Sequence record: SRR22947727_1620
DNA: 61,870 bases
Direction: 5' to 3' (one strand)
Both the position numbers and the translations under genes were made by a program. Position 1 is the first letter of the stretch. Each line of letters opens with the position of its first letter. The notes beneath the pieces are model-generated. The model saw only the letters and a program-made list of their open reading frames with translations. It did no database searches and was not told the origin of the DNA. This document shows positions 1 through 61,870 of this stretch, piece by piece.

Positions 1-43
1 CTGAGCCGTAATCAGATGCGCTATTCAGTTGCGCCACGAGGCC
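1..43 (-). tRNA. tRNA-Arg(ACG), 5' portion (3' end lies outside the window)
   Basis: Reverse complement GGCCTCGTGGCGCAACTGAATAGCGCATCTGATTACGGCTCAG shows the acceptor 5' strand, D-arm GCGC/GCGC and anticodon stem with loop TTACGGC (ACG). Confidence 0.93.
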
Positions 44-66
44 GTTGTTGTCCCTTGTTGGGGGTG

Positions 67-97
67 CAAATATAATTCTTTTTGGGCTTGTGCCAAA
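67..97 (-). promoter_or_regulatory. Bacteroidota primary-sigma promoter for the tRNA (-33 TTTG, -7 TATATTTG)
   Basis: Plus-strand caaatata at 67-74 and caaa at 94-97, 19-nt spacer. Confidence 0.7.
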
Positions 98-170
98 TAC
101 TTGTGTGAAATACTTACAAGAAATCTGCAGCGGTAGTATCTGAGGAAAATGCTGTAGGGGTATGGATGCT

Positions 171-317
171 TTATTTATTATCCAAAGCTCGGGTAGTTAC
201 ATAATAGCGCCAACCTACTAAAGCCAACTGCCATTTCTTTGCATGGGCTAAGTCCAGTCTTTTTTTGGTCAAAGAGGGGAGGAGTATCTTGTTAAGCTGT
301 GCGAGAATTTTAAACAT
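171..317 (-). CDS. Small basic 48-aa protein MFKILAQLNKILLPSLTKKRLDLAHAKKWQLALVGWRYYVTTRALDNK, absent from the ORF track
   Basis: Clean ATG..TAA frame read by hand; TATATTTG -7 element on the minus strand at 361-368; fills an otherwise empty gap. Confidence 0.75.
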   Translation of the reverse strand: MFKILAQLNKILLPSLTKKRLDLAHAKKWQLALVGWRYYVTTRALDNK

Positions 318-458
318 GAATTTTATAGATTTAAGAACTTATTTTTCTAAAATGCATGCACAAATATACATTATTTGAAACTGCAGCGTCTAGTGTGGTT
401 TGCTGTTTTTTTTCAATTCATTAGTAGGGCTTTACTATATTTGCTCCAAATTGAGACT

Positions 459-1397
459 ATGTTAGACGCTTTGTATATTGTATTGGGATTGGTAGCCTTA
501 ATCTTTGGAGGAAACTGGTTGTTGAAAGCAGCTGTAGCCCTTTCACTAAGGTTAAAGATTCCTAAAATTGTCATTGGAATGACCGTGGTGTCTTTTGCCA
601 CTTCTGCGCCGGAGCTTATAGTGAGTATAAAAGCAGCTTTGGATGGTTTTCCAGACCTTTCTTTGGGGAATGTTATTGGGTCTAATATAGCTAATTTGGG
701 ATTGGTGCTCGGAATTACTTTATTACTAGGAACTATCGAGGTGACCAAGAGTTTTTACAAAACAGATTGGCCTGTGATGTTTTTAGCCTCAATAATCTTC
801 TTCGCTTTTCTTTATATAGACGGTGAGTTGGTTTTCTGGGAAGGTCTTGTAATGTTTTCCATGTTATTGGTCTTTTTATGGTACTTACTTCGCAACCAAG
901 ATAATGCAGTTATAGATGAATTGCCAGAAGATGACATACCCTTACCACTGCACAAGACTTTATTATTTATGGTGCTGGGTGGTCTAGGACTTTGGGGAGG
1001 TTCAGAGTTGTTAATTTCTGGGGCGGTAGGTTTGGCTACTTTTTTTGGAGTGTCTGAGCGAATAATAGGAATTACGATTGTTTCTGTGGGCACCAGTGTG
1101 CCTGAATTGGCGGCCTCTGTTATTGCGGTATTGAAGAAGGAGAAGGCTATTTCTCTTGGAAACTTACTGGGGTCTAATATCTTTAATATTTTTGCTGTTT
1201 TGGGCATTACAGCCATGATTACCCCAATAAAAGTGATGGATCAGGCACTTTTGGAATCTGACATTTATTGGATGCTGGGTTTTGCGTTTATATTACTTCC
1301 CTTAGTTTTTGTGCCTAGTAAAATGAGATTGGGTTGGAGGGACGGCCTTATTTTACTCGCTGCTTATGCAGCTTTTATTTATGTGACTATTTCTTAG
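459..1397 (+). CDS. Calcium/sodium antiporter (YrbG/CaCA family)
   Basis: Two alpha-repeats (ATSAPEL..GNVIGSNIAN; GTSVPEL..GNLLGSNIFN). Start moved to ATG 459 behind TATATTTG at 436-443. Confidence 0.92.
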   Translation: MLDALYIVLGLVALIFGGNWLLKAAVALSLRLKIPKIVIGMTVVSFATSAPELIVSIKAALDGFPDLSLGNVIGSNIANLGLVLGITLLLGTIEVTKSFYKTDWPVMFLASIIFFAFLYIDGELVFWEGLVMFSMLLVFLWYLLRNQDNAVIDELPEDDIPLPLHKTLLFMVLGGLGLWGGSELLISGAVGLATFFGVSERIIGITIVSVGTSVPELAASVIAVLKKEKAISLGNLLGSNIFNIFAVLGITAMITPIKVMDQALLESDIYWMLGFAFILLPLVFVPSKMRLGWRDGLILLAAYAAFIYVTIS

Positions 1398-1402
1398 GGA
1401 GC

Positions 1403-1437
1403 AAAAAAAAAGGCATCCGCTTTAGCGAACACCTTTT
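1403..1437 (-). terminator. Intrinsic terminator of the GSII gene
   Basis: Minus strand GGTGTTCGCT-AA-AGCGGATGCC (G-U pairs work only on this strand) followed by a T run. Confidence 0.65.
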
Positions 1438-1460
1438 AAGTAATAAGTGTAAGTATGTTT

Positions 1461-2474
1461 TTAAGAAATATTGGCAGACTTTACAGTCTTTATAATACGT
1501 CCGGCAATTTTATATGGATCTCCGTTAGACGCTGGTCTTCTGTCTTCCAACCAACCTTTCCATCCTTTTTCTACAGTGATAATAGGAATTCTAATAGAAG
1601 CCCCACGATCAGATACCCCGTAGCTAAAGTCTTTGATAGAAGCAGTTTCGTGTAAACCAGTCAAACGTTGGTCGTTAAACTCACCGTATACTTCAATGTG
1701 TTCTTTAACAACTGGTCTAAATGCTTCACATATTTTCTCATAAGTTTCTTTAGAACCACAAGTTCTAAGGACTGTATTAGAGAAGTTTGCATGCATACCA
1801 GAACCATTCCAGTCTCCTTTTATAGGTTTTGGGTGGTATTCAATATAGTATCCATATTTTTCTGTCAATCTGTCTAATAAGTAACGTGATACCCAGATTT
1901 CATCTCCAGCCCTTTTGGCGCCTTTGGCAAACAATTGGAATTCCCATTGCCCGCTAGCTACTTCTTGGTTTATACCTTCAAAGTTTAATCCAGCGTCAAT
2001 ACACAAGTTAGCGTGCTCTTCTACAAAGCTTCTTCCATGGGTATTTCTCCCGCCAACAGAACAGTAATACATACCTTGTGGCCCAGGGTAACCTCCCACT
2101 GGAAATCCTAAAGGCAATTGGGTATTCTTGTCCATGATAAAATATTCTTGTTCGAAACCGAACCAGAAATCATTGTCGTCGTCATCTATTGTAGCTCTTG
2201 CATTAGAAAGGTGTGGTGTACCGTCTGCATTTAAAACTTCTGTCATGACTAAATAACCATCTCTTCTTGCTGGATCTGGATAAATAGCTACTGGCTTTAA
2301 TAAACAATCAGAAGAACCTCCTTCAGCTTGTTTCGTAGAACTTCCGTCAAAAGACCATATTGGACAGTCTTCTAACTTTCCAGAGAAGTTTTCTTCTACT
2401 TTTGTTTTACTTCTTAAGTTGGCTGTTGGTTTATAACCATCTAACCAAAGGTATTCTAATTTAGATTTACTCAT
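1461..2474 (-). CDS. glnII: Glutamine synthetase type II
   Basis: EYLWLDG, WSFDGSST, FGFEQEY, GINQEVASGQWEFQ, DWNGSGMHANFS, RLTGLHET, RGASIRIP, LEDRRPASNGDPY; 337 aa from MSKSK. Confidence 0.93.
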   Translation of the reverse strand: MSKSKLEYLWLDGYKPTANLRSKTKVEENFSGKLEDCPIWSFDGSSTKQAEGGSSDCLLKPVAIYPDPARRDGYLVMTEVLNADGTPHLSNARATIDDDDNDFWFGFEQEYFIMDKNTQLPLGFPVGGYPGPQGMYYCSVGGRNTHGRSFVEEHANLCIDAGLNFEGINQEVASGQWEFQLFAKGAKRAGDEIWVSRYLLDRLTEKYGYYIEYHPKPIKGDWNGSGMHANFSNTVLRTCGSKETYEKICEAFRPVVKEHIEVYGEFNDQRLTGLHETASIKDFSYGVSDRGASIRIPIITVEKGWKGWLEDRRPASNGDPYKIAGRIIKTVKSANIS

Positions 2475-2523
2475 GAGTTGATTGTTTAAGTTTAACGACC
2501 CTATAAAATTATAATATTTTGAC

Positions 2524-2600
2524 ATAGCCACAGAAAAAGATGGGGTATTTTATTAAAAAGTTATTAAAAATTTCTGACCCCTATGTTTTTTAGGGGGTAA
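2524..2600. promoter_or_regulatory. Two copies of a candidate nitrogen-regulon operator in the glnII/GSIII divergent promoter region
   Basis: ATAGCCACAGAAAAAGATGGGGTAT (2524-2548) and GACCCCTATGTTTTTTAGGGGGTAA (2576-2600) both align with the palindrome at 14506-14530. Confidence 0.65.
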
Positions 2601-2656
2601 ATTGCAAATACTATATTTATTTGGTTTTATTTTGCAGTATTGATAATTGACTATTT

Positions 2657-4852
2657 ATGAAAACAGATTTCTCCCAACTTAGATTCAATGCTTTAGCGCA
2701 AAGTTCACAGCAAATGTCTGTGCCTGTGAGCGAACCCAATAGAAGGTCTTCCCTTTTTGGGAGCCATGTTTTTAATGACTATAAGATGCTACAATACCTC
2801 ACAAAGGATGCTATTGGTGCTGTTAGAGATGCAATCACTTCAGGCAGTAAGATTGACAGAAAATTAGCAGATCAGGTGGCTGAGGGTATGAAAACATGGG
2901 CCATAGAAATGGGGGCAACGCATTACACCCATTGGTTTCAGCCTTTAACAGGTGCAACCGCAGAAAAACATGACGCTTTTTTTGATATTCAAGATGGCCA
3001 AGCTTTAGAAATCTTTGGTGGGGCTCAATTGGTGCAGCAAGAACCAGACGCCTCTAGTTTTCCAAGTGGAGGCATTAGAAATACCTTTGAGGCAAGGGGT
3101 TACACTGCTTGGGATCCTAGTTCTCCAGCTTTTGTTTATGGGACTACACTTTGTATACCCACTATTTTTGTTTCTTATACAGGAGAAGCATTGGACAATA
3201 AAGCACCTTTACTTAGGGCTTTAAATGCTGTAGATGAAGCAGCTACCGCTGTAGCTAAATATTTTGACAAAACAGTTACAAAGGTAAACGCAACCTTAGG
3301 GTGGGAGCAAGAGTATTTCTTAATTGACAAATCGTTGGCTACGGCCAGAATAGACATTACGCTTACAGGAAGGACGCTATTGGGCCATACGGCTGCCAAA
3401 GGACAGCAATTAGAAGACCACTACTTTGGTGTTATTCCCTCTAGGGTTATTGGTTTTATGAGTGAGCTGGAGAAGGAGTGTATGGTTTTGGGAATTCCAG
3501 TAAAAACTAGACACAATGAGGTGGCACCAAACCAATTTGAATTGGCGCCAGTTTTTGAAGAAGCCAATTTAGCGGTAGACCATAACCTTCTTTTAATGGA
3601 TGTCATGGATAAGGTTGCAGACAAGCACCATTTAAAAGTGTTGTTTCACGAAAAACCTTTTGCAGGAATAAATGGCTCTGGAAAACACAACAATTGGTCA
3701 CTTGCTACAGATACGGGTATTAATTTATTGAGCCCAGGTTCTACGCCAATGAAGAATTTACAGTTTCTGACCTTTTTTATTAATACCATTAAAGCAGTAG
3801 ACACATATGAATCGTTGTTAAGGTCTTCTATTGCTTCTGCTAGTAATGACCACAGATTAGGTGCCAATGAAGCGCCACCTGCTATTTTTTCTATATTTAT
3901 TGGGAAACAACTCTCTGCAGTTTTAGATGAATTAGAAGGGGTGTCTTTGGGTAAATTATCACCAGAAGAAAAAACAGAACTCAAGCTCAATGTAGTGGGT
4001 AAAATTCCTGAAATACTCATGGATAATACGGACCGCAACAGGACTTCTCCCTTTGCCTTTACGGGCAATAAATTTGAGATGAGGGGCGTGGGGTCAAAAA
4101 CCAACTGCGCTAAGCCTATGACGGTCTTAAACACTGCTGTAGCCCAACAATTGCGGTTGTTTAAAAAAGAAGTAGACAGCTTAATAGACCAAAAAGGGCT
4201 CAAGAAAGATGAGGCCATATTCAATGTATTAAGGGAGTATATAAAATCTTCTAAGCGCATTCGTTTTGAGGGAGATGGGTACAGTGAGGCTTGGGAGCAA
4301 GAAGCGGCAAAAAGAAAACTCAGTAATCTCAAGACCACACCAGAGGCAGTTGCTGTAATGAGTGAAAAATCCAATGTGACTTTGTTTGATCAGATGGGTG
4401 TGTTAAGTCCTATTGAATTAAAGGCCAGACAAGAAGTGGAGTGGGAAGCTTATGTGATGCATACCCAAATTGAAGGCAGGGTGTATGAGGAGTTGGTGTA
4501 CAGTCAGATTTTACCATCTGCCGTAGGCTATATGAATGTGTTGCTAGAGAATCTAAGTAAAATGAATACGGTAATGGAGCAGGTGACTGCCTTAAAAGAG
4601 AGCGCTCAAGGACAGCTGTTTTCTGAAATTAATAAGTATGTGCAGGACTTAAAAATAAGTGTAGACAATATGACTCAGGCCAGAAAAGCAGCCAATAAAT
4701 TAGCTAGTTCAAGCGACAGGGCTCACGCCTATGCTTTTGAGGTAAAACCTTTGTTTGAAGTCATTAGATCTAATTCAGATCAGTTAGAAAAACTCATGAG
4801 TGACAGCCACTGGCCGCTATTAAAATACAGAGAACTCTTGCAAATTAGATAG
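2657..4852 (+). CDS. Glutamine synthetase type III
   Basis: 731 aa; ATHYTHWFQPLTG, EPDASSFPSGG, LGWEQEYF, HNEVAPNQFE, NGSGKHNNWS, RLGANEAPP, DRNRTSPFAFTGNKFE. Confidence 0.95.
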   Translation: MKTDFSQLRFNALAQSSQQMSVPVSEPNRRSSLFGSHVFNDYKMLQYLTKDAIGAVRDAITSGSKIDRKLADQVAEGMKTWAIEMGATHYTHWFQPLTGATAEKHDAFFDIQDGQALEIFGGAQLVQQEPDASSFPSGGIRNTFEARGYTAWDPSSPAFVYGTTLCIPTIFVSYTGEALDNKAPLLRALNAVDEAATAVAKYFDKTVTKVNATLGWEQEYFLIDKSLATARIDITLTGRTLLGHTAAKGQQLEDHYFGVIPSRVIGFMSELEKECMVLGIPVKTRHNEVAPNQFELAPVFEEANLAVDHNLLLMDVMDKVADKHHLKVLFHEKPFAGINGSGKHNNWSLATDTGINLLSPGSTPMKNLQFLTFFINTIKAVDTYESLLRSSIASASNDHRLGANEAPPAIFSIFIGKQLSAVLDELEGVSLGKLSPEEKTELKLNVVGKIPEILMDNTDRNRTSPFAFTGNKFEMRGVGSKTNCAKPMTVLNTAVAQQLRLFKKEVDSLIDQKGLKKDEAIFNVLREYIKSSKRIRFEGDGYSEAWEQEAAKRKLSNLKTTPEAVAVMSEKSNVTLFDQMGVLSPIELKARQEVEWEAYVMHTQIEGRVYEELVYSQILPSAVGYMNVLLENLSKMNTVMEQVTALKESAQGQLFSEINKYVQDLKISVDNMTQARKAANKLASSSDRAHAYAFEVKPLFEVIRSNSDQLEKLMSDSHWPLLKYRELLQIR

Positions 4853-4957
4853 TCTTCTTTAAGATTGTTTGTTATTGAGGATAAGTTTTGGGAATATTAT
4901 GCTACAATAGCTTGAACTTTTTAAGGATTCCCTTATTTTTGCACAAAACACGAATGA

Positions 4958-6136
4958 ATGGATTCAAATCAACAGGGAAGGTATAGTCAAAGAGGTGTTT
5001 CAGCAGCAAAGGAAGACGTGCATAATGCTATAAAGAATATAGATAAAGGGCTGTTCCCTAAGGCTTTTTGTAAAATTGTACCTGACCACCTTACTGGAGA
5101 TTTAGACTATTGTTTGGTCATGCATGCAGATGGAGCAGGAACTAAATCTTCCTTGGCCTATATGTACTGGAAACAAACTGGAGACCTTTCGGTTTGGAAG
5201 GGCATTGCTCAGGATGCGTTGATTATGAACATAGATGACCTTATTTGTGTAGGCGCCACGGACCATATTATGTTGTCTTCTACCATTGGTAGGAATAAAA
5301 ATTTAATTCCCGCTGAGGTGCTTTCTGCCATTATTAATGGCACGGAGAAACTCATAGAAGACCTTTCAAAACACGGTATTATTATTCATAGTACTGGCGG
5401 TGAAACCGCCGATGTTGGCGATCTAGTACGTACCATCATTGTAGATTCTACCGTAACGGCGCGTTTACCAAGAAAAAACGTCATAGACAACGCTAATATT
5501 AAAGCAGGAGATGTTATTGTAGGTTTGTCTTCTTCAGGACAAGCTACCTATGAGACCGAGTACAACGGAGGAATGGGAAGTAATGGACTAACTTCTGCAC
5601 GTCATGATGTTTTTGGTCAAGATTTGGCAAAAAAATTCCCTGAAAGTTTTGATCCTGCTGTTCCTGGTGAGTTGGTTTATTCGGGTGCACTAGGACTCAC
5701 AGATTCAGTGGAAGGAAGTCCAGTAAATGCTGGTAAGTTGGTACTTTCACCAACAAGAACTTATGCGCCAATTGTAAAGAAAATATTGGGTAAATACAAT
5801 GCAGAGGACATTCATGGAATGGTACATTGTAGTGGTGGTGCTCAAACAAAAATCTTACATTTTGTAGAAGGCCTTCATATTATTAAAGACAATATGTTTG
5901 AAGTGCCTGTGCTTTTTAAAATGATTCAGGAACAATCCAAAACACCTTGGAGAGAGATGTACGAAGTTTTTAACTGCGGTCATAGATTGGAGTTGTATGT
6001 AAACCCAGCAGTAGCAGAAGATTTAATCGCTATTTCTGCTTCTTTTGGTGTAGCCGCTCAAATCATTGGAAGGGTAACGGACAGTGAGATTAAAAAACTA
6101 ACTATAGAGAGTTCTTACGGAACTTTTGAATATTAA
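4958..6136 (+). CDS. purM: Phosphoribosylformylglycinamidine cyclo-ligase (AIR synthase), Bacteroidota type
   Basis: MHADGAGTKS, GGETADVG, SNGLTSARH, LSPTRTY, HCSGGAQTK, VFNCGHR. Confidence 0.9.
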   Translation: MDSNQQGRYSQRGVSAAKEDVHNAIKNIDKGLFPKAFCKIVPDHLTGDLDYCLVMHADGAGTKSSLAYMYWKQTGDLSVWKGIAQDALIMNIDDLICVGATDHIMLSSTIGRNKNLIPAEVLSAIINGTEKLIEDLSKHGIIIHSTGGETADVGDLVRTIIVDSTVTARLPRKNVIDNANIKAGDVIVGLSSSGQATYETEYNGGMGSNGLTSARHDVFGQDLAKKFPESFDPAVPGELVYSGALGLTDSVEGSPVNAGKLVLSPTRTYAPIVKKILGKYNAEDIHGMVHCSGGAQTKILHFVEGLHIIKDNMFEVPVLFKMIQEQSKTPWREMYEVFNCGHRLELYVNPAVAEDLIAISASFGVAAQIIGRVTDSEIKKLTIESSYGTFEY

Positions 6137-6182
6137 GAAGGTCAATTTATTGTACCTTTACTTGAATAACTAGCTCAAATTT

Positions 6183-7259
6183 ATGTTAGAAAAATTACAT
6201 GTTGTAAAACAGCGTTTTGACGAAGTATCAGACTTGATTATCCAGCCAGATATCATTCAAGATCAAAAGCGTTATGTTCAGCTCAACAAAGAATACAAGG
6301 ACCTAAAATCACTCATGGACAAAAGAGAATTATACATCTCTTTTACCAATAATATTGAAGAGTCTCAGGAGATTATTGATGATGGTTCAGATGCTGAAAT
6401 GGTAGAAATGGCCAAAATGCAGTTAGATGAAGCCAAAGCTGCACTACCCGCTTTGGAAGAAGAAATTAAGTTTTTGCTCATCCCAAAAGAACCAGAAGAC
6501 GCCAAGAATGTTGTGGTGGAGATTCGCGCTGGTACTGGAGGAGATGAAGCCAGTATTTTTGCTGGAGATCTTTTTAGAATGTACACCAAATACTGTGAGT
6601 CTAGAGGATGGAAAACCAATGTGATTGACCTAAGTGAAGGGACTTCCGGAGGGTATAAAGAGATACAGTTCGAGGTTAATGGAGAAGATGTATATGGAAC
6701 GCTAAAATTTGAAGCAGGTGTTCACCGGGTTCAAAGGGTACCTCAAACAGAGACACAAGGTAGGGTCCATACGAGTGCTGCTACTGTTATGGTGCTTCCT
6801 GAAGCAGAGGAATTTGACGTTCAAATAGATCCAAAGGATGTGAGAATAGATTTCTTTTGTTCCTCAGGACCAGGAGGACAATCTGTAAACACGACCTATT
6901 CTGCCGTGAGGTTAACACACCTTCCAACTGGTTTGGTGGCACAGTGTCAAGACCAAAAATCCCAACACAAAAATAAAGACAAAGCCTTTGTAGTGCTTAG
7001 GTCTAGGCTATACGATATGGAATTGGCTAAAAAGCAAGAAGCAGACGCAGCCAAAAGAAATTCTCAAGTAAGTTCAGGAGATAGGTCTGCAAAAATTAGA
7101 ACCTACAACTACCCTCAAGGTAGGGTCACAGACCACCGTATAGGACTAACCTTGTATGACTTACAGAATATTGTAAATGGAGACATTCAAAAGATTTTGA
7201 GTGAGTTAATGCTTGTAGACAATACAGAGAAATTGAAAGAAGCTTCAGAGATTTTTTAG
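6183..7259 (+). CDS. prfA: Peptide chain release factor 1
   Basis: [12 protein letters not shown] (PxT recognition loop), [22 protein letters not shown]. Confidence 0.97.
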
Positions 7260-7311
7260 TCTCACAGCTTTAATACCATAATCTGGTGTAGTACCAGTGA
7301 AAAAATTAATC

Positions 7312-8139
7312 ATGACGCTTCCTTTCTTAATAAATCAGATTGAAAAAAAATCATCTTTCCTTTGCGTGGGACTAGATGTAGATTTAGATAAAATCCCAGC
7401 CCACCTTTTAAAAGAAGCGGACCCTATATTTGCTTTTAATAAAGCCATTATAGACGCCACCCATTCTTATGCGGTAGCTTATAAGCCCAATATGGCTTTT
7501 TATGAAGCCTATGGCGTTAAGGGATGGTTGGCATTAGAAAAGACCATTCAATATTTGAATCAAAATTATCCAGAGCTCTTTACTATCGCAGACGCTAAAA
7601 GAGGTGATATTGGTAATACAGCTAGTAGGTATGCCAAAGCTTTTTTTGAAGATTTAGGATTTAATTCCATTACGGTAGCACCATATATGGGTAAGGATTC
7701 GGTAGAGCCTTTTTTAGCTTTTGAAGACAAATTCACTATTTTATTAGGACTTACCTCAAATCCAGGTGCTGCAGATTTTGAAATGTTGCCTATGGCTAAT
7801 GGCAAATATTTGTATGAAACAGTGATTGAAACAGCCGCCCAATATAAAAACGCCCACCAATTAATGTATGTGGTTGGGGCTACACAGGCCAATGCTATAA
7901 AAGACATTAGAGCTTTGGTTCCAGATAGTTTTCTGTTGGTTCCGGGTGTGGGTGCTCAAGGAGGCAGTTTAGCAGAAGTTTGCTCAGAAGGTCTTAATGA
8001 CCAAGTAGGTTTATTGGTGAATTCCTCTAGGGGTATTATATACGCTTCTTCAGGAGAAGATTTTGCTTTGGCAGCAGCAGGACAGGCTGCTCTTTTGCAG
8101 GCTGAGATGGCAACTATTTTAAGTCAAAAGAAAAATTAA
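7312..8139 (+). CDS. pyrF: Orotidine-5'-phosphate decarboxylase
   Basis: [39 protein letters not shown] 7312 preferred as start. Confidence 0.95.
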
Positions 8140-8212
8140 TTCCCTAATTTAGGGGAATACTTGCCAAACCATTGGCTAAAACCATTTTATTGATCTCATA
8201 AATTCCCTCGTA

Positions 8213-8992
8213 TTGATTCATTACAATTGTTACAGAAATCCAGAAGCCCAAGAGTGGGTTACTTTTGTTCATGGTGCTGGAGGGAGTTCTTCTATTTGGT
8301 TTAAACAATTAAAAGCTTTTAGAAAGATTTATAACGTGCTTCTTCTAGATCTAAGAGGGCACGGAGATTCTAAAATGCCCTTGAAACAAGCTTTTGATAA
8401 AAAGTATACTTTTAACGCCATTACCCAGGATATTATTGAAGTTTTGGATTATGAAAAGATTGAAAAATCACACTTTATAGGTATTTCACTGGGGACTATA
8501 TTGATTAGAAATCTTGCTGAAAAAAAGCCAGAACGCGTGCTGAGTATGATTATGGGTGGGGCTATTTTAAAACTTAATTTTAGGTCACAAGTGCTTATGC
8601 GTTTGGGGGTGATGTTTAAGTCTGTAGTGCCTTATTTGTGGTTGTACTCTTTTTTTGCTTTTGTGATTATGCCCAATAAAAACCATAGAGAATCCAGAAC
8701 ACTTTTTGTTAGAGAAGCTAAAAAACTGTATCAGAAAGAGTTTATAAAGTGGTTTAAGCTCACTGCAGAAATAAACCCTTTGCTTCGTTTTTTTAGAAAT
8801 GTTGAGGTGAAGATCCCTACACTTTATGTCATGGGCGCAGAAGACTATTTGTTTTTGCCTTCTGTAAGAAAAATGACTGAGACACATTTGTCAGCATCTT
8901 TATTTGTGGTAGAATCTTGTGGTCATGTAGTGAATGTAGAGCAGCCAGAAGTCTTTAATACAGCGGTAATTTCTTATTTAGGAAAGCTCTAG
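8213..8992 (+). CDS. Alpha/beta hydrolase
   Basis: FVHGAGG, DLRGHG, GISLG nucleophile elbow, C-terminal GH; TTG start. Confidence 0.85.
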   Translation: MIHYNCYRNPEAQEWVTFVHGAGGSSSIWFKQLKAFRKIYNVLLLDLRGHGDSKMPLKQAFDKKYTFNAITQDIIEVLDYEKIEKSHFIGISLGTILIRNLAEKKPERVLSMIMGGAILKLNFRSQVLMRLGVMFKSVVPYLWLYSFFAFVIMPNKNHRESRTLFVREAKKLYQKEFIKWFKLTAEINPLLRFFRNVEVKIPTLYVMGAEDYLFLPSVRKMTETHLSASLFVVESCGHVVNVEQPEVFNTAVISYLGKL

Positions 8993-9130
8993 TATTATTT
9001 CTAATAAACCAGTGTTTCTAGTCCCATTAATATTTAAAACTATTATTAGCCTACTTTGTTAAACTAATTAATCTTGGGTCACTATTCGGACTTAACTTTT
9101 AAGCTGCTATCTAATTTCCTTATTAAACCG

Positions 9131-9158
9131 ATAAAACCAGCGTCTCCACCGGTTTTAT
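9131..9158 (-). terminator. Hairpin/terminator downstream of the 9230-9622 gene
   Basis: Minus strand ATAAAACCGGTG-GAGA-CGCTGGTTTTAT: GNRA loop, and G-U pairs valid only on the minus strand. Confidence 0.6.
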
Positions 9159-9229
9159 ACTGACTAAATCTAAAAAAATAATGAAAAAATATTCTCGCTC
9201 GTTACCTTTATAACGCATTAATTTTGTCA

Positions 9230-9622
9230 TTATTGTGCTGGCCCAGATGTTTTGGACCATTTTTGGAATAGCAGCATAAATTGCTTTACCTCATTCCTGT
9301 AGGCGTCAAGATAATCTTGAGGAGATTTACTGTGGTACTCTAAACCCCTACAATAGCCATGAATATTTTTTCCGATACAGTTTATGAAATTCAAAATGTT
9401 TTTTCGCTCTTCAAGATTGTGAACAAAGGAGAGGTGTTTTAGGCTGCTCAAAAGTTCTTTGCTGTCTCCAATAAGGCTGTGAAGAATACTGTGGTTAAAA
9501 TTCCAGTATTTATAACCTTTAAGGAGCTCATAGTCATAATAGAAATAGCCCGCCAAAGCATTGCTGAGCCGCTCCAATTCAGTGGCTTTATGTTCTAAGT
9601 GCTTTGGTGTTTTAGTATTCAT
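9230..9622 (-). CDS. Hypothetical protein (130 aa) divergent from the Lrp/AsnC regulator
   Basis: Non-overlapping ORF with a downstream hairpin; no family recognised. Confidence 0.6.
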   Translation of the reverse strand: MNTKTPKHLEHKATELERLSNALAGYFYYDYELLKGYKYWNFNHSILHSLIGDSKELLSSLKHLSFVHNLEERKNILNFINCIGKNIHGYCRGLEYHSKSPQDYLDAYRNEVKQFMLLFQKWSKTSGPAQ

Positions 9623-9739
9623 TAACTAGGAATATGGTCTTGATGTAAAAATAAAGGTATTTAGAGATGGATTAATTTACTTTATATAGGTATATTTTAT
9701 TTATTCTTTATATTGCAATTTATTTAAACATATTTTCTT

Positions 9740-10186
9740 ATGATTAAAAAGTTAGATCTCTTAAATAATAAGATTGTTGCTGCTTTACAAAAAAATGCCA
9801 GGGTGTCTTTTGCAGAAATAGGAAGGCTGGTGGGTTTAACACCGCCAGCTGTAGCGGAACGGGTAAAAAAATTAGAAGACACCTCGGTTATATTGAAATA
9901 TCATACAGAGGTATCCTATACGCAGATGGGGTATCAGCTGAAGGCGATGATTACTTTAAGGGCTTTTGTAGGTAAATTGAAACCTTTTTTGGAGGTGGTA
10001 AAATCCTATCCTGAGGTGGTAAACTGCTACCGGATTACTGGAAATGAAAACATTATGATGGAGGTGGTTCTTAAAGACCAACAACACTTAGAGAAATTTA
10101 TAGATAAACTCATCCAATATGGTGAAACTAGGACGCATATTATTTTGTCAGAGGTAGTTTCATCTGCACCTATATATGCCATTTAA
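9740..10186 (+). CDS. Lrp/AsnC family transcriptional regulator
   Basis: LQKNARVSFAEIGRLVGLTPPAVAERVKKLE HTH; CYRITG effector-binding domain motif. Confidence 0.93.
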   Translation: MIKKLDLLNNKIVAALQKNARVSFAEIGRLVGLTPPAVAERVKKLEDTSVILKYHTEVSYTQMGYQLKAMITLRAFVGKLKPFLEVVKSYPEVVNCYRITGNENIMMEVVLKDQQHLEKFIDKLIQYGETRTHIILSEVVSSAPIYAI

Positions 10187-10208
10187 TCTCTTTGGGTTAT
10201 ATTTGAGT

Positions 10209-10889
10209 ATGAATTACAGATACTTCCTTGCGTCATTTTTATTTGTGTTTTTAAGCTTTAATGCGGTTAAAGCCCAAGCTGTTATTTCTGAAAAGCAGGC
10301 AGAAAGAGCCATCAAAAAAGAACAAAGGCAATTGAAGCGAATGAATCGCCAGTATACAGATTCTCTTACTTATAAGGCAGAGTATTATCAGTATATGCTC
10401 TTAGAGGACTTAGATACAAGAAATTTTGAAAATTTGGGTTGGTGGCAGTATCAATATAATTACTACAACAGCGTCATTGAATCTGCTCCCGAGAATCTCT
10501 CAGCAAAGGCACTTATTGTAGATAGATTTGCTAAAAATGTGATTGTTTTAATGGTGTCTATGCTTAGAAGGGTCTACGACATTGAGGCCAACAGACCAGC
10601 CGCTATTAGGGATATTCCTGCAGTCGTTTTTTTATTGATGCTTAGGACTATTGTTCATCCAGAAGACTATGTGGCCTATTTGGCTGTGATTTCTTATAGT
10701 AGTAAGATGGAAGATTACGGAACAGCGCTATTCTATGTAGAAGCACTTTTAGAAAATGGATATACAGATTTAGACACCCTTGGCGCACTTCCAGAAACAG
10801 GTTTACTAAGGATAATGCCTGAATACCAAGCCTTATTAGAAGTGTATTTAAATAAAGGGTTGTATGGGATTAGAGAAGAGGATTCGTAG
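10209..10889 (+). CDS. Secreted helical (TPR-like) hypothetical protein
   Basis: Signal peptide ending AVKA-Q; C-terminal ALFYVEALLENGY helix pattern; TATATTTG at 10198-10205 supports ATG 10209. Confidence 0.65.
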   Translation: MNYRYFLASFLFVFLSFNAVKAQAVISEKQAERAIKKEQRQLKRMNRQYTDSLTYKAEYYQYMLLEDLDTRNFENLGWWQYQYNYYNSVIESAPENLSAKALIVDRFAKNVIVLMVSMLRRVYDIEANRPAAIRDIPAVVFLLMLRTIVHPEDYVAYLAVISYSSKMEDYGTALFYVEALLENGYTDLDTLGALPETGLLRIMPEYQALLEVYLNKGLYGIREEDS

Positions 10890-10915
10890 TATTGTATTAA
10901 AGAATAAAGGATTGT

Positions 10916-11617
10916 ATGGTATTAGAGAAGCGGATTCATAGTGGTGTACTATTTGTGATTATGGGTCATTTTTTTTTAATGACCTCTTGTAAGCAACCCA
11001 AAAAATACCATGATGCTGAAGACCAAAGGGCAAGCATAGTGGGTGAAGGGGTTTTAAATACTCTAGGAGAAAGGGATAGTATCCTTCAATCTGTTTTGGA
11101 TTTTCAAAAAGAATTAAACGCTTCATTTAAAGATCCTGAGGCGTCTCCCTTGGTAGATAAGGATAAAATGAATTTCCAAGGTTTGGATTATTTTTTACCA
11201 AATGTAGATTTTGTGGTTAGGGCTAAATTGATTAAAACCCCTAATGCACTTCCGTTTGGTATGCCTACAACTACAGATAGAATCTCTCAAGAGCGGGTGT
11301 ATGGGCGTCTGTATTTTAATTTGAAGGGAAACCCCTTTTCTTTAGAAGTATACCAGAGTTTGGATCTATTGGAAAAGGAAGGCTATGAGGATTATTTATT
11401 TCTTCCCTTCAAAGACCTCACTAATGGCAATGAAACTTACGGTGGCGGCAGGTATTTAGATTTGAGAACGGTACAGGGAGATTCTATTTGGATAGACTTT
11501 AATAAATCTTATAATCCGTATTGTGCCTACAATAAAAAATATTCATGCCCGGTAGTACCTTCGCAGAATGATTTAGAAATTTCTATCAAAGCAGGTGTTA
11601 AAGTGTTTGTAAAATAA
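10916..11617 (+). CDS. DUF1684 family protein (probable lipoprotein)
   Basis: LFLPFKDLTNGNETYGGGRYLD and DFNKSYNPYCAYN..YSCP motifs; lipobox-like MTSC. Confidence 0.88.
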   Translation: MVLEKRIHSGVLFVIMGHFFLMTSCKQPKKYHDAEDQRASIVGEGVLNTLGERDSILQSVLDFQKELNASFKDPEASPLVDKDKMNFQGLDYFLPNVDFVVRAKLIKTPNALPFGMPTTTDRISQERVYGRLYFNLKGNPFSLEVYQSLDLLEKEGYEDYLFLPFKDLTNGNETYGGGRYLDLRTVQGDSIWIDFNKSYNPYCAYNKKYSCPVVPSQNDLEISIKAGVKVFVK

Positions 11618-11651
11618 AAAAAACCAGTCTTTGGAGAAGACTGGTTTTTTT
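11616..11651. terminator. Bidirectional intrinsic terminator
   Basis: A-run + CCAGTCTT-TGGAG-AAGACTGG + T-run between convergent genes. Confidence 0.85.
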
Positions 11652-11695
11652 AAACTAAACTTAACTAATACCTATCCCTTAATGCAATGGAGGAA

Positions 11696-12754
11696 TTAAA
11701 AGGCATAAACTGCTGCTAGTACAAAAGAAGATAGGCTCTTTTGCGGCGCAAATTTTGTATCCAAAAAGCTTTCGTCAGAACCATTATCTATTCTAATTTC
11801 TGGCTTTAAAATAAGGTTTCCTATTGATGCACTTCCTGTAAGGGTTAAAGCAAACACGCTAGAATCTGCTACACCACTATCTGTTTGGTCAATGGCTCCA
11901 TAAGCACCACTTTCTACAAAGTATTCTCCTCTTAAGCCAATGGCAAAAGTGTCTGAAGTGGTTAATTGCGGGTAAAGTGCTACTCCTGAGAATCCAACAC
12001 CGTCATTGTCATAAATGGCACCGTTGAGTCCTAAGTAAAAATTATCTGTAACGGAAAAACCTCCAGTGTAATCCAATTCATAAGCACCGCTATCTGTTAA
12101 TAAATTAAGGAATTGACCTTTGTATCCAAGTTGCGCTCCAAAAGCATAAATTCCTGTTGGGTTGTATTCTGTCAGATCTGTTGGGTTAAAGATTCCAAGC
12201 ATGGCAGAGAAGTCTTCACTCAGTGCAAAATCTGCTTTTATTCCAGTATGGCTAAAAGGTCCGTAAGAGAATAAGTATGAGGTACTGTAGTTGAAATTTG
12301 CTGCTGGAGATATTACTTCGTAGCCTAAAAAGGTGTTAAAATTACCCATGGTTAGAGTAACCTTATCGCTCACGTTCCAATACATATATAATTGGTTTAC
12401 AATATTTCCGGTTGCAGAATACATGGGGGAGTTAAAAATAGCATCTGTACCTCTTGGTCCAAAGACTAAGTCTGCTACGAATCCAACTTTTTCCCCTTCG
12501 TAAGCTGCTACTACATTGGCCATACCTAAAGCAAATCCTGGTAAATTAGCAAATGAGCTTCCAGGAGCCATAGTGTTTTCTCCTACATTTGGAGCGTTTA
12601 AATTACCTCTGAAATAAGCGTCTACCGTTCCACTAATGCTAAATTTTGGTGTGGTTTCTTCTTCTGCCTCTTGAGCGAAAGTTAATGTTGTTGCTGTTAA
12701 TGCTGCACTTAGCATTAAAAATTTTGCGTTATTTGTGAAAGTTTTAAAAATCAT
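11696..12754 (-). CDS. Outer-membrane beta-barrel porin, last gene of the glnB-amtB operon
   Basis: Signal peptide (TFA-Q), alternating beta-strand pattern, GNFNTFLGYEVI, C-terminal aromatic YAF. Confidence 0.8.
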   Translation of the reverse strand: MIFKTFTNNAKFLMLSAALTATTLTFAQEAEEETTPKFSISGTVDAYFRGNLNAPNVGENTMAPGSSFANLPGFALGMANVVAAYEGEKVGFVADLVFGPRGTDAIFNSPMYSATGNIVNQLYMYWNVSDKVTLTMGNFNTFLGYEVISPAANFNYSTSYLFSYGPFSHTGIKADFALSEDFSAMLGIFNPTDLTEYNPTGIYAFGAQLGYKGQFLNLLTDSGAYELDYTGGFSVTDNFYLGLNGAIYDNDGVGFSGVALYPQLTTSDTFAIGLRGEYFVESGAYGAIDQTDSGVADSSVFALTLTGSASIGNLILKPEIRIDNGSDESFLDTKFAPQKSLSSFVLAAVYAF

Positions 12755-12761
12755 GAGAATT

Positions 12762-12821
12762 TGGTTTTAAATGGTTTTAAATGGTTTTTAACAAACGGAG
12801 CGTTCTGCAAAACGCTCCGTT
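12762..12821. repeat. Three tandem 10-bp TGGTTTTAAA units plus an 11-bp inverted repeat between amtB and the porin gene
   Basis: Units start at 12762, 12772 and 12782 (the last is imperfect); AACGGAGCGTT-CTGCAA-AACGCTCCGTT at 12794-12821. Confidence 0.8.
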
Positions 12822-12841
12822 GCTATTTATATAGGTTTTGT

Positions 12842-14086
12842 TTAGTGTTGGTTCAATCTAAAATCAGCATATGCATCCATGCCGTGTTCGTGAAGGTCTA
12901 AGCCTTCTAATTCTTCTTCTTTAGATACCCTTATTCCTCCTGTTTTCTTGATAGTGAAAAGGATGATAAATGCAGATATAGTACAGAAGGTAGCTGTGGC
13001 TCCTACGCCTGCTAGTTGGTAAAGGAATTGATCCATTCCTGCTTTTGCACCAAATACTCCAACAGCAAGTGTTCCGAAAATACCACATATTAGGTGTACC
13101 GCTACTGCTCCTACAGGGTCATCTAGTTTAATTTTATCTATAAAAGCTACTGCTAAAACGATGAGGGCTCCGGCCAATAATCCAATCACAACAGATTCGT
13201 TTGGAGACATTAGATCTGCTCCTGCGGTAATACCTACTAAGCCTCCTAGAATTCCGTTAAGGAACATGGTAAGGTCGTAATTTTTGTATAAGATTGTGGA
13301 AAGGATAAATGCGCCAATTCCACCCGCTGCTGCTGCTAAAGATGTTGTTACAAGCACTAAAGAAGTTCCTGCTGGGTCCGCAGATAAAACAGACCCACCG
13401 TTAAATCCAAACCAACCCAACCACAAGATAAGTACTCCAGCTGCTGCTAAAGGAATGTTGTGTCCTGGTATGGCTTGCGCTTTTCCACTTTCAGAAAATT
13501 TACCAATTCTAGGGCCTAGAAGGTATATGGCTATTAATGCAGCCCAACCACCAACAGAGTGTACTAGTGTAGATCCAGCAAAGTCGTGAAACCCGCCATT
13601 TTCGCCACCTATTGTGCTTAAAAATCCACCACCCCACTGCCAAGATCCTACGATAGGATATACAAGACCTACATATATTAGGGTAAAAATCATGAAACCA
13701 CCCAACTTAATACGTTCTGCTACAGCTCCTGAAACAATGGTTGCTGCAGTTGCGGCAAACATTCCTTGGAAGAGAAAATCAGTCCAGTAGGTGTATCCGC
13801 CAGAGGCGTAATCAGGGGTTAGTCCATTTTCAGGGAGCGGGATTCCAAATCCTGCAAACCCAAGATATCCATTGAAATCTCCAGGGTACATTAGGTTAAA
13901 CCCGCCTATATAGTAAAGTAATAATCCAGTACAAATAATGAATACATTCTTAAATAATATATTAATTGTGTTTTTTTGTCTGGTTAATCCAATCTCTAAA
14001 AAAGAGAATCCTAGGTGCATGAAAAATACCAAAGCGGTACATACCATCATCCATACGTTATTTGCTGTAAATATTGCTGTTTCCAT
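12842..14086 (-). CDS. amtB: Ammonium transporter
   Basis: FQGMFAATAATIVSGAVAER, DFAGSTLVHSVGGW, LWLGWFGFNGGS, DDPVGAVAVH. Confidence 0.97.
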   Translation of the reverse strand: METAIFTANNVWMMVCTALVFFMHLGFSFLEIGLTRQKNTINILFKNVFIICTGLLLYYIGGFNLMYPGDFNGYLGFAGFGIPLPENGLTPDYASGGYTYWTDFLFQGMFAATAATIVSGAVAERIKLGGFMIFTLIYVGLVYPIVGSWQWGGGFLSTIGGENGGFHDFAGSTLVHSVGGWAALIAIYLLGPRIGKFSESGKAQAIPGHNIPLAAAGVLILWLGWFGFNGGSVLSADPAGTSLVLVTTSLAAAAGGIGAFILSTILYKNYDLTMFLNGILGGLVGITAGADLMSPNESVVIGLLAGALIVLAVAFIDKIKLDDPVGAVAVHLICGIFGTLAVGVFGAKAGMDQFLYQLAGVGATATFCTISAFIILFTIKKTGGIRVSKEEELEGLDLHEHGMDAYADFRLNQH

Positions 14087-14113
14087 TTTTATATTCTTTT
14101 TGAGTAATCTGTA

Positions 14114-14452
14114 TTAGTTTATGCCTGCTTTTCCATTCTCTCTTGTCCTTATTCTATACGCGTCTTGTACATCAGAAACAAAAATCTTACCGTCTCCTAC
14201 ATTTCCTGTACTGGCGGCTTCCAAAATGGTATTTATAGTCGGTTCTAGAAATTCATCAGAAATTACTATGGAAAGTATTCTCCTTTGAATGTCAGAAGTA
14301 CTGTAGCTAATGCCTCTGTAGACATGTCCTTGCTTTTCATTTCCAACGCCGGTTACGTCCCAGTAGCTAAAGAAGTTAACCTCTATGGCGTGAAGGGCTT
14401 TTTTGACGTCGTCAAATTTTGATTTTCTAATAATGGCTTCCACTTTTTTCAT
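14114..14452 (-). CDS. glnB: P-II nitrogen regulatory protein (GlnB/GlnK)
   Basis: 112 aa; MKKVEAIIR, T-loop YRGISY, TGNVGDGKIFVS, RIRT; directly upstream of amtB, so GlnK-like by position. Confidence 0.92.
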   Translation of the reverse strand: MKKVEAIIRKSKFDDVKKALHAIEVNFFSYWDVTGVGNEKQGHVYRGISYSTSDIQRRILSIVISDEFLEPTINTILEAASTGNVGDGKIFVSDVQDAYRIRTRENGKAGIN

Positions 14453-14505
14453 AATGGGACTGTTATTTATGGGTTAATACGAAGTAAACTTATGTATTTG
14501 TAATT

Positions 14506-14582
14506 ATACCCCCTAATTTTTAGGGGGTATTGTATTAATTATTATTATATAAACAAAATATACCCTAAAAAAATGAGGGTAT
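14506..14582. promoter_or_regulatory. Palindromic operator candidates upstream of glnB-amtB-porin
   Basis: Perfect 11-3-11 inverted repeat ATACCCCCTAA-TTT-TTAGGGGGTAT (14506-14530); 7-9-7 ATACCCT-N9-AGGGTAT (14560-14582). Confidence 0.75.
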
Positions 14583-14681
14583 CATTTTTTTAGGGCCCGA
14601 AAATTGAGTGTGTGAATGAAAAAATAGGGGGGTACCCACAATAAAATGAGTGCTACTAATAAAAACAGAAATTATTTTTAA

Positions 14682-15065
14682 CTAGATTGCTTTTGCTGTG
14701 TGTAGACCAAGCGAAATGGCTAGTATACCTATTATGATACTAGAAAGGGTGTAGAAAGTAAATTCTAGTATTTGTCCATTTTTGAGAAAAGCTTGATTTT
14801 CGAATGCAAATGTAGAAAAGGTGGTAAACCCTCCACAAAGCCCTATGGCTAAAAATGAATATAGGGGAGCACTTGCCAAAGCTGGGTTTTTATAACTTAA
14901 GCCAATAATAAGACCTAATAGTAAGCAACCTATAATGTTTACACCAAAGGTACCCCAAAAAAAATGGTCGCTCAATGGATTACCTATTTTGCTAAGCCCA
15001 TATCTTAGTATGGTACCAAAGCCTCCGCCTATAAATAATGCAGTCATGGTTTTTAGCTGCTCCAT
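14682..15065 (-). CDS. crcB: Fluoride efflux channel Fluc/CrcB
   Basis: GGGFGTILRY, GTFGVNIIG, GLCGGFTTFSTF. Confidence 0.93.
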   Translation of the reverse strand: MEQLKTMTALFIGGGFGTILRYGLSKIGNPLSDHFFWGTFGVNIIGCLLLGLIIGLSYKNPALASAPLYSFLAIGLCGGFTTFSTFAFENQAFLKNGQILEFTFYTLSSIIIGILAISLGLHTAKAI

Positions 15066-15067
15066 AT

Positions 15068-15256
15068 TTAAGACTTTAAATATGTTTTCAAAACAAAAAG
15101 CAATAAAATAAAAAGGATAAAACCAAGGAGTAGCTTTAAAACCCCTTTAAAATTTTTTTGGTGTTGGGCACGCTCTTTTTTGAAAGCCATTACAATGGCA
15201 ACCACAAAAGAAATGGCAAAAAGCACTGCGAACACTATTTGTCCTTTACTAAACAT
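15068..15256 (-). CDS. Small two-helix membrane protein (62 aa)
   Basis: MFSKGQIVFAVLF... with two hydrophobic segments; TAGCTTTG promoter element just upstream; stop lies 2 nt from the crcB start. Confidence 0.7.
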   Translation of the reverse strand: MFSKGQIVFAVLFAISFVVAIVMAFKKERAQHQKNFKGVLKLLLGFILFILLLFVLKTYLKS

Positions 15257-15331
15257 ATTCCTATTTTTACACAAAGCTACATTAAATAATGCAAACCTTT
15301 TTTGTGTTTTAATGTTCATTAAATAAATATT

Positions 15332-15718
15332 ATGAAAGATAAATTAGACGCGGTTGCCGCTTTTCATACGGCATTCAAGATAGGTTATGCTAAATCACCA
15401 ATAGCCAGTTTAGGAGCGCAAAAAAATCAATTGCGCTTTTCTTTAATGGAAGAGGAAAACAAAGAGTATTTAGAAGCGGCGCAGAACAATGATCTAGTAG
15501 AGGTGGCAGACGCATTGGGAGATATGCTTTACATATTATGCGGGACCATTATTGAGCATGGAATGCAGGATAAGATTGAGGCTGTTTTTAACGAAATACA
15601 AAAGTCCAATATGAGTAAACTAGGGGAAGACGGCGCACCCATATATAGGGAAGATGGAAAAGTTTTAAAAGGACCAAATTATTTTAAGCCCAATCTAAAG
15701 GCTATTTTGGAAGAATAA
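15332..15718 (+). CDS. MazG-like nucleoside triphosphate pyrophosphohydrolase
   Basis: EEENKEYLEA..EVADALGDMLY, SNMSKLG, DGKVLKGPNY. Confidence 0.88.
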   Translation: MKDKLDAVAAFHTAFKIGYAKSPIASLGAQKNQLRFSLMEEENKEYLEAAQNNDLVEVADALGDMLYILCGTIIEHGMQDKIEAVFNEIQKSNMSKLGEDGAPIYREDGKVLKGPNYFKPNLKAILEE

Positions 15719-15743
15719 AAAAAGGCTCCCTTGGGAGCCTTTT
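15717..15743. terminator. Bidirectional intrinsic terminator
   Basis: A-run + GGCTCCC-TT-GGGAGCC + TTTT between convergent genes. Confidence 0.8.
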
Positions 15744-15747
15744 AAAT

Positions 15748-16815
15748 TTAGTACGCTTTAACCCTCCAACCATAAGGGTCAGGTGATAAGTTGTATTGTA
15801 TGTCGTTGAGTGTTTTCTTAAAGAATGTGGCGTAACTGTCTTCTTGTGGTGTAATTTCATACTTCTCTCCTTTGTAACCAAAGCCAGAAATTGGACTCAC
15901 TACTGCAGCAGTTCCTGCGCCGAACATTTCTAGTAATTGGTTATTTTTATGTGCTTCAAGAATTTCAGCTACTTTAATAGGTCTAACTTCTAAGTTTATC
16001 CCATTGTCTTTGGCCAATTGTATTAAACTTTTTCTTGTGATTCCATCTAAAATTGAATCAGAGGTTGGTCCTGTTATTAAGGTATTTCCAATACGAATAA
16101 AAATATTCATTGTTCCAGCTTCCTCAATATGTTGGTGTGTATTGGCATCTGTCCATACTACTTGTTGAAATCCTTCTGCTTGGGCTAATTGAGTGGGGTA
16201 AAAAGAGCCTGCATAATTTCCTGCAGCTTTGGCATACCCAAAACCACCACTTGCAGCCCTACTAAATGTTTCTGCAATTTTAACCCTCACTTCTCCGCTA
16301 TAGTAGGATTGTGCTGGAGAGCAAATGACCATAAATTTATACTCTTTGGCGGGAGAGGCAATAACGCCGGCTTGAGACGCGATCATAAAAGGCCTGATAT
16401 ACAAAGAATTCCCTGCACCAGGTTTGATCCAATTTTGGTCCAATGCTAACAATTTGTGAAGTCCTTCCATAAAGTATTCTTTTGTAATTGCTGGCATGGC
16501 CAATCTTTCACAGGACTTATTAAACCGCTTAAAATTATCTTCGGGTCTGAACAACCATGCGTCACCATGATGGTCTTTGAATGCCTTCATGCCTTCAAAA
16601 ATAGCTTGGCCATAGTGAAATACACTGGCGCTTGGCGAAATACTTATATTTTGATAAGGTTTAATCTGTGGTCTTTCCCAGCCACCATTCTTAAAGTCAC
16701 AGACCAACATATGGTCTGCGAAAATTTCTCCAAAAGAAAGGTTTTCAAAATCTACTTCATTAATTCTAGAAGTTTGGGCAATTTCAATATCAAATGAATC
16801 AGTAGCTGTGCTCAT
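15748..16815 (-). CDS. ilvE: Branched-chain amino acid aminotransferase
   Basis: HYGQAIFEGMKA, SLYIRPF, KAAGNYA (PLP lysine), EAGTMN, ILDGITRKS, GTAAVVSP. Confidence 0.95.
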   Translation of the reverse strand: MSTATDSFDIEIAQTSRINEVDFENLSFGEIFADHMLVCDFKNGGWERPQIKPYQNISISPSASVFHYGQAIFEGMKAFKDHHGDAWLFRPEDNFKRFNKSCERLAMPAITKEYFMEGLHKLLALDQNWIKPGAGNSLYIRPFMIASQAGVIASPAKEYKFMVICSPAQSYYSGEVRVKIAETFSRAASGGFGYAKAAGNYAGSFYPTQLAQAEGFQQVVWTDANTHQHIEEAGTMNIFIRIGNTLITGPTSDSILDGITRKSLIQLAKDNGINLEVRPIKVAEILEAHKNNQLLEMFGAGTAAVVSPISGFGYKGEKYEITPQEDSYATFFKKTLNDIQYNLSPDPYGWRVKAY

Positions 16816-17055
16816 GGGCTATATATTTAAGAGAATAAAATTAAATAAAAATACTGTGAGCCCATTTTTATTTTCATATTATTAGCAAAATGCTTAAAAT
16901 GCGCTTCTCAAATAAGAATATGATATTTTTTTAACAATTGCGCTCTGATATTTGTTTGTATTTTCATTAAACCCTTTTTTAAAACTCCGTTGTAAGCAGG
17001 TTATATTCGCTAGTTTTTACTTTATAAACAGTAAAACTTGACATATCTTTATGGG

Positions 17056-17739
17056 GTGAAAAGAAAAATTGTAACTACCGCAGACGGTTCTAAAACCCTG
17101 CAAATAGAAGAATGGCAGGAACAGTACCATTCCATGCATGGTGCCATACAGGAAGCTTATCACGTTTTTATAAAACATGGTTTAGACCTTTTTGAAAATA
17201 AGGCTATTGCTATACTTGAAATTGGTTTTGGTACGGGATTAAATGCTTATATCACTTTTTTAGAAGCTCAGGAAAAAGGGCTTAATGTTGATTATTTCGG
17301 GCTAGAAGCATACCCAGTAAGTTTCGAAGAAGCTATGTCTATGGAGTATGTGACGTCTTTAAAGGATGCTGACTTTGGCCAAGAAGCTTTTGAGTTAATG
17401 CATAAAAGTCCATGGAACGTCCCCGTGAAAATTGCTTCTTTTTTTAATTTATTGAAGCTTGAAAAAAAGTTCCAAGATATTAATGATTCCAATGCGTATG
17501 AACTCATTTATTTTGACGCCTTTGGTTTTAGGGTGCAGCCTGAATTATGGTCTGAATCCATTTTTTTGAAAATGTATGCTGCACTGCGTCCAGGAGGCGT
17601 TTTGGTGACCTATGCAGCAAAAGGAAGTGTAAGAAGGGCTATGGTCAGTGTGGGGTTTTTAGTGGAACGTTTAGAAGGACCTCCAGGTAAACGTGAAATG
17701 CTCAGGGCAACTAAACCTAGATTAAATACTCAAATTTAA
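17056..17739 (+). CDS. mnmD: tRNA mnm5s2U34 methyltransferase (MnmC N-terminal-like, MnmD)
   Basis: TADGS..EQYHSMHGA, ILEIGFGTGLN, YFDAF, PELW, GPPGKREM; GTG 17056 preferred as start. Confidence 0.88.
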   Translation: MKRKIVTTADGSKTLQIEEWQEQYHSMHGAIQEAYHVFIKHGLDLFENKAIAILEIGFGTGLNAYITFLEAQEKGLNVDYFGLEAYPVSFEEAMSMEYVTSLKDADFGQEAFELMHKSPWNVPVKIASFFNLLKLEKKFQDINDSNAYELIYFDAFGFRVQPELWSESIFLKMYAALRPGGVLVTYAAKGSVRRAMVSVGFLVERLEGPPGKREMLRATKPRLNTQI

Positions 17740-17772
17740 ATTTTAACTCCTCCTTTTTTAATAGTTATTGTC

Positions 17773-18684
17773 ATGAAAATATTGATTACCGGTGCTACCG
17801 GATTAATAGGAAAAGAAATTATTAAACAGTGTCACATAGAGGGCATTAGCACACATTTTTTGACCACCTCAAAAGCCAAGTTGTCTTCTAAAGAAAATGA
17901 AAAAGGTTTTCTGTGGAATCCTTCTAAAGGAGCCATTGATTTAAATGCTTTTCAAGGCGTGACACACATCATTAATTTGGCTGGAAGTACCATTGCCCAA
18001 AGATGGACAGAGAAAAATAAAGCAGAAATTTTACATTCAAGATTAGACAGTATTAATACACTTATTAAAGGGATTAGGCAATTAAAAAGCCATTCCCTAA
18101 CCTACTTCTTAGGTGCTTCTGCCATAGGATATTACCCATCTGACTTTTCAAAAGAATACCCTTCAGATTGGCATTCTGAAAGTGGCAAAGCGTCCTTTTT
18201 AAGAGAAACTGTTTTGGCTTGGGAAGCGGCCAACGAGTCCGTAGCTTCTCTTGGATTAAGGTTGGGCCAACTTAGGATAGGTTTGGTGTTGGATCAGCAA
18301 GAAGGTGCCTTACCCCAATTTGTAACACCCATAAAGAATTTTGTGGGTGCTGCTTTTGGAAATGGTAAGCAGTGGCAGTCTTGGATTCACAAGGAAGATA
18401 TAGCGCGAATGTTTGTTTCTTTAAGCAAAAATGAATTAGAGGGTGTTTTTAACGGTGTAGCCCCCAACCCAGTGATCCAAAAGGAATTGGTTGCTGCCAT
18501 AGCACAACAACTCAATAAGCCTGTTTTACTGCCTAATGTACCTGGTTTTGTTATTTCTTTAATTCTTGGTGAAATGGCACATCTGGTCTTAGAAAGCCAA
18601 AAAGTGCAATCTGATCAATGGTTCGCTTTAGGTTTTGAATTTCATTTTCCTACTTTGCCTGAGGCACTTAGAGATTTGTTGTAA
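17773..18684 (+). CDS. TIGR01777/YfcH-like NAD(P)-dependent epimerase family protein
   Basis: ILITGATGLIG, INLAG, ASAIGYY, GKQWQSWIH. Confidence 0.88.
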   Translation: MKILITGATGLIGKEIIKQCHIEGISTHFLTTSKAKLSSKENEKGFLWNPSKGAIDLNAFQGVTHIINLAGSTIAQRWTEKNKAEILHSRLDSINTLIKGIRQLKSHSLTYFLGASAIGYYPSDFSKEYPSDWHSESGKASFLRETVLAWEAANESVASLGLRLGQLRIGLVLDQQEGALPQFVTPIKNFVGAAFGNGKQWQSWIHKEDIARMFVSLSKNELEGVFNGVAPNPVIQKELVAAIAQQLNKPVLLPNVPGFVISLILGEMAHLVLESQKVQSDQWFALGFEFHFPTLPEALRDLL

Positions 18685-18703
18685 TTCAAAGTGATAAAAG
18701 GAA

Positions 18704-18743
18704 TGACATTTTGGCATTTTTACAGCTTTGGCAGTACTTTTGA
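18704..18743 (+). promoter_or_regulatory. Candidate heat-shock control region of grpE-dnaJ
   Basis: TGACA-TTT-TGGCA imperfect palindrome (18704-18716); TTGGCAGTACTTTTGA (18728-18743), sigma54-like GG-N10-GA overlapping TACTTTTG. Confidence 0.5.
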
Positions 18744-18769
18744 ATAGTAGATTACAAATATTGAATCAC

Positions 18770-19363
18770 ATGAGTAAAGAGAATATAGATGCTGCTGCAT
18801 CTGACCAAAATGAAGTTCAAGATACAGAGATGACTTCACCAGAAAATAGCCAAGGATCTCAGCAAGATAATAATAGCGAATTTAATGACGCTGCTGTTGA
18901 AGACAGTCCAGAATCAGCTTTAGAAAAGCTAGAGAGAGCAGTAGCAAGCGAACAAGATAAATTTTTAAGGCTTTTTGCTGAATTTGAAAATTATAAAAAG
19001 AGAACCTCAAAAGAGAGAATGGATCTTTTTAAAACAGCCAACCAAGAGGTTATTGTTGCTATGTTACCGGTGGTCGACGACTTTGAAAGGGCTATGAAAG
19101 AATTGTCTAAAGACCAAGACTCAGAGCTTTACAAAGGTGTGGGTCTTATTCAGAATAAATTTTTAGGGATACTTAAAAACAAAGGTTTAGAAGAAGTAGT
19201 TGCTGCTGCGGGTGATACTTTTGATTCTGAAATGCACGATGCAATTACTCAGATTCCTGCGCCTAACAAGAAAATGAAGGGAAAAATTATAGATGTAATT
19301 GAAAAAGGTTTTCAATTAGGAGATAAAATTATTCGTCACCCAAAAGTAGTAGTTGGAAACTAA
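18770..19363 (+). CDS. grpE: Nucleotide exchange factor GrpE
   Basis: RLFAEFENYKKR, LPVVDDFERA, FDSEMHDAI, KGFQLGDKIIRHPKVVV. Confidence 0.96.
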   Translation: MSKENIDAAASDQNEVQDTEMTSPENSQGSQQDNNSEFNDAAVEDSPESALEKLERAVASEQDKFLRLFAEFENYKKRTSKERMDLFKTANQEVIVAMLPVVDDFERAMKELSKDQDSELYKGVGLIQNKFLGILKNKGLEEVVAAAGDTFDSEMHDAITQIPAPNKKMKGKIIDVIEKGFQLGDKIIRHPKVVVGN

Positions 19364-19372
19364 TTAAGTTCT

Positions 19373-20479
19373 ATGAAAGAAGATTTTTATGACATATTAG
19401 GTATTTCTAAAAGTGCCACAGCTGCAGAGATTAAAAAGGCTTATAGGAAAAAAGCCATTGAGTACCATCCAGATAAAAATCCTGGAGATTCAAAAGCAGA
19501 AGAGCTTTTTAAAAAATCTGCAGAGGCTTACGAAGTTTTAAGTGACCCTAATAAAAAAGCCAAATACGATCAGTATGGTCACCAAGCATTTGAAGGTGGA
19601 TTTGGTGGCGGTGGCGGAATGAATATGGATGACATATTTAGCCAATTTGGTGATGTTTTTGGTGGTGCCTTTGGAGGTGGATTTGGTGGATTCGGCGGCG
19701 GCGGCCAGCGAAGGGCTAAAGGGAGTAACCTTAGGATTAGGGTGAAACTAAATCTTGAAGAGGTAGCACAAGGGGTAGAGAAGACCGTAAAAGTCCGAAG
19801 AAAAAAGCAGGCAGATGGGGTTACTTATAAGACTTGCGCCACTTGTAATGGTCAGGGTCAAGTCACTAAAATTGCCAACACCATATTGGGTAGGATGCAA
19901 ACGGCTGCAACCTGTAGTAGCTGTAGTGGAAGCGGACAAATTATAGATTCCAAGCCAAATGATGCTGACGCTCAAGGAATGGTGGTTCAGGAAGACACTG
20001 TGAGTATTCAAATACCTGCAGGAGTAGAAGACGGAATGCAGTTAAAAGTTGGAGGAAAAGGCAATGATGCTCCTGGAAATGGTGTTCCTGGTGACTTAAT
20101 AGTTGCCATTGAGACTTTAGAGCATGAGACCTTGAAAAGAGAAGGAGATAACCTTCATTATGATTTATATATCAGTTTATCAGACGCTGTATTGGGGACT
20201 TCTAAAGATATTGATACTGTTTCTGGTAAAGCCAGAATTAAACTTGAGCCTGGTCTGCAGTCTGGAAAAATATTAAGACTCAGAGGGAAAGGTATCAAGA
20301 GTATTAATGGTTATGGAGCGGGAGATTTATTGGTGCACGTTAATGTATGGACACCAAAAGAATTGAATAAAGAGCAAAGGACCTTTTTTGAAAAGATGCA
20401 AGGAGATGAAAATTTTGAGCCAAAGCCGGAAAAATCTGATAAGTCATTTTTTGAAAAGGTAAAAGATATGTTTGCTTAA
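19373..20479 (+). CDS. dnaJ: Chaperone DnaJ
   Basis: J-domain HPD, G/F-rich region, CxxCxGxG repeats, adjacent to grpE. Confidence 0.97.
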   Translation: MKEDFYDILGISKSATAAEIKKAYRKKAIEYHPDKNPGDSKAEELFKKSAEAYEVLSDPNKKAKYDQYGHQAFEGGFGGGGGMNMDDIFSQFGDVFGGAFGGGFGGFGGGGQRRAKGSNLRIRVKLNLEEVAQGVEKTVKVRRKKQADGVTYKTCATCNGQGQVTKIANTILGRMQTAATCSSCSGSGQIIDSKPNDADAQGMVVQEDTVSIQIPAGVEDGMQLKVGGKGNDAPGNGVPGDLIVAIETLEHETLKREGDNLHYDLYISLSDAVLGTSKDIDTVSGKARIKLEPGLQSGKILRLRGKGIKSINGYGAGDLLVHVNVWTPKELNKEQRTFFEKMQGDENFEPKPEKSDKSFFEKVKDMFA

Positions 20480-20521
20480 ACCTTTTTGTTGTTTTATGTA
20501 GAATTTATGTATATTTGATTT

Positions 20522-20611
20522 TTACTTAATAGTACAACTATTAGGTAATTCTTTTTCATAGCAATTTTTTTTCCCATCCTTAGAACTCGTTTTAAGGGTG
20601 GGTTTTGCTTT
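20522..20611 (+). ncRNA. Putative stand-alone small RNA (~85-90 nt)
   Basis: Own promoter (TTTG 20485-20488, TATATTTG 20510-20517), 5' hairpin 20524-20546, unpaired U-rich segment, terminator 20573-20602 followed by TTTTGCTTTT. Confidence 0.65.
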
Positions 20612-20666
20612 TAAAGGCCGCTTGGTGTCAGTTTATTTGCTTATTTTAGAAGCGTAAATAATTCTT

Positions 20667-21515
20667 ATGAATGCGATTCAGAAATTTTTAGGGCTTATAA
20701 AAAATGCGCTGACTACTCCATTGTTCCCATCGGATACAATTCATATTACCATAGGGACTATTCTTTTAATTATAACAGCCCTAATTTTTGTAAGTTATCT
20801 TTTGAAGCTTATTAAAAAGATTGTTAATGCAAAATTACCTGAAGAAGACAAAAATAAGTTTGCAAGCATATTTGGGTTTTTAAAGTATCTCTTCTATATA
20901 CTGGTTACGATAACGGTCTTACATTCTTCCGGTATTGATCTCACTGTTTTTCTTACAGCCTCTGCCGCTTTATTTGTTGGTCTTGGTTTTGCACTTCAAT
21001 ACTTATTTCAAGACATTATTTCAGGTATTTTGATCATTTTAGATCAATCACTACACGTTGGAGACATTATTGAAGTAGATCAGAAGGTGGGTAAGGTATT
21101 TGAAATTAAATTGAGAACCACCAGAGCCATTACCAGAGACGACAAGGTGATAGTCATTCCAAATCATATTTTCCTAACAAACAGTATTTTTAATTATACG
21201 CAAAACCATAAAACAACCCGTGAAAAGGTCACTATAGGCGTGTCTTATGCATCAGATATAAATTTAGTGACTGATTTACTAGTGTCAGTTGCTGTAGCTC
21301 AAAAAGGCGTCTTAAAATCTCCTAAACCTTTTGTTTTATTTGATGATTTCGGAGATTCCGCCCTGGTATTTTCGCTGCACTTTTCTATTGCAGATTCTTT
21401 CACGGATCCCAAGTTGAAAAGTGAGATTCGTTATAAAATTGCAGCGATTTTTAAAGATAATAAGGTGTCCATTCCATTTCCACAAAGAGATGTTCACCTG
21501 TATAAACATCCCTAA
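20667..21515 (+). CDS. Small-conductance mechanosensitive channel (MscS family)
   Basis: VGLGFALQ..DIISG, VGDIIEV, IPNH, IPFPQRDVHL. Confidence 0.92.
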   Translation: MNAIQKFLGLIKNALTTPLFPSDTIHITIGTILLIITALIFVSYLLKLIKKIVNAKLPEEDKNKFASIFGFLKYLFYILVTITVLHSSGIDLTVFLTASAALFVGLGFALQYLFQDIISGILIILDQSLHVGDIIEVDQKVGKVFEIKLRTTRAITRDDKVIVIPNHIFLTNSIFNYTQNHKTTREKVTIGVSYASDINLVTDLLVSVAVAQKGVLKSPKPFVLFDDFGDSALVFSLHFSIADSFTDPKLKSEIRYKIAAIFKDNKVSIPFPQRDVHLYKHP

Positions 21516-22685
21516 ATGAATTCAAATATTCTTGTTGTTGAAGATGAAGCAGCTATTAGTAGGGTGCTTGTAAAAATACTATCAGAAGCCTTTGAGACTT
21601 ATGAAATAGAGGCTGCCTTTGATGGGCAATCTGCTATTGAAATGATTCAAAGCAAGGACTATGCCTTAGTTTTATGTGATATTAAAATGCCTAAAATGGA
21701 TGGGGTAGAAGTGCTTATTAAAGCTAAAGAAATTGCGCCATTTACTTCATTCATTATGATATCTGGTCATGGCGATCTTGAAACTGCTGTGGAAACAATG
21801 CGATTGGGTGCTTTTGATTATATTTCAAAACCGCCTGATTTAAACAGGTTGTTGACCGCTGCAAGGAATGCCCTTGAGAAAAAAGATTTATTGGTTGAGA
21901 ATACTTTGCTCAAACAAAAAGTATCTAATGGATATGAAATGATCGGTAAAAGTGAAGCCATATCTCATGTGCAACAAATGATTGATAAAGTAGCTCCAAC
22001 AGACGCAAGGGTTTTGATTACTGGCCCTAATGGTAGTGGAAAAGAATTGGTTGCCCATTGGATTCACCAAAAAGGGCCTAGGCTAACAGCAGCCTTTGTA
22101 GAGGTGAATTGTGCTGCTATTCCTTCTGAACTTATTGAAAGTGAATTATTTGGTCACGTAAAAGGGGCTTTTACCTCTGCTGTAAAAGATCGGTCAGGAA
22201 AATTTGAAATGGCACATGGGGGTACCCTATTTTTAGATGAGATAGGGGATATGAGTCTTTCTGCTCAGGCTAAAGTACTTAGGGCTTTACAAGAGCAAAA
22301 AATCACTAGGGTAGGCTCTGATAAAGACATTAAAGTAGATGTGCGGGTTTTAGCTGCCACTAATAAAAACCTTAAAGAAGAGATTAAGGAAGGGCGTTTT
22401 AGAGAAGATTTATACCACCGTTTGGCCGTAATTATTATTGATGTACCGGCTTTAAATGAACGAAAAGAAGACATTCCATTACTGATTAATCATTTTTCAA
22501 ATCAAATAGCCAATGCTCAGGGTGCCCAACCCAAAGTTTTTTCACAAGAGGCCATTAGTGCGCTACAGTCTTATGATTGGACTGGAAATATTAGAGAATT
22601 ACGCAATGTTGTTGAGCGACTGTTAATTTTAGGCGCTACTGAAATAAGCAGTGAAGACGTGCGTTTATTTGCTTCTAAAAATTAA
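21516..22685 (+). CDS. Sigma54-interacting response regulator (NtrX/NtrC-like, REC + AAA+, no C-terminal HTH)
   Basis: REC (VEDE, LCDIKMP, KP), Walker A GPNGSGKE, ESELFGHVKGAFTSA, FLDEIGD, WTGNIRELRN; ends right after the AAA+ lid. Confidence 0.9.
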   Translation: MNSNILVVEDEAAISRVLVKILSEAFETYEIEAAFDGQSAIEMIQSKDYALVLCDIKMPKMDGVEVLIKAKEIAPFTSFIMISGHGDLETAVETMRLGAFDYISKPPDLNRLLTAARNALEKKDLLVENTLLKQKVSNGYEMIGKSEAISHVQQMIDKVAPTDARVLITGPNGSGKELVAHWIHQKGPRLTAAFVEVNCAAIPSELIESELFGHVKGAFTSAVKDRSGKFEMAHGGTLFLDEIGDMSLSAQAKVLRALQEQKITRVGSDKDIKVDVRVLAATNKNLKEEIKEGRFREDLYHRLAVIIIDVPALNERKEDIPLLINHFSNQIANAQGAQPKVFSQEAISALQSYDWTGNIRELRNVVERLLILGATEISSEDVRLFASKN

Positions 22686-22695
22686 AATTGATAAT

Positions 22696-24090
22696 ATGAA
22701 ATTGAGACTAATTATTCTGTTCACTTTTTGTGGCATCGGCCTTCAGGCCCAAGAAAATTTAGATAATTCCTTTATTAAAAGTATCTATGATACTGCACTA
22801 AGTGAGAGTAGGTCATACGATTGGCTGAACCATTTGTCCAACCAGATTGGAGGGCGTTTGTCTGGATCGGTTCAAGCAGAACAGGCAGTAGATTATACCT
22901 ATAAAGTGATCGAAGATTTGAAGCTAGACAAGTTTTGGAAGCAAGAAATAACCGTACCAAAGTGGGTGAGGGGAACCCCTGAATTTGCCTATATGGAATT
23001 ATCTCCTGGGGCAACTACGAACATTCCTATTCTAGCATTGGGTGGATCTGTGGCCACACCTTCTTTAGGAATCAAAGCGGAACTTATTGAAGTGACCTCT
23101 TTGGATGAATTGAAAACATTGGGCAAAAAAGCCATTTCTGGTAAAATAGTTTTTTTCAATAGGCCTATGGACCCTAAAATGATCAATACATTTAATGCTT
23201 ATTCAAAAGCGGTGGATCAAAGGTCTAAGGGCGCAGCTGAGGCTGCTAAATATGGTGCTCTAGGTGTGATAGTGAGGTCTATGAATTTAAGATTAGATGA
23301 CTTTCCTCACACTGGTGGTATGTCTTATGGTGGCCTTTCTGACGCCATGAAAATTCCTGCTGCAGCGGTCTCTACAAACCATGCAAATTTTTTAAGCACT
23401 ACCCTAAAATTAAACCCTTCTTTGAAATTTTATTTCAAACAAAATTGCAAAACACTTGCAGATGTGCCTTCTCACAATGTGATTGGAGAAATTAGGGGCA
23501 GTGAATTCCCTGAGGAAATTATTGTTATTGGTGGGCATTTAGATTCTTGGGATGTAGGAGATGGTGCCCATGACGACGGTGCAGGTTGCGTGCAAAGCAT
23601 GGCTGTTTTAGAGATACTAAAGAAGCTAAATTACACCCCAAAAAGAACGATTAGGGTAGTGATGTTTATGAATGAAGAAAATGGACTTAGGGGTGGAACA
23701 GCTTATGCCAAAAGAGCCGTTGAGCTGGGGGAGCAACATATATTCGCCCTTGAGAGTGACTCTGGTGGCTTTACACCTAGGGGTTTTTCCTTTGATGCGT
23801 CTGCTGCAAACATGTCACAAATCATGGAATGGAAAGTGTTATTTGAACCTTATATGGCCCACACTTTCACAGAAGGTGGTTCGGGCGCAGATATTGGACC
23901 TTTAAAAAATGAGGGCATTGTTTTGGCCGGATTGAGGCCAGATACTCAGCGTTATTTTGACCACCACCACGCAGCTACAGATACTTTTGATGCGGTGAAT
24001 AAGAGAGAGTTGGATATGGGGTCAGCAGCAATGACTGCCCTGGTATATTTATTTGATCGCTATGGTTTAGAAGCTGCTGAAATTAAATAG
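22696..24090 (+). CDS. Secreted M28 family peptidase (carboxypeptidase Q-like)
   Basis: Signal peptide; GGHLDSWD, GAHDDGAG, NEENGLRG, ESDSG, HHAATDT. Confidence 0.9.
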   Translation: MKLRLIILFTFCGIGLQAQENLDNSFIKSIYDTALSESRSYDWLNHLSNQIGGRLSGSVQAEQAVDYTYKVIEDLKLDKFWKQEITVPKWVRGTPEFAYMELSPGATTNIPILALGGSVATPSLGIKAELIEVTSLDELKTLGKKAISGKIVFFNRPMDPKMINTFNAYSKAVDQRSKGAAEAAKYGALGVIVRSMNLRLDDFPHTGGMSYGGLSDAMKIPAAAVSTNHANFLSTTLKLNPSLKFYFKQNCKTLADVPSHNVIGEIRGSEFPEEIIVIGGHLDSWDVGDGAHDDGAGCVQSMAVLEILKKLNYTPKRTIRVVMFMNEENGLRGGTAYAKRAVELGEQHIFALESDSGGFTPRGFSFDASAANMSQIMEWKVLFEPYMAHTFTEGGSGADIGPLKNEGIVLAGLRPDTQRYFDHHHAATDTFDAVNKRELDMGSAAMTALVYLFDRYGLEAAEIK

Positions 24091-24126
24091 AATTCTTATA
24101 TTTGCCCTTCATTAAAAAAAGTGATT

Positions 24127-25059
24127 ATGCAAGACGGAATTTACGCCAAATTCAATACCTCTAAAGGCGCTATTACAGTAAAATTAACCCATGACAAAAC
24201 ACCTGGTACTGTAGGTAACTTAGTGGCATTGGCAGAGGGAAGTTTAGAAAATAATGTAAAACCACAAGGAACCCCTTACTACGATGGATTAAAATTCCAT
24301 AGGGTTATTCCAGATTTCATGATTCAAGGGGGGTGTCCTTTAGGAACAGGAACTGGTGACGGTGGATATAAGTTTGACGACGAATTTCACCCAGATTTAA
24401 CACATAATGGACCTGGTGTATTGTCAATGGCTAATGCTGGACCAGGGACCAATGGAACGCAGTTTTTTATTACGCATATAGCGACCCCTTGGTTGGATAA
24501 TAAACACACTGTTTTTGGACATGTGGTAGAAGGACAAGATGTTGTAGACGCTATTGCACAAGGAGACACTTTAGACACTTTAGAGATTGTAAGGGTTGGA
24601 GCATCAGCTGAGGCTTGGAATGCGGTAGAAGCTTTCAGAACTTTTGAGGGATCTAGAGAAAAGCGTTTGGCTGAAGCTAAAGCGGCTCAAACAGATGCTT
24701 TGGATCAAGTATCTGCTGGTTTTTCTGAGACTGCTTCTGGATTGAGATATCAGATTATTCAAAAAGGTACTGGTGCTAAAGCGGAAAAGGGTCAGCAAGT
24801 TTCAGTGCATTATCAAGGTGCACTAATAGATGGAACTGTTTTTGATTCTTCCTATAAAAGAAAAGAGCCTATTGAATTTCAATTGGGTATTGGTCAAGTA
24901 ATCTCAGGTTGGGATGAAGGCTTACAATTGTTACACGTAGGTGATAAAGCCCGATTTGTAATTCCATCTGATTTGGCATATGGAAGTGCTGGTGCTGGTG
25001 GTGTTATTCCTCCAGATGCTATTTTGGTTTTTGATGTAGAGCTTGTAGGGGCTAAGTAA
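24127..25059 (+). CDS. Peptidyl-prolyl isomerase, cyclophilin-FKBP fusion
   Basis: Cyclophilin FHRVIPDFMIQGG, SMANAGP..NGTQFFIT; FKBP VHYQG..FDSS, GQVISGWDEG, LAYG..IPP. Confidence 0.95.
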   Translation: MQDGIYAKFNTSKGAITVKLTHDKTPGTVGNLVALAEGSLENNVKPQGTPYYDGLKFHRVIPDFMIQGGCPLGTGTGDGGYKFDDEFHPDLTHNGPGVLSMANAGPGTNGTQFFITHIATPWLDNKHTVFGHVVEGQDVVDAIAQGDTLDTLEIVRVGASAEAWNAVEAFRTFEGSREKRLAEAKAAQTDALDQVSAGFSETASGLRYQIIQKGTGAKAEKGQQVSVHYQGALIDGTVFDSSYKRKEPIEFQLGIGQVISGWDEGLQLLHVGDKARFVIPSDLAYGSAGAGGVIPPDAILVFDVELVGAK

Positions 25060-25072
25060 TATAAACTTTTTG

Positions 25073-25143
25073 CTGACAACACCACAGTATACTGACAATA
25101 CCAAAGTATACTGGCAACACCACAGCAGAAATGGTGTTGTCAG
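25073..25143. repeat. Three tandem 19-bp units plus one inverted partial copy
   Basis: CTGACAACACCACAGTATA / CTGACAATACCAAAGTATA / CTGGCAACACCACAGCAGA, then TGGTGTTGTCAG at 25132-25143. Confidence 0.9.
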
Positions 25144-25200
25144 TAATAATGAGGATTTTAAAATCCAAGCCTCGCGAGGCTTTAAGTGTTTTAACTTCAT

Positions 25201-25230
25201 AAAAAAAGCCTGTCCAAATGGACAGGCTTT
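25201..25230 (-). terminator. Intrinsic terminator of the cold-shock gene (possibly bidirectional)
   Basis: AAAAAAAGCCTGTCCA-AA-TGGACAGGCTTT. Confidence 0.8.
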
Positions 25231-25255
25231 AGTTTTTTGAAAAGGTTGTATATGA

Positions 25256-25447
25256 TTAGATCACTTTAACGTTTACCGCATTCAATCCTTTTTTTCCTTG
25301 CTCAAGTTCGAATTCTACTTCATCCCCTTCACGAATCTCATCGATTAAACCTGAGATGTGTACGAAATGTTCTTTACCTGCTCCTTCTTCACTGATAAAA
25401 CCGAATCCTTTGGTGTCGTTGAAGAATTTTACTGTTCCTTTGTTCAT
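25256..25447 (-). CDS. Cold-shock protein (CspA family)
   Basis: GTVKFFN..KGFGFI (RNP1), FVHIS (RNP2); 63 aa. Confidence 0.96.
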   Translation of the reverse strand: MNKGTVKFFNDTKGFGFISEEGAGKEHFVHISGLIDEIREGDEVEFELEQGKKGLNAVNVKVI

Positions 25448-25561
25448 TACTAAAAATTAAAAAATTATATTAGTTGCAAATGTAAGATATATATTTATAA
25501 ATCCTTTCAATTAAGTGACTTATATTTTTAATTGCCTAAAAATAATACATAATTCTACTAA

Positions 25562-26104
25562 ATGAGTGCCTCAAATTTTGACCCAATAGTATTTCCAATT
25601 GGGAAGTATACGCCTGTAGGTCAGTTTAATCGCCTGCAAATAAACGAATGGATAGCGGAAGTGGATCAGTTACCTACTTTACTTGCAAAGCTATCTAGTC
25701 AGTTCAAAGAATCATTTTTAGATAGCTCTCTTAGATCTGGCGCATGGACCATAAGACAACTCATTCATCATATTGCGGACAGTCACCATCATGCGTATAC
25801 CCGGTTTAAATGGACCCTCACTGAAAATGAACCAATGATAAAAGCTTATGATGAAAAAGCTTGGTCTGCGCTTTCAGATGCAACAGCACCCATACAACTC
25901 TCTTTAGACCATCTTAGTTCAGTACACCGTAAGTGGGTTTTTTTATTAGAGAAAATGAATGAGAATGACTTTAGCAAGCGTTTTCAACATCCAGAGACCA
26001 AGTCTTTTCATTTTTTGTATGATTATTTAGGGGTTTATGCCTGGCATGGCAACCACCATCTGGCTCAAATAAAGGAAGCTTTTGCAAGATTTAATCAAAA
26101 TTGA
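25562..26104 (+). CDS. YfiT/BstA family (DinB superfamily) thiol transferase
   Basis: FPIG, WTIRQLIHHIADSH, YDEKAW, YAWHGNHHLAQI. Confidence 0.88.
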   Translation: MSASNFDPIVFPIGKYTPVGQFNRLQINEWIAEVDQLPTLLAKLSSQFKESFLDSSLRSGAWTIRQLIHHIADSHHHAYTRFKWTLTENEPMIKAYDEKAWSALSDATAPIQLSLDHLSSVHRKWVFLLEKMNENDFSKRFQHPETKSFHFLYDYLGVYAWHGNHHLAQIKEAFARFNQN

Positions 26105-26142
26105 TATTTTTAAAATAAACCTAAATTTTTAACACAATACCT

Positions 26143-26484
26143 ATGGAGTCCAATCAGATAAATTGGGGTGATTTTGAAAAAGTAGCTATCCGTGTTGGTA
26201 CAGTTATAGATGCATTAGATTTCCCTGAGGCACACAAACCAGCCTACAAACTTTTTATTGATTTTGGGGTACCTACGGGTGTACTGAAAACGTCTGCTCA
26301 AATCACCAAGCTTTACAGTAAAAAGGAATTGATTGGAAAACAACTCATAGCGGTTGTTAATTTTCCAGAAAAGCAAATTGCCCATTTTAAAAGTCAATGT
26401 TTGGTTTTGGGTGCAGTGAATGGAGACGAGGTTACTTTACTACAGCCTATGTCTAAAGTTAAGAACGGATTAAAAATTTCATAA
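26143..26484 (+). CDS. csaA: tRNA-binding/export chaperone CsaA-like OB-fold protein
   Basis: DFEKVAIRVGTV, KPAYKL.IDFG, SAQIT, VVNFPEKQIA. Confidence 0.85.
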   Translation: MESNQINWGDFEKVAIRVGTVIDALDFPEAHKPAYKLFIDFGVPTGVLKTSAQITKLYSKKELIGKQLIAVVNFPEKQIAHFKSQCLVLGAVNGDEVTLLQPMSKVKNGLKIS

Positions 26485-26486
26485 TA

Positions 26487-27398
26487 TTGTTGGAACAAGC
26501 ACAGATTAACTTTAATAATGACAGTATTTGGGTTTTAAATATAGCCCTAGCTTTTGTGATGTTTGGAATTGCTTTATCTATTGATTGGCGCGATTTTAAA
26601 CCAGTTGTTTTAAAGCCAAAGGCACTCATTGTGGGTGTTGCCAGTCAATTTTTAATTTTTCCCCTAATCAGTTTTTTACTTGTTCTGTTTTTAAAACCGG
26701 CACCTAGTATTGCTTTAGGAATGATTTTAGTAGCTGCATGTCCTGGAGGAAATATCTCTAATTTTATCACTCATTTTTCAAGAGGGAATGACGCCTTGTC
26801 AGTTAGTTTAACAGCCATTGCGACACTTTTAGCCGTAGTAATGACCCCATTAAATCTTGCTTTTTGGGGTAATTTGTATGAACCCACTTCAGTTATTTTG
26901 AAATCTGTGTCGGTTGAGCCCATTGAAATGGTAAAATTAGTGGGTTTGATTTTGGGAGTTCCGTTGGTTTTAGGGATGTTTATTCATGAAAAATTCCCTC
27001 TTTTTTCCCAAAGGACGTCTATTGTCATGAAAAAACTTTCCCTGCTTTTTTTTATAGCCCTTATCTTTCTGGCTCTGGGAAATAACTTGGAGGCTTTTGA
27101 GCGCTATGTAATGGAGGTTTTTTGGTTGGTGTTACTTCACAATTTTGTTGCTTTTTTTACAGGTTTTAGCTTGGCTAAATGGTGGGGACTATCTTGGAAA
27201 GACACCAAGACAATTACCATTGAAACAGGCATTCAAAATTCAGGACTTGGCCTACTCTTGATATTTACTTTTTTTGATGGTTTAGGGGGCATGGCTATAT
27301 TAACTGCTTTCTGGGGAATTTGGCATTTGATTTCTGGCTTGTTGTTGGGGACTTTTCTTAGAAATTATCCCACTTTAAATGAGGAAGCTTATGAATAG
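26487..27398 (+). CDS. Bile acid:sodium symporter family transporter
   Basis: MFGIAL, ACPGGNISN, IETGIQNSGLG. Confidence 0.9.
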   Translation: MLEQAQINFNNDSIWVLNIALAFVMFGIALSIDWRDFKPVVLKPKALIVGVASQFLIFPLISFLLVLFLKPAPSIALGMILVAACPGGNISNFITHFSRGNDALSVSLTAIATLLAVVMTPLNLAFWGNLYEPTSVILKSVSVEPIEMVKLVGLILGVPLVLGMFIHEKFPLFSQRTSIVMKKLSLLFFIALIFLALGNNLEAFERYVMEVFWLVLLHNFVAFFTGFSLAKWWGLSWKDTKTITIETGIQNSGLGLLLIFTFFDGLGGMAILTAFWGIWHLISGLLLGTFLRNYPTLNEEAYE

Positions 27399-28506
27399 TG
27401 TTCAAAATCAGGTGACCAATTCAGTCAAAGCTTTGGTTCGATTTGCATTATGGTGTTATTTTAAACGCATTACATTGATTGGTTTTTCCAAAGAAAACCA
27501 TGCCAAGCCTGTGATTTATTTGGGCAACCATCAAAATGCTTTGATAGATGCTTTACTGATCGCTACAACAACAAGGAGGAAGACTACTTTTCTCACAAGA
27601 TCAGATGTGTTTAAAAATCCTTTGATTGGACATCTATTAAGGTATATAGGTATGTTACCCATATATAGATTTAGAGATGGTGTAGACACCCTTTCTAAGA
27701 ATACCCCCATTTTTAATCGTTGTGGGGAAATACTCCATGACCATGAAGCCATATTAATTTTTCCTGAGGGAAATCATGACTTAAAAAGGAGGGTGAGACC
27801 CTTAAAAAAAGGTTTTATTAGCCTTTTAACACACCGCTGGTCTAGGGACAAGCAGCCTGTTTATTTATCTCCTATTGGTGTGAATTATAAAAATGCAGTT
27901 CGTTTTCCAGATTGTGCGACGCTCGTTTATGGCAAAGCCTTTCAAGTAAATCCCTTTGAACCTTCCCCAGATAGCATACAATCCCTTTTGAATCAGCTGC
28001 ACCAACAATTGTCCGTTTTGACCACCCACATTCCTGAATCCTTGGAGGTTTATTACGATCAAATTGAAGCTGGTATAGAGAAAGACGGCCAATTATTTTT
28101 AAATCCTATTAAAGCCAATGATTTAATAGCCCAATTCGAAAGAGCACAGCATATAGATCCATCTGGAGTTGCAGCCAATGATATATGGCTTAAAGTTAAT
28201 TCTGAAAAAAGCATTTCTTTTTTTCAGAAAGCCTGTAGCGTAATTTTCAAGTTTATTTTTGAATGTTTAAATATTGTGCCAATTTCTATATGGCGTTTGT
28301 TTTTAAAGCCAGGTATAAAGCAGCCTGAATTTTTGAGTACGGCTAGATTTGGTTTTTCATTATTGTTCTTTCCCGCTTACTTTTTACTACTATTTATTTT
28401 GATTGCAGTATTTTCCAAAAATTTAGGGATGGCTTTAGCCATCCCTATGATTCATTTTATACTGAATATTATATTCGTAAAAAAATACGCTAACCCATTA
28501 CATTAA
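27391..28506 (+). CDS. Lysophospholipid/glycerol acyltransferase (PlsC-like)
   Basis: NHQNALID (HxxxxD), PIYR, IFPEG; C-terminal transmembrane helices. Confidence 0.88.
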   Translation: MNSVQNQVTNSVKALVRFALWCYFKRITLIGFSKENHAKPVIYLGNHQNALIDALLIATTTRRKTTFLTRSDVFKNPLIGHLLRYIGMLPIYRFRDGVDTLSKNTPIFNRCGEILHDHEAILIFPEGNHDLKRRVRPLKKGFISLLTHRWSRDKQPVYLSPIGVNYKNAVRFPDCATLVYGKAFQVNPFEPSPDSIQSLLNQLHQQLSVLTTHIPESLEVYYDQIEAGIEKDGQLFLNPIKANDLIAQFERAQHIDPSGVAANDIWLKVNSEKSISFFQKACSVIFKFIFECLNIVPISIWRLFLKPGIKQPEFLSTARFGFSLLFFPAYFLLLFILIAVFSKNLGMALAIPMIHFILNIIFVKKYANPLH

Positions 28507-31020
28507 AGGGCTGAAGAATATTGCATTGGCTAGGAACTTATTTGTTCCGTACCAAAAGGCTCTAAAATTAGTATTGTCCGTAAATAAGATCACATTTCCT
28601 CTACCGAGACCAGATACTTTAAAGGGTACCGTATTAGGAATTAAGGTGGCATTTACTTTAGAGTGGTATCCGCTTAAAAGCGGTGAAGAAGTGTATTGAA
28701 TAGGGTTGTTGAAACTTTGCTTGTCTGCTTCTATGTAAACATTTGTTTTTCTAAACATGGCTACATAAGCATTGTGATACCCGTAGTTGATTGGGTGACT
28801 CAGATCTAACTTGGCTTCGAAAATAGCGCCGCCAGTTTCTTGTGCGCCATAGAAATTCTCCCTGTCTTTATAAGATATTCCTTTAGCCTCCAAAGGAGTA
28901 CTCTTAAATGTTAGGTCCATAAATTCATTTTTAGAGATCCATTTGGCGGAATTTTTGTACGCAATTAGGGTGCCTCCATCTTTAACCCATTCTTTAATTT
29001 TATCTGAAGCAGAAGAATTTAATCCACTTCCGTATATGTTTGGAACAATCAGGGTGGTGTATCTAGATAGGTCTACCCTGTTAAAGTATTCAATATCTAT
29101 TTTGGTGAGTTTCATGTCGTATCTCTGGTCAAATAGGTGCCAGATTTCTCCTGCGTCATAAGAAGCAGTGCCATTACCAACAACAATGGCTACGGAGGCC
29201 TTTTGAAGTGCCTCAAAATTATTACTTCCCAGATCTATTCCATTGCTTAAACCAGTGCCTACCCCTTTTATTCTAATATGAGCGTCTGCAGCAATTTCTG
29301 ACAAGAATTTGTGTATTTCATTGGCAGATAAAGATTGATTGGCTACTGGAATCATGATAGTACCGTAATCGTATTTTATGCCCTCTAATTCAAATGCTCT
29401 TTTGGCTACTTTGGCCCTAAGTCCTTTGTTTAATATTTTGTTTAAGGCTTTTGGCGTGTAATATTCATGCCATTCGAAGAGGTATGCATACTGAGATGAG
29501 TCGCTAATAGTTCCCTCTGAAACCGGAATTTCGTTTACCTCAGACCCTGCTTCATTTAGGTTGTTTGTAGTAGTGTAAGCAACATTGAAAGCGAGTGGAA
29601 ATGTCCATGCAGAAATATCGTAAAACAAACTGTCTGAAAAAGTAGTTCTTTTTTCAAACATGGCTTGTATTAAAGTGTTGTTCTGTTGGTTTAATGGGAC
29701 TACATAACCATATCCCTTTTTGAATTTTTTTCCATTGATAACAGCATCTCTTTTGAGCTTATGAAATTTAATTTCTTGCCTGTGAAGAATTTCAGCTAAG
29801 TGGTTTGTTTTAGCAGCATCCTTAGTGTCACCAAATACAATGGCTTTTTGCTTTTCTTTAGCAGCCAATGTCCTTGTATTTGAAAAGAAGTCTCTCTGGT
29901 AGTTTAATATTTTTTCCCTCATTCCCTGAGCTGCAGCTACAGTAGACAAGGCAGTCGTGAATTGATTTCTAATGGTGAACGGAAAGGTGATTATGCCATT
30001 TTCACTTTCTTGTATATGCCCTCTAGAACTACCTTGTTCAAAAAGGATTCCAATACTGCCATTAATATCTGGGAAAGTAGAGCCCTTTCCGTAATAATAG
30101 TCGTCGTAGTTTTCTTCAGAATAATACAAAGAACCAATTTTATCTAGTGCTTTGGCGTGGTAAGCGCCTATTTCTGCGGTAAGTTCTTGGTTAATCGCAG
30201 GGGTTAATGGGTGTACTCTTGTGGGTTCTCCTGGTTGGAAGAAAAAAGTGGAATTGGTTCCCATCTCGTGGTGATCGGTAAGTATGTTTGGTTTCCATGC
30301 GTGAAAACTTTTTATTCTTGCCCTACTTTCTGGTAATTGAACTGGAAGCCAATCTCTATTCATGTCAAACCAATAATGATTGGTCCTTCCTCCTGGCCAT
30401 ACCTCATGATACTCCCTTTCATTTGGATCTGGATTGAGTAAATGACTTCTATTGGTGTTGGCCCAATAGGCAAATCTTTGCAGTCCGTCAGGATTAAATG
30501 AAGGGTCCATTAAAATGACCGTGTTGTTTAATATTGCGTCTATTTCTGGCCCCTGAGCTGCAGCCAAATAATAGGCGTATGCAAGCCCTGCGTTTGCACC
30601 ACTGGGTTCATTTCCATGAATTGAAAAGCCCTGATACACTACTATGGGCATATTTTCAGTAGCTAAATTTTGTCCTTCTGAAGTGGTTAAAGCCAAGTGT
30701 TGCGCTCTAATTGACTCAATATTAGTATGATTTTTGGGACTGGTTACTGTGAGAAGTAATAATGGCCTACCTTCAAATGTAGTGCCCCTATTCTCCATAT
30801 TTATTCGATCAGAAGAAGCTGCCAAGGCCGTCATGTACTGCACTAATTTGTCGTGTGTAACATGCCATTCTCCCACTTCATGTCCTATTACCTCTTTTGG
30901 TGTGGGTATTTCTGGGTTGTAGGATATGTTGTCTGGAAGGTAATAGCCTAAGTCAACGGCTTGTTGCGCAAAAATGCTAAACGGTAAAAAGAGCATAAGG
31001 CCCAATAGAAATTTCTTCAT
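28498..31020 (-). CDS. Secreted M14 zinc carboxypeptidase
   Basis: Signal peptide; SIHGNE, NPDG, DMNRDW, DHHEM; 840 aa. Confidence 0.88.
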   Translation of the reverse strand: MKKFLLGLMLFLPFSIFAQQAVDLGYYLPDNISYNPEIPTPKEVIGHEVGEWHVTHDKLVQYMTALAASSDRINMENRGTTFEGRPLLLLTVTSPKNHTNIESIRAQHLALTTSEGQNLATENMPIVVYQGFSIHGNEPSGANAGLAYAYYLAAAQGPEIDAILNNTVILMDPSFNPDGLQRFAYWANTNRSHLLNPDPNEREYHEVWPGGRTNHYWFDMNRDWLPVQLPESRARIKSFHAWKPNILTDHHEMGTNSTFFFQPGEPTRVHPLTPAINQELTAEIGAYHAKALDKIGSLYYSEENYDDYYYGKGSTFPDINGSIGILFEQGSSRGHIQESENGIITFPFTIRNQFTTALSTVAAAQGMREKILNYQRDFFSNTRTLAAKEKQKAIVFGDTKDAAKTNHLAEILHRQEIKFHKLKRDAVINGKKFKKGYGYVVPLNQQNNTLIQAMFEKRTTFSDSLFYDISAWTFPLAFNVAYTTTNNLNEAGSEVNEIPVSEGTISDSSQYAYLFEWHEYYTPKALNKILNKGLRAKVAKRAFELEGIKYDYGTIMIPVANQSLSANEIHKFLSEIAADAHIRIKGVGTGLSNGIDLGSNNFEALQKASVAIVVGNGTASYDAGEIWHLFDQRYDMKLTKIDIEYFNRVDLSRYTTLIVPNIYGSGLNSSASDKIKEWVKDGGTLIAYKNSAKWISKNEFMDLTFKSTPLEAKGISYKDRENFYGAQETGGAIFEAKLDLSHPINYGYHNAYVAMFRKTNVYIEADKQSFNNPIQYTSSPLLSGYHSKVNATLIPNTVPFKVSGLGRGNVILFTDNTNFRAFWYGTNKFLANAIFFSPLM

Positions 31021-31060
31021 GGAATTGGTTTTGAAGGGTTACTTAAGGTATAAAAATAAG

Positions 31061-31086
31061 AAAAGGGCCTCTATTGAGGCCCTTTT
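31061..31086 (-). terminator. Intrinsic terminator after the PUR-family gene
   Basis: AAAAGGGCCTC-TATT-GAGGCCCTTTT. Confidence 0.8.
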
Positions 31087-31110
31087 ACATACTTAAATTT
31101 TCGTTGAAAA

Positions 31111-31509
31111 TTAAATATCATCAAAATCTACTTCTGTAAAAGAAGAAGTAGGGGTGTCTTCAATAGACTTTTCTTCAGTATCTTCTGAAGCAATGTCTTC
31201 AAATGATTCTTTTTTGAAATCTGATTGGTGTCTTTCAGAGATAACCTCCGAACCTTTGTTGTCTATGATGAAATCCATCATTTCGTCCATGATTTCTTTA
31301 AATGCAGTGAAGTCTTCTTTGTACAAATAAATCTTGTGCTTCTTGTAATGGAAAGATCCGTCGTCGTGCGTAAATTTCTTACTCTCTGTAATAGTTAAAT
31401 AGTAATCTCCGGCTTTAGTGCCTCTTACATCAAAAAAATAAGTTCTCCTTCCAGCTCTTAAAACCTTTGAGTGTATCTCTTCTTGTTCCATGGATTCTTT
31501 TGCGTACAT
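31111..31509 (-). CDS. PUR-family (DUF3276) ssDNA/RNA-binding protein
   Basis: SKVLRAGRRTYFFDV, YLTITESKK, KHKIYLYKEDF; acidic tail ending DFDDI. Confidence 0.88.
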   Translation of the reverse strand: MYAKESMEQEEIHSKVLRAGRRTYFFDVRGTKAGDYYLTITESKKFTHDDGSFHYKKHKIYLYKEDFTAFKEIMDEMMDFIIDNKGSEVISERHQSDFKKESFEDIASEDTEEKSIEDTPTSSFTEVDFDDI

Positions 31510-31561
31510 CTGTTCTGTTTTTGCAAGTGCATTGTTCCCATCAAAATTGGAAAAAAAATGT

Positions 31562-33337
31562 TTATGTTACAACATTTTTCGGGTTTTCTTTATGGGTAGA
31601 TTGTCCTTCGTAAAGTGCTTTATAATAGCCGTTTATGTCAATTAATTCTGAATGCGTACCCTCTTGAATTTTTTTACCATCCTCTAAAACGATTATTTTG
31701 TCTGCATTTTTAGCTGCGGAAACCCGGTGACTAACAATGATCGTTGTTTTGTGGGTAGACGCTTTTTTAAGCGCATTTAATATGGCTTCCTCAGTTTCTG
31801 TATCTACAGCAGAAAGACAGTCGTCAAAAAGATATATTTCTGGGTTTTTTATGAGTGCTCTAGCAATAGAAACCCTTTGCTTCTGACCACCACTTAAGGT
31901 AATGCCTCTTTCTCCTAGAATGGTTTCGTAGCCTTTAGAGAATGCTATAATATTGTTGTGTACTACGGCTTGTTTGGCTGCAGTTTCAATATCTGATTGG
32001 GAGGCTTGCTCTTTGCCAAAAGCAATATTCTTAGCGATGGTATCTGAAAAAAGAAAAGCGTCTTGAGGGACTGCGCCTATTGCATTTCTGAGTGAAGAAA
32101 GGGGGGCTTTTTTAATGGATACACCGTCTATGGTGAGTGTTCCACTATCTATGTCATACATCCTACTGATTAATTCTAGGACAGTAGATTTACCTGAACC
32201 AGTTTTTCCTAAGATGGCTAGGGTTTGGCCTTGTTTCACTTCAAAAGACAAATCTTGGATGGCTTTAATCCCAGTGTCTGGATAGGTAAAGCAAACACGA
32301 TCAAATACTATATTACCCTTTATATCTAGGGGTCCTTCTGACTCATCTACTATGGCTGGTTCAGTTTTTAGAAATTCATTGATTCTAGTCTGTGAGGCCT
32401 CTGCTTGTTGTATAATAGAGGTAAGCCAGCCAACAATAGCTACGGGCCAAGTAAGCATATTGACATAGATAATAAATTCAAGGATCAATCCAATAGAGCT
32501 TATTTCACCACTGATGTACTGTTTACCACCTATATATATGACAAATAAATTACTCACCCCAATCATTAAGATCATTAGGGGAAAGAACCAAGCATTAACT
32601 CTAGCAAGGTCCAAGCTTTTTTGTCTTCCTGTATTGGCTAAAACAACCAATTCATTGTTTGTGCGCTCCTCTAAGCCGTAGGCTTTAATCACCGATATTC
32701 CTGAAAAACGTTCTTGAGTAAATGTAGATAAAGAAGAAAGGAAGGTTTGGACCGCCGTACTTTTTTTGTGAATGATTTTGCTGATTTTATAAATAAGCAC
32801 AGATAAAAAGGGCAGCGGCAGTAGGGTGTAAGCGGCTAAAGTAGGTGCTTTAATAAACATAAGTGGAATAACACAGCCAAATAGCGTCAAGGTTTGAATA
32901 CCATACATAATTGCAGGGCCTGCATACATTCGGACTTGGCCAACATCTTCACTGATTCTATTCATAAGATCTCCAGTACGGTTGTTCTTGTAAAAGGCTA
33001 AATGTAATTTTTGATAGTGGTCAAATATTTCATTTTTGAGATCTCGTTCTATATATCTAGAGATGTTTATTATTGTTTGACGCATTAAAAACGTAAAAAA
33101 ACCTGAGAGTAGTGCGGCACCAATAATGATGAGAATATATTCGAGTAAAATCCCTTTGACTAGACTCACATCTGCATTGGTCTCTGATAGATATTGCTCC
33201 ACTGCTTGAACAGATTTATTTATGAAAGGAGGCATTACAAGAGAAAAAACCCTTGCTACAATAGTGATTAAAACACCTAAAAGGAGTTTTAATCTATATT
33301 TTCTAAAGTATTTATTGAGGTGACGCAGTTCCTTCAT
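31562..33337 (-). CDS. ABC exporter, fused TMD-NBD (MdlA/MsbA-like)
   Basis: GKTGSGKS, LSGGQKQR, LFDD, SHR; N-terminal transmembrane domain. Confidence 0.93.
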   Translation of the reverse strand: MKELRHLNKYFRKYRLKLLLGVLITIVARVFSLVMPPFINKSVQAVEQYLSETNADVSLVKGILLEYILIIIGAALLSGFFTFLMRQTIINISRYIERDLKNEIFDHYQKLHLAFYKNNRTGDLMNRISEDVGQVRMYAGPAIMYGIQTLTLFGCVIPLMFIKAPTLAAYTLLPLPFLSVLIYKISKIIHKKSTAVQTFLSSLSTFTQERFSGISVIKAYGLEERTNNELVVLANTGRQKSLDLARVNAWFFPLMILMIGVSNLFVIYIGGKQYISGEISSIGLILEFIIYVNMLTWPVAIVGWLTSIIQQAEASQTRINEFLKTEPAIVDESEGPLDIKGNIVFDRVCFTYPDTGIKAIQDLSFEVKQGQTLAILGKTGSGKSTVLELISRMYDIDSGTLTIDGVSIKKAPLSSLRNAIGAVPQDAFLFSDTIAKNIAFGKEQASQSDIETAAKQAVVHNNIIAFSKGYETILGERGITLSGGQKQRVSIARALIKNPEIYLFDDCLSAVDTETEEAILNALKKASTHKTTIIVSHRVSAAKNADKIIVLEDGKKIQEGTHSELIDINGYYKALYEGQSTHKENPKNVVT

Positions 33338-33498
33338 GCCTGAGTATTATGACTTCAATTTAAGCCGAACAAATATAAGGTTTATGAAATTTATAAAGCA
33401 GAGAATTAAGCGAATAATATTATCCAATAAGGGTTTGCTTTCTATAAATAAGTAGTATTTTTGCCTCCGAGTTTTATCCATTAAAAAAGTTCTTTATC

Positions 33499-34446
33499 AT
33501 GCTCACAAGGAGGCACATTCGAGTAAAAGTAATGCAAGGTTTGTACGCTATGACACAAACCACAGAAGACACCTTAGATAAGGAAAAGAAATTCCTAAGC
33601 CTTAGTATGGAAAAGATGGGAAGCCTCTATTTACTTCATTTGAGTCTATTTATTGAGCTTCAAGCTAGGGCTGCAGATCATTTGATTTTATCTTCTAAAA
33701 AATACATTTCTTCCTCAGCAGATTTAGACCCTTCTAAAGCAAAGTTCTCAAATAACTTGGTGTTGGCTCAGATCAAAAACAATGAAGCGATCAATAGCGC
33801 TATTGCTGCTAGAAAACTCAATACTTGGTATTTACATGAAGAATATGTCAAAATTATCTTCAAGGAAATTGTGGAGAGCGCTGCTTACAGCGAGTACCTA
33901 AAAAATTCAGAAAATACTTATGAAGAAGATCTGGCCTTTGTGATTAAGATCTTTAAAGAAATTATAGCGCCCAATGACAAAGTGTATGATTTTTTAGAAG
34001 ACCATACCATCACTTGGGCAGACGACATGCCCATTGTGAATACTTTTTTGCTAAAGCAGTTAAAAAAATTAACGCCAAAAGTAATTGGATCAGATTTTAT
34101 TAAGGACCTAGCTATTTTAGAAGACGACGCTGAATTTGCTCAAAATCTATTGGTTAAAACAGCACTTAAAGAAAGTATTTTAGCCAAAGAGACAGCAGAC
34201 AAAACCCCTAAATGGGATAAGGATAGAATTGCAGACATAGATGGTATTTTATTAAAAATGTCTATTTGCGAATTACTTTTCTTTCCTTCTATTCCAGTAA
34301 GGGTTACCATCAATGAGTACCTAGAGATTGCCAAAGAATACTCTACACCCAAGAGTAGTATTTTTATTAATGGAATATTAGATTCCTTATCAAAAGAGTA
34401 CAAAGACCAAGGAAGGCTTGAGAAAGTTGGACGTGGTTTGTTGTAA
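33499..34446 (+). CDS. nusB: Transcription antitermination factor NusB (long Bacteroidota form)
   Basis: MLTRRHIRVKVMQ, WDKDRIA, VTINEYLEIAKEYS, FINGILD. Confidence 0.93.
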   Translation: MLTRRHIRVKVMQGLYAMTQTTEDTLDKEKKFLSLSMEKMGSLYLLHLSLFIELQARAADHLILSSKKYISSSADLDPSKAKFSNNLVLAQIKNNEAINSAIAARKLNTWYLHEEYVKIIFKEIVESAAYSEYLKNSENTYEEDLAFVIKIFKEIIAPNDKVYDFLEDHTITWADDMPIVNTFLLKQLKKLTPKVIGSDFIKDLAILEDDAEFAQNLLVKTALKESILAKETADKTPKWDKDRIADIDGILLKMSICELLFFPSIPVRVTINEYLEIAKEYSTPKSSIFINGILDSLSKEYKDQGRLEKVGRGLL

Positions 34447-34490
34447 ATAATTTTTATATTCGTATTTCATAATTTTAAAACATCCAGATC

Positions 34491-34961
34491 ATGAAAAAAA
34501 TTAGCTTAATCGCACTTGTATCTATTTCACTAATCACTTTCTCATGTAAAGAGAAAGCGACTGAGAAAATTGAAAATGCCAATGTAGAGGCTGCAGCAGT
34601 AAGAGAAGCTTCTGCCAATAAAATGGCGGTAATGTCTTTTGACAAAACCTTCCATGACTTTGGACAAATCACACAGGGAACCCCCCAACAAACGGTATTT
34701 ACTTTTACCAATACTGGAGACGCTCCATTAATTATTACAGACGCTACTTCTAGCTGTGGATGTACTATTCCAGATTACCCAAAAAACACCCCAATTGCAC
34801 CCGGACAGCAAGGGCAAATGGTAGTGAATTTTAATGGTTCAGGACAAAACCAAGTCACTAAAACAATTAATGTACAGGCCAACACAGCCAACGGTAGTGA
34901 GTTATTAAAAATTCAAGCCTTTGTTTTAGCGCCAAACGCTGCATCTGTTCCGTCTTATTAA
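34491..34961 (+). CDS. DUF1573 domain lipoprotein
   Basis: Lipobox TFSC; HDFG, FTNTGDAPLII, SCGCT, PIAPG. Confidence 0.88.
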   Translation: MKKISLIALVSISLITFSCKEKATEKIENANVEAAAVREASANKMAVMSFDKTFHDFGQITQGTPQQTVFTFTNTGDAPLIITDATSSCGCTIPDYPKNTPIAPGQQGQMVVNFNGSGQNQVTKTINVQANTANGSELLKIQAFVLAPNAASVPSY

Positions 34962-34986
34962 TCAATACTAATATTTTTACTATTCT

Positions 34987-35271
34987 ATGGAAGCATTAAA
35001 TCAATTTTTACCTTTAGCCTTAATTGTCGTAGTGGGTTATTTTTTTATGATCCGACCACAAATGAAGCGTCAAAAGGATGAAAAGAAATTTTCAGCTGCT
35101 TTAGCTAAAGGAGACAGAGTAATTACCAAAAGTGGTATGCACGGAAAAGTGGTAGAGTTAAATGAAAAAGATGCCAGCTGTGTGATTGAAACTATGGCAG
35201 GTAAGATTAAATTTGATCTTTCTGCTATTTCAATGGAGCTCTCAAAAAGACTTCAAGAACCAGCAAAATAA
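34987..35271 (+). CDS. yajC: Preprotein translocase subunit YajC
   Basis: YFFMIRPQMKRQK, KGDRVITKSGMHG. Confidence 0.94.
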   Translation: MEALNQFLPLALIVVVGYFFMIRPQMKRQKDEKKFSAALAKGDRVITKSGMHGKVVELNEKDASCVIETMAGKIKFDLSAISMELSKRLQEPAK

Positions 35272-35274
35272 AAT

Positions 35275-36312
35275 ATGTACAAGATTTTCATTAGACCGCT
35301 TCTGTTTCTTTTCGATCCAGAAGCGGTCCATTATTTTAGTTTCTCTGTAATTAAATACTTATCTAAATTAGGTTTTGGTTCAATCACTAGACGTATATAC
35401 ACGCTAGAAGATCCAGCCCTAGAAAGAGAAGTTTTTGGTTTGAAATTTAAAAATCCGGTGGGTTTAGCAGCTGGTTTTGACAAAAATGCCTTACTCTACA
35501 ATGAGCTCTCAGACTTTGGGTTTGGGTTTATTGAAATAGGGACACTGACACCAAAGCCACAAGATGGAAATCCTAAAAAAAGACTCTTTAGACTAAAAAA
35601 AGACCAGGCCATTATTAATAGAATGGGTTTTAATAACGCTGGTGTAGCCATTGCTGTAAAAGCGCTAAAGAAGCAGCAGAAGGTTTTAATAGGGGGTAAT
35701 ATTGGTAAAAATAAAGTCACCCCAAACGATCAAGCCATTGAAGATTACATTATTTGCACACAGGCCCTTTGGCCTCATGTAGATTATTTTGTGGTAAACG
35801 TAAGTTCCCCAAACACACCTGGACTTAGAGAATTACAAGAAAAAGAACCTTTAACAGCCCTTTTAAAAGCACTTAAAGTAGAGAACGCACTTCTCGCCAA
35901 TAAGTACGCTCAAAAACCAAAACCATTTTTGTTAAAGATTGCTCCAGACCTTACAGAGGACCAATTGTTAGATATTATAGCTATCATTCATGAGACTCAA
36001 ATAGATGGGGTAATAGCCACCAACACCACAATTGGAAGGGAAGGTTTGGTTTCTGAGAAATCACTACTAAAGGAAGCGGGAGGATTAAGCGGTGCTCCTC
36101 TTAGAAAGCGCAGTACTGAAGTAATCCGTTTCCTTTCTCAAAAGAGTGGCAATGCATTTCCAATTATTGGGGTAGGAGGTATCCATTCTCCAGAAGACGC
36201 ATTAGAAAAACTAGAAGCAGGCGCAACACTAGTTCAGCTTTGGACTGGTTTTGTGTATGAAGGACCTGCCCTTGTGAAGCAAATAAATAAAGCTATATTA
36301 GCCAAGCGCTAA
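35275..36312 (+). CDS. pyrD: Quinone-dependent dihydroorotate dehydrogenase
   Basis: [41 protein letters not shown]. Confidence 0.96.
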
Positions 36313-36321
36313 GCATTTATT

Positions 36322-36948
36322 TTGATCGAATTTCAAGTACTTATTTCTTTTTCAGTTGCGGTATTTTTCTTGGCAATATCACCAGGACCAGATAATATTT
36401 TTGTCGCATTTCAGAGCCTAAGATTTGGTTTTAAGAGCGGCTTATTTGTTATTATGGGTCTGATGAGCGGTTGCCTTGTTCACACTATTTTAGGGGCATT
36501 TGGTGCTGCTGTTTTTTTAGCCCGTTTTCCTTTCTTGCTCATTGTGATTAAAATATTAGGGGCAGTATATTTACTGTACTTAGCATATAGTCTTTACAAG
36601 CAAGGCGCGCCAAAAACACTTTCAGCCATAGAAGTGGTTTATAGAAAATCTACTGATTTATACAAGCAAGGTTTTGTGATGAGTGTATTAAATCCAAAGG
36701 TGGGTTTATTTTTCATTGCTTTTTTTCCAGGTTTTCTATTTATACCATCGGCTCCTTTTTGGATTCAATTTTTGGCATTAGGTGGGGTGTTTATAATGAT
36801 CTCAACTTTTGTGTTTTCATCTATAGCACTGGGTTCATCTATTTTATTAAATACCGCTACTAAATCACAAGCTACTTTTTTTAAAGTGCTTCATTGGTTA
36901 CAAATAATCTTATTCTTAGGGATCGCAATTTTTCTTTTTCTACCTTAA
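36322..36948 (+). CDS. LysE family translocator
   Basis: ISPGPDN, GAVYLLYLA, VLNPKV. Confidence 0.9.
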   Translation: MIEFQVLISFSVAVFFLAISPGPDNIFVAFQSLRFGFKSGLFVIMGLMSGCLVHTILGAFGAAVFLARFPFLLIVIKILGAVYLLYLAYSLYKQGAPKTLSAIEVVYRKSTDLYKQGFVMSVLNPKVGLFFIAFFPGFLFIPSAPFWIQFLALGGVFIMISTFVFSSIALGSSILLNTATKSQATFFKVLHWLQIILFLGIAIFLFLP

Positions 36949-36980
36949 TTTAATTGTAACTTTAGCCTATAAATAGTCGC

Positions 36981-37847
36981 ATGATAAAAGGAGTTAAAAT
37001 TATTGAATGCCCTAGAGATGCCATGCAAGGGATCAAGACTTTTATTCCGACCAATCAGAAAATTATTTATTTACAGTCTCTATTAAATTGTGGTTTTGAC
37101 ACCTTAGATTTTGGCAGTTTTGTGTCTCCTAAAGCCATTCCTCAAATGTCAGATACTGCCGCTGTTTTGTCTGGTTTAGATTTAGAAAATACCCCTACTA
37201 AGTTACTGTCCATTGTGGCTAATTTACGTGGGGCAGAAGCGGCTTGTTCTCATGATGAAATCTCATATTTGGGTTTTCCATTTTCGATTTCTGAGAATTT
37301 TCAAATGAGAAATACACATACAACAATCACCGAGGCTATTAAGGTTTTGCAATCTATTTTAGATTTAGCCCGTAAAAAAGATAAAAAAGTCGTTGTTTAC
37401 CTTTCTATGGGTTTTGGAAATCCCTACGGAGACCCTTGGAGTACAGAAATAGTGGCCAATTGGGTGTCTAAACTTTCGGCTTTGGGGGTGGAAATTCTCT
37501 CCCTCTCAGATACAGTTGGTAGTGCCCAACCACAAGATATTTCTGCGCTTTACCGTCATTTAATCCCCGCATATCCATCTATTGAATTTGGGGCTCATTT
37601 TCATACCAAAGCTGCGGAATGGTATGAAAAAGTTCATGCAGCCTTTGGGTCGGGTTGTCTTCGTTTTGACGGAGCTATTCAAGGTTTTGGTGGCTGCCCA
37701 ATGGCAGCCGATGCCTTAACTGGAAACATGCCAACAGAAAAGCTACTTTCTTACTTTACCAGTAAAAAAGTAGCCCATGGTGTAAAATGGATGGCCTTTG
37801 AAGCGGCGCACAATAAAGCCACCGCTTTATTCAATGCATACCATTGA
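36981..37847 (+). CDS. Hydroxymethylglutaryl-CoA lyase family protein
   Basis: ECPRDAMQG, SFVSPKAIPQM, SLSDTVG, AHFH, GFGGCP, GNMPTE. Confidence 0.88.
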   Translation: MIKGVKIIECPRDAMQGIKTFIPTNQKIIYLQSLLNCGFDTLDFGSFVSPKAIPQMSDTAAVLSGLDLENTPTKLLSIVANLRGAEAACSHDEISYLGFPFSISENFQMRNTHTTITEAIKVLQSILDLARKKDKKVVVYLSMGFGNPYGDPWSTEIVANWVSKLSALGVEILSLSDTVGSAQPQDISALYRHLIPAYPSIEFGAHFHTKAAEWYEKVHAAFGSGCLRFDGAIQGFGGCPMAADALTGNMPTEKLLSYFTSKKVAHGVKWMAFEAAHNKATALFNAYH

Positions 37848-37894
37848 ATTTAATGCCATCTGCTTCCTTTTAACAAGTTTTGCTCCTGTTATTT

Positions 37895-40114
37895 TTACAA
37901 GCTGTATCTGAATCCTATATTAATTCCGAAAGGGTGGCCAGGTCTTAATCCGTGTGGTAATCTAGAGACCGCATAAGTACTATTTAAGGCATTGACCAAG
38001 TTGGTTTGAATCCTCAAACGATGGTTCACTTGAAAATTTACACTAGCATCTAATATTGTATTGGCTTTAACACTATTTAAAGGATCTAAATCACCTTGAC
38101 CAGCAATGGTTCTTACAGCACCCATATGCCTAAGTTGGGTGTTGAATTGCCATTTTTTTATTTCGTACCCAAGGCTTAAATGCCATTGATTTCTTGCAAT
38201 GTATGGCATTTCATCTCCAATATTTACGTCACCCCATAAACCACTACTCGCGTCAAAGCTATTTTGAAATTCAGTGTCTGTGAAAGTATATCCAAATGTT
38301 AGCGGAAGGCTAGATTGGTTGTTGAAGCGAACTAAATCTAAATTAATAAGAAATTCAATTCCTTGAACCAATACTTCTCCAGCATTAAACAGGTCGAGAT
38401 TTCCTGTACCTCCACTTGCTGCAAAATCACTCCCTAGTAGGTTGCTGTAATCATTTCTGTATCCTATGAGTTCTGCATTAATACCTGCATAGCTAAATCT
38501 AGCCCCCAGTTCCGTATTAATACTTTCTTCTGCTTTCTGACCTTCAATAGATCCAGGAGGGGCAAATCCCTTGTGTACTCCACCAAAAATTGAAACCTGA
38601 TCTAGTTTGTAGTTAAAACCAACACCGGGAATCCATACCCCCAAACTATTGGATCTTTCTGAAAGATCTGATCCGTTTCTTTGCGTATCATTTTTTCCAT
38701 AGTCTGTCCTAGAAAGCGTCATGTTCTCATACCTCACTCCGGGGGTAAGGGTCAGGTTTTTATAGGTGTATTTGTAAAATGCATAGGCAGCAAAAGCATT
38801 GGCGTCACTCACTCTATTTGCGTCTGTACCTCGTGTGCCGGTCTTGGCTAAAATCATTGCGCCATTTTCCATACTATAGTCATTGAGCCATTGAAACCTG
38901 TCTTCTTGATCTTCATGGAGTCTTACGCCAATTTCGAGATCGTGGTAGGCTTGTTCTCCATCCCAATGAACGTCTAATTTAGTTTGAACACCCCTCGACA
39001 AATAGGACCTATTATTTGCTTTTATAAATAAATCAGCTTCTTTAGAGTCTTGAGCGCCAATAATTCGCTCATATGCTTCAGGATATTCAGAAGGATTGGT
39101 TAAAATATCCGTAAGGGACATTTTATTATTATCAATCTCAAGGTAGTCTAATTTATACCAGTTTCTGGCAAACTCATTTTGGTATGCAGTGGTAGTCAGC
39201 GATAAATAATCAGAAAATTTGAGGGTGTGGGTAAGCATATATTGCCTGTGTAGGGTATTCATTTGGTCTTTTTCAGAGGCAGTATAACGCTGAAAAGCGT
39301 CTTTTGAAAAATCTTCCTCAGTTAATCCTAAGTAAGTTTCATTGGAAGTTTCATCCGAGTATTGGTATTTGAATTCTAAGGATTGATTTACGTTAAATAA
39401 AACGTCACTGTATTTAATTTTACCTACAAAATCTTGTTTGTCAAAACCAGTATTTCCGCCATTAGGCAGTGTTTTAAATCCATCAGAGTCATATCTGGTG
39501 TAGTCTGCCAAGTACCCCCATTTTCCTTTAGTGGCGCCATGACTTAAATTAAATAGGGAAGAATTAAAAGCACCGTATTGCGCTAAAAGTTGGGTGCTAT
39601 TGTCTTGAGGAATGACTTTAGATACTAAGTTTATAGCACCTCCAGTAGTATAAGGACCGTATTGTATTTGGCTGCTGCCTTTGAGAATTTCCACTGCTTG
39701 CATTCGGGCAATGGTTGGGAAATAATAGGCTGCAGAAGCACTATAAGGTGCGGGAGCAATTAATACCCCGTCTTCCATTAGCGTAATTTTTGCGGAACGT
39801 TCAGGAGAAGTACCCCTCAAACTAATATTAGGTCTTAATCCCATACCATCTTCTTCATAAATAGAAACACCAGGTACAGATCTCAAGGTCCTATTGATGT
39901 CTGTTATATTAAATTTTTGCAATTCTTCTTGGTCCATATAATATGCGGCACCAGTTCTATTTTTAGCCCTAAACTTACTGCCAAATAATTGGTGTGCAGA
40001 CACCACAACTTCTGAGAGTACCTGAGTACTGTCCTTTTTCGCGGTTTCATTTTCCTGTCCTAGAGAGATATTAGATACTAGTAAAGTGAGTGAAAATGCA
40101 AATAACTTATTCAT
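37895..40114 (-). CDS. TonB-dependent receptor (FecA-like, probably iron uptake)
   Basis: Signal peptide; TonB-box-like LSEVVVSA; plug motifs PGV..EEDG.GLRPNISLRG, VEILKG, GGAINL; C-terminal beta-strand. Confidence 0.92.
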   Translation of the reverse strand: MNKLFAFSLTLLVSNISLGQENETAKKDSTQVLSEVVVSAHQLFGSKFRAKNRTGAAYYMDQEELQKFNITDINRTLRSVPGVSIYEEDGMGLRPNISLRGTSPERSAKITLMEDGVLIAPAPYSASAAYYFPTIARMQAVEILKGSSQIQYGPYTTGGAINLVSKVIPQDNSTQLLAQYGAFNSSLFNLSHGATKGKWGYLADYTRYDSDGFKTLPNGGNTGFDKQDFVGKIKYSDVLFNVNQSLEFKYQYSDETSNETYLGLTEEDFSKDAFQRYTASEKDQMNTLHRQYMLTHTLKFSDYLSLTTTAYQNEFARNWYKLDYLEIDNNKMSLTDILTNPSEYPEAYERIIGAQDSKEADLFIKANNRSYLSRGVQTKLDVHWDGEQAYHDLEIGVRLHEDQEDRFQWLNDYSMENGAMILAKTGTRGTDANRVSDANAFAAYAFYKYTYKNLTLTPGVRYENMTLSRTDYGKNDTQRNGSDLSERSNSLGVWIPGVGFNYKLDQVSIFGGVHKGFAPPGSIEGQKAEESINTELGARFSYAGINAELIGYRNDYSNLLGSDFAASGGTGNLDLFNAGEVLVQGIEFLINLDLVRFNNQSSLPLTFGYTFTDTEFQNSFDASSGLWGDVNIGDEMPYIARNQWHLSLGYEIKKWQFNTQLRHMGAVRTIAGQGDLDPLNSVKANTILDASVNFQVNHRLRIQTNLVNALNSTYAVSRLPHGLRPGHPFGINIGFRYSL

Positions 40115-40120
40115 TTGTTC

Positions 40121-40204
40121 TTATTTAGACTTATTAAAAATAACATTGTAAATATAATACTGAAATTTAAATTCACAAAGCTTATTTAGAATAAATAAAA
40201 ATAA
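40121..40204. promoter_or_regulatory. Two Fur-like boxes flanking the TonB-receptor promoter
   Basis: TTATTTAGACTTATTAAAAATAA (40121-40143) and TTATTTAGAATAAATAAAAATAA (40182-40204); minus-strand -7 TATATTTA (40149-40156) and -33 TTTG (40176-40179) lie between them. Confidence 0.7.
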
Positions 40205-40347
40205 AATAATGTTAAAATTCTACCGATTCAAGCTATTTATGGCCTCCTTTTTTATAAAGGATTTACGGACAGCTTTTTAAATCCAAACAAAGCATCGTTT
40301 TTTCGAATAAATACGGTATATTTGCACGCAATTAAACTTTAATTGCT

Positions 40348-41820
40348 ATGCAAGCACATCTTGACAAAATTGTAGGAGAAGGTCTCACTTATGACGACGT
40401 ACTCTTAATCCCAGCCTTTTCAGAAGTACTTCCAAGAGAAGTTAATATTCAAGCGAAGTTTACAAGAAACATTACGATCAATGTTCCTATTGTATCTGCT
40501 GCTATGGATACTGTAACCGAATCTCGTATGGCTATTGCCATGGCTCGAGAAGGAGGAATAGGGGTGCTGCATAAAAACATGTCTATTGAAGCGCAGGCTT
40601 TGAAGGTTAGAAAAGTAAAGCGTGCAGAGAGTGGAATGATTATAGATCCTGTGACTTTACCATTAACCGCTACGGTAAAAGATGCTAAAGACAATATGAG
40701 AGAGTTTAGTATTGGAGGGATTCCAATTGTAGACAAGGACCATAAACTTTTAGGCATTGTGACCAATAGAGACTTACGTTTTGAGAAAAATAATGCCAGG
40801 CCTATTTCAGAGGTCATGACCTCTGGTGAATTAGTGACAGTAGCAGAAGGTACCTCTCTGGCTCAGGCAGAAGATATTTTACAGCAAAATAAAATAGAAA
40901 AATTGCCTGTCATTAATAAAGACAATAAGTTAGTAGGGCTAATCACATTCCGTGATATAACCAAGCTTACTCAAAAACCTATTGCCAATAAGGATTCGTA
41001 TGGTAGACTCAGGGTTGCAGCGGCACTTGGTGTAACTGCAGACGCGGTAGATCGTGCAGCAGCACTGGTCAAGGCAGGAGTAGACGCAGTTGTTATAGAC
41101 ACAGCTCATGGACACACCCAAGGCGTGGTAAATGTACTTAAGGCGGTAAAAGCCTCATTCCCAAATTTGGAGGTTATTGTAGGTAATATAGCTACTGGAG
41201 AAGCGGCTAAATTTTTAGTAGCAGCTGGTGCAGACGCAGTTAAAGTGGGTATAGGACCTGGATCAATATGTACTACAAGGGTAGTGGCAGGGGTTGGTTT
41301 TCCGCAATTCTCAGCAGTTTTAGAAGTAGCTGCTGCTATAAAAGGCAGTGGCGTTCCAGTGATAGCAGATGGTGGAATTAGATATACAGGAGACATTCCT
41401 AAGGCAATAGCAGCTGGCGCAGATACTGTGATGTTAGGCTCTTTGCTTGCTGGGACTAAGGAATCTCCAGGAGAAACAATCATTTATGAGGGTAGAAAAT
41501 TCAAGTCTTACCGTGGAATGGGCTCTGTAGAAGCCATGAAACAAGGGAGTAAAGACAGGTATTTTCAAGATGTAGAAGACGACATTAAGAAACTGGTTCC
41601 TGAGGGGATTGTAGGAAGAGTACCTTATAAGGGAGAACTTTTTGAGAGCATCCACCAATTTGTTGGTGGGCTTAGAGCAGGAATGGGTTATTGCGGTGCA
41701 AAGGATATTGAAAGCCTTAAAGCGCACGCTAAGTTTGTTAAAATTACTGCTAGTGGTATAAATGAAAGCCATCCTCACGATGTGACCATTACTAAAGAAT
41801 CCCCAAATTACAGCAGGTAG
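40348..41820 (+). CDS. guaB: IMP dehydrogenase
   Basis: [20 protein letters not shown] pair, [21 protein letters not shown]. Confidence 0.97.
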
Positions 41821-41837
41821 GTTTCAATATATTTAAT

Positions 41838-41867
41838 AAAAAAAGCGCCACTAAGGCGCTTTTTTTT
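41838..41867. terminator. Bidirectional intrinsic terminator
   Basis: A-run + GCGCC-ACTAA-GGCGC + T-run between convergent genes. Confidence 0.8.
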
Positions 41868-42402
41868 ATTTAGAATATTCTTCCCATTTGGTGGTTTTAT
41901 AAATATCATCACCAAAATAAGTGGCTATTTTTAAGAAGGGCTCAGGGGTGAGATAACCCGGAACGGGACTTAACATATTCATATTTTCATCTAAATACAC
42001 CACAGTGGGGTAACTCAATTGCCCTTGAAGTAAGTTAGCAGCCAATTCATGGTAGCCATTCCTTCCAGAAGCTACAAAAGAAAAAACCTGGTCTCTAAAT
42101 GCAATGGGTTCTTTTCCTTCTCCATCTAGTTTCACCATATAAAAGTGTTGTTTCATATAGGCGGCTACTTCTGGATCTTGAAAAGTATTTTCATCCATTT
42201 TTTTGCACCACCCACACCAATCGGTATAAACATCTATAAAAATTTTTTTAGAATTGCCTTCTTGCGCTTGAAGCGCAACGGCTTCTTCAAAACCCAACCA
42301 ATTGATTGGATTGTTTTCTTGTGCAAATACGCTTTGTGCACTTCCTAAAATGATTAGGAGGCCTATTATTTTATTTGAAAATTTAACTAGAAATTTAAAC
42401 AT
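41866..42402 (-). CDS. Exported thioredoxin-fold protein
   Basis: Signal peptide; YTDWCGWCKKM CxxC; cis-Pro SYPT. Confidence 0.88.
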   Translation of the reverse strand: MFKFLVKFSNKIIGLLIILGSAQSVFAQENNPINWLGFEEAVALQAQEGNSKKIFIDVYTDWCGWCKKMDENTFQDPEVAAYMKQHFYMVKLDGEGKEPIAFRDQVFSFVASGRNGYHELAANLLQGQLSYPTVVYLDENMNMLSPVPGYLTPEPFLKIATYFGDDIYKTTKWEEYSK

Positions 42403-42490
42403 GAATAAAAGTAGCTAATTTTTCAAATATATTTCACTTAAACCAACCAAAGACTGAAGTGAAACCAATAGGGAGTTTAAAAAAGCGCTA

Positions 42491-43735
42491 TTAATTAGGT
42501 TGCAATACCTCATTGACCTTTTGTGAGAATAAGTCTTTTACGTCAATTTGGTTTCGCATAATATCTTCCATGGTTTCTGCTGCTCTAATTAGATGCGCCT
42601 CACCCATATACCATAAAACTTCTGCAGGTCTAAATCTAGAGTTGTAGTTGCTCGCCATGGTAAAACAATAGGCCCCTGCGTTTTTGAAGCAAAGGATATC
42701 TCCTTCCGTAATTTCAGCAATTTTGCGATTGGTTGCGAAGGTGTCTGTTTCACAGATATAGCCTACCACAGAATAGAAACGCTCTCTGCCGCTTGGATTA
42801 GATATATTATTAATGCCATGGGTGGATCCATACAGCATTGGTCTGATTAGGTGGTTAAAACCACTGTCAATACTGGCAAATACGGTAGAGGTAGTTTGCT
42901 TTACTACATTCACCTTTGCCAAGAAACTACCTGCTTCACTGACAAGAAATTTGCCTGGTTCAAAAGCCAGGGTGAGTGGCTTACCATATTGCTCACAAAA
43001 ATCATTGAACCTTTTAGAGAGCTTGTCTCCTAATTCTTCAATATTTGTTTCAATATCATCCTCTTTGTAAGGTACCTTAAAACCGCTACCAAAATCAATA
43101 AAGTCTAGATTTTTAAAATTTTTAGCTGTTTCAAATAAAATTTCTGAAGCGTATAAAAACACCTCAATATCTAAAATATCACTACCGGTATGCATGTGAA
43201 TACCATTGATATTCATTTTAGTGAGTGTTGTTATTCTGAGAATGTGTGGAATTTGGTGAATACTAATACCGAATTTTGAATCGATATGTCCTACTGAAAT
43301 ATTGGCATTGCCTCCAGCCATTACATGTGGATTAATTCGAATACATACAGGAATCTCTGGGTGTTTGTTTCCAAACTGCTCCAAAAGCGAAAGGTTGTCT
43401 ATGTTAATTCTAACCCCAAGCGAAGCTGCGGTTTCTAATTCTTCTAAAGAGACTCCGTTAGGGGTAAAAATAATATCAGAAGGTTTAAAACCTGCTTTTA
43501 AGCCCAATTGCACTTCTTGAATAGAGACGGTATCTAAACCACTTCCCAAACTATTCATAAGTCTCAGTATGCTAATATTAGACAGTGCCTTTGCGGCATA
43601 GTTAAGTTTCAATTTTGAAACCCCACTGAATGCATTAGTCAATCTATTGTATTGACTTTTAATTTTTTCTGCATCATAAACATATACTGGAGCGCCAAAT
43701 TCTTTTGCTACACCTAATAAATCTTCTTGGGTCAT
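42491..43735 (-). CDS. lysA: Diaminopimelate decarboxylase
   Basis: PVYVYD, YAAKALSN (PLP lysine), SKFGI, HMHTGS, EPGKFLV, GYICETD, SNYN; start at MTQEDLL. Confidence 0.95.
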   Translation of the reverse strand: MTQEDLLGVAKEFGAPVYVYDAEKIKSQYNRLTNAFSGVSKLKLNYAAKALSNISILRLMNSLGSGLDTVSIQEVQLGLKAGFKPSDIIFTPNGVSLEELETAASLGVRINIDNLSLLEQFGNKHPEIPVCIRINPHVMAGGNANISVGHIDSKFGISIHQIPHILRITTLTKMNINGIHMHTGSDILDIEVFLYASEILFETAKNFKNLDFIDFGSGFKVPYKEDDIETNIEELGDKLSKRFNDFCEQYGKPLTLAFEPGKFLVSEAGSFLAKVNVVKQTTSTVFASIDSGFNHLIRPMLYGSTHGINNISNPSGRERFYSVVGYICETDTFATNRKIAEITEGDILCFKNAGAYCFTMASNYNSRFRPAEVLWYMGEAHLIRAAETMEDIMRNQIDVKDLFSQKVNEVLQPN

Positions 43736-43936
43736 ACTGAGTATTTTAATCAAATGTAGCAATAAGGCATAATATGCACAATATTTAACCAGCAAAAAAA
43801 GCATTTTAAAACATAATGTTATATTTACAACAAATTGAAAAAAAAGATTCTTCAATTTATTACATTCTGATGCACCAATTATTAGGCGCTTTGGTGGTTG
43901 TTTGCTATTTTTGTATCCGAATTTTAATAGAACACT

Positions 43937-45133
43937 ATGAACCTTCACGAATATCAAGGAAAAGAGATTTTAGCCAGTTTTGGCGTTCGCATCCAACGTG
44001 GGATGGTGGCACAAAACCCAGAAGAAGCAGTAGCAGCTGCCAAGCAACTTACAGAAGAAACTGGTACCAGTTGGTTTGTAATTAAAGCACAGGTGCACGC
44101 AGGTGGACGTGGAAAAGGTGGGGGTGTTAAATTGGCCAAAAATTTAGAAGAGGTAGCCTCCATTTCTGATGCAATTATTGGAATGGATTTGGTTACGCCT
44201 CAAACTTCTGCAGCTGGTAAAAGAGTGCACCAAGTTTTGGTAGCTGAAGATGTTTACTATCCTGGAGAGAGTGAGACGTCTGAATTTTATATGTCTGTTT
44301 TGTTAGACAGGGCTTCTGGTAGAAATATGATCATGTATTCTACAGAAGGTGGAATGGATATTGAAGAGGTTGCGGAGCATACCCCTCATTTAATTTTCAC
44401 AGAAACGATAAGTCCTGCGGTGGGTATTATGCCATTCCAAGCAAGAAAAATCGCGTTTAATTTAGGTCTTTCAGGAAATGCATTCAAAGAAATGACAAAA
44501 TTTGTAATGTCTTTATACAAAGCTTACGAGGAGTCAGATGCTAGTTTGTTTGAAATAAACCCAGTTTTAAAAACAACTGATGATAAAATATTGGCGGTAG
44601 ATGCTAAAGTTTCTATAGATGACAATGCCTTATACAGAAGAAAGGTATATGCAGATATGAGAGACCTTAGAGAGGAAAACGCTATTGAAGTAGAAGCCAA
44701 CGCTGTTGGATTAAACTATGTAGATTTAGATGGTAATGTGGGTTGTATGGTAAACGGAGCTGGTCTGGCTATGGCTACCATGGATCTCATTAAAATGGCC
44801 GGTGGAGAACCAGCTAACTTTTTAGATGTTGGAGGTACTGCAGACGCAAAACGTGTAGAAGAGGCTTTCAGAATTATCCTAAAAGACCCTAATGTGAAAG
44901 CAATCTTAATTAACATCTTTGGTGGTATTGTTCGTTGCGACAGGGTAGCACAAGGTGTTGTAGACGCTTATAAGAATATGGGAGACGCTATAAAAGTGCC
45001 TATCATTGTTCGTTTGCAAGGGACTAATGCTGAATTGGCAAAAGAGATTTTAGACAACTCTGGATTGGCAGTTAAATCTGCTGTTCAATTCCAAGAGGCC
45101 GCAGATAAAGTAAAAGAAGTATTGGCATTATAA
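43937..45133 (+). CDS. sucC: Succinyl-CoA ligase beta subunit
   Basis: [53 protein letters not shown]. Confidence 0.97.
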
Positions 45134-45150
45134 TTGGCCTTATCTTATTT

Positions 45151-45188
45151 AAAAAAAAATCCTGAGTCTTGACTCAGGATTTTTTTTT
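45151..45188. terminator. Bidirectional terminator overlapping the DUF1456 stop codon
   Basis: A-run + TCCTGAGTC-TT-GACTCAGGA + T-run. Confidence 0.8.
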
Positions 45189-45644
45189 GTTTTTATAGGC
45201 CACAAAACTCAAATCTGGTGGGCTTTTTGGCCCTTTTTTGAATGGTTTTTTTGACCCGTCCTTAAAGCTTGCTTTTTTCTTGTAGGTTGTTTGGTCCAAT
45301 CTATTCTTAGGAGGGGTGTTTTTTAAAGAAACGTTATCTGTTTTTTGTTGTGTTGTTGCATTGGCCGTTTTGGCTTTGGCCATAACAGGTTTGTGTACTA
45401 ATGCGTCTGCAGGTTTTTTAGGCGCTTCCTTGGTTCCTCTTGTGTATATAATTAAACCATTCAAAAAATTTCTCAATATCTGGTCACCACATTCCATATA
45501 CTTAGGGTGGTCTTCAGTTCTAAAAAAAGCGCCTAATTCGCTGGTACTTATTTTGAAATCTACCAAACTCATGATGGCTTCAATATCTGTGTCTCTGAGC
45601 ATGAGCGCTACACGTAATTTTTTTAAAATATCATTATTAGTCAT
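45174..45644 (-). CDS. DUF1456 family protein with Lys-rich tail
   Basis: MTNNDILKKLRVAL, ECGDQILRNFLNGLI. Confidence 0.85.
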   Translation of the reverse strand: MTNNDILKKLRVALMLRDTDIEAIMSLVDFKISTSELGAFFRTEDHPKYMECGDQILRNFLNGLIIYTRGTKEAPKKPADALVHKPVMAKAKTANATTQQKTDNVSLKNTPPKNRLDQTTYKKKASFKDGSKKPFKKGPKSPPDLSFVAYKNKKKS

Positions 45645-45708
45645 AAAATTGATCTTAAATGGACCTTTGAAATAAGGATTCAAAGACTTTGCAAAGGTAA
45701 GTAATATA

Positions 45709-47226
45709 TTAGGACCCTTCTATACCCGTATTTAGAATAGACAAACAAGTCATAATGCCTTCTAAATAGTTCCCAATTTTAATATTTTCATTGGGACTGT
45801 GGATGTTGTTATCTGGATTGGGAATTCTAATGGATACTGCAGGAATATTAAGGGTGCTAATAAATGGCGCAATCGGTTGTGATCCTCCGGTAGTGCGCAT
45901 GAGAATAAATTCATCTCCAAAAATTTTCTTCATGGATTTAGATAATAGGTCTGCTATAGCACCATCCATTGGTGTCCTAAAAGGTTTTGATCCAAGCTTA
46001 TAAGTGAAATTAGCTAGTTTGGGGTATAAGGCTCTTTGTTGATCGGTGGGTAGACTGTCTACTAGGAAATAACCTTCCTCTTGAATGTGCTTTTTTAGTG
46101 ATTCCATCAGGGTTTTACCGTCAGATTCAGGAACGAGTCTCATGTCTATTTCTACAATGACCTCAGAGGGAATAATAGTTCTCACTTGTGCTCCAACCCA
46201 TGCCGCTTTAATCCCTCTGATATTTAGACTTGGATATTGAAGTGCCTCCTGGTAGCCCGCACCAATAGCATCTCGTTTAGAAATACCCAGCCTTTTATTG
46301 GTTGCTATTTCATTTTCTTCAATTGCATTCAAGAATTCTTGGTCTTTATTAGAGATGTCTATACCATCATAAAACCCTTCTAAGGTTACTTTTCCTGAAG
46401 CATCTTTTAGTTGACCAATCACTTTGGCAGCATCAAATACAGGGTTTGGTGCATAATTCCCATATTGGCCACTGTGTAAAGGTACTTTTGGTCCAAAAAC
46501 CCGCCATTTTGCCGTCGCAATACCTCTGGCGCCAAAAGTGAGTGTTGGTTTATTGGAAAGGTGTCTTGCGCCATCCATAATAAATAAATAGTCTGCCTGT
46601 AACAAATCTTTATTATTAACAACCATTTCTGGGAGGGTTGGAGACCCCACTTCCTCTTGAAAGTCTAGTAGCACTTTAATGTTATATTTCAGGGCAATAC
46701 TTTTTTCATTTAGTATCTGAAATGCACTGATTAAGGACATTGCAGGCCCTTTAGAATCAGAGGCAGATCTGGCAAAAATATAAGACTCTTTGTCCCACTT
46801 TTTTTCTTTTAAATCAGTCAGCTCCCAAGCCCCAAATTTGTTTTTTTCTTTGAAGACGGCTATATAAGGATTCTCTTGATCCCACTGAGCGGAATCTACC
46901 GGTTGGCCGTCTATCTGAAGGTAGAAGAGTACTGTGGGTAAATTTGGCGCTAATTTTTTCTCTGCTAAAAGCACAGGAATTCCTTGTGAAATTATTTCTG
47001 TAACGGTAAATCCCAAATCTTCAAAAGTACTTTTAGACCAATTGAGGTTGTTTTGAATTTGTATTGGGTCTAGTCCATTGTTTGGAATGGATAAAAAATC
47101 ACTTAAGTTTTCAACTGCTTTTGCGCTGTAATCTTCGGTCCATTTTTCAATCTTTTTTTTTGAAATGTCTTGGGCAATGCAAAAAGAAGAGGCTATTAAG
47201 GACAATAAAAGCAGCTTGATTTTCAT
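45709..47226 (-). CDS. Secreted M20/M25/M40 family metallo-hydrolase
   Basis: Signal peptide; DGQPVD, ARSASDSKG, QEEVGS, LHSGQYGN, HSPNEN. Confidence 0.85.
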   Translation of the reverse strand: MKIKLLLLSLIASSFCIAQDISKKKIEKWTEDYSAKAVENLSDFLSIPNNGLDPIQIQNNLNWSKSTFEDLGFTVTEIISQGIPVLLAEKKLAPNLPTVLFYLQIDGQPVDSAQWDQENPYIAVFKEKNKFGAWELTDLKEKKWDKESYIFARSASDSKGPAMSLISAFQILNEKSIALKYNIKVLLDFQEEVGSPTLPEMVVNNKDLLQADYLFIMDGARHLSNKPTLTFGARGIATAKWRVFGPKVPLHSGQYGNYAPNPVFDAAKVIGQLKDASGKVTLEGFYDGIDISNKDQEFLNAIEENEIATNKRLGISKRDAIGAGYQEALQYPSLNIRGIKAAWVGAQVRTIIPSEVIVEIDMRLVPESDGKTLMESLKKHIQEEGYFLVDSLPTDQQRALYPKLANFTYKLGSKPFRTPMDGAIADLLSKSMKKIFGDEFILMRTTGGSQPIAPFISTLNIPAVSIRIPNPDNNIHSPNENIKIGNYLEGIMTCLSILNTGIEGS

Positions 47227-47311
47227 AGACTTGATGGTTTTGATTGCAATTAAAATATTCAAGCAGGAAAACAGGACCCCACTAATTAATAAAAGTAATA
47301 AATCTCTTTTA

Positions 47312-49309
47312 TTATTTTGCTTCTCCTGCTAATTGGAGTGCTTTTATTTCATCCCTTAGTTTAGCTGCTTCCAAAAAATCTAGGTTTTTGGCTGCTTTTT
47401 CCATGGTTTTTCTTTTAGCTACAATCATTTTTGCCCTTTCTTCTGGAGTGAGGTAGTTTGGGTCAGGCTCTTGTGCCCTATGATTCGCTTTTTCAAAGTG
47501 ATAAGCAGACACTGAATTTTTTGTAAGCACGTTGTCTAGGCTTTTATTTAATGCTTTTGGCACGGTATTGTGTGCGGTATTATAGGCAATCTGTTTCTCC
47601 CTACGGTAGTTAGTTTCATCGATGGTTTTCTGCATGCTCTTGGTGGTTTTATCTGCATACATAATCGCTTTTCCATTCACATTTCTAGCCGCTCTTCCAA
47701 CGGTTTGTGTCAGGGAGCGGGCATTCCTTAAAAAACCTTCCTTGTCTGCATCTATAATGGCCACCAAAGAAACCTCAGGTAGGTCTAAACCTTCTCTGAG
47801 TAAATTTACGCCAATGAGTACATCAAAAATACCTTTTCTAAGGTCCTGCATTATTTCTACACGCTCTAGGGTGTCTACATCTGAATGAATATAACGGCAC
47901 CTCACTTGTATTTTAGTCAGGTATTTAGCCAATTCTTCCGCCATTCTTTTGGTGAGCGTGGTCACCAATGTACGCTCGTCTATAGCGACCCTATCTTGAA
48001 TCTCGGCCACTAAATCATCTATTTGGTTAGTAGAGGGACGTACTTCAATTACGGGATCTAATAGTCCAGTGGGTCGAATAATTTGTTCCACGACCACGCC
48101 CTGTGATTGTTCTAATTCATAATCTGCAGGAGTAGCGCTCACATAAAGAGCCTGAGGGGTGAGTATTTCGAATTCCTCAAATTTTAAAGGCCTATTGTCC
48201 ATAGCGGCAGGAAGCCTAAAACCATAGGTCACTAAGTTTTCTTTTCTTGAGCGGTCCCCACCAAACATGGCATGAACTTGCGGGATAGTTACATGACTCT
48301 CATCTACCACCATCAAAAAATCTTTTGGAAAGTAATCCAACAAACAGAAAGGCCTAGTTCCTGGCGCCCTTCCATCTAAATACCTGGAGTAATTTTCAAT
48401 GCCAGAACAATAGCCCAATTCACGGATCATTTCCAAGTCAAAAGTGGTTCTTTCTTCTAAGCGTTTTGCTTCTAGGTGTTTTCCTTCTGTTTTAAAAAAA
48501 TTAACTTGCTTCACCATATCTTCTTGAATGCTGTGAATGGCATTTTGAAGTATATCAGGCGAGCTCACAAACATATTGGCAGGAAAAATCCTGAGTTGCT
48601 CAAACGTTTCTAGGGTTTTATTGTGCAATGGGTCAAACGATTCTATTTCTTCAATTTCGTCTCCGAAAAAATGGACCCTGATCGCGTGATCTGTATAACT
48701 TGGAAACACGTCTACAACGTCTCCTTTTACCCTAAAACTTCCATTGACAAAGTCTGCTGTAGTTCTTGCATAAAGTGCTTGAACCAATTGTTTTAAAAAT
48801 GCGGTTCTAGAAATAATTTGATCTCGTTCTATCCGAACCACATTTTTTTCAAACTCTACTGGGTTTCCCATACCGTATAGACAAGAAACAGATGCAATTA
48901 CAAGCACGTCTTCCCTGCCAGAAAGTAAAGAGGAAGTAGTACTTAACCTAAGCTTTTCAATATCTTCATTAATTGACAGGTCTTTTTCTATATAAGTACC
49001 AGAAGTAGGAATATAAGCCTCTGGCTGATAGTAATCGTAGTAAGAAACAAAATACTCTACCGCATTATTTGGAAAGAATTGCTTGAATTCAGAGTACAAC
49101 TGTGCCGCGAGTGTCTTGTTATGCGCAAGTATTAAGGTAGGTTTTTGAACTTCTTGGATTACATTGGCAACAGTAAATGTCTTTCCAGAGCCAGTAACAC
49201 CTACCAATGTTTGTGAGGGGGTGTTGGCTTGAATACCACTGACAATTTGTGCAATGGCTTGTGGTTGGTCACCAGTAGGTTTAAAGGGAGATTCCAAAGA
49301 AAACTTCAT
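47312..49309 (-). CDS. uvrB: Excinuclease ABC subunit B
   Basis: PTGDQPQAI, GVTGSGKT, SYYDYYQPEAY, DESH, NLLREGLD, GRAARN, C-terminal UVR coil. Confidence 0.98.
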   Translation of the reverse strand: MKFSLESPFKPTGDQPQAIAQIVSGIQANTPSQTLVGVTGSGKTFTVANVIQEVQKPTLILAHNKTLAAQLYSEFKQFFPNNAVEYFVSYYDYYQPEAYIPTSGTYIEKDLSINEDIEKLRLSTTSSLLSGREDVLVIASVSCLYGMGNPVEFEKNVVRIERDQIISRTAFLKQLVQALYARTTADFVNGSFRVKGDVVDVFPSYTDHAIRVHFFGDEIEEIESFDPLHNKTLETFEQLRIFPANMFVSSPDILQNAIHSIQEDMVKQVNFFKTEGKHLEAKRLEERTTFDLEMIRELGYCSGIENYSRYLDGRAPGTRPFCLLDYFPKDFLMVVDESHVTIPQVHAMFGGDRSRKENLVTYGFRLPAAMDNRPLKFEEFEILTPQALYVSATPADYELEQSQGVVVEQIIRPTGLLDPVIEVRPSTNQIDDLVAEIQDRVAIDERTLVTTLTKRMAEELAKYLTKIQVRCRYIHSDVDTLERVEIMQDLRKGIFDVLIGVNLLREGLDLPEVSLVAIIDADKEGFLRNARSLTQTVGRAARNVNGKAIMYADKTTKSMQKTIDETNYRREKQIAYNTAHNTVPKALNKSLDNVLTKNSVSAYHFEKANHRAQEPDPNYLTPEERAKMIVAKRKTMEKAAKNLDFLEAAKLRDEIKALQLAGEAK

Positions 49310-49340
49310 GCCCAAAGGTACAAAAGCACGCTTATAAATA

Positions 49341-50174
49341 CTACAAATCTCTCTTCTTTAGAATGCGATACGATCCCCAAATAAAAATAGCAGTCCAAGC
49401 TAAAACGATTCCCATGTCTAAAAGAGAAGTGTTGTAATCTAGTGCAATTTCCTCTCCAATTTGATTCGCAACGGATTGCACTGCGCTCAGCCTAGAAAAG
49501 GGTTCTTTAAGCACGTTAAACATGGCATTTAAAGGGAAGAAGCCCATAATGGCGTCTGTAGTTTCTCCATCAAATAATTTCCAACGAATCATACCTCTGG
49601 TAAATCCTTCAAACATTTGCCAAAGGATTAAAAACCCTAGTGCAAATGCAGAGCGTTTTACCAGTATGCCTATAAAAAGACAGAACGAAAAGAATCCGAC
49701 GAGTTTAATGAAATAGGCCACTAGAAATCTCAGGTCTGTAAATACAATGCCCCATTCCGTATAATCAGAGTAAATACTTCCTAGTATAAGAGAAATTACC
49801 GCGACAAATACAGTAGAAACTATGGAGAATAAGACCACAGTTAAGAATTTCGAGGCTATAAACTCCTTTTTAGACAAGCCGTCTATAAGGTTTTGTTTTA
49901 TGGTCTTATAGGTGTATTCATTGGACATCATGGAGACAATAATAATGGCCAAAAATATTTTCAATAAGGCAGCAACAAAGGTGTTAAAATGCCAAATGTA
50001 AGGGAAGTTAAAAATACCTTGCTCTGCCAAATGAAATTTAATAGGACCAATATCAAACTTAATAGCCGCAATTAGCGCTATACCAGTTAGAAGTATAAAA
50101 TACCCATAAATAAGTGTTTTACTAGCCCTATTGTTCCAAAGCTTAATAAGTTCAATCTGTAATAATCTTTTCAT
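49341..50174 (-). CDS. ABC-2 type transporter permease
   Basis: Six hydrophobic helices, NEY..KTIKQNLIDG, C-terminal KKRDL; follows the ATPase gene. Confidence 0.88.
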   Translation of the reverse strand: MKRLLQIELIKLWNNRASKTLIYGYFILLTGIALIAAIKFDIGPIKFHLAEQGIFNFPYIWHFNTFVAALLKIFLAIIIVSMMSNEYTYKTIKQNLIDGLSKKEFIASKFLTVVLFSIVSTVFVAVISLILGSIYSDYTEWGIVFTDLRFLVAYFIKLVGFFSFCLFIGILVKRSAFALGFLILWQMFEGFTRGMIRWKLFDGETTDAIMGFFPLNAMFNVLKEPFSRLSAVQSVANQIGEEIALDYNTSLLDMGIVLAWTAIFIWGSYRILKKRDL

Positions 50175-50178
50175 GGGG

Positions 50179-51075
50179 CTATTTGTTATTGGTGAGTGCT
50201 AAAAATTGGGCTTCTAGACTGTCTTTTTGAATGGCCAAATGGCTTAATAGAAAGCCGTCTTCCATGAGTCTTTTGTTTAATTTATCTGCTGCTATTGGCT
50301 TTGTTAAGTAAGCCTTTATTAGACCATTTTCTAAAGAAATCTTTTCAAAATCTTCACTTTCCTCAAGATGTGCTTTTAAGGCATCGGCCTTGGCCGAATT
50401 TAATAAGACATAGCCGTGATTGGATTGCATTTCAGTTACGGGACCTGCATACAACTTTTCTCCTTTTCTTAAAACCACCACATGGGTACAGACTTTTTCC
50501 ACTTCATCCAATAGGTGAGAGGCCAATAAAATGGTGGTACCCTGAGAAGCAATTTTTTTAATAATTTCCCTGATTTGATGAATCCCTTGAGGGTCTAATC
50601 CATTGGTAGGTTCATCTAATATTAAAATTTCAGGATTGTTGAGAAGGGCAGACGCTATGGCCAAACGCTGCTTCATTCCTAGAGAGTAGCTCTGAAATTT
50701 AGAGTCCTTTCGATCTAATAAACCTACCAATTCTAGTTTCTCTGAAATAGTTTCTGAAGAGACCCCTTTAATTTTAGAGACCAGCTTTAGGTTTTCTACA
50801 GCGGTCATATAGGGATAAAAATTAGGTCTTTCAATAATGGCACCCACTTTTTTTAATGCCTGATGGGTACTAATTGTGCCTTCAAACCATTGAAAGCTTC
50901 CCTGTGTAGGATTAACCACATTGAGTACCATTCCTAGTGTGGTAGATTTACCACTGCCATTGGGTCCTAGAATTCCATATACATGTCCCTTTTCTATGGA
51001 GAAGCTCAATTTTTTTACAGCAAATAGACTCCCATAGGATTTGGTGAGTTGGTTAACAGTCAGTATAGTTTCCAA
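50179..51075 (-). CDS. ABC transporter ATP-binding protein
   Basis: GPNGSGKST, YSLGMKQR, LDEPTNGLDP, SHLL; TTG start. Confidence 0.94.
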   Translation of the reverse strand: METILTVNQLTKSYGSLFAVKKLSFSIEKGHVYGILGPNGSGKSTTLGMVLNVVNPTQGSFQWFEGTISTHQALKKVGAIIERPNFYPYMTAVENLKLVSKIKGVSSETISEKLELVGLLDRKDSKFQSYSLGMKQRLAIASALLNNPEILILDEPTNGLDPQGIHQIREIIKKIASQGTTILLASHLLDEVEKVCTHVVVLRKGEKLYAGPVTEMQSNHGYVLLNSAKADALKAHLEESEDFEKISLENGLIKAYLTKPIAADKLNKRLMEDGFLLSHLAIQKDSLEAQFLALTNNK

Positions 51076-51157
51076 GGGTTTTTTTTATTTAAAGGTTCTT
51101 ATTATACTTGACGAATTTATCCGTATTTTGTTACAAGAACAATTAAATTACGACTAC

Positions 51158-52237
51158 ATGTCAGAAAAGATGATGTCTAAGAAGAAACCTGCTTTTCCCG
51201 TTTCTCCTCAGTTAGATGCTTACCTTAGGCAATACAGTAGAAATATTGGGATTCCAATTTTTTATGAGGATTTATTGCGTTTTCAAGGCTCAGTGGTGGT
51301 TTACGACAGCAATGATGAGGACACGTTGTGGGTGAGGGTTTTTTATTCTGAATATGACAGGGAAGAGATTGATCTTAGTCTAAAACAGGTCTACTCCATA
51401 CTTCATTCAGATGGGGGAGATACCATTATTCCCTTCTTAAATGTAGACGCGGTGGACTATTGTACTTTTGGTAATTCTAAGCCATTTAGAATTAAAGTCA
51501 GGAATATTCTCAATGACAACTTCACTTATTTTTATGTAAAAAAAACAGATGCCTCTAGGGTTTATGGATTAGAATTAGAACATATTTTGTCTCCGTACAA
51601 TCTAAATTTTCTTGTTTATAAGGACACCCTTATTGAGGAACATATTGCAGGTATTCCAGGAGATGTTTTTATTAAGGAAATGCTTCCCGATTGTACAGAC
51701 TCTGAGAAATCTCAATTGGCTAAAGAATTTGTAAAATTTAATGAACGGTGTATGATTAGACTCTTGGGAGATATGAGGTCATATAACTATGTGATTGTCC
51801 CTACCCATGATTTTGATCATGTGGTTTATAAAATACGTGCTATAGATTTTGACCAGCAATCTTTTGAAGGGAACCTAAAGATATATAGGCCCCAATTTTT
51901 TAAGGAAAACAATAAAATGGTGGCATTGGTAAAGGAAAAACTTCAAGCCAATTCAATTGATCAGTACAAACTAGAAGAGCGCTCTATAGTAGCCAAAAGG
52001 TTTATGAGTTTTGAAGATAGAATCACAGATCTACTCAATATTGCGAAACAGGACACCATTTCTCTTCCAGAGCATGTAAGTTTATTGAAAGAATCCATTT
52101 TTTCACTCACCCAAGATATAGCGTTTAAGGAAGCCCCCAATATGGGGACTGTATTAGATTTGGCCTTACATTTTGTGAAGCGAAATTATGAAAATGTAAG
52201 CATGCGCCAGATCTTGGAGCAGCGTATTAAGTTGTAA
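51158..52237 (+). CDS. Hypothetical protein with atypical-kinase (HipA/PI3K-like) motifs
   Basis: Long non-overlapping ORF; NSKPFRI, YVKK, LLGDMRSYNY, AIDFDQ. The CDS is secure; the kinase call is inference. Confidence 0.7.
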   Translation: MSEKMMSKKKPAFPVSPQLDAYLRQYSRNIGIPIFYEDLLRFQGSVVVYDSNDEDTLWVRVFYSEYDREEIDLSLKQVYSILHSDGGDTIIPFLNVDAVDYCTFGNSKPFRIKVRNILNDNFTYFYVKKTDASRVYGLELEHILSPYNLNFLVYKDTLIEEHIAGIPGDVFIKEMLPDCTDSEKSQLAKEFVKFNERCMIRLLGDMRSYNYVIVPTHDFDHVVYKIRAIDFDQQSFEGNLKIYRPQFFKENNKMVALVKEKLQANSIDQYKLEERSIVAKRFMSFEDRITDLLNIAKQDTISLPEHVSLLKESIFSLTQDIAFKEAPNMGTVLDLALHFVKRNYENVSMRQILEQRIKL

Positions 52238-52249
52238 AAAAATAATATT

Positions 52250-53311
52250 TTAAGACCCTTTTTGTTCCTTGTTAAAATACACTAGGTAGTAGAACATCCC
52301 TTTTTCCTCATCCCAACCTTTTTCTACAAATTTTTCTGCAGATTCAGGATTAATAAAGTCTAGCTTAATCTGAATATGGGTATCTAATTGTATCACATTT
52401 TTAATGCTTTTTCGTGCTTGAGAAACGGCTTTGTTGGCAATGTCAAAAGAAGAGACATCTTCAATGCTGTATTTAGGTCCTTTTTCTACTTTATAGTGTT
52501 TAAATTCGGGTATTAGTGCCGGATTGTCTATGACTTCATTCATAAAGTTGGTCTCTTCAAATGCATTGTTTTTAGCAAAATGATTGACCGCCCTATTCAT
52601 AAAAAGTACTTCTTGTTGTTTGTCTTCTGCTGGGAGTACTACATCCTTAGCAAAATTCTGACAAAACTTAAGGTAGTTTTTGGTGTAAAAATTATTGTCT
52701 GTTAGTACCGCAACACCAAGAAATTGCTCCAACCAGTATTTGGTGTCATACCTATTACTGTCTACAGAAAGCACTTTATAGCCTGCCTCTGAATCTGTAT
52801 TAAAAATGAGACAGCCTTTGTCTAGTTTGTGAATGTTTATGCCTTGTTGTACTAAAATTTCAAGATGATCTGTCTGTTCTTCAAATTGAATAAAGTCTTG
52901 TTTTAGTTCACTTTTAAAGATTCCAATAGCATCTGTTTTTACATTGTCTAATTGAAGTCCTGTGAGGTAAGTTACGTACAATTCTCCGCTTTTAATATGA
53001 GGGTGATTGGATTGGTCATAGAGGTGCTTGGCAATGTCTCCAGATAATTCGTGTATGTTACGTGGTTCATTGAATATTTTAGTAGCTGCTTCATAAAGGG
53101 GATTGAAACTCAAATCTGCTTCATGGAACAACCTGTAATAGCTTTCTTCCTTTTCTCTAAAAGGCTTAAAAAAATATTCTTTTAAAAGCCCTGTGGTTTC
53201 ATAGTTTAAGTGGTGTGGCGCTTTAGATATGAACAAAGATTCTGCTTTATTTTTATTACCAACTTTATGGATGGAAAGGCTTTCAATTTGAGTATTATAT
53301 AGGTTGATCAT
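52250..53311 (-). CDS. Nucleoid-associated protein (YejK/NA37-like)
   Basis: IHKVGNK, HPHIKSGELYV, IGIFKSE, KLDKGCLIFN, YWLEQFL. Confidence 0.8.
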   Translation of the reverse strand: MINLYNTQIESLSIHKVGNKNKAESLFISKAPHHLNYETTGLLKEYFFKPFREKEESYYRLFHEADLSFNPLYEAATKIFNEPRNIHELSGDIAKHLYDQSNHPHIKSGELYVTYLTGLQLDNVKTDAIGIFKSELKQDFIQFEEQTDHLEILVQQGINIHKLDKGCLIFNTDSEAGYKVLSVDSNRYDTKYWLEQFLGVAVLTDNNFYTKNYLKFCQNFAKDVVLPAEDKQQEVLFMNRAVNHFAKNNAFEETNFMNEVIDNPALIPEFKHYKVEKGPKYSIEDVSSFDIANKAVSQARKSIKNVIQLDTHIQIKLDFINPESAEKFVEKGWDEEKGMFYYLVYFNKEQKGS

Positions 53312-53356
53312 AGGTTTTTTAATATGCTTTTATTAATCATTAGGTCAGTTGGATGG

Positions 53357-53890
53357 TTAATTCCAGTTTTCGTCAAAATCTAAATGATCGTAATTGTCTC
53401 CACCATTGTAGCCATCATTAAATTCGTCGTCAAATCCTTCTTCGTCATAATCCATGGCGTCTTCTTTTTTAGCCTCGAAGATTTTTTCTGGAGGATTTTC
53501 GGGTAATTCTCCAAAACTAAAAAGCAATTCAGGAAGGGTTTGACCTGATTCTTTTTCAGTTACGTCTGCCAATTCCACAAAAAAGGTCCACATATTAAAA
53601 AAGTCGTATACGTAAATTAGTTTAGGGGAAGCTTCATCCATCACTTCTTCTACTAAAGTATCCGACATAAGTTTAGCGTCTGACACATCACTAAGATCAA
53701 ATAAGGCTATTTCAAGGTCTTGGTTCCATTCCTCGTCACAGGTGTAAAAACTGGCCATTTCATTTCCTGCAAAACCAAAAGACTGGCTAACAGTGTTGTG
53801 TAAATCTTCTAAAGTAGCTTTTTTGTCAATAGCCAAATCTCTGAAAATATCTTCTTTTGCGTCTAAAATGACCCTTATTTTATACACCAT
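53357..53890 (-). CDS. pRiA4b ORF-3-like / IS1096-passenger TnpR family protein
   Basis: YKIRVILD, IFRDLAI, TLEDLH, FGFAG, YVYDFFNMW; acidic tail. Confidence 0.75.
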   Translation of the reverse strand: MVYKIRVILDAKEDIFRDLAIDKKATLEDLHNTVSQSFGFAGNEMASFYTCDEEWNQDLEIALFDLSDVSDAKLMSDTLVEEVMDEASPKLIYVYDFFNMWTFFVELADVTEKESGQTLPELLFSFGELPENPPEKIFEAKKEDAMDYDEEGFDDEFNDGYNGGDNYDHLDFDENWN

Positions 53891-53899
53891 ATTATATTG

Positions 53900-54931
53900 T
53901 TATTTAGTCTTTGAAATATTGTTTTTGGCTTTTCTGCTTTGCAGAAAAATATAGAAAATTTGACCAAATAGTATGGCCGCAATCACTAAATGAATGGGTT
54001 GTGTCCCCAGAGGAAAGTCAATATAGTACATAGCCATTCCACTAAAGGCAGCTATGATCATTCCTGCTAAAAGAGGCTTTGTTGAAGCAAAGCCAAGTTC
54101 GTTTCGTTTATTAATCCAAAATAAATACACTGCAATTCCCAGTGGAAGGATAGAGAAGGAACGGTGCACGTAAAAAATTATACTGGGGTTTAAAAGCCAA
54201 TTGTCTTTAGTTAGACCAAGATCTAATTGGTGGTCTACAAATTCTCTTACCTGGGTGCCAAAGACAATTTGCAAAAGGAATATGAATAGTAAGTATGAAA
54301 TGGCTTTATGGAAGTTAGCCATGTATTTTGTGCGCTCAATACGCGGGTTGGCTTTTTGAATGATTAAAATAAGCGCAGCTACAATGGCCAATGCCATGAG
54401 CATATGAGTGGTTATCTTCACTGGAGCTAGTACAGAATAGACAACAGTCGCACCCAACCATGCTTGAAATCCCATCCCCAATACCACCCCAAAAGACAAA
54501 AGGCTTATTAATTTTTTCTCTTTCCAATAACGCAGGCTTAAAAAAGCCAATATTAGGGTGGCCAAGCCTGCTATTGCACCCACAAGCCTATTTAAAAACT
54601 CTACCCAAGTATGGTAGGGATTAAATACGGCATAATCGTGTTTGGTATAAGTTTCCCAAGCCTCTAAATCTATAGCAGCTCCTGTCTTAAAGTCTTGTTT
54701 TGCCACTAGAAGTCCTTCATTGTAAATAATGACTTGTCCTTTTTCAAAATCTCTTTCTGGAGTCCATTGCAGGGTTTCCGCAGCAGTAGGAGGAATATAA
54801 TATCCAAAACACTTAGGCCAGTCTGGACAACCCATACCACTACCAGTCATTCTAACCAAAGCGCCAGCAACTATGACTAAGTACACTAAGATTAAACTCC
54901 ATTTGGCAAAACGGTGAAAAGATTTTTTCAT
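53900..54931 (-). CDS. ctaA: Heme A synthase (COX15/CtaA)
   Basis: GALVRMTGSGMGCPDWPKC, WVEF.NRL, several transmembrane His residues. Confidence 0.9.
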   Translation of the reverse strand: MKKSFHRFAKWSLILVYLVIVAGALVRMTGSGMGCPDWPKCFGYYIPPTAAETLQWTPERDFEKGQVIIYNEGLLVAKQDFKTGAAIDLEAWETYTKHDYAVFNPYHTWVEFLNRLVGAIAGLATLILAFLSLRYWKEKKLISLLSFGVVLGMGFQAWLGATVVYSVLAPVKITTHMLMALAIVAALILIIQKANPRIERTKYMANFHKAISYLLFIFLLQIVFGTQVREFVDHQLDLGLTKDNWLLNPSIIFYVHRSFSILPLGIAVYLFWINKRNELGFASTKPLLAGMIIAAFSGMAMYYIDFPLGTQPIHLVIAAILFGQIFYIFLQSRKAKNNISKTK

Positions 54932-54937
54932 GTTAGT

Positions 54938-56365
54938 TTAAGTGTTTTTTGTGAGTCCCAGTTGTTTTCCTTTGGTTAGCATAAATACATAAGCGGCCTC
55001 GTATTCATTGGGTATTTCTCCCTCTAAAATAGCTTCTTTAATAGCCTCTTTAATAACGCCAATTTCTTTGGATGGTTTTAAGCCAAAAGTATTCATAATT
55101 TCTTCACCACTCACCGGTGGTTGAAAATTACGCACGTGGTCTCTGGCTTCTACCTCTTCAATTTTTTGACGGACTATTTTGAAATTGTTTTTATACTTTT
55201 TCTTTTTGTACGGATTCTTTGTGGTAATATCTGCTTCACAAAGGGTCATGAGGTCTTCTACATGTTCTCCTGCATCAAAGACCAGCCTTCTCACAGCTGC
55301 ATCTGTCACAAAATCTTCTGCCAAAACTATGGGTCTGGAACTCATGAGCACCATTTTCTGAACGTATTTCATTTTGTCGTTCAAAGGCATATGCAAGCGT
55401 TTGAATAATTTATAGACCATTTTTGATCCTATAAATTCGTGACCATGAAAGGTCCATCCAATTTTTTTGTCGAATCTCTTTGTGGGTGCTTTTCCAATAT
55501 CGTGTAAAAGGGCAGCCCACCTGAGCCAAACATTTTCAGTGTTTTTTGAAATATTATCTACTACCTCCAGCGTATGCCAGAAGTTGTCTTTATGCTTTTG
55601 ACCTTCTACTTCTTCAATGCCTTCTAAAGCAGAGAGCTCAGGTAAAATTAAAGGGAGTAAACCTGTTTTGTGCATGAGCTCAAATCCTAGTATAGGCATA
55701 GGACTGGACATCATTTTATTAATTTCATCTACAATTCTCTCTTTAGAAATAATTGAGATTCTATCCCTTTGAACTGTAATGGCCTCTAGTGCTTCTGCGT
55801 CAATTGTGAAATTTAATTGACTGGCAAAACGTATGGCTCTAAGCATTCTAAGAGGGTCATCACTAAAAGTGATTCCTGGCGAAAGAGGGGTTACAATACG
55901 TTTGTTTTTAAGCGCATCTAAACCGTTAAAAGGATCCACGAGAACCCCGTAGTTGTCTTTATTAAGGCCAATGGCTAATGCATTTATTGTAAAATCTCTT
56001 CTGTTTTGATCATCTTCTAGGCTGCCATTTTCTACTACAGGATTTCTACTGTCGTGGGTATAGCTTTCTTTTCTTGCGCCAACAAATTCAAGTACCAAGT
56101 CTTGGTACTTAAGCATAGCAGTGCCGTAATTCTTAAATACGGTAACTTCGGGAGAATTGGGTAATGCTTCAGAGAGCTTTTTTGCCAAAGAAATTCCACT
56201 TCCAAGAACAACTACATCAATGTCTTTAGGGCTCCCTCTTTCTAGTAAATAGTCTCTCACAAAACCACCAATCACATAGGCTTCACACCCTAACGCTTCT
56301 GCACAATCAGACAATGTGTTAAAAATCGGATGCGTTAAAGCTTCTAAATGCCTTTCTTGAGTCAT
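54938..56365 (-). CDS. cca: CCA-adding tRNA nucleotidyltransferase with HD domain
   Basis: [33 protein letters not shown]. Confidence 0.9.
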
Positions 56366-56367
56366 AT

Positions 56368-56934
56368 TTAAGGTCTAATCACCTTGACCAAACCGCTGTT
56401 AGACAGCTTAATAATGGTAGAGGGAGTATTGTTGTGAATTTCAGGCTCCAAAGGTACTATATAGTCTACACCTTTTAAAATCTCTTGACTGATTTCTTGG
56501 AAATTTTTAGGGGTAGGTTGTCCGGCCAAATTGGCCGATGTAGAGACCAAAGGGCCTTTTATATTTTGAGATAAATAACTGCAAAACTTGTCCTTAGCGA
56601 CCCTAATGCCTAAACTGTTGTCTGGCCCGATTAAATTTTTTGCAACCCCAATTGGCTGATCAAAAATGATGGTCGTTGGTTTCTCACTCAAATCTATAAT
56701 ATCATAGGCAGCTTCAGGAACTTGGGCTATGTGTCTTTCAAGCATGGCTACATTAGCCACCAAACACAACATAGATTTGGTGTCGGCTCTTTTTTTGAGT
56801 GCAAATACTTTCTCTACTGCTGCTTTATTTTTAGCATCACAGCCAATACCCCATACTGTATCTGTAGGATATAAAATTACACCACCCTGTTTAAGTATTT
56901 CTGCAGATTTTTTTAAAGCTTCTTGAAAACTCAT
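56368..56934 (-). CDS. tsaC: L-threonylcarbamoyladenylate synthase (YrdC/Sua5 family)
   Basis: [26 protein letters not shown]. Confidence 0.9.
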
Positions 56935-56945
56935 AAAGTTTGGGA

Positions 56946-57764
56946 TTAGTTTGTTTTAAAGTTAAAATAGTTCACCAATGCTTGCCATTGCACCCTGTTT
57001 TTGTCTGCACCAATATTTGTCTTCTTAAGCGCAATGCGTTGAGAACCAATAATTGGAATGGGTGTACGGCTTTTGTTTGTTGGAGTAATGGTGGGGGTTT
57101 TATTTAAAATAGCCATGGCTTTAAACCATAGATCGTCTGCTCTAGGCGCCAATTCCATAAAAAGTACTGTGTCGTTTACTTGTTTATTTAAAGCTTTAGC
57201 AGGATACCAAACGCCCCCAGCCCCAATAGCAATAATCGCCATAGGATCTTTTTCTGTTGAAGGGTAGGTCCATTGCTTGTAGGGTTTTACAGCGCCATTT
57301 TCTTGGTATCTTATATATCGGGTTTGATTGGCAATGATTTTATGGGGATGTTTTTGGGCATGTACTGATAATTTTTCCAACCAATCTTTTGGATACAATA
57401 GGTCGTCGTCACAAGTGACAATTGGTGATTCTGGGAATGCCTTTAAAGAATGAATTAATTTTCTATGGGAGGAATGTCCTTCTGTTGGCCGTATTTCAAA
57501 AATAGCAGAGCGAAGTTTGTTGAGCTTATTGGGGAGTTTTTTTTCTAAATCTTTATGCACCCAAAGCACTATTTTTGTGGGTCTTACTGTTTGTTTTAAT
57601 AAGCTTCTAATCACTAGATGTATGCTGTGTACCCTAGAAGGAATAGTCGTGAGAGATACCACCACATCTACACACTTTTTATCCATACAGGTCAGACTTC
57701 GCTTTGGCTGTAAGGCCAAATAACAAGATTGGTAGATAGATAGGGGTAATTCTTTTAATTTCAT
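56946..57764 (-). CDS. Glycosyltransferase, GT-A fold
   Basis: VSLTTIPSR, VTCDDDLLYP (DxD), ADDLWF. Confidence 0.8.
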   Translation of the reverse strand: MKLKELPLSIYQSCYLALQPKRSLTCMDKKCVDVVVSLTTIPSRVHSIHLVIRSLLKQTVRPTKIVLWVHKDLEKKLPNKLNKLRSAIFEIRPTEGHSSHRKLIHSLKAFPESPIVTCDDDLLYPKDWLEKLSVHAQKHPHKIIANQTRYIRYQENGAVKPYKQWTYPSTEKDPMAIIAIGAGGVWYPAKALNKQVNDTVLFMELAPRADDLWFKAMAILNKTPTITPTNKSRTPIPIIGSQRIALKKTNIGADKNRVQWQALVNYFNFKTN

Positions 57765-57862
57765 TAAATAGTGATGTTTTAGGAGGGTGAAATCACTTTG
57801 AGAGGGTAAAAATAACCATATGCCCTCAGAGTTTTATATTTTTGGTCTTTAAATTGTAATTC

Positions 57863-58690
57863 ATGTCTAAAAAACCGTCTATTTCTGTTTTATTGAGTAC
57901 TTATAATGCGGAAGCATGGTTAGAAAAAGTGCTTTATGGATTCCAATACCAAGATTTTAAAGATTTTGAATTGGTCATTGCAGACGACGGTTCTAGAAAA
58001 GAAACAAAAGACCTAATAGATCTAATGACTTCTGTGGTTTCTTACCCTATTGTGCATGTATGGCAAGAAGACCAAGGTTTTCAGAAATCTAGAATTTTAA
58101 ATAAAGCGATAGTCGCTTCTCAGGGGGATTATGTAGTTATGACAGATGGGGATTGTATTCCTCGCAAAGACTTTCTATCTGTTCACGCTGCCCATATGGA
58201 ACCCGGTTATTTTTTATCTGGCGGCTATTTCATGCTGCCCATGGATATTTCAAAGGCCATTACGAAACAAGACATACAACAAGGGAATTGTTTTGACCTT
58301 CTTTGGTTAAAAAGTCTTGGTTTAAAAAACTCCTTCAAGAATAATAAACTCTCTGCAAAAGGCTTCCTAGCTTATTTCTTAAATAAGGCCACACCTACTA
58401 ATGCCAGTTGGAATGGTCACAATGCCTCTGGTTTTAAAGTAGATATTTTAAAAGTAAATGGCTTTGACGAACGCATGCAGTACGGCGGCCAAGACCGTGA
58501 ATTGGGGGAGCGATTATTTAATGCTGGTATAAAATCTAAACAATTGAGATACAGTGCTGTAGTAGTTCATCTAGACCACAAAAGGGGTTATAAAAACCAA
58601 GAATCAATAGATAAGAATAGGGCAATTAGAGACCGTGTTAAAACAGAAAAACTTTGTTTTACCCCTTTTGGGATTGTTCAAAAGGCATAG
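57863..58690 (+). CDS. Glycosyltransferase family 2
   Basis: STYN, IADDGS, TDGDC, NGFDE..YGGQD. Confidence 0.9.
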   Translation: MSKKPSISVLLSTYNAEAWLEKVLYGFQYQDFKDFELVIADDGSRKETKDLIDLMTSVVSYPIVHVWQEDQGFQKSRILNKAIVASQGDYVVMTDGDCIPRKDFLSVHAAHMEPGYFLSGGYFMLPMDISKAITKQDIQQGNCFDLLWLKSLGLKNSFKNNKLSAKGFLAYFLNKATPTNASWNGHNASGFKVDILKVNGFDERMQYGGQDRELGERLFNAGIKSKQLRYSAVVVHLDHKRGYKNQESIDKNRAIRDRVKTEKLCFTPFGIVQKA

Positions 58691-59078
58691 CGTTTACCCA
58701 TTTGTCTTGATGTGTTCTTAAAAAGTCTGTTAAAAGGGGTTGGTCTCTAGGGTCAATAATATGTGTATCTATACGGAGTTCTTTTTTTTGACTTCTAATG
58801 ATATACTCCCCAGCAAAATATTTAATTTCATTGATATCTTTAGAATCTATGCTTTTTCCAAACCACCAATTTTGTTTTAAGACGCCCTTCTGAATAGTTA
58901 AAAAAGGCACTTTTTTATGATAAAAGTAAGGGGCTATATAAAGTAATGCTAGGGTTATATTAAAGTACCTAATTTCATTGGAAGCTATTAATTCAATCCC
59001 GGCCAATAAAATAAACAAACCATCTGCTATTATATAATAACGCTGGTTTTTTATGTTGTACCTCAATTTAATATCCAT
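58659..59078 (-). CDS. Hypothetical membrane protein
   Basis: Two N-terminal hydrophobic helices plus a small soluble domain; short tail-to-tail overlap with the GT2 gene. Confidence 0.65.
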   Translation of the reverse strand: MDIKLRYNIKNQRYYIIADGLFILLAGIELIASNEIRYFNITLALLYIAPYFYHKKVPFLTIQKGVLKQNWWFGKSIDSKDINEIKYFAGEYIIRSQKKELRIDTHIIDPRDQPLLTDFLRTHQDKWVNAMPFEQSQKG

Positions 59079-59212
59079 AGTTTTCTAATATAAAACGCTC
59101 CGCAAAAGTGGCTTTGAACCCACTACTTGTGAAGCGTTATAAAAATAGTAAAAATTATAGAAAAGGATATGCCAGTTCTATAAACGGTCACATTTTCTAT
59201 TTTAAATGCATA

Positions 59213-60028
59213 TTAAACGGCTACATCATAAGTCCTTAGTGCGTCGTTTAAAGAAGTTTTCTTGTCTGTACTCTCTTTTCTAGTACCAATAATTAGTGCA
59301 CAAGGTACTTGAAAAGCGCCTGCAGCGAATTCCTTAGTGTAACTTCCCGGAATGACAACAGATCTGGCCGGAACCAATCCTTTTCTCTCCACAGGAGTGT
59401 CTCCAGTAACATCAATTATTTTTGTAGAGGCAGTGAGTACTACATTGGCACCCAATACCGCTTCTTTTTCTATGCGAACACCTTCTACGACAATGCATCT
59501 AGATCCTATAAATACATTGTCTTCAATAATGACTGGTGCGGCTTGAAGGGGTTCTAAGACGCCTCCAATTCCAACACCACCACTCAAGTGAACATTTTTT
59601 CCTATTTGGGCACAACTTCCCACAGTAGCCCAAGTGTCTACCATAGTGCCACTGTCTACATAGGCACCAATGTTTACATAGGAAGGCATGAGTATGGTTC
59701 CTGGAGCTATGTAGGCTCCATGTCTAGCCACGGCATTAGGCACTACCCTAATTCCTTTTTCTTTGTATCCGCGCTTGAGCGGCATCTTGTCGTGATATTC
59801 AAAAATACCCGCTTCTAATGTTTCCATTTTTTGGATGGGAAAATACAATACAACGGCTTTTTTTACCCACTCATTAATAATCCACCCCTCTTCTGAAGGA
59901 GCAGCACATCTCAACTCTCCAGCGTCTATTTGATTAATTACGGCTCTAATAGCATCCTGGGTTTCTGCTTGTTCTAATAAACTCCTGTCTTCCCAAGCAG
60001 CTTCAATAATAGGTCTATAATCTGTCAT
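59213..60028 (-). CDS. dapD: Tetrahydrodipicolinate N-succinyltransferase
   Basis: NEWVKKAV, MPSYVNIGAYVD.GTMVDTWATVGSCAQIG, GGVLEP; start at MTDYRP. Confidence 0.95.
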   Translation of the reverse strand: MTDYRPIIEAAWEDRSLLEQAETQDAIRAVINQIDAGELRCAAPSEEGWIINEWVKKAVVLYFPIQKMETLEAGIFEYHDKMPLKRGYKEKGIRVVPNAVARHGAYIAPGTILMPSYVNIGAYVDSGTMVDTWATVGSCAQIGKNVHLSGGVGIGGVLEPLQAAPVIIEDNVFIGSRCIVVEGVRIEKEAVLGANVVLTASTKIIDVTGDTPVERKGLVPARSVVIPGSYTKEFAAGAFQVPCALIIGTRKESTDKKTSLNDALRTYDVAV

Positions 60029-60200
60029 GATTTTTTTATTTGAAATGCAAATATAAGCTTCCATTTTCAGAAGGGTCTTTTTTTTGATAGGTATCACATT
60101 TTTGTTTTTATTTGGGTAAAATTCACTTACTTTTCTTGTTAAAAAAGGGCTTAATAAGGGGCATTACAATAATTAGGGTTATTTTTGCCAAAAAAACACC

Positions 60201-60614
60201 TTGAAGCGAATAATAGCCTTAGACTTTGGAACCAAAAGAACTGGAGTAGCCGTAACAGACCCCATGCAAATTATTGCTTCTGGTTTAGATACAGTACTTA
60301 CCCCAGACCTCATTTCTTTTTTGAAATCTTATATGGTTTCAGAACCTGTGAGTACCATTGTATTGGGTGAACCCAAACAAATGGACAATACCCCTTCTGA
60401 ATCTGAAGCGGCTATTGGGGCATTTATTTTGACCTTAGAAGCTGAATTTCCTGACATAGAAATTGCACGACAAGATGAGCGTTTTACCTCAAAAATGGCT
60501 GTTCAAGCTATGATTGTAGGTGGCATGAAAAAAAAGAAAAGACAAGAAAAGGGTCGTGTAGACCAAATTAGTGCCACCTTAATTTTACAAGCATATTTAA
60601 ATAGAATATCATGA
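60201..60614 (+). CDS. ruvX: YqgF/RuvX family nuclease
   Basis: ALDFGTKRTGVAVTD, DERFTS, VDQISATLILQ. Confidence 0.93.
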   Translation: MKRIIALDFGTKRTGVAVTDPMQIIASGLDTVLTPDLISFLKSYMVSEPVSTIVLGEPKQMDNTPSESEAAIGAFILTLEAEFPDIEIARQDERFTSKMAVQAMIVGGMKKKKRQEKGRVDQISATLILQAYLNRIS

Positions 60615-61201
60615 TTTTACCTATTGTAGCCTACGGAGATCCCGTACTAAAAAAAGTAGCCAATGCCATTGCTGCAGACCATCCAAATCTTGAATCACTC
60701 ATTGAAAATATGTGGGAAACCATGTACCATGCTCATGGTGTTGGTTTGGCGGCTCCTCAAATAGGATTACCTATCAGGTTATTTGTGATAGATGCCACCC
60801 CATTTGCAGACGACGAAGATTTGACTCAATCGGAACAGGACGCTTTAAAGAATTTTAAAGCGGTATTTATAAATGCAACAATTACTGAAGAAACAGGGGA
60901 GGAGTGGACTTTTAATGAAGGTTGTCTCAGTATTCCGGATGTACGTGAAGACGTAATCAGAAAACCTAAAATCACAATCACCTATCAAGATGAAACTTTT
61001 AAGACACACACCAAAACTTTTGACGGTCTGGTTGCTAGGGTGATTCAACACGAATATGATCATATTGAAGGTATCTTGTTTACCGACAAAATAAGTTCCC
61101 TTAAAAAGCGAATTTTAAAGGGCCGCCTGTCTAATATTTCTAAAGGAAAAATCAGTGCAGAGTACCGCATGCGTTTTCCAGAAATGAAAAAAGGACGTTA
61201 A
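60611..61201 (+). CDS. def: Peptide deformylase
   Basis: GVGLAAPQIG, EGCLSIP, QHEYDH. Confidence 0.97.
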   Translation: MILPIVAYGDPVLKKVANAIAADHPNLESLIENMWETMYHAHGVGLAAPQIGLPIRLFVIDATPFADDEDLTQSEQDALKNFKAVFINATITEETGEEWTFNEGCLSIPDVREDVIRKPKITITYQDETFKTHTKTFDGLVARVIQHEYDHIEGILFTDKISSLKKRILKGRLSNISKGKISAEYRMRFPEMKKGR

Positions 61202-61255
61202 ACCATTTTATATATCCTTTAAAAGTTTCATATTTGCCCAAATTTTAAGAAGATC

Positions 61256-61807
61256 ATGAGTTTAGATAAAATTTTATCGATTGCCACCAAACCAGGTTTG
61301 TACCAGATGGTTACCCAGACAAGGGCTGGATTCGTTGCTGTTTCTTTGTTAGACGGTAAGAAAATGACGGTTAATTTAAAAAGTAACGTCAGCGTTCTTT
61401 CTGAAATTGCCATTTATACCCTACAAGAAGAAATGCCTCTTTTGGAGGTGTTTAAAAAAATTTCAATCAAAGAAGGGGCCAATAAAACAAGTATTTCTCA
61501 CAAAGCAGATAAATTAGCGTTAGAAGCTTACTTTTTTGAAGTGCTTCCAAATTACGATGAAGACCGCGTTTATGCCTCTGACATTAAAAAAGTCATTCAG
61601 TGGTACAATATTCTTCAGGCCAACGATCTATTGGATTTTTCTGAACCTACCGAGGCAGCCGAGAAATCTCCCAAGCCCGTTGCAAAAGCTTTGACTTCTA
61701 CTGCGGCACCTAAGTCAGTTAAACCATCTGCAAAAAATTCCAGCTCAAAAGCTTCTTCTGCTGCTAAAGGAGGTGGAAAAACATCTAAAGCAGCTGTTAA
61801 AAAGTAA
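61256..61807 (+). CDS. DUF5606 family protein with a K/A/S-rich low-complexity tail
   Basis: ILSIATKPGLY, LSEIAIYT, PNYDEDRVYASDIKK..WYNIL. Confidence 0.8.
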   Translation: MSLDKILSIATKPGLYQMVTQTRAGFVAVSLLDGKKMTVNLKSNVSVLSEIAIYTLQEEMPLLEVFKKISIKEGANKTSISHKADKLALEAYFFEVLPNYDEDRVYASDIKKVIQWYNILQANDLLDFSEPTEAAEKSPKPVAKALTSTAAPKSVKPSAKNSSSKASSAAKGGGKTSKAAVKK

Positions 61808-61839
61808 TAGAATAAAGGCTTTAGTCCTTTCATAATATT

Positions 61840-61866
61840 AAAAAGCCCGCTTATAGCGGGCTTTTT
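61840..61866. terminator. Intrinsic terminator
   Basis: AAAAAGCCCGCT-TAT-AGCGGGCTTTTT. Confidence 0.85.
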
Positions 61867-61870
61867 AATG

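Follow-up and report, generated by a model that had tools for sequence, protein, structure and literature searches.

Palindromic boxes upstream of ammonium-assimilation genes as candidate operators of a nitrogen regulon in flavobacteria

Introduction

Do the GC-cored palindromes that precede the nitrogen-assimilation genes of a flavobacterial DNA stretch act as operators of a common regulator, and would such a regulator activate or repress? Flavobacteria are among the main degraders of marine organic matter, and nitrogen often limits them. In the literature that we searched, we found no description of a transcriptional nitrogen regulator for flavobacteria, and full-text searches returned no description of the motif. 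The window studied here, the whole 61,870-nt stretch from sequence record SRR22947727_1620, carries a divergent pair of glutamine synthetase genes and a glnB-amtB-porin operon (Table 1). An initial annotation had proposed that a dimeric regulator, possibly an activator, controls these genes through the boxes, and our analysis supports the reading as a nitrogen-regulon operator.

Boxes in the window

The motif reads tACCC-N11/12-GGGTa with an A/T-rich spacer; as an operator, it consists of two inverted half-sites of consensus tACCCct separated by 7-8 bp of A/T-rich sequence. On re-reading, all boxes and -7-like elements were found where they had been placed, and our calls for GSII, GSIII, P-II, AmtB and the BBP2 porin agree with the earlier ones. 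The start codon of GSII is probably the ATG at 2474.

Table 1. Features of the two nitrogen-assimilation loci in the window.
Feature	Position	Strand	Sequence	Basis
GlnII-type glutamine synthetase (GSII)	1461-2474	minus		gene call; domain search
-7-like element of GSII	2504-2511	minus	TAATTTTA	
Degenerate box facing GSII	2524-2548		ATAGCC...ATGGGGTAT	read directly
Box facing GSIII	2576-2600		GACCCCTATG-TTTT-TTAGGGGGTA	read directly
-7-like elements of GSIII	2612-2623	plus	TATATTTA (2612-2619) or TTTATTTG (2616-2623)	
Type III glutamine synthetase (GSIII)	2657-4852	plus		gene call; domain search
glnB-amtB-porin operon	11696-14452	minus		Pfam + NCBIfam
BBP2 porin	11696-12754	minus		Pfam + NCBIfam
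amtB	12842-14086	minus		Pfam + NCBIfam
glnB (P-II)	14114-14452	minus		Pfam + NCBIfam
-7 element of glnB operon	14485-14492	minus	TAAGTTTA (consensus TAnnTTTG)	
Promoter-proximal glnB box	14506-14530		ATACCCCCTAA-TTT-TTAGGGGGTAT (perfect 11-3-11 palindrome)	read directly
Distal glnB box	14560-14582		ATACCCT-N9-AGGGTAT	read directly
Third array position	14613-14635		half-site TAGGGGGGTA only (14624-14633)	

Upstream of glnB, the dyad centre of the proximal box lies about 25.5 nt upstream of the -7 element. This corresponds to about -37.5, a position that depends on placing the start by its match to the -7 consensus, the window's three -7 elements being non-consensus. The predicted transcription start falls near 14480, given that the Bacteroidetes -7 box occupies -12 to -5 according to a passage of PMC9723704. 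The distal box is centred 53 bp further upstream (about -90.5), and the half-site at the third array position lies about 51.5 bp upstream of the distal box. This half-site is also present in the relative genome G001, and its G run carries one extra G in four metatranscriptome runs.

Between the two glutamine synthetase genes, the GSIII box has TTTTTAGGGGGTA in common with the proximal glnB palindrome and is 52 bp away from the GSII box. The latter, read on the minus strand, keeps its promoter-distal half, TACCCC, and its proximal half is degenerate, an asymmetry that recurs in relatives. The profile scan of the window missed this box; its position and the conservation of the distal half in relatives suggest that it may be a degenerate operator. 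The three -7-like elements first described (TAAGTTTA, TATATTTA and TAATTTTA) are present, 13, 11 and 12 bp from their boxes, respectively. For GSIII, however, TTTATTTG fits the conserved geometry better than TATATTTA when compared with GSIII and ald promoters of relatives. The GSII element is separated from its 18-nt core by 16-17 nt, in agreement with the geometry of the family.

The exact 9-mer TAGGGGGTA occurs four times in the window, three times in the two promoter regions and once inside a coding region at 35690; with one mismatch allowed, it was not enriched in the window (15 found against 11.9 expected). We also scanned the 61.9-kb window with a whole-box profile, with filters off, and obtained 21.4 bits at 14504-14531, 17.5 at 14557-14582 and 12.3 at 2577-2602, a result that is not fully independent, as G001, the nearest genome, contributed near-identical boxes to the profile. 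The next best score was 9.8 bits, leaving these three boxes as the only strong matches in the window. The boxes are real and lie far beyond chance expectation.

Conservation and geometry in relatives

Most genera sampled in the host's family have the motif before glnB-amtB-porin and before the GSII/GSIII pair, as expected if the proposal was right. Boxes were found in 18 of 30 glnB upstream regions from different genera, with two boxes in 14; the 12 regions without a box were mostly operon-internal. Among the GS intergenic regions, 24 of 30 contained a full box and four more contained half-sites.

The geometry is conserved as well. Orthologous proximal glnB boxes of 14 genera stand at the same place, and 45 of 56 boxes measure 17-18 nt from the start of the C run to the end of the G run. 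A -7 box could be recognised in 15 glnB promoters; it is separated from the G-run end by 17 nt in 12 of them and by 15-16 nt in the remaining three. The same 17-nt gap was observed in GSII promoters, in half-site GSIII promoters and in several ald promoters. The near-fixed position claimed for the window thus holds in relatives as a fixed distance to the -7 box, with the value adjusted to 17 nt in most of them when measured from the outer ends of the C/G runs. Neighbouring glnB boxes are spaced 52.5-54 bp centre to centre, equivalent to five helical turns, in all 14 genomes (14/14). In some genera the half-site TAGGGGGTG stands alone, still 17 nt from the -7 box, and GSII and ald promoters retain the distal half alone. 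In another family of the class, GGGGTR is repeated directly, again with a period of 53 bp.

Many -7 boxes of relatives match the TAnnTTTG consensus, and a -33 TTG was not seen at its usual place in these promoters. The pattern of a half-site with a -7 box at 14-16 nt showed no genome-wide enrichment over its control. In the relative G175, just 20 nt separate the end of the ald box from the ATG, a location that would suit a repressor. By eye, the position flanking ACCC in distal glnB boxes often changes symmetrically, which fits a stem.

Regulon content across genomes

We built a profile from boxes upstream of glnB and GSIII that had been chosen by a CCC...GGG rule, scanned it against 61 genomes and examined the 118 best sites. 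A total of 95 adjoin ammonium-assimilation genes, so that the motif is not scattered irrespective of gene function. Of the 118 sites, 44 are no more than 4.5 kb from glnB and 34 no more than 600 nt from a GSIII start, counts that are partly circular because the training boxes were picked at those two loci. All of the remaining 40 sites were examined, and 17 of them are upstream of gltB (9), alanine dehydrogenase (7) or a lone amtB (1), genes that had no part in profile building; two of the nine gltB sites lie in the gltB/porin divergent region and one was inferred from synteny at a contig end. About nine of the non-nitrogen matches are ordinary terminators that share this core.

Genomes from which no training site had been taken yielded 47 top sites, 30 of them at glnB or GSIII. 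Five further genomes had their best match upstream of GSIII (3), ald (1) or amtB (1). We also fetched 20 regions with strict-pattern matches in three complete genomes; the 19 matches outside glnB/GS were all inside an open reading frame or a plain terminator, and the twentieth was the operon site of G036. The best explanation of these distributions would be a regulon comprising glnB-amtB-porin, GSIII, GSII, gltB and alanine dehydrogenase.

RNA data

In one marine metatranscriptome, contigs over GSII and porin-amtB-glnB had 30-50 times the depth of neighbouring-gene contigs, which weakly hints at the operator reading. These contigs do not reach the boxes, ending at 2474 and 14460. Relative to the predicted starts, 14460 is 20 nt and 2474 is 25 nt downstream; the two ends could reflect RNA processing, library artefacts or true transcription starts, and in the last case the dyads would lie near -58 and -62.

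Proposed regulator and alternative readings

From sequence comparison, we consider it probable that the boxes are operators of one putative sequence-specific, nitrogen-responsive regulator of the family's ammonium-assimilation regulon, acting mainly as a class-II-type activator that would replace a missing -33 element. The sites have the arrangement of class-II activator sites: a fixed distance to the -7 box, coverage of the -33 region and the absence of an upstream promoter element of their own, with activation itself being predicted. Because 17 nt separate its end from the sigma-A -7 box, the proximal operator would cover approximately -49 to -28.

We infer that the factor, presumably a dimer, would bind under nitrogen limitation and cooperatively along the phased array. 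Once bound, it would recruit RNA polymerase, standing in for the missing -33 contact. Upstream operators and half-sites follow every five helical turns (about 52.5 bp) on the same helix face, and any box of the divergent GSII/GSIII and gltB/porin regions could be proximal for one promoter and distal for the other.

The same operator and regulon might instead serve a repressor that occupies the -33 region while nitrogen is abundant and so keeps RNA polymerase out, with the phased distal sites allowing looping or cooperative occupancy; we regard this as unlikely, while taking it seriously. Overlap of the box with the polymerase contact region would suit a repressor too, the many consensus -7 boxes of relatives imply that those promoters might work unaided, and the ald box of G175 is placed where a repressor could act. 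Looping repressors, moreover, typically use two phased sites. However, the distance to the -7 box is fixed within 1-2 nt across promoters and genera, a constraint needed by activators and not by repressors, and this spacing is kept even in promoters with a half-site only. The absence of a -33 TTG at the usual place and the weakness of the window's own -7 elements also argue against repression.

A reading in which the boxes work as nucleic-acid hairpins, either intrinsic terminators of upstream genes or leader/attenuator structures in nitrogen-gene mRNA, appears very improbable. The segment 14500-14536 does fold at -16.7 kcal/mol (z -3.7), on the minus strand the distal glnB box and its T-rich tail are scored as a weak intrinsic terminator serving crcB, and both the symmetric changes beside ACCC and the terminators among the profile matches point the same way. 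The proximal glnB palindrome, however, scores as a terminator on the plus strand only, pointing away from any gene end, and the GS boxes lie between divergent genes, where there is nothing to terminate. Hairpins would not account for boxes upstream of a conserved -7 box or for lone half-sites and direct repeats at the same positions, and the 52.5-bp phasing and 17-nt gap would be meaningless for them. No consensus pair emerged when the box alignment was folded with RNAalifold, and a search of positions 1-18000 gave no Rfam match at the boxes (E up to 1). That the abundant RNA contigs end short of the boxes weighs slightly against hairpins in the mRNA.

It is equally hard to credit that the G-run half-site itself belongs to the promoter, as an atypical -33/-35 contacted by a sigma factor with no separate regulator involved. 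Genera with TAGGGGGTG alone at its fixed distance from the -7 box would fit such a contact, whereas the downstream element is the usual sigma-A -7 box, the one half retained by GSII and ald promoters is that far from it, and neither full palindromes nor phased copies 53 and 106 bp upstream would be expected. Finally, chance proximity of a dispersed REP- or MITE-like repeat can be practically dismissed, since only the palindromic shape favours it and the genomes contain about 2-15 profile matches each (E up to 0.5), most of the best at nitrogen genes, with three copies in the window and no flanking repeat structure.

Three candidates for the putative regulator were considered. The nearby AsnC gene and Rrf2 were tested and look unlikely. 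One GerE response-regulator group, common to four small genomes and absent from a genome with a 26.5-bit box, also looks unlikely.

The operator would define a precise regulon of amtB/P-II/porin, both glutamine synthetases, GOGAT and alanine dehydrogenase. It could provide a bait sequence for fishing out the regulator and a marker for reading nitrogen stress in metatranscriptomes. If the activation reading is true, it would also give a well-delimited case of promoters that depend on an activator within the unusual Bacteroidetes -33/-7 system.

Comparison with known nitrogen-control systems

As first reported, the boxes fit none of the consensus sites of NtcA, NtrC or TnrA/GlnR. NtcA, a class-II activator, binds the palindrome GTA-N8-TAC near -41.5, where it overlaps or replaces the -35 element of glnA, glnB and amt promoters. 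The promoters described here resemble these cyanobacterial ones in having a palindromic site in the -35-type region and a similar regulon content. However, the sequence is unrelated, with no GTA-N8-TAC in the boxes, which read TAC...GTA with 15-17 bp between the triplets, and the site spans 19-22 bp, against 14 bp for NtcA. They further differ in their extra sites at five-turn steps, their lineage and their -33/-7 promoter type, and no NtcA-type factor was linked to the boxes.

NtrC/sigma-54 promoters combine -24 GG/-12 GC elements with upstream TGCACC-N5-GGTGCA enhancer sites. By eye, we saw no GG-N10-GC in the right orientation in 14453-14681 or 2475-2656; here, in contrast, a sigma-A TAnnTTTG -7 box lies at a fixed distance.

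The Bacillus boxes for TnrA/GlnR (TGTNA-N7-TNACA) likewise have inverted half-sites, of 5 bp, and an A/T-rich spacer of about 7 bp. Our half-site is a different sequence, tACCCct, with no TGTNA in the boxes, and our site is 2-5 bp longer. TnrA activator sites also lie further upstream than the boxes here. TnrA and GlnR control GS, amtB-glnK and gltAB-type genes, activating or repressing according to site position. Parts of PMC3412718 and PMC9249791 give the same background.

The half-site resembles that of Escherichia coli NarL/NarP, whose heptamer is given as TACYYMT in a section of PMC4886647 and is fitted by tACCCct. Among our 112 half-sites, 21 match TACYYMT fully and 80 match nACYYMn, with positions 3-5 (CCC) fixed by the selection rule. 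An engineered high-affinity NarL site is TACCCCT-AA-AGGGGTA, and NarL also uses single heptamers or other arrangements and activates from about -38 to -49, according to passages of PMC4549865. The spacer between our heptamers is 6-10 bp (7-8 bp in 45 of 56 boxes) and not the 2 bp of the 7-2-7 arrangement, so the geometry of the NarL C-terminal dimer cannot apply. The regulon also differs, comprising ammonium assimilation and not nitrate respiration.

In the extent of its regulon, the putative factor would be similar to actinomycete GlnR, a single regulator for amtB-glnK, GS, GOGAT and alanine dehydrogenase; control of ald by GlnR is described in a portion of PMC4140684. GlnR, however, is an OmpR-type protein that binds direct repeats, and its motif and lineage are unrelated. 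We lean slightly towards the view that Flavobacteriales, and perhaps a larger part of the class Bacteroidia, have a new global nitrogen regulator whose units each read tACCCct, as inverted repeats in the host's family or direct repeats in another, in arrays phased at exactly five helical turns. Such a factor would replace the -33 contact of the Bacteroidetes primary sigma factor and would be separate from NtrBC, NtcA, TnrA/GlnR, AmtR and actinobacterial GlnR.

Putative operators in the window

The putative nitrogen-regulon operator, hereafter the box, consists of two inverted half-sites with the consensus tACCCct, and candidate sites for its regulator lie upstream of the ammonium-assimilation genes. 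All box and -7 sequences quoted in the initial annotation were found where it had placed them, and the gene identities it had named (GSII, GSIII, P-II, AmtB and porin) agreed with our gene calls. For GSII, the longest ORF spans 1461-2531, and we list the shorter form indicated by its ATG and by the family alignment. The two box centres are 52 bp apart in the glutamine synthetase (GS) intergenic region and 53 bp apart upstream of glnB.

Genes and boxes of the nitrogen-assimilation regions in the window
Feature	Position	Strand	Remark
GSII, GlnII-type glutamine synthetase	1461-2474	minus	ATG at 2474 and family alignment
GSIII, type III glutamine synthetase	2657-4852	plus	
P-II (glnB)	14114-14452	minus	
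AmtB	12842-14086	minus	
BBP2 porin	11696-12754	minus	
crcB	14682-15065	minus	upstream of glnB, same strand
Main glnB box	14506-14530		perfect 11-3-11 palindrome
Second (distal) glnB box	14560-14582		inverted repeat
Lone third half-site upstream of glnB	14624-14633		TAGGGGGGTA
Good box between GSII and GSIII	2576-2600		
Degenerate box between GSII and GSIII	2524-2548		GSII side

In the region of the fluoride channel gene crcB (14682-15319, minus strand), crcB is preceded by an 83-codon ORF with no Pfam match, and an Rfam scan of window positions 1-18000 with E-values up to 1 returned no fluoride riboswitch.

We then asked how far the boxes exceed chance expectation. The 9-mer, the exact core common to the main glnB box and the good GS box, occurs four times in the window, three times within the GS and glnB intergenic regions and once inside a dihydroorotate dehydrogenase gene. 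When one mismatch was allowed it was not enriched (15 observed vs 11.9 expected). In G001, the genome nearest to the window, there are 18 copies vs 2 for the reversed control; because most of them fall in coding sequence, the 9-mer alone is a poor marker and the full dyad is needed. A whole-box profile gave the three good boxes 21.4, 17.5 and 12.3 bits, and no other position on either strand of the 61.9 kb exceeded 9.8 bits; the scan is not fully independent, since the training set includes the near-identical boxes of G001. The degenerate GSII box was not detected by this profile.

Conservation and geometry in relatives

The initial annotation had proposed checking whether the motif is conserved in orthologous promoters, and conservation across genera was borne out among relatives sampled as one genome per genus from 61 genera of the family to which the window organism belongs. 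At least one box was found within 350 nt upstream of glnB in 18 of 30 loci, with two boxes in 14. In the other 12 loci, glnB mostly lies directly behind a porin or amtB coding sequence, and for many of the box-less loci the profile later located paired boxes farther upstream, before the operon. Upstream of GSIII, a full box was present in 24 of 30 loci; of the six others, four have the half-site TAGGGGGT(G/A) alone or repeated in direct orientation. In divergent GSII/GSIII pairs, the box on the GSII side retains its promoter-distal half (TACCCCCC) and the near half has decayed, as in the window.

In a phylum-wide sample of GSIII upstream regions, the box also occurred in the order's other family. 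Elsewhere in the class, one family has GGGGT(G/A) half-sites as direct repeats upstream of GSIII in three of three genomes, with copies 53 bp apart as measured in two genomes and estimated by eye in the third. Nothing comparable was found upstream of GSIII in six further families of the class. Separately, in five of five genomes from four families labelled "same phylum" (L114-L118), the gene whose end lies directly upstream of GSIII is of the Lrp/AsnC type, which suggests an Lrp-type control of GSIII, distinct from the boxes, in those classes.

The motif can be written as tACCC-N11/12-GGGTa with an A/T-rich middle, in which the outer ends of the C- and G-runs are fixed and the inner ends vary. 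From the outermost C to the outermost G, the box spans 17-18 nt in 45 of 56 cases (range 16-20). Its position relative to the -7 box, the Bacteroidetes sigma-A element TAnnTTTG, is similarly constrained: among 15 glnB promoters with a TAnnTTT(G/A) box, the last G lies 17 nt from it in 12 and 15-16 nt in three. The same 17-nt gap recurs in GSII promoters, in half-site-only GSIII promoters and in several promoters of ald (alanine dehydrogenase), where the full box is followed by a lone distal half-site 53 bp downstream. In all 14 glnB genomes with two boxes, these are separated by 52.5-54 bp. According to the transcription-start map of Flavobacterium psychrophilum (PMC9723704), the sigma-A -7 box occupies -12 to -5; with this reference, the centre of the proximal dyad falls near -37.5 and the dyad spans about -49 to -28, where the usual -33 TTG would be expected. 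The distal box would then be near -90.5 and the third half-site of the window near -142.

Genome-wide distribution

Enrichment at nitrogen genes, for which the initial annotation had suggested a genome-wide scan, was evident with a profile of 53 boxes run over 61 genomes. A structured covariance model was tried, but the MAFFT alignment yielded no pairs in RNAalifold, and the profile was therefore sequence-only. Ammonium-assimilation genes adjoin 95 of the 118 best distinct sites. These comprise 44 sites up to 4.5 kb from glnB, 34 no farther than 600 nt from the start of GSIII, and 17 upstream of genes absent from the profile training, the last identified when all other 40 sites were examined: nine upstream of gltB, encoding the glutamate synthase large subunit (two in a gltB/porin divergent region and one, at a contig end, assigned by synteny), seven upstream of ald, and one upstream of a lone amtB. 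The remaining 23 were roughly nine ordinary terminators with the same core, ten sites inside ORFs, and four unclear cases. In genomes outside the training set, glnB or GSIII accounted for 30 of 47 top sites, and in five further genomes, one of them from the sister family of the order, the best match preceded GSIII in three, ald in one and amtB in one.

In six genera (L119, L124, L130, L137, L142 and L149), gltB follows the same acyl-CoA dehydrogenase gene, both on one strand, and the box lies in the spacer between them; this conserved synteny may aid in finding gltB promoters.

We also ran a strict pattern, which recovers 39 of the 56 boxes, on five complete genomes. Of 20 regions inspected in three of them, 19 were matches outside glnB and GS, all located inside ORFs or in plain terminators with A and T tails, and the 20th contained the operon site of genome G036. 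A pattern of GGGGT, 14-16 nt and TANNTTTR was not enriched over its reversed control in five genomes and gave no new targets.

RNA evidence from metatranscriptomes

The window stretch is present in marine metatranscriptomes as assembled contigs, which are unreliable for transcription starts or levels. Depth was flat across genic and spacer regions alike in runs X1, X2 and X5, which may include DNA. In run X10, contig depth was about 1900-2350 for GSII, 325-636 for porin-amtB-glnB, 5-70 for neighbouring genes, and low (about 45) for GSIII. The deep X10 contigs stop at 2474 and 14460, where adapter letters follow, and do not reach the boxes; these ends are 25 and 20 nt, respectively, downstream of where the -7 boxes would place the starts. 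As a hint only, the X10 depth fits co-expression of two operator-bearing units with the boxes outside the abundant mRNA.

Two variants touch the motif, and both remain within it: all four runs have an additional G at 14626, in the G-run of the third half-site, and X1, X2 and X5 read G for A at 2547 in the GSII box, changing GGGGTA to GGGGTG. Elsewhere, relative to the window, the runs carry 10 extra nt at 11650 and lack 10 nt at 12762. Past the porin stop codon, the deep porin-amtB-glnB contig of X10 extends for about 520 nt (11177-11696), reaching into the 3' end of the convergent DUF1684 gene.

Probable operator function and proposed mode of action

The boxes could instead be hairpins, acting as terminators or RNA structures, since the palindromes are predicted to fold well as RNA and the distal glnB box of the window scores as a terminator behind crcB. 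However, boxes are located between divergent genes and upstream of a conserved -7 box, at a fixed distance from it and with a box-to-box spacing of five turns, and single half-sites or direct repeats can stand at the same positions in their place. Moreover, the boxes have no Rfam match, and no consensus pair emerged from their alignment. The distal box, read as an operator, may double as a terminator in the window genome.

Judged from promoter architecture, the factor acting at these operators is probably a class-II-type activator. This is favoured because the -7 spacing is rigid across unrelated promoters and kept in half-site promoters, because a -33 element is absent, and because the -7 elements of the window are weak. 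A repressor bound to the same site seems unlikely, and all remaining readings taken together are less likely still. Known nitrogen regulators repress at some promoters, and an activator of this kind may do so as well, for example at ald in the genus of G175: in its ald promoter (L182), a mere 20 nt separate the end of the box from the start codon, with a -7-like TAAATTTT immediately upstream of the box, whereas in other genera the full box lies about 115 nt upstream of ald.

Candidate regulators and comparison with known systems

No regulator gene was found next to any of the 39 extra profile sites inspected. Three candidates (the window's Lrp/AsnC gene, a GerE response-regulator group and Rrf2) were examined, and each looks unlikely. 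The Lrp/AsnC gene of the window (9740-10186) has no box before it, has orthologues (E up to 1e-20) in only four of nine family genomes of the phylum sample, and shares only 25-30% identity with the Lrp-type genes directly upstream of GSIII in other classes (L114-L118). A sigma-54-dependent response regulator (21516-22685, plus strand) has receiver, AAA+ and lid domains and lacks the DNA-binding helix-turn-helix domain; its top NCBIfam matches are NtrX and NtrC, neither reaching the cut-off. Because no -24/-12 promoter was seen at the nitrogen genes of the window, this protein is probably unrelated to the boxes.

Among the near-complete small genomes, G029 has two copies of an Rrf2-family regulator and the other three have one each; in G021 and G115 (L195 and L196), the only Rrf2-family gene is followed by a ScdA/hemerythrin gene. 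An Rrf2 regulator together with a ScdA-like gene is the layout of the nitric-oxide-responsive NsrR unit. The Rrf2 gene of G021 has an A/T-rich palindrome of its own ahead of it. GerE-type response regulators number one to eight in each small genome, and the orthologous group common to G001, G048, G021 and G029 is absent from G115 despite a 26.5-bit box there.

The half-sites resemble those of NarL/NarP. The NarL/NarP heptamer TACYYMT (PMC4886647) is fitted by the half-site consensus of the boxes, and an engineered NarL site (PMC4549865) consists of two tACCCct-type heptamers 2 bp apart. In contrast, 7-8 bp separate the heptamers in 45 of the 56 boxes, half a turn more than the 2 bp of NarL, so the dimer geometry of NarL cannot hold for them. 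The mixture of inverted, direct and single half-sites would suit a helix-turn-helix protein, GerE-type or other, whose DNA-binding domains are flexibly tethered. In the openly available full-text papers searched, we found no description of the motif or of a flavobacterial nitrogen regulator. The operator of a global nitrogen regulator is a well-known kind of element; what appears to be new is the motif, the five-turn arrays it forms and the lineage.

Follow-up and report, generated by a model that had tools for sequence, protein, structure and literature searches.

Genomic locus and architecture of RNA-A

The window, that is, the whole 61,870-nucleotide stretch of sequence record SRR22947727_1620 analysed here, carries a dnaJ gene that is followed on the same strand by a spacer and a gene for an MscS-type channel. 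Within this spacer lies a candidate small RNA (sRNA) gene of about 90 nt, which we name RNA-A. The features of the locus are as follows.

19373-20479, plus strand: dnaJ, the upstream neighbour (ORF with Pfam domains DnaJ, DnaJ_C and DnaJ_CXXCXGXG)
20485-20488, plus strand: possible -33 element TTTG, read from the sequence, 21 nt 5' of the -7 box
20510-20517, plus strand: -7 promoter box TATATTTG of the Bacteroidota type (TAnnTTTG)
20524-20546, plus strand: 5' hairpin of the predicted fold, 10 bp with a 3-nt loop
20547-20572, plus strand: unpaired seed region AAUUCUUUUUCAUAGCAAUUUUUUUU, 26 nt, single-stranded in the centroid fold
20550-20564, plus strand: seed core TCTTTTTCATAGCAA, 15 nt
20573-20602, plus strand: intrinsic terminator hairpin of 13 pairs (5 G-C, two G-U) with a 4-nt loop
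20603-20612, plus strand: U-rich tail TTTTGCTTTT and inferred 3' end, from the sequence
20667-21515, plus strand: MscS-type channel gene, a downstream neighbour only (Pfam MS_channel_2nd and MS_channel_3rd)

RNA-A is predicted to possess a promoter of its own. Its -7 box conforms to TAnnTTTG, which we take to be the consensus of this element in Bacteroidota, is invariant in all eight columns of an alignment of 15 copies and is positioned 25-35 nt 5' of the seed in the listed copies. The TTTG element is the weak part of this promoter, because its placement is inconsistent in the homologues; scans for sigma-70 promoters are unsuited to promoters of Bacteroidota. Judging from the position of the -7 box, transcription would start at about 20522-20524. 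At the other end, a same-strand intrinsic terminator is present, with a 13-bp stem that shows compensatory changes in homologues and a U tail that is kept in the form GGGTTTTG(C/T)TTTT in the aligned homologues. The plus strand folds with -30.2 kcal/mol (z = -6.5), an energy equalled by none of 200 shuffled sequences, as against -15.6 kcal/mol (z = -1.6; equalled by 11 of 200 shuffles) for the minus strand. The spacer between dnaJ and the next gene is devoid of plus-strand ORFs of at least 20 amino acids.

The initial annotation of this DNA had described a promoter, a 5' hairpin, an unpaired segment and a 13-bp terminator with G-U pairs valid on the plus strand, and all of these are found at the positions it gave. 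It placed the 5' hairpin correctly but assigned it 9 bp and a 5-nt loop, where the fold has 10 bp and a 3-nt loop. Its reading of the locus as a stand-alone plus-strand sRNA gene behind dnaJ agrees with the promoter and terminator described above.

The stretch is present in 13 RNA-library runs. In four metatranscriptome runs, the contigs run through dnaJ, RNA-A and the following gene without revealing transcript ends or strand; one RNA-library contig carries the RNA-A homologue of another organism, a contig being no proof of expression.

Conservation and phyletic distribution of RNA-A

Flavobacteriaceae were sampled with one representative genome per genus, 301 in all, and the 15-nt core of the unpaired stretch is found exactly in 266 of them, or about 88% of the sampled genera (237 of the 260 high-quality genomes), while the reversed 15-mer, used as a control, has matches in about 16 genomes. 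In the alignment of 15 copies the core is likewise invariant. The seed is thus an unpaired, conserved stretch set between structures of variable sequence, and its near-constancy across the family, together with the covariation of the flanking helices, supports the view that it is the functional core of the RNA.

This covariation was examined with a covariance model built from 12 well-aligned copies and a hand-written structure. In an alignment of 45 copies, itself fitted to the model, 96.6% of the cells are paired, as compared to 77.0% in shuffled alignments and 36-50% with the partner column displaced. Over both helices, 17 of the 21 pairs change on both sides, and none of 500 shuffles reaches any of these measures. 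The 5' hairpin shows changes on both sides at all ten of its pairs in the 45 homologues (94.3% of cells paired), and the terminator at seven of its 11 modelled pairs (98.7% of cells paired). At one terminator pair U-G is the commonest type, and the helix therefore fits the plus strand only. RNAalifold did not find a structure on the plain MAFFT alignment, in which the hairpins are misaligned. Seed conservation and stem covariation had both been proposed in the initial annotation as checks, and both support its reading of the locus as an sRNA gene.

A copy with the full architecture is present in each of the 30 genomes whose matches were examined. Among 120 listed matches in GTDB species genomes, nearly all of them from Flavobacteriaceae genera, 97 fit a strict box-plus-terminator pattern and about 15 more are, by eye, variants of it. 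Strains of Tenacibaculum, Polaribacter, Maribacter, Dokdonia, Winogradskyella, Aquimarina and Gillisia are among the carriers of an RNA-A 19-mer. The covariance model has matches in eight of 15 Flavobacteriaceae genomes and, outside the family, a single weak match (E 8e-4) among 136 genomes from 17 sister families; as far as sequence searches show, RNA-A is restricted to Flavobacteriaceae. Its presence within the family is uneven: in one large genus (g190) the model matches only two of nine species, and in the genus of the window eight species with assemblies 91-99% complete are without RNA-A, which is therefore dispensable. RNA-A usually occurs as a single copy; tandem arrays are also seen, in which each copy has its own -7 box.

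Consistent with the initial annotation, which recognized no named RNA family, Rfam 15 has no match at the gathering threshold anywhere in the window. The best match between 20400 and 20750 has an E-value of 1.1 and reaches 17.8 bits, where the gathering score of the family is 44. Rfam searches with RNA-A homologues of other genera and with the partner RNA described below (RNA-B) also gave nothing above threshold. FopS of Bacteroides, with which RNA-A is compared below, has been deposited in Rfam according to the available part of PMC11697453. Literature searches, with journals other than subscription titles and the supplement of PMC9723704 as their scope, recovered no 13-nt substring of RNA-A or RNA-B, and keyword searches returned nothing on such an sRNA.

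A complementary partner RNA

RNA-B is a second sRNA, with a promoter of its own, a stem around an anti-seed, a second motif and a terminator. The initial annotation made no mention of a second conserved sRNA bearing the anti-seed. RNA-B is encoded at a chromosomal locus separate from that of RNA-A, and the two have about 30 nt in common. At 33 of 34 loci, the loop of RNA-B is complementary to the RNA-A seed over 12-21 unbroken nucleotides, G-U pairs included, and constitutes a conserved complementary site in a partner RNA. The complementarity extends 5-9 nt into the 5' arm of the RNA-A terminator, where CCCAUC is also complementary to RNA-B, and covaries there, CCCA[U/C] of the terminator arm being matched by [A/G]UGGG of RNA-B in ten of 11 lineages. 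GGGA occurs within 30 nt upstream of the anti-seed at 21 of 38 loci, as against 6.9% of control windows. Duplex energies of RNA-A with RNA-B, computed with intramolecular structure ignored, have z-scores of -2.5 to -8.0; for one of 14 pairs, the top-scoring shuffle out of 60 was better than the native duplex. A sub-threshold Rfam match on RNA-B is to DapZ.

Strong RNA-B matches were obtained in 42 of 151 genera (about 28%), and RNA-B therefore does not explain the invariance of the seed everywhere. Where RNA-B is found, RNA-A nearly always accompanies it: the RNA-A 15-mer is present in 41 of the 42 RNA-B genomes, and among 17 genomes lacking the 15-mer only one has RNA-B. In the genus of the window, eight of 17 species have both RNAs, eight have neither and one, represented by a 64%-complete assembly, has RNA-A alone; the joint absence may go back to a single event. 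RNA-B is the sole conserved partner that our searches found for RNA-A, and its partnership is predicted from complementarity, co-occurrence and covariation.

Search for mRNA targets

The initial annotation had proposed that the seed is antisense to start codons and might occlude AUG-AAA-AAA starts in general, citing matches to guaB, glnB and dnaJ. All three matches exist: 10 nt at the guaB start (AATTGCTATG, 40341-40350), 9 nt in glnB (TATGAAAAA, 14445-14453, minus strand) and a match at the dnaJ start (CTATGAAA, 19372-19379). However, outside its own locus the 26-nt stretch has ten matches of at least 10 nt and 50 of at least 9 nt in the window, and the three matches are therefore not unusual. 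As targets, guaB and dnaJ did not hold up. The guaB match is kept in six of 26 genera (loci with a start found), and AAUUGC within it forms the 3' arm of a palindrome that is conserved in the guaB leader. UUGCU is present in none of 25 dnaJ start regions, the start pattern having been located in 25 of 38 loci, with the window's own genus missed. Good sites in an FNR-like gene and in uvrA are confined to the genus of the window, and the gene of an SPFH lipoprotein, also with a good site, occurs in only two of 41 genomes. Hence, no conserved mRNA target was found among guaB, dnaJ, the FNR-like gene and uvrA (25-30 genera each).

Near-perfect sites in five RNA-B-free genomes are scattered over unrelated places, and sites with at most two mismatches number 286, as compared to 204 for the reversed control (five genomes), an excess of about 1.4-fold. 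Ten of 24 exact 15-nt matches outside the sRNAs lie at the starts of signal-peptide ORFs beginning with MKK, in unrelated genes, at a frequency that we estimate by rough arithmetic to be about that of chance (some 0.1 per genome). Three copies of the anti-seed directly 5' of terminators in 3' UTRs (L097, L108 and L111) can be put down to chance, since many terminators have an A-tract in front of them.

Proposed mechanism

To our knowledge, Bacteroidota have neither Hfq nor ProQ and do not use Shine-Dalgarno pairing. At each of its 15 positions the core UCUUUUUCAUAGCAA is complementary to a start region of the sequence UUGCU-AUG-AAA-AAG-A. We consider it reasonably probable, taking all parts of the following reading together, that 20522-20612 on the plus strand is the gene of a trans-acting, base-pairing sRNA with its own promoter and intrinsic terminator, which pairs through its seed, forms a duplex with RNA-B and blocks start regions. 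The working part of RNA-A would be the unpaired stretch between the two structural hairpins. Where RNA-B is present, the seed would first contact its loop and the two RNAs would then zip into a duplex of two helices, of about 15 and 5-9 bp, by which one RNA is titrated or destroyed, as in a sponge or anti-sRNA relation; we infer this from complementarity, co-occurrence and covariation. RNA-A may also hinder the access of ribosomes to mRNA start regions of the UUGCUAUGAAAAAG type, by analogy with FopS and GibS of Bacteroides, and genes with GCUAUGAAAAAG-like sites in their start regions would then be repressed.

A more far-reaching reading, which we regard as rather improbable, is that RNA-A and RNA-B constitute a family-wide, trans-encoded antisense pair in which the loop of RNA-B captures the seed and invades the 5' arm of the terminator, making of the pair an antiterminator or a mutual-destruction switch. 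If so, the effect on nascent RNA would be antitermination at an intrinsic terminator by an RNA acting in trans, and the 3' end of a heat-shock operon (grpE-dnaJ) would be coupled to a downstream ion-homeostasis gene (natAB or mscS). On finished RNA, the mutual-destruction switch would determine the amount of free anti-start-codon RNA that is left for the repression of MKK-type secretome mRNAs.

Alternative explanations

RNA-A could instead be mainly a cis-acting leader or attenuator, whose promoter also feeds the downstream gene and whose terminator is the switch. RNA-B would in that case act in trans as the antiterminator, pairing with the seed and then with the 5' arm of the terminator of the nascent RNA, so that the hairpin does not form and transcription reads through. 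The downstream gene, mscS-like here, is a natA-like ABC ATPase gene in most other genera; the order dnaJ-RNA-A-natA is widely kept, and among 47 copies with a recognized ORF downstream, 45 have it in the same orientation as the RNA. The covarying complementarity of RNA-B to the terminator arm is also what this explanation calls for, and in one subgroup the natA leader carries AAAAUUGC 4 nt 5' of the AUG. Nevertheless, the co-orientation can be ascribed to inherited synteny, and the natA-like genes appear to have promoters of their own, a promoter-like box being located between the RNA-A terminator and the natA start at 33 of 34 loci; their dependence on the RNA-A promoter is thus not borne out. 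In Flavobacterium psychrophilum the natA start site has been mapped without this RNA, and the dnaJ-natA spacer is annotated without an sRNA, according to the supplement of PMC9723704. Moreover, RNA-A occurs in tandem arrays, some copies face convergent genes, and in the genus of the window the RNA is unchanged next to a different downstream gene. We therefore judge a mainly cis-acting role to be unlikely.

The conserved U-rich stretch might also be a site for a protein or the ribosome (an RRM-type, RbpB-like protein, or S1/30S), with RNA-A serving as a decoy or being stabilized by the protein. Invariance over 15-20 nt exceeds what most pairing seeds need, no conserved mRNA target was found, and in Bacteroides the binding sites of RbpB on FopS and GibS are in their single-stranded 5' parts (PMC11697453). 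However, the exact reverse complement of the stretch is kept in an independent RNA, with variation that tolerates G-U pairs, and the adjoining arm covaries; a conserved anti-seed and arm covariation are predicted by RNA-RNA pairing and not by protein binding, which makes a protein site in place of pairing quite unlikely. Protein binding and RNA pairing at the seed are compatible with each other.

We see very little probability that RNA-A is just the 3' UTR and terminator of dnaJ, devoid of a separate function. The 94 nt from the dnaJ stop codon to the RNA-A hairpin contain no second terminator, and in particular none before the RNA-A promoter, so that dnaJ transcripts probably end at this hairpin; in 54 of 62 copies, moreover, the first ORF upstream on the same strand is dnaJ. 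On the other hand, the remaining eight copies lie elsewhere than behind dnaJ, arrays exist, and the eight species of the window's genus that lack RNA-A do have dnaJ. The -7 box is invariant and at a fixed distance, a constant, non-structural stretch separates covarying helices, and terminators do not retain 15 nt of upstream sequence over about 270 genera. The initial annotation had named a role as dnaJ terminator only as an outcome that would refute it; the -7 box, the copies and arrays away from dnaJ and the separate natA box contradict that outcome. Finally, that the conservation reflects the start region of a small minus-strand protein (MKK...) is hardly credible: an ORF of 27 amino acids is present in the spacer (20494-20577, minus strand) and the anti-seed resembles an ideal A-rich start region, but in 75 distinct copies the ORF from this AUG varies from 5 to 53 amino acids (most commonly the seven of MKKKNYH) with no conserved peptide beyond the RNA sequence, the locus has no conserved coding potential, and the G-U pairs, U tail and promoter all fit the plus strand.

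Comparison with known RNA systems

In the enterobacterial sponges, such as GcvB-SroC and ChiX with its chb decoy, one RNA mimics the target site to which the other's seed pairs; most of these sponges are Hfq-dependent products of mRNA or spacer processing. RNA-A and RNA-B differ from them in that both appear to be stand-alone genes with their own promoters and in that the predicted pairing enters a terminator arm. CopA/CopT and RNAI/RNAII are cis-encoded pairs from opposite strands of one locus. As in these, a loop motif of one RNA would meet an unpaired stretch of the other and pairing could spread into adjoining helices; unlike them, RNA-A and RNA-B come from separate loci and share only the complementary region. 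DapZ and MicL are 3'-end sRNAs whose own promoter is located within the upstream gene or directly after it. Like them, RNA-A lies where a protein-coding gene ends and has its terminator in common with that gene, so that an sRNA of this arrangement can arise both independently and as part of the mRNA. It shows no homology to them, however, and its promoter lies after the dnaJ stop codon and not within the gene.

Within the family, Rfp18 and other Rfp sRNAs of F. psychrophilum are comparable to RNA-A in being conserved beyond the species and in their predicted pairing (PMC9723704, available part). Rfp18 pairs via its third stem-loop and affects metalloprotease mRNAs, and the sequences given in the accessible supplement of the same paper contain no match to 10- to 13-nt substrings of the RNA-A seed. 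A further parallel is with FopS and GibS of Bacteroides thetaiotaomicron, which bind beside start codons and block translation (PMC11697453). They share with RNA-A the Hfq-less phylum, a promoter of the canonical Bacteroidota type, a seed that is single-stranded and precedes a terminator hairpin, and multiple copies in some genomes; their seed is at the 5' end, unlike that of RNA-A, which is internal because of its 5' hairpin. RNA-A further differs from FopS and GibS in having no sequence or Rfam-model match to them, in being usually single-copy, with a fixed syntenic position behind dnaJ, in its range in Flavobacteriaceae and in its conserved complementary partner sRNA.

Implications

RNA-based regulation in Bacteroidota is barely charted, and Flavobacteriaceae, which include fish pathogens, have a major part in the degradation of organic matter in the sea and in fresh water. 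The sRNA literature that we found for this family concerns only F. psychrophilum and F. columnare, with Rfp18 as the one tested sRNA. Against this background, RNA-A stands out as a syntenic, single-copy sRNA with a near-constant 15-nt seed and a conserved partner RNA. The covariance models could serve to recognize both RNAs, as two new families, across hundreds of genomes and metatranscriptomes. RNA-A offers a testable entry to the use of antisense RNA at start codons without Hfq or Shine-Dalgarno pairing, and its complementarity with RNA-B points to an undescribed RNA-to-RNA control circuit in this family.

RNA-A and its locus

RNA-A, the small RNA (sRNA) gene that follows dnaJ (window 20510-20612, + strand), is conserved and has a promoter and a terminator of its own. 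One stretch of it is exposed and invariant, and a second sRNA, here called RNA-B, carries a conserved loop complementary to that stretch. The promoter, 5' hairpin, unpaired segment and 13-bp terminator described in the initial annotation are all present as placed in the dnaJ-mscS spacer.

Features of the RNA-A locus (window positions)
19373-20479, +, dnaJ (Pfam DnaJ domains), upstream neighbour of RNA-A
20485-20488, +, TTTG, read from the sequence, 21 nt spacing to TATATTTG
20510-20517, +, TATATTTG, the -7 box, read from the sequence
20524-20546, +, 5' hairpin (fold)
20547-20572, +, unpaired 26-nt stretch (fold)
20573-20602, +, terminator hairpin of 13 bp, then TTTTGCTTTT (fold)
20667-21515, +, MscS-type channel gene, downstream neighbour in the window

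The + strand of RNA-A folds with -30.2 kcal/mol (z = -6.5; equally good shuffles 0/200), and the - strand of the locus with -15.6 kcal/mol (z = -1.6). A covariance model built from 12 copies, with the structure written by hand, retrieved 45 copies from 41 sources at E <=0.01; in their alignment, which was fitted to the model and is thereby biased in favour of structure, 96.6% of the pair cells are standard pairs, against 77.0 ± 0.8% in column shuffles and 36-50% when the partner columns are slid by 1-3 positions. Stem covariation, proposed as a check in the initial annotation, is seen in the same 45 copies as both-side changes in 17/21 pairs (5' hairpin 10/10, terminator 7/11), and none of five pairing measures was reached in 500 shuffles (0/500). 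Because of the slid controls and the visibly differing hairpin sequences, we argue that this covariation is no artefact.

The closest upstream same-strand ORF is dnaJ in 54/62 RNA-A copies, the other 8/62 lying away from it, and the usual gene downstream is a natA-like ABC ATPase, replaced in the window's genus by the MscS-type gene. The latter is followed after 1 nt by a sigma-54-dependent response regulator (Response_reg and Sigma54_activat; window 21516-22685), and given this gap the two are probably co-transcribed. Several genomes carry extra copies: four in tandem plus three more in G082 (array at C1:570949-571994, L058), two each in G022 (C1:5187786-5188197, L025) and G068 (C1:2137335-2137503), and seven model matches in G448. 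The G022 array lies between dnaJ and an RNase P RNA gene (Rfam match).

A promoter-like box of its own lies between the RNA-A terminator and the natA-like start in 33/34 loci, and RNA-A is thus a separate transcription unit, more than a natA leader. The same boxes speak against a leader or attenuator whose terminator is opened by RNA-B to allow read-through, an explanation we consider unlikely though still worth weighing. A protein-binding decoy is a somewhat more doubtful reading of an exposed stretch with such a complement. Since there is no terminator-like element between the dnaJ stop and the RNA-A promoter, dnaJ transcripts probably end at the RNA-A terminator too and would then include RNA-A at the 3' end; that RNA-A is a mere dnaJ terminator is nonetheless very improbable, and every copy in the tandem arrays has its own -7 box. 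The - strand of the spacer has one 27-aa ORF and the + strand none of >=20 aa, the initial annotation having described no ORF inside. A minus-strand micro-ORF can be practically dismissed, and at one terminator pair the commonest type is U-G, possible on the + strand only.

Conservation and range

In DNA searches, similarity of relatives runs past the dnaJ stop into the RNA-A spacer in other genera. Both TATATTTG and TCTTTTTCATAGCAA are invariant among aligned copies, and the 5' hairpin changes in sequence between genera while always retaining its folding. The seed, an invariant 15-mer within the unpaired stretch, bears out the conservation anticipated in the initial annotation: it is exact in 266/301 genomes (each representing one genus in the family; 237/260 of good quality), against about 16 of the 301 by our count for a reversed control (the same letters read backwards), with both strands searched, so that a match could instead be a complementary site. 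In all 30 genomes inspected (30/30), one of the matches was a complete copy comprising the box, the 5' hairpin, the seed and the terminator. A 19-nt version, searched in one genome per GTDB species, occurs in at least 120 records; of the 120 listed, 97 fit a strict box and terminator pattern and about 15 more are, by eye, variants whose boxes or stems differ slightly. Nearly all matches listed are from Flavobacteriaceae genera; two typical copies among them come from bins labelled Alteromonas and Dyadobacter, which we attribute to mistakes in binning or labelling.

The RNA-A model matches 8/15 genomes of the family versus 1/136 genomes in 17 other families of the order, the lone match being weak (E 8e-4). 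Within the window's genus RNA-A is present in 9/17 species and missing in eight whose assemblies are 91-99% complete. The large genus g190 has matches in 2/9 species, which fits Flavobacterium psychrophilum, for which the published sRNA list has no stretch of 10-13 nt from the seed (PMC9723704 supplement) and the dnaJ-natA spacer is annotated without an sRNA (PMC9723704). RNA-A is a conserved gene and no chance hairpin.

The seed and candidate mRNA targets

The RNA-A core is exactly antisense to UUGCU-AUG-AAA-AAG-A, a sequence resembling a translation start region. With the RNA-A locus excluded, the window holds 10 matches of >=10 nt to the 26-nt stretch, and the single 10-nt match at guaB, a target proposed in the initial annotation, is therefore not special. 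Although AAUUGC adjoins the guaB AUG in 25/26 loci (start located in 26/30 loci, across genera), it forms the 3' arm of a palindrome conserved in the leader, GCAATTAA-N5-TTAATTGC, and the full 10-nt match is kept in 6/26 only; as it is not conserved across genera, guaB was rejected. The proposed dnaJ site fell as well, the start regions being variable with UUGCU in 0/25. The guaB leader itself (window 40318-40350; L177-L206) consists of a -7 box and then the palindrome, ending 1-3 nt before the AUG, and looks like guaB's own operator or leader hairpin.

Across five species of the window's genus, seed sites with <=2 mismatches number 286 versus 204 for the reversed control. Within the genus, an FNR-like gene, uvrA and a gene for an SPFH lipoprotein keep good sites at their starts; as conserved targets the first two were discarded because the complementarity is gone in other genera, and the third because the gene is rare. 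Five complete genomes that lack RNA-B have near-perfect sites in scattered places. Exact 15-mer sites other than RNA-A number 24, and 10 of them are starts of long ORFs that open with an MKK signal peptide but belong to unrelated families. No conserved mRNA target was found among guaB, dnaJ, the FNR-like gene, uvrA, SPFH and the near-perfect sites; RNA-A may repress MKK-type starts in general.

Two further complementarities were observed. In one genus subgroup (L015, L048, L053, L365, L368, L370), leaders of the natA-like gene immediately downstream of RNA-A carry AAA(A)UUGC 4 nt before the AUG, which is complementary over 7-8 nt to the seed in its 3' part. In two genera, a conserved element upstream of a rhodanese/trhO-like gene (L039 ~1380-1760, +; L088 ~330-760, -) bears an exact 15-nt anti-seed and a common downstream motif, CUGUAAAG.CGAUGGU.GUUA, and may be a further partner RNA or leader.

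RNA-B, a second sRNA

Five exact anti-seed sites (complements of the seed), and then many others, fall within RNA-B. Its parts are a box of the form TAnnTTTG, a stem that varies in sequence and encloses AAUUGCUAUGAAAAAGU with the loop (A)AUUGCUAUGAAAAAG(U/A), another conserved motif that is unpaired, UUUAUUUAUUGGUUAGGUUG, and a terminator. RNA-B is found in the window's genus (L271-L278) and in other genera (L147-L176, L117-L146), with a synteny of its own, either upstream of a TetR-like gene and fabH or pointing towards a gene for an S9 peptidase. Frames opened by its putative AUG vary in length and frame, and RNA-B is therefore non-coding. With a sequence-only model it is strong (E <=1.3e-6) in at least 42/151 genus representatives, a lower bound obtained under stricter filters. 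The window holds no RNA-B; G011, its closest complete-enough relative, has one with a perfect 15-nt match. Homologous elements in L126 (~1400-1570) and L139 (~1400-1560) share only the RNA-B 3' module (UUAUUGGUUAGGUUG and terminator) and differ in the 5' part; the module may be a seed or protein site shared by several RNAs.

The RNA-B loop pairs with the RNA-A seed consensus unbroken over 12-21 nt, G-U counted, in 33/34 loci, and the A to G substitutions seen in it retain pairing as G-U. The complementarity runs past the U-run into the RNA-A terminator: GGGA occurs <=30 nt upstream of the anti-seed in 21/38 loci versus 6.9% of control windows. The fifth base of the terminator arm (CCCAU/CCCAC) agrees with the RNA-B base (AUGGG/GUGGG) in 10/11 motif-bearing lineages, including a double change within one otherwise uniform RNA-B group; in 6/17 lineages examined the RNA-B motif is absent or GGG only. 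Predicted duplexes of 14 same-genome pairs, with intramolecular structure ignored, have -36 to -50.5 kcal/mol, compared with -20 to -26 kcal/mol when RNA-B is shuffled (z between -2.5 and -8.0), one pair being beaten by a shuffle.

The 15-mer is held by 41/42 RNA-B genomes, and RNA-B occurs in 1/17 genomes without it, a 610-contig assembly; an RNA-B with the exact 15-mer would itself count as a match. RNA-A was genuine in all 23 genomes from which both RNAs were compared. Given an RNA-A base rate of 89%, this co-occurrence lends the partnership mild support. In the window's genus eight species have both RNAs and eight neither (RNA-B model <=17 bits, versus 38-40 bits in two positive controls), RNA-A alone being found in one 64%-complete assembly; the joint absence may reflect one loss event.

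Expression, novelty and proposed function

The stretch is present in 13 RNA-library runs from several studies, and in four of them contigs, assembled and thus without ends, strand or level, span dnaJ, the spacer and the next gene unbroken; RNA-A is therefore a predicted transcript. A 981-nt contig from a marine RNA library matches window 20549-20581 only (seed and terminator start), its flanks otherwise forming a different 5' hairpin, and is an RNA-A homologue of another organism in a metatranscriptome assembly.

In agreement with the initial annotation, which recognised no named family, Rfam 15 gave no match at gathering thresholds over the whole window and only chance-level matches (E >=1.1) for the RNA-A spacer; RNA-B likewise matched no family. 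In the searchable literature, which leaves out subscription journals and most supplements, we found no 13-nt piece of either RNA and, by keyword, no description of RNA-A. At window 45152-45190 there is a perfect inverted repeat, TCCTGAGTC..GACTCAGGA, with an A-run and a T-run at its sides; it resembles a terminator acting in both directions and matches the RNA-A model weakly, at chance level (E 0.06).

We propose that RNA-A acts by pairing via its invariant unpaired stretch. The seed would meet the RNA-B loop, the contact could extend further to form another helix at the terminator arm, and one of the two RNAs would thereby be titrated or destabilised by its partner. RNA-B was not found in ~70% of genera, and since the seed is invariant there too, RNA-A would have other partners, likeliest mRNA start regions; the model here is the Bacteroides sRNAs FopS and GibS, which bind beside start codons and block initiation (PMC11697453). 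As speculation, its placement behind grpE-dnaJ could give extra output under heat shock. RNA-B is a second undescribed sRNA family, and RNA-A is new but of a known type, the base-pairing sRNA, made unusual by its breadth, fixed locus, unchanging seed and conserved partner RNA.
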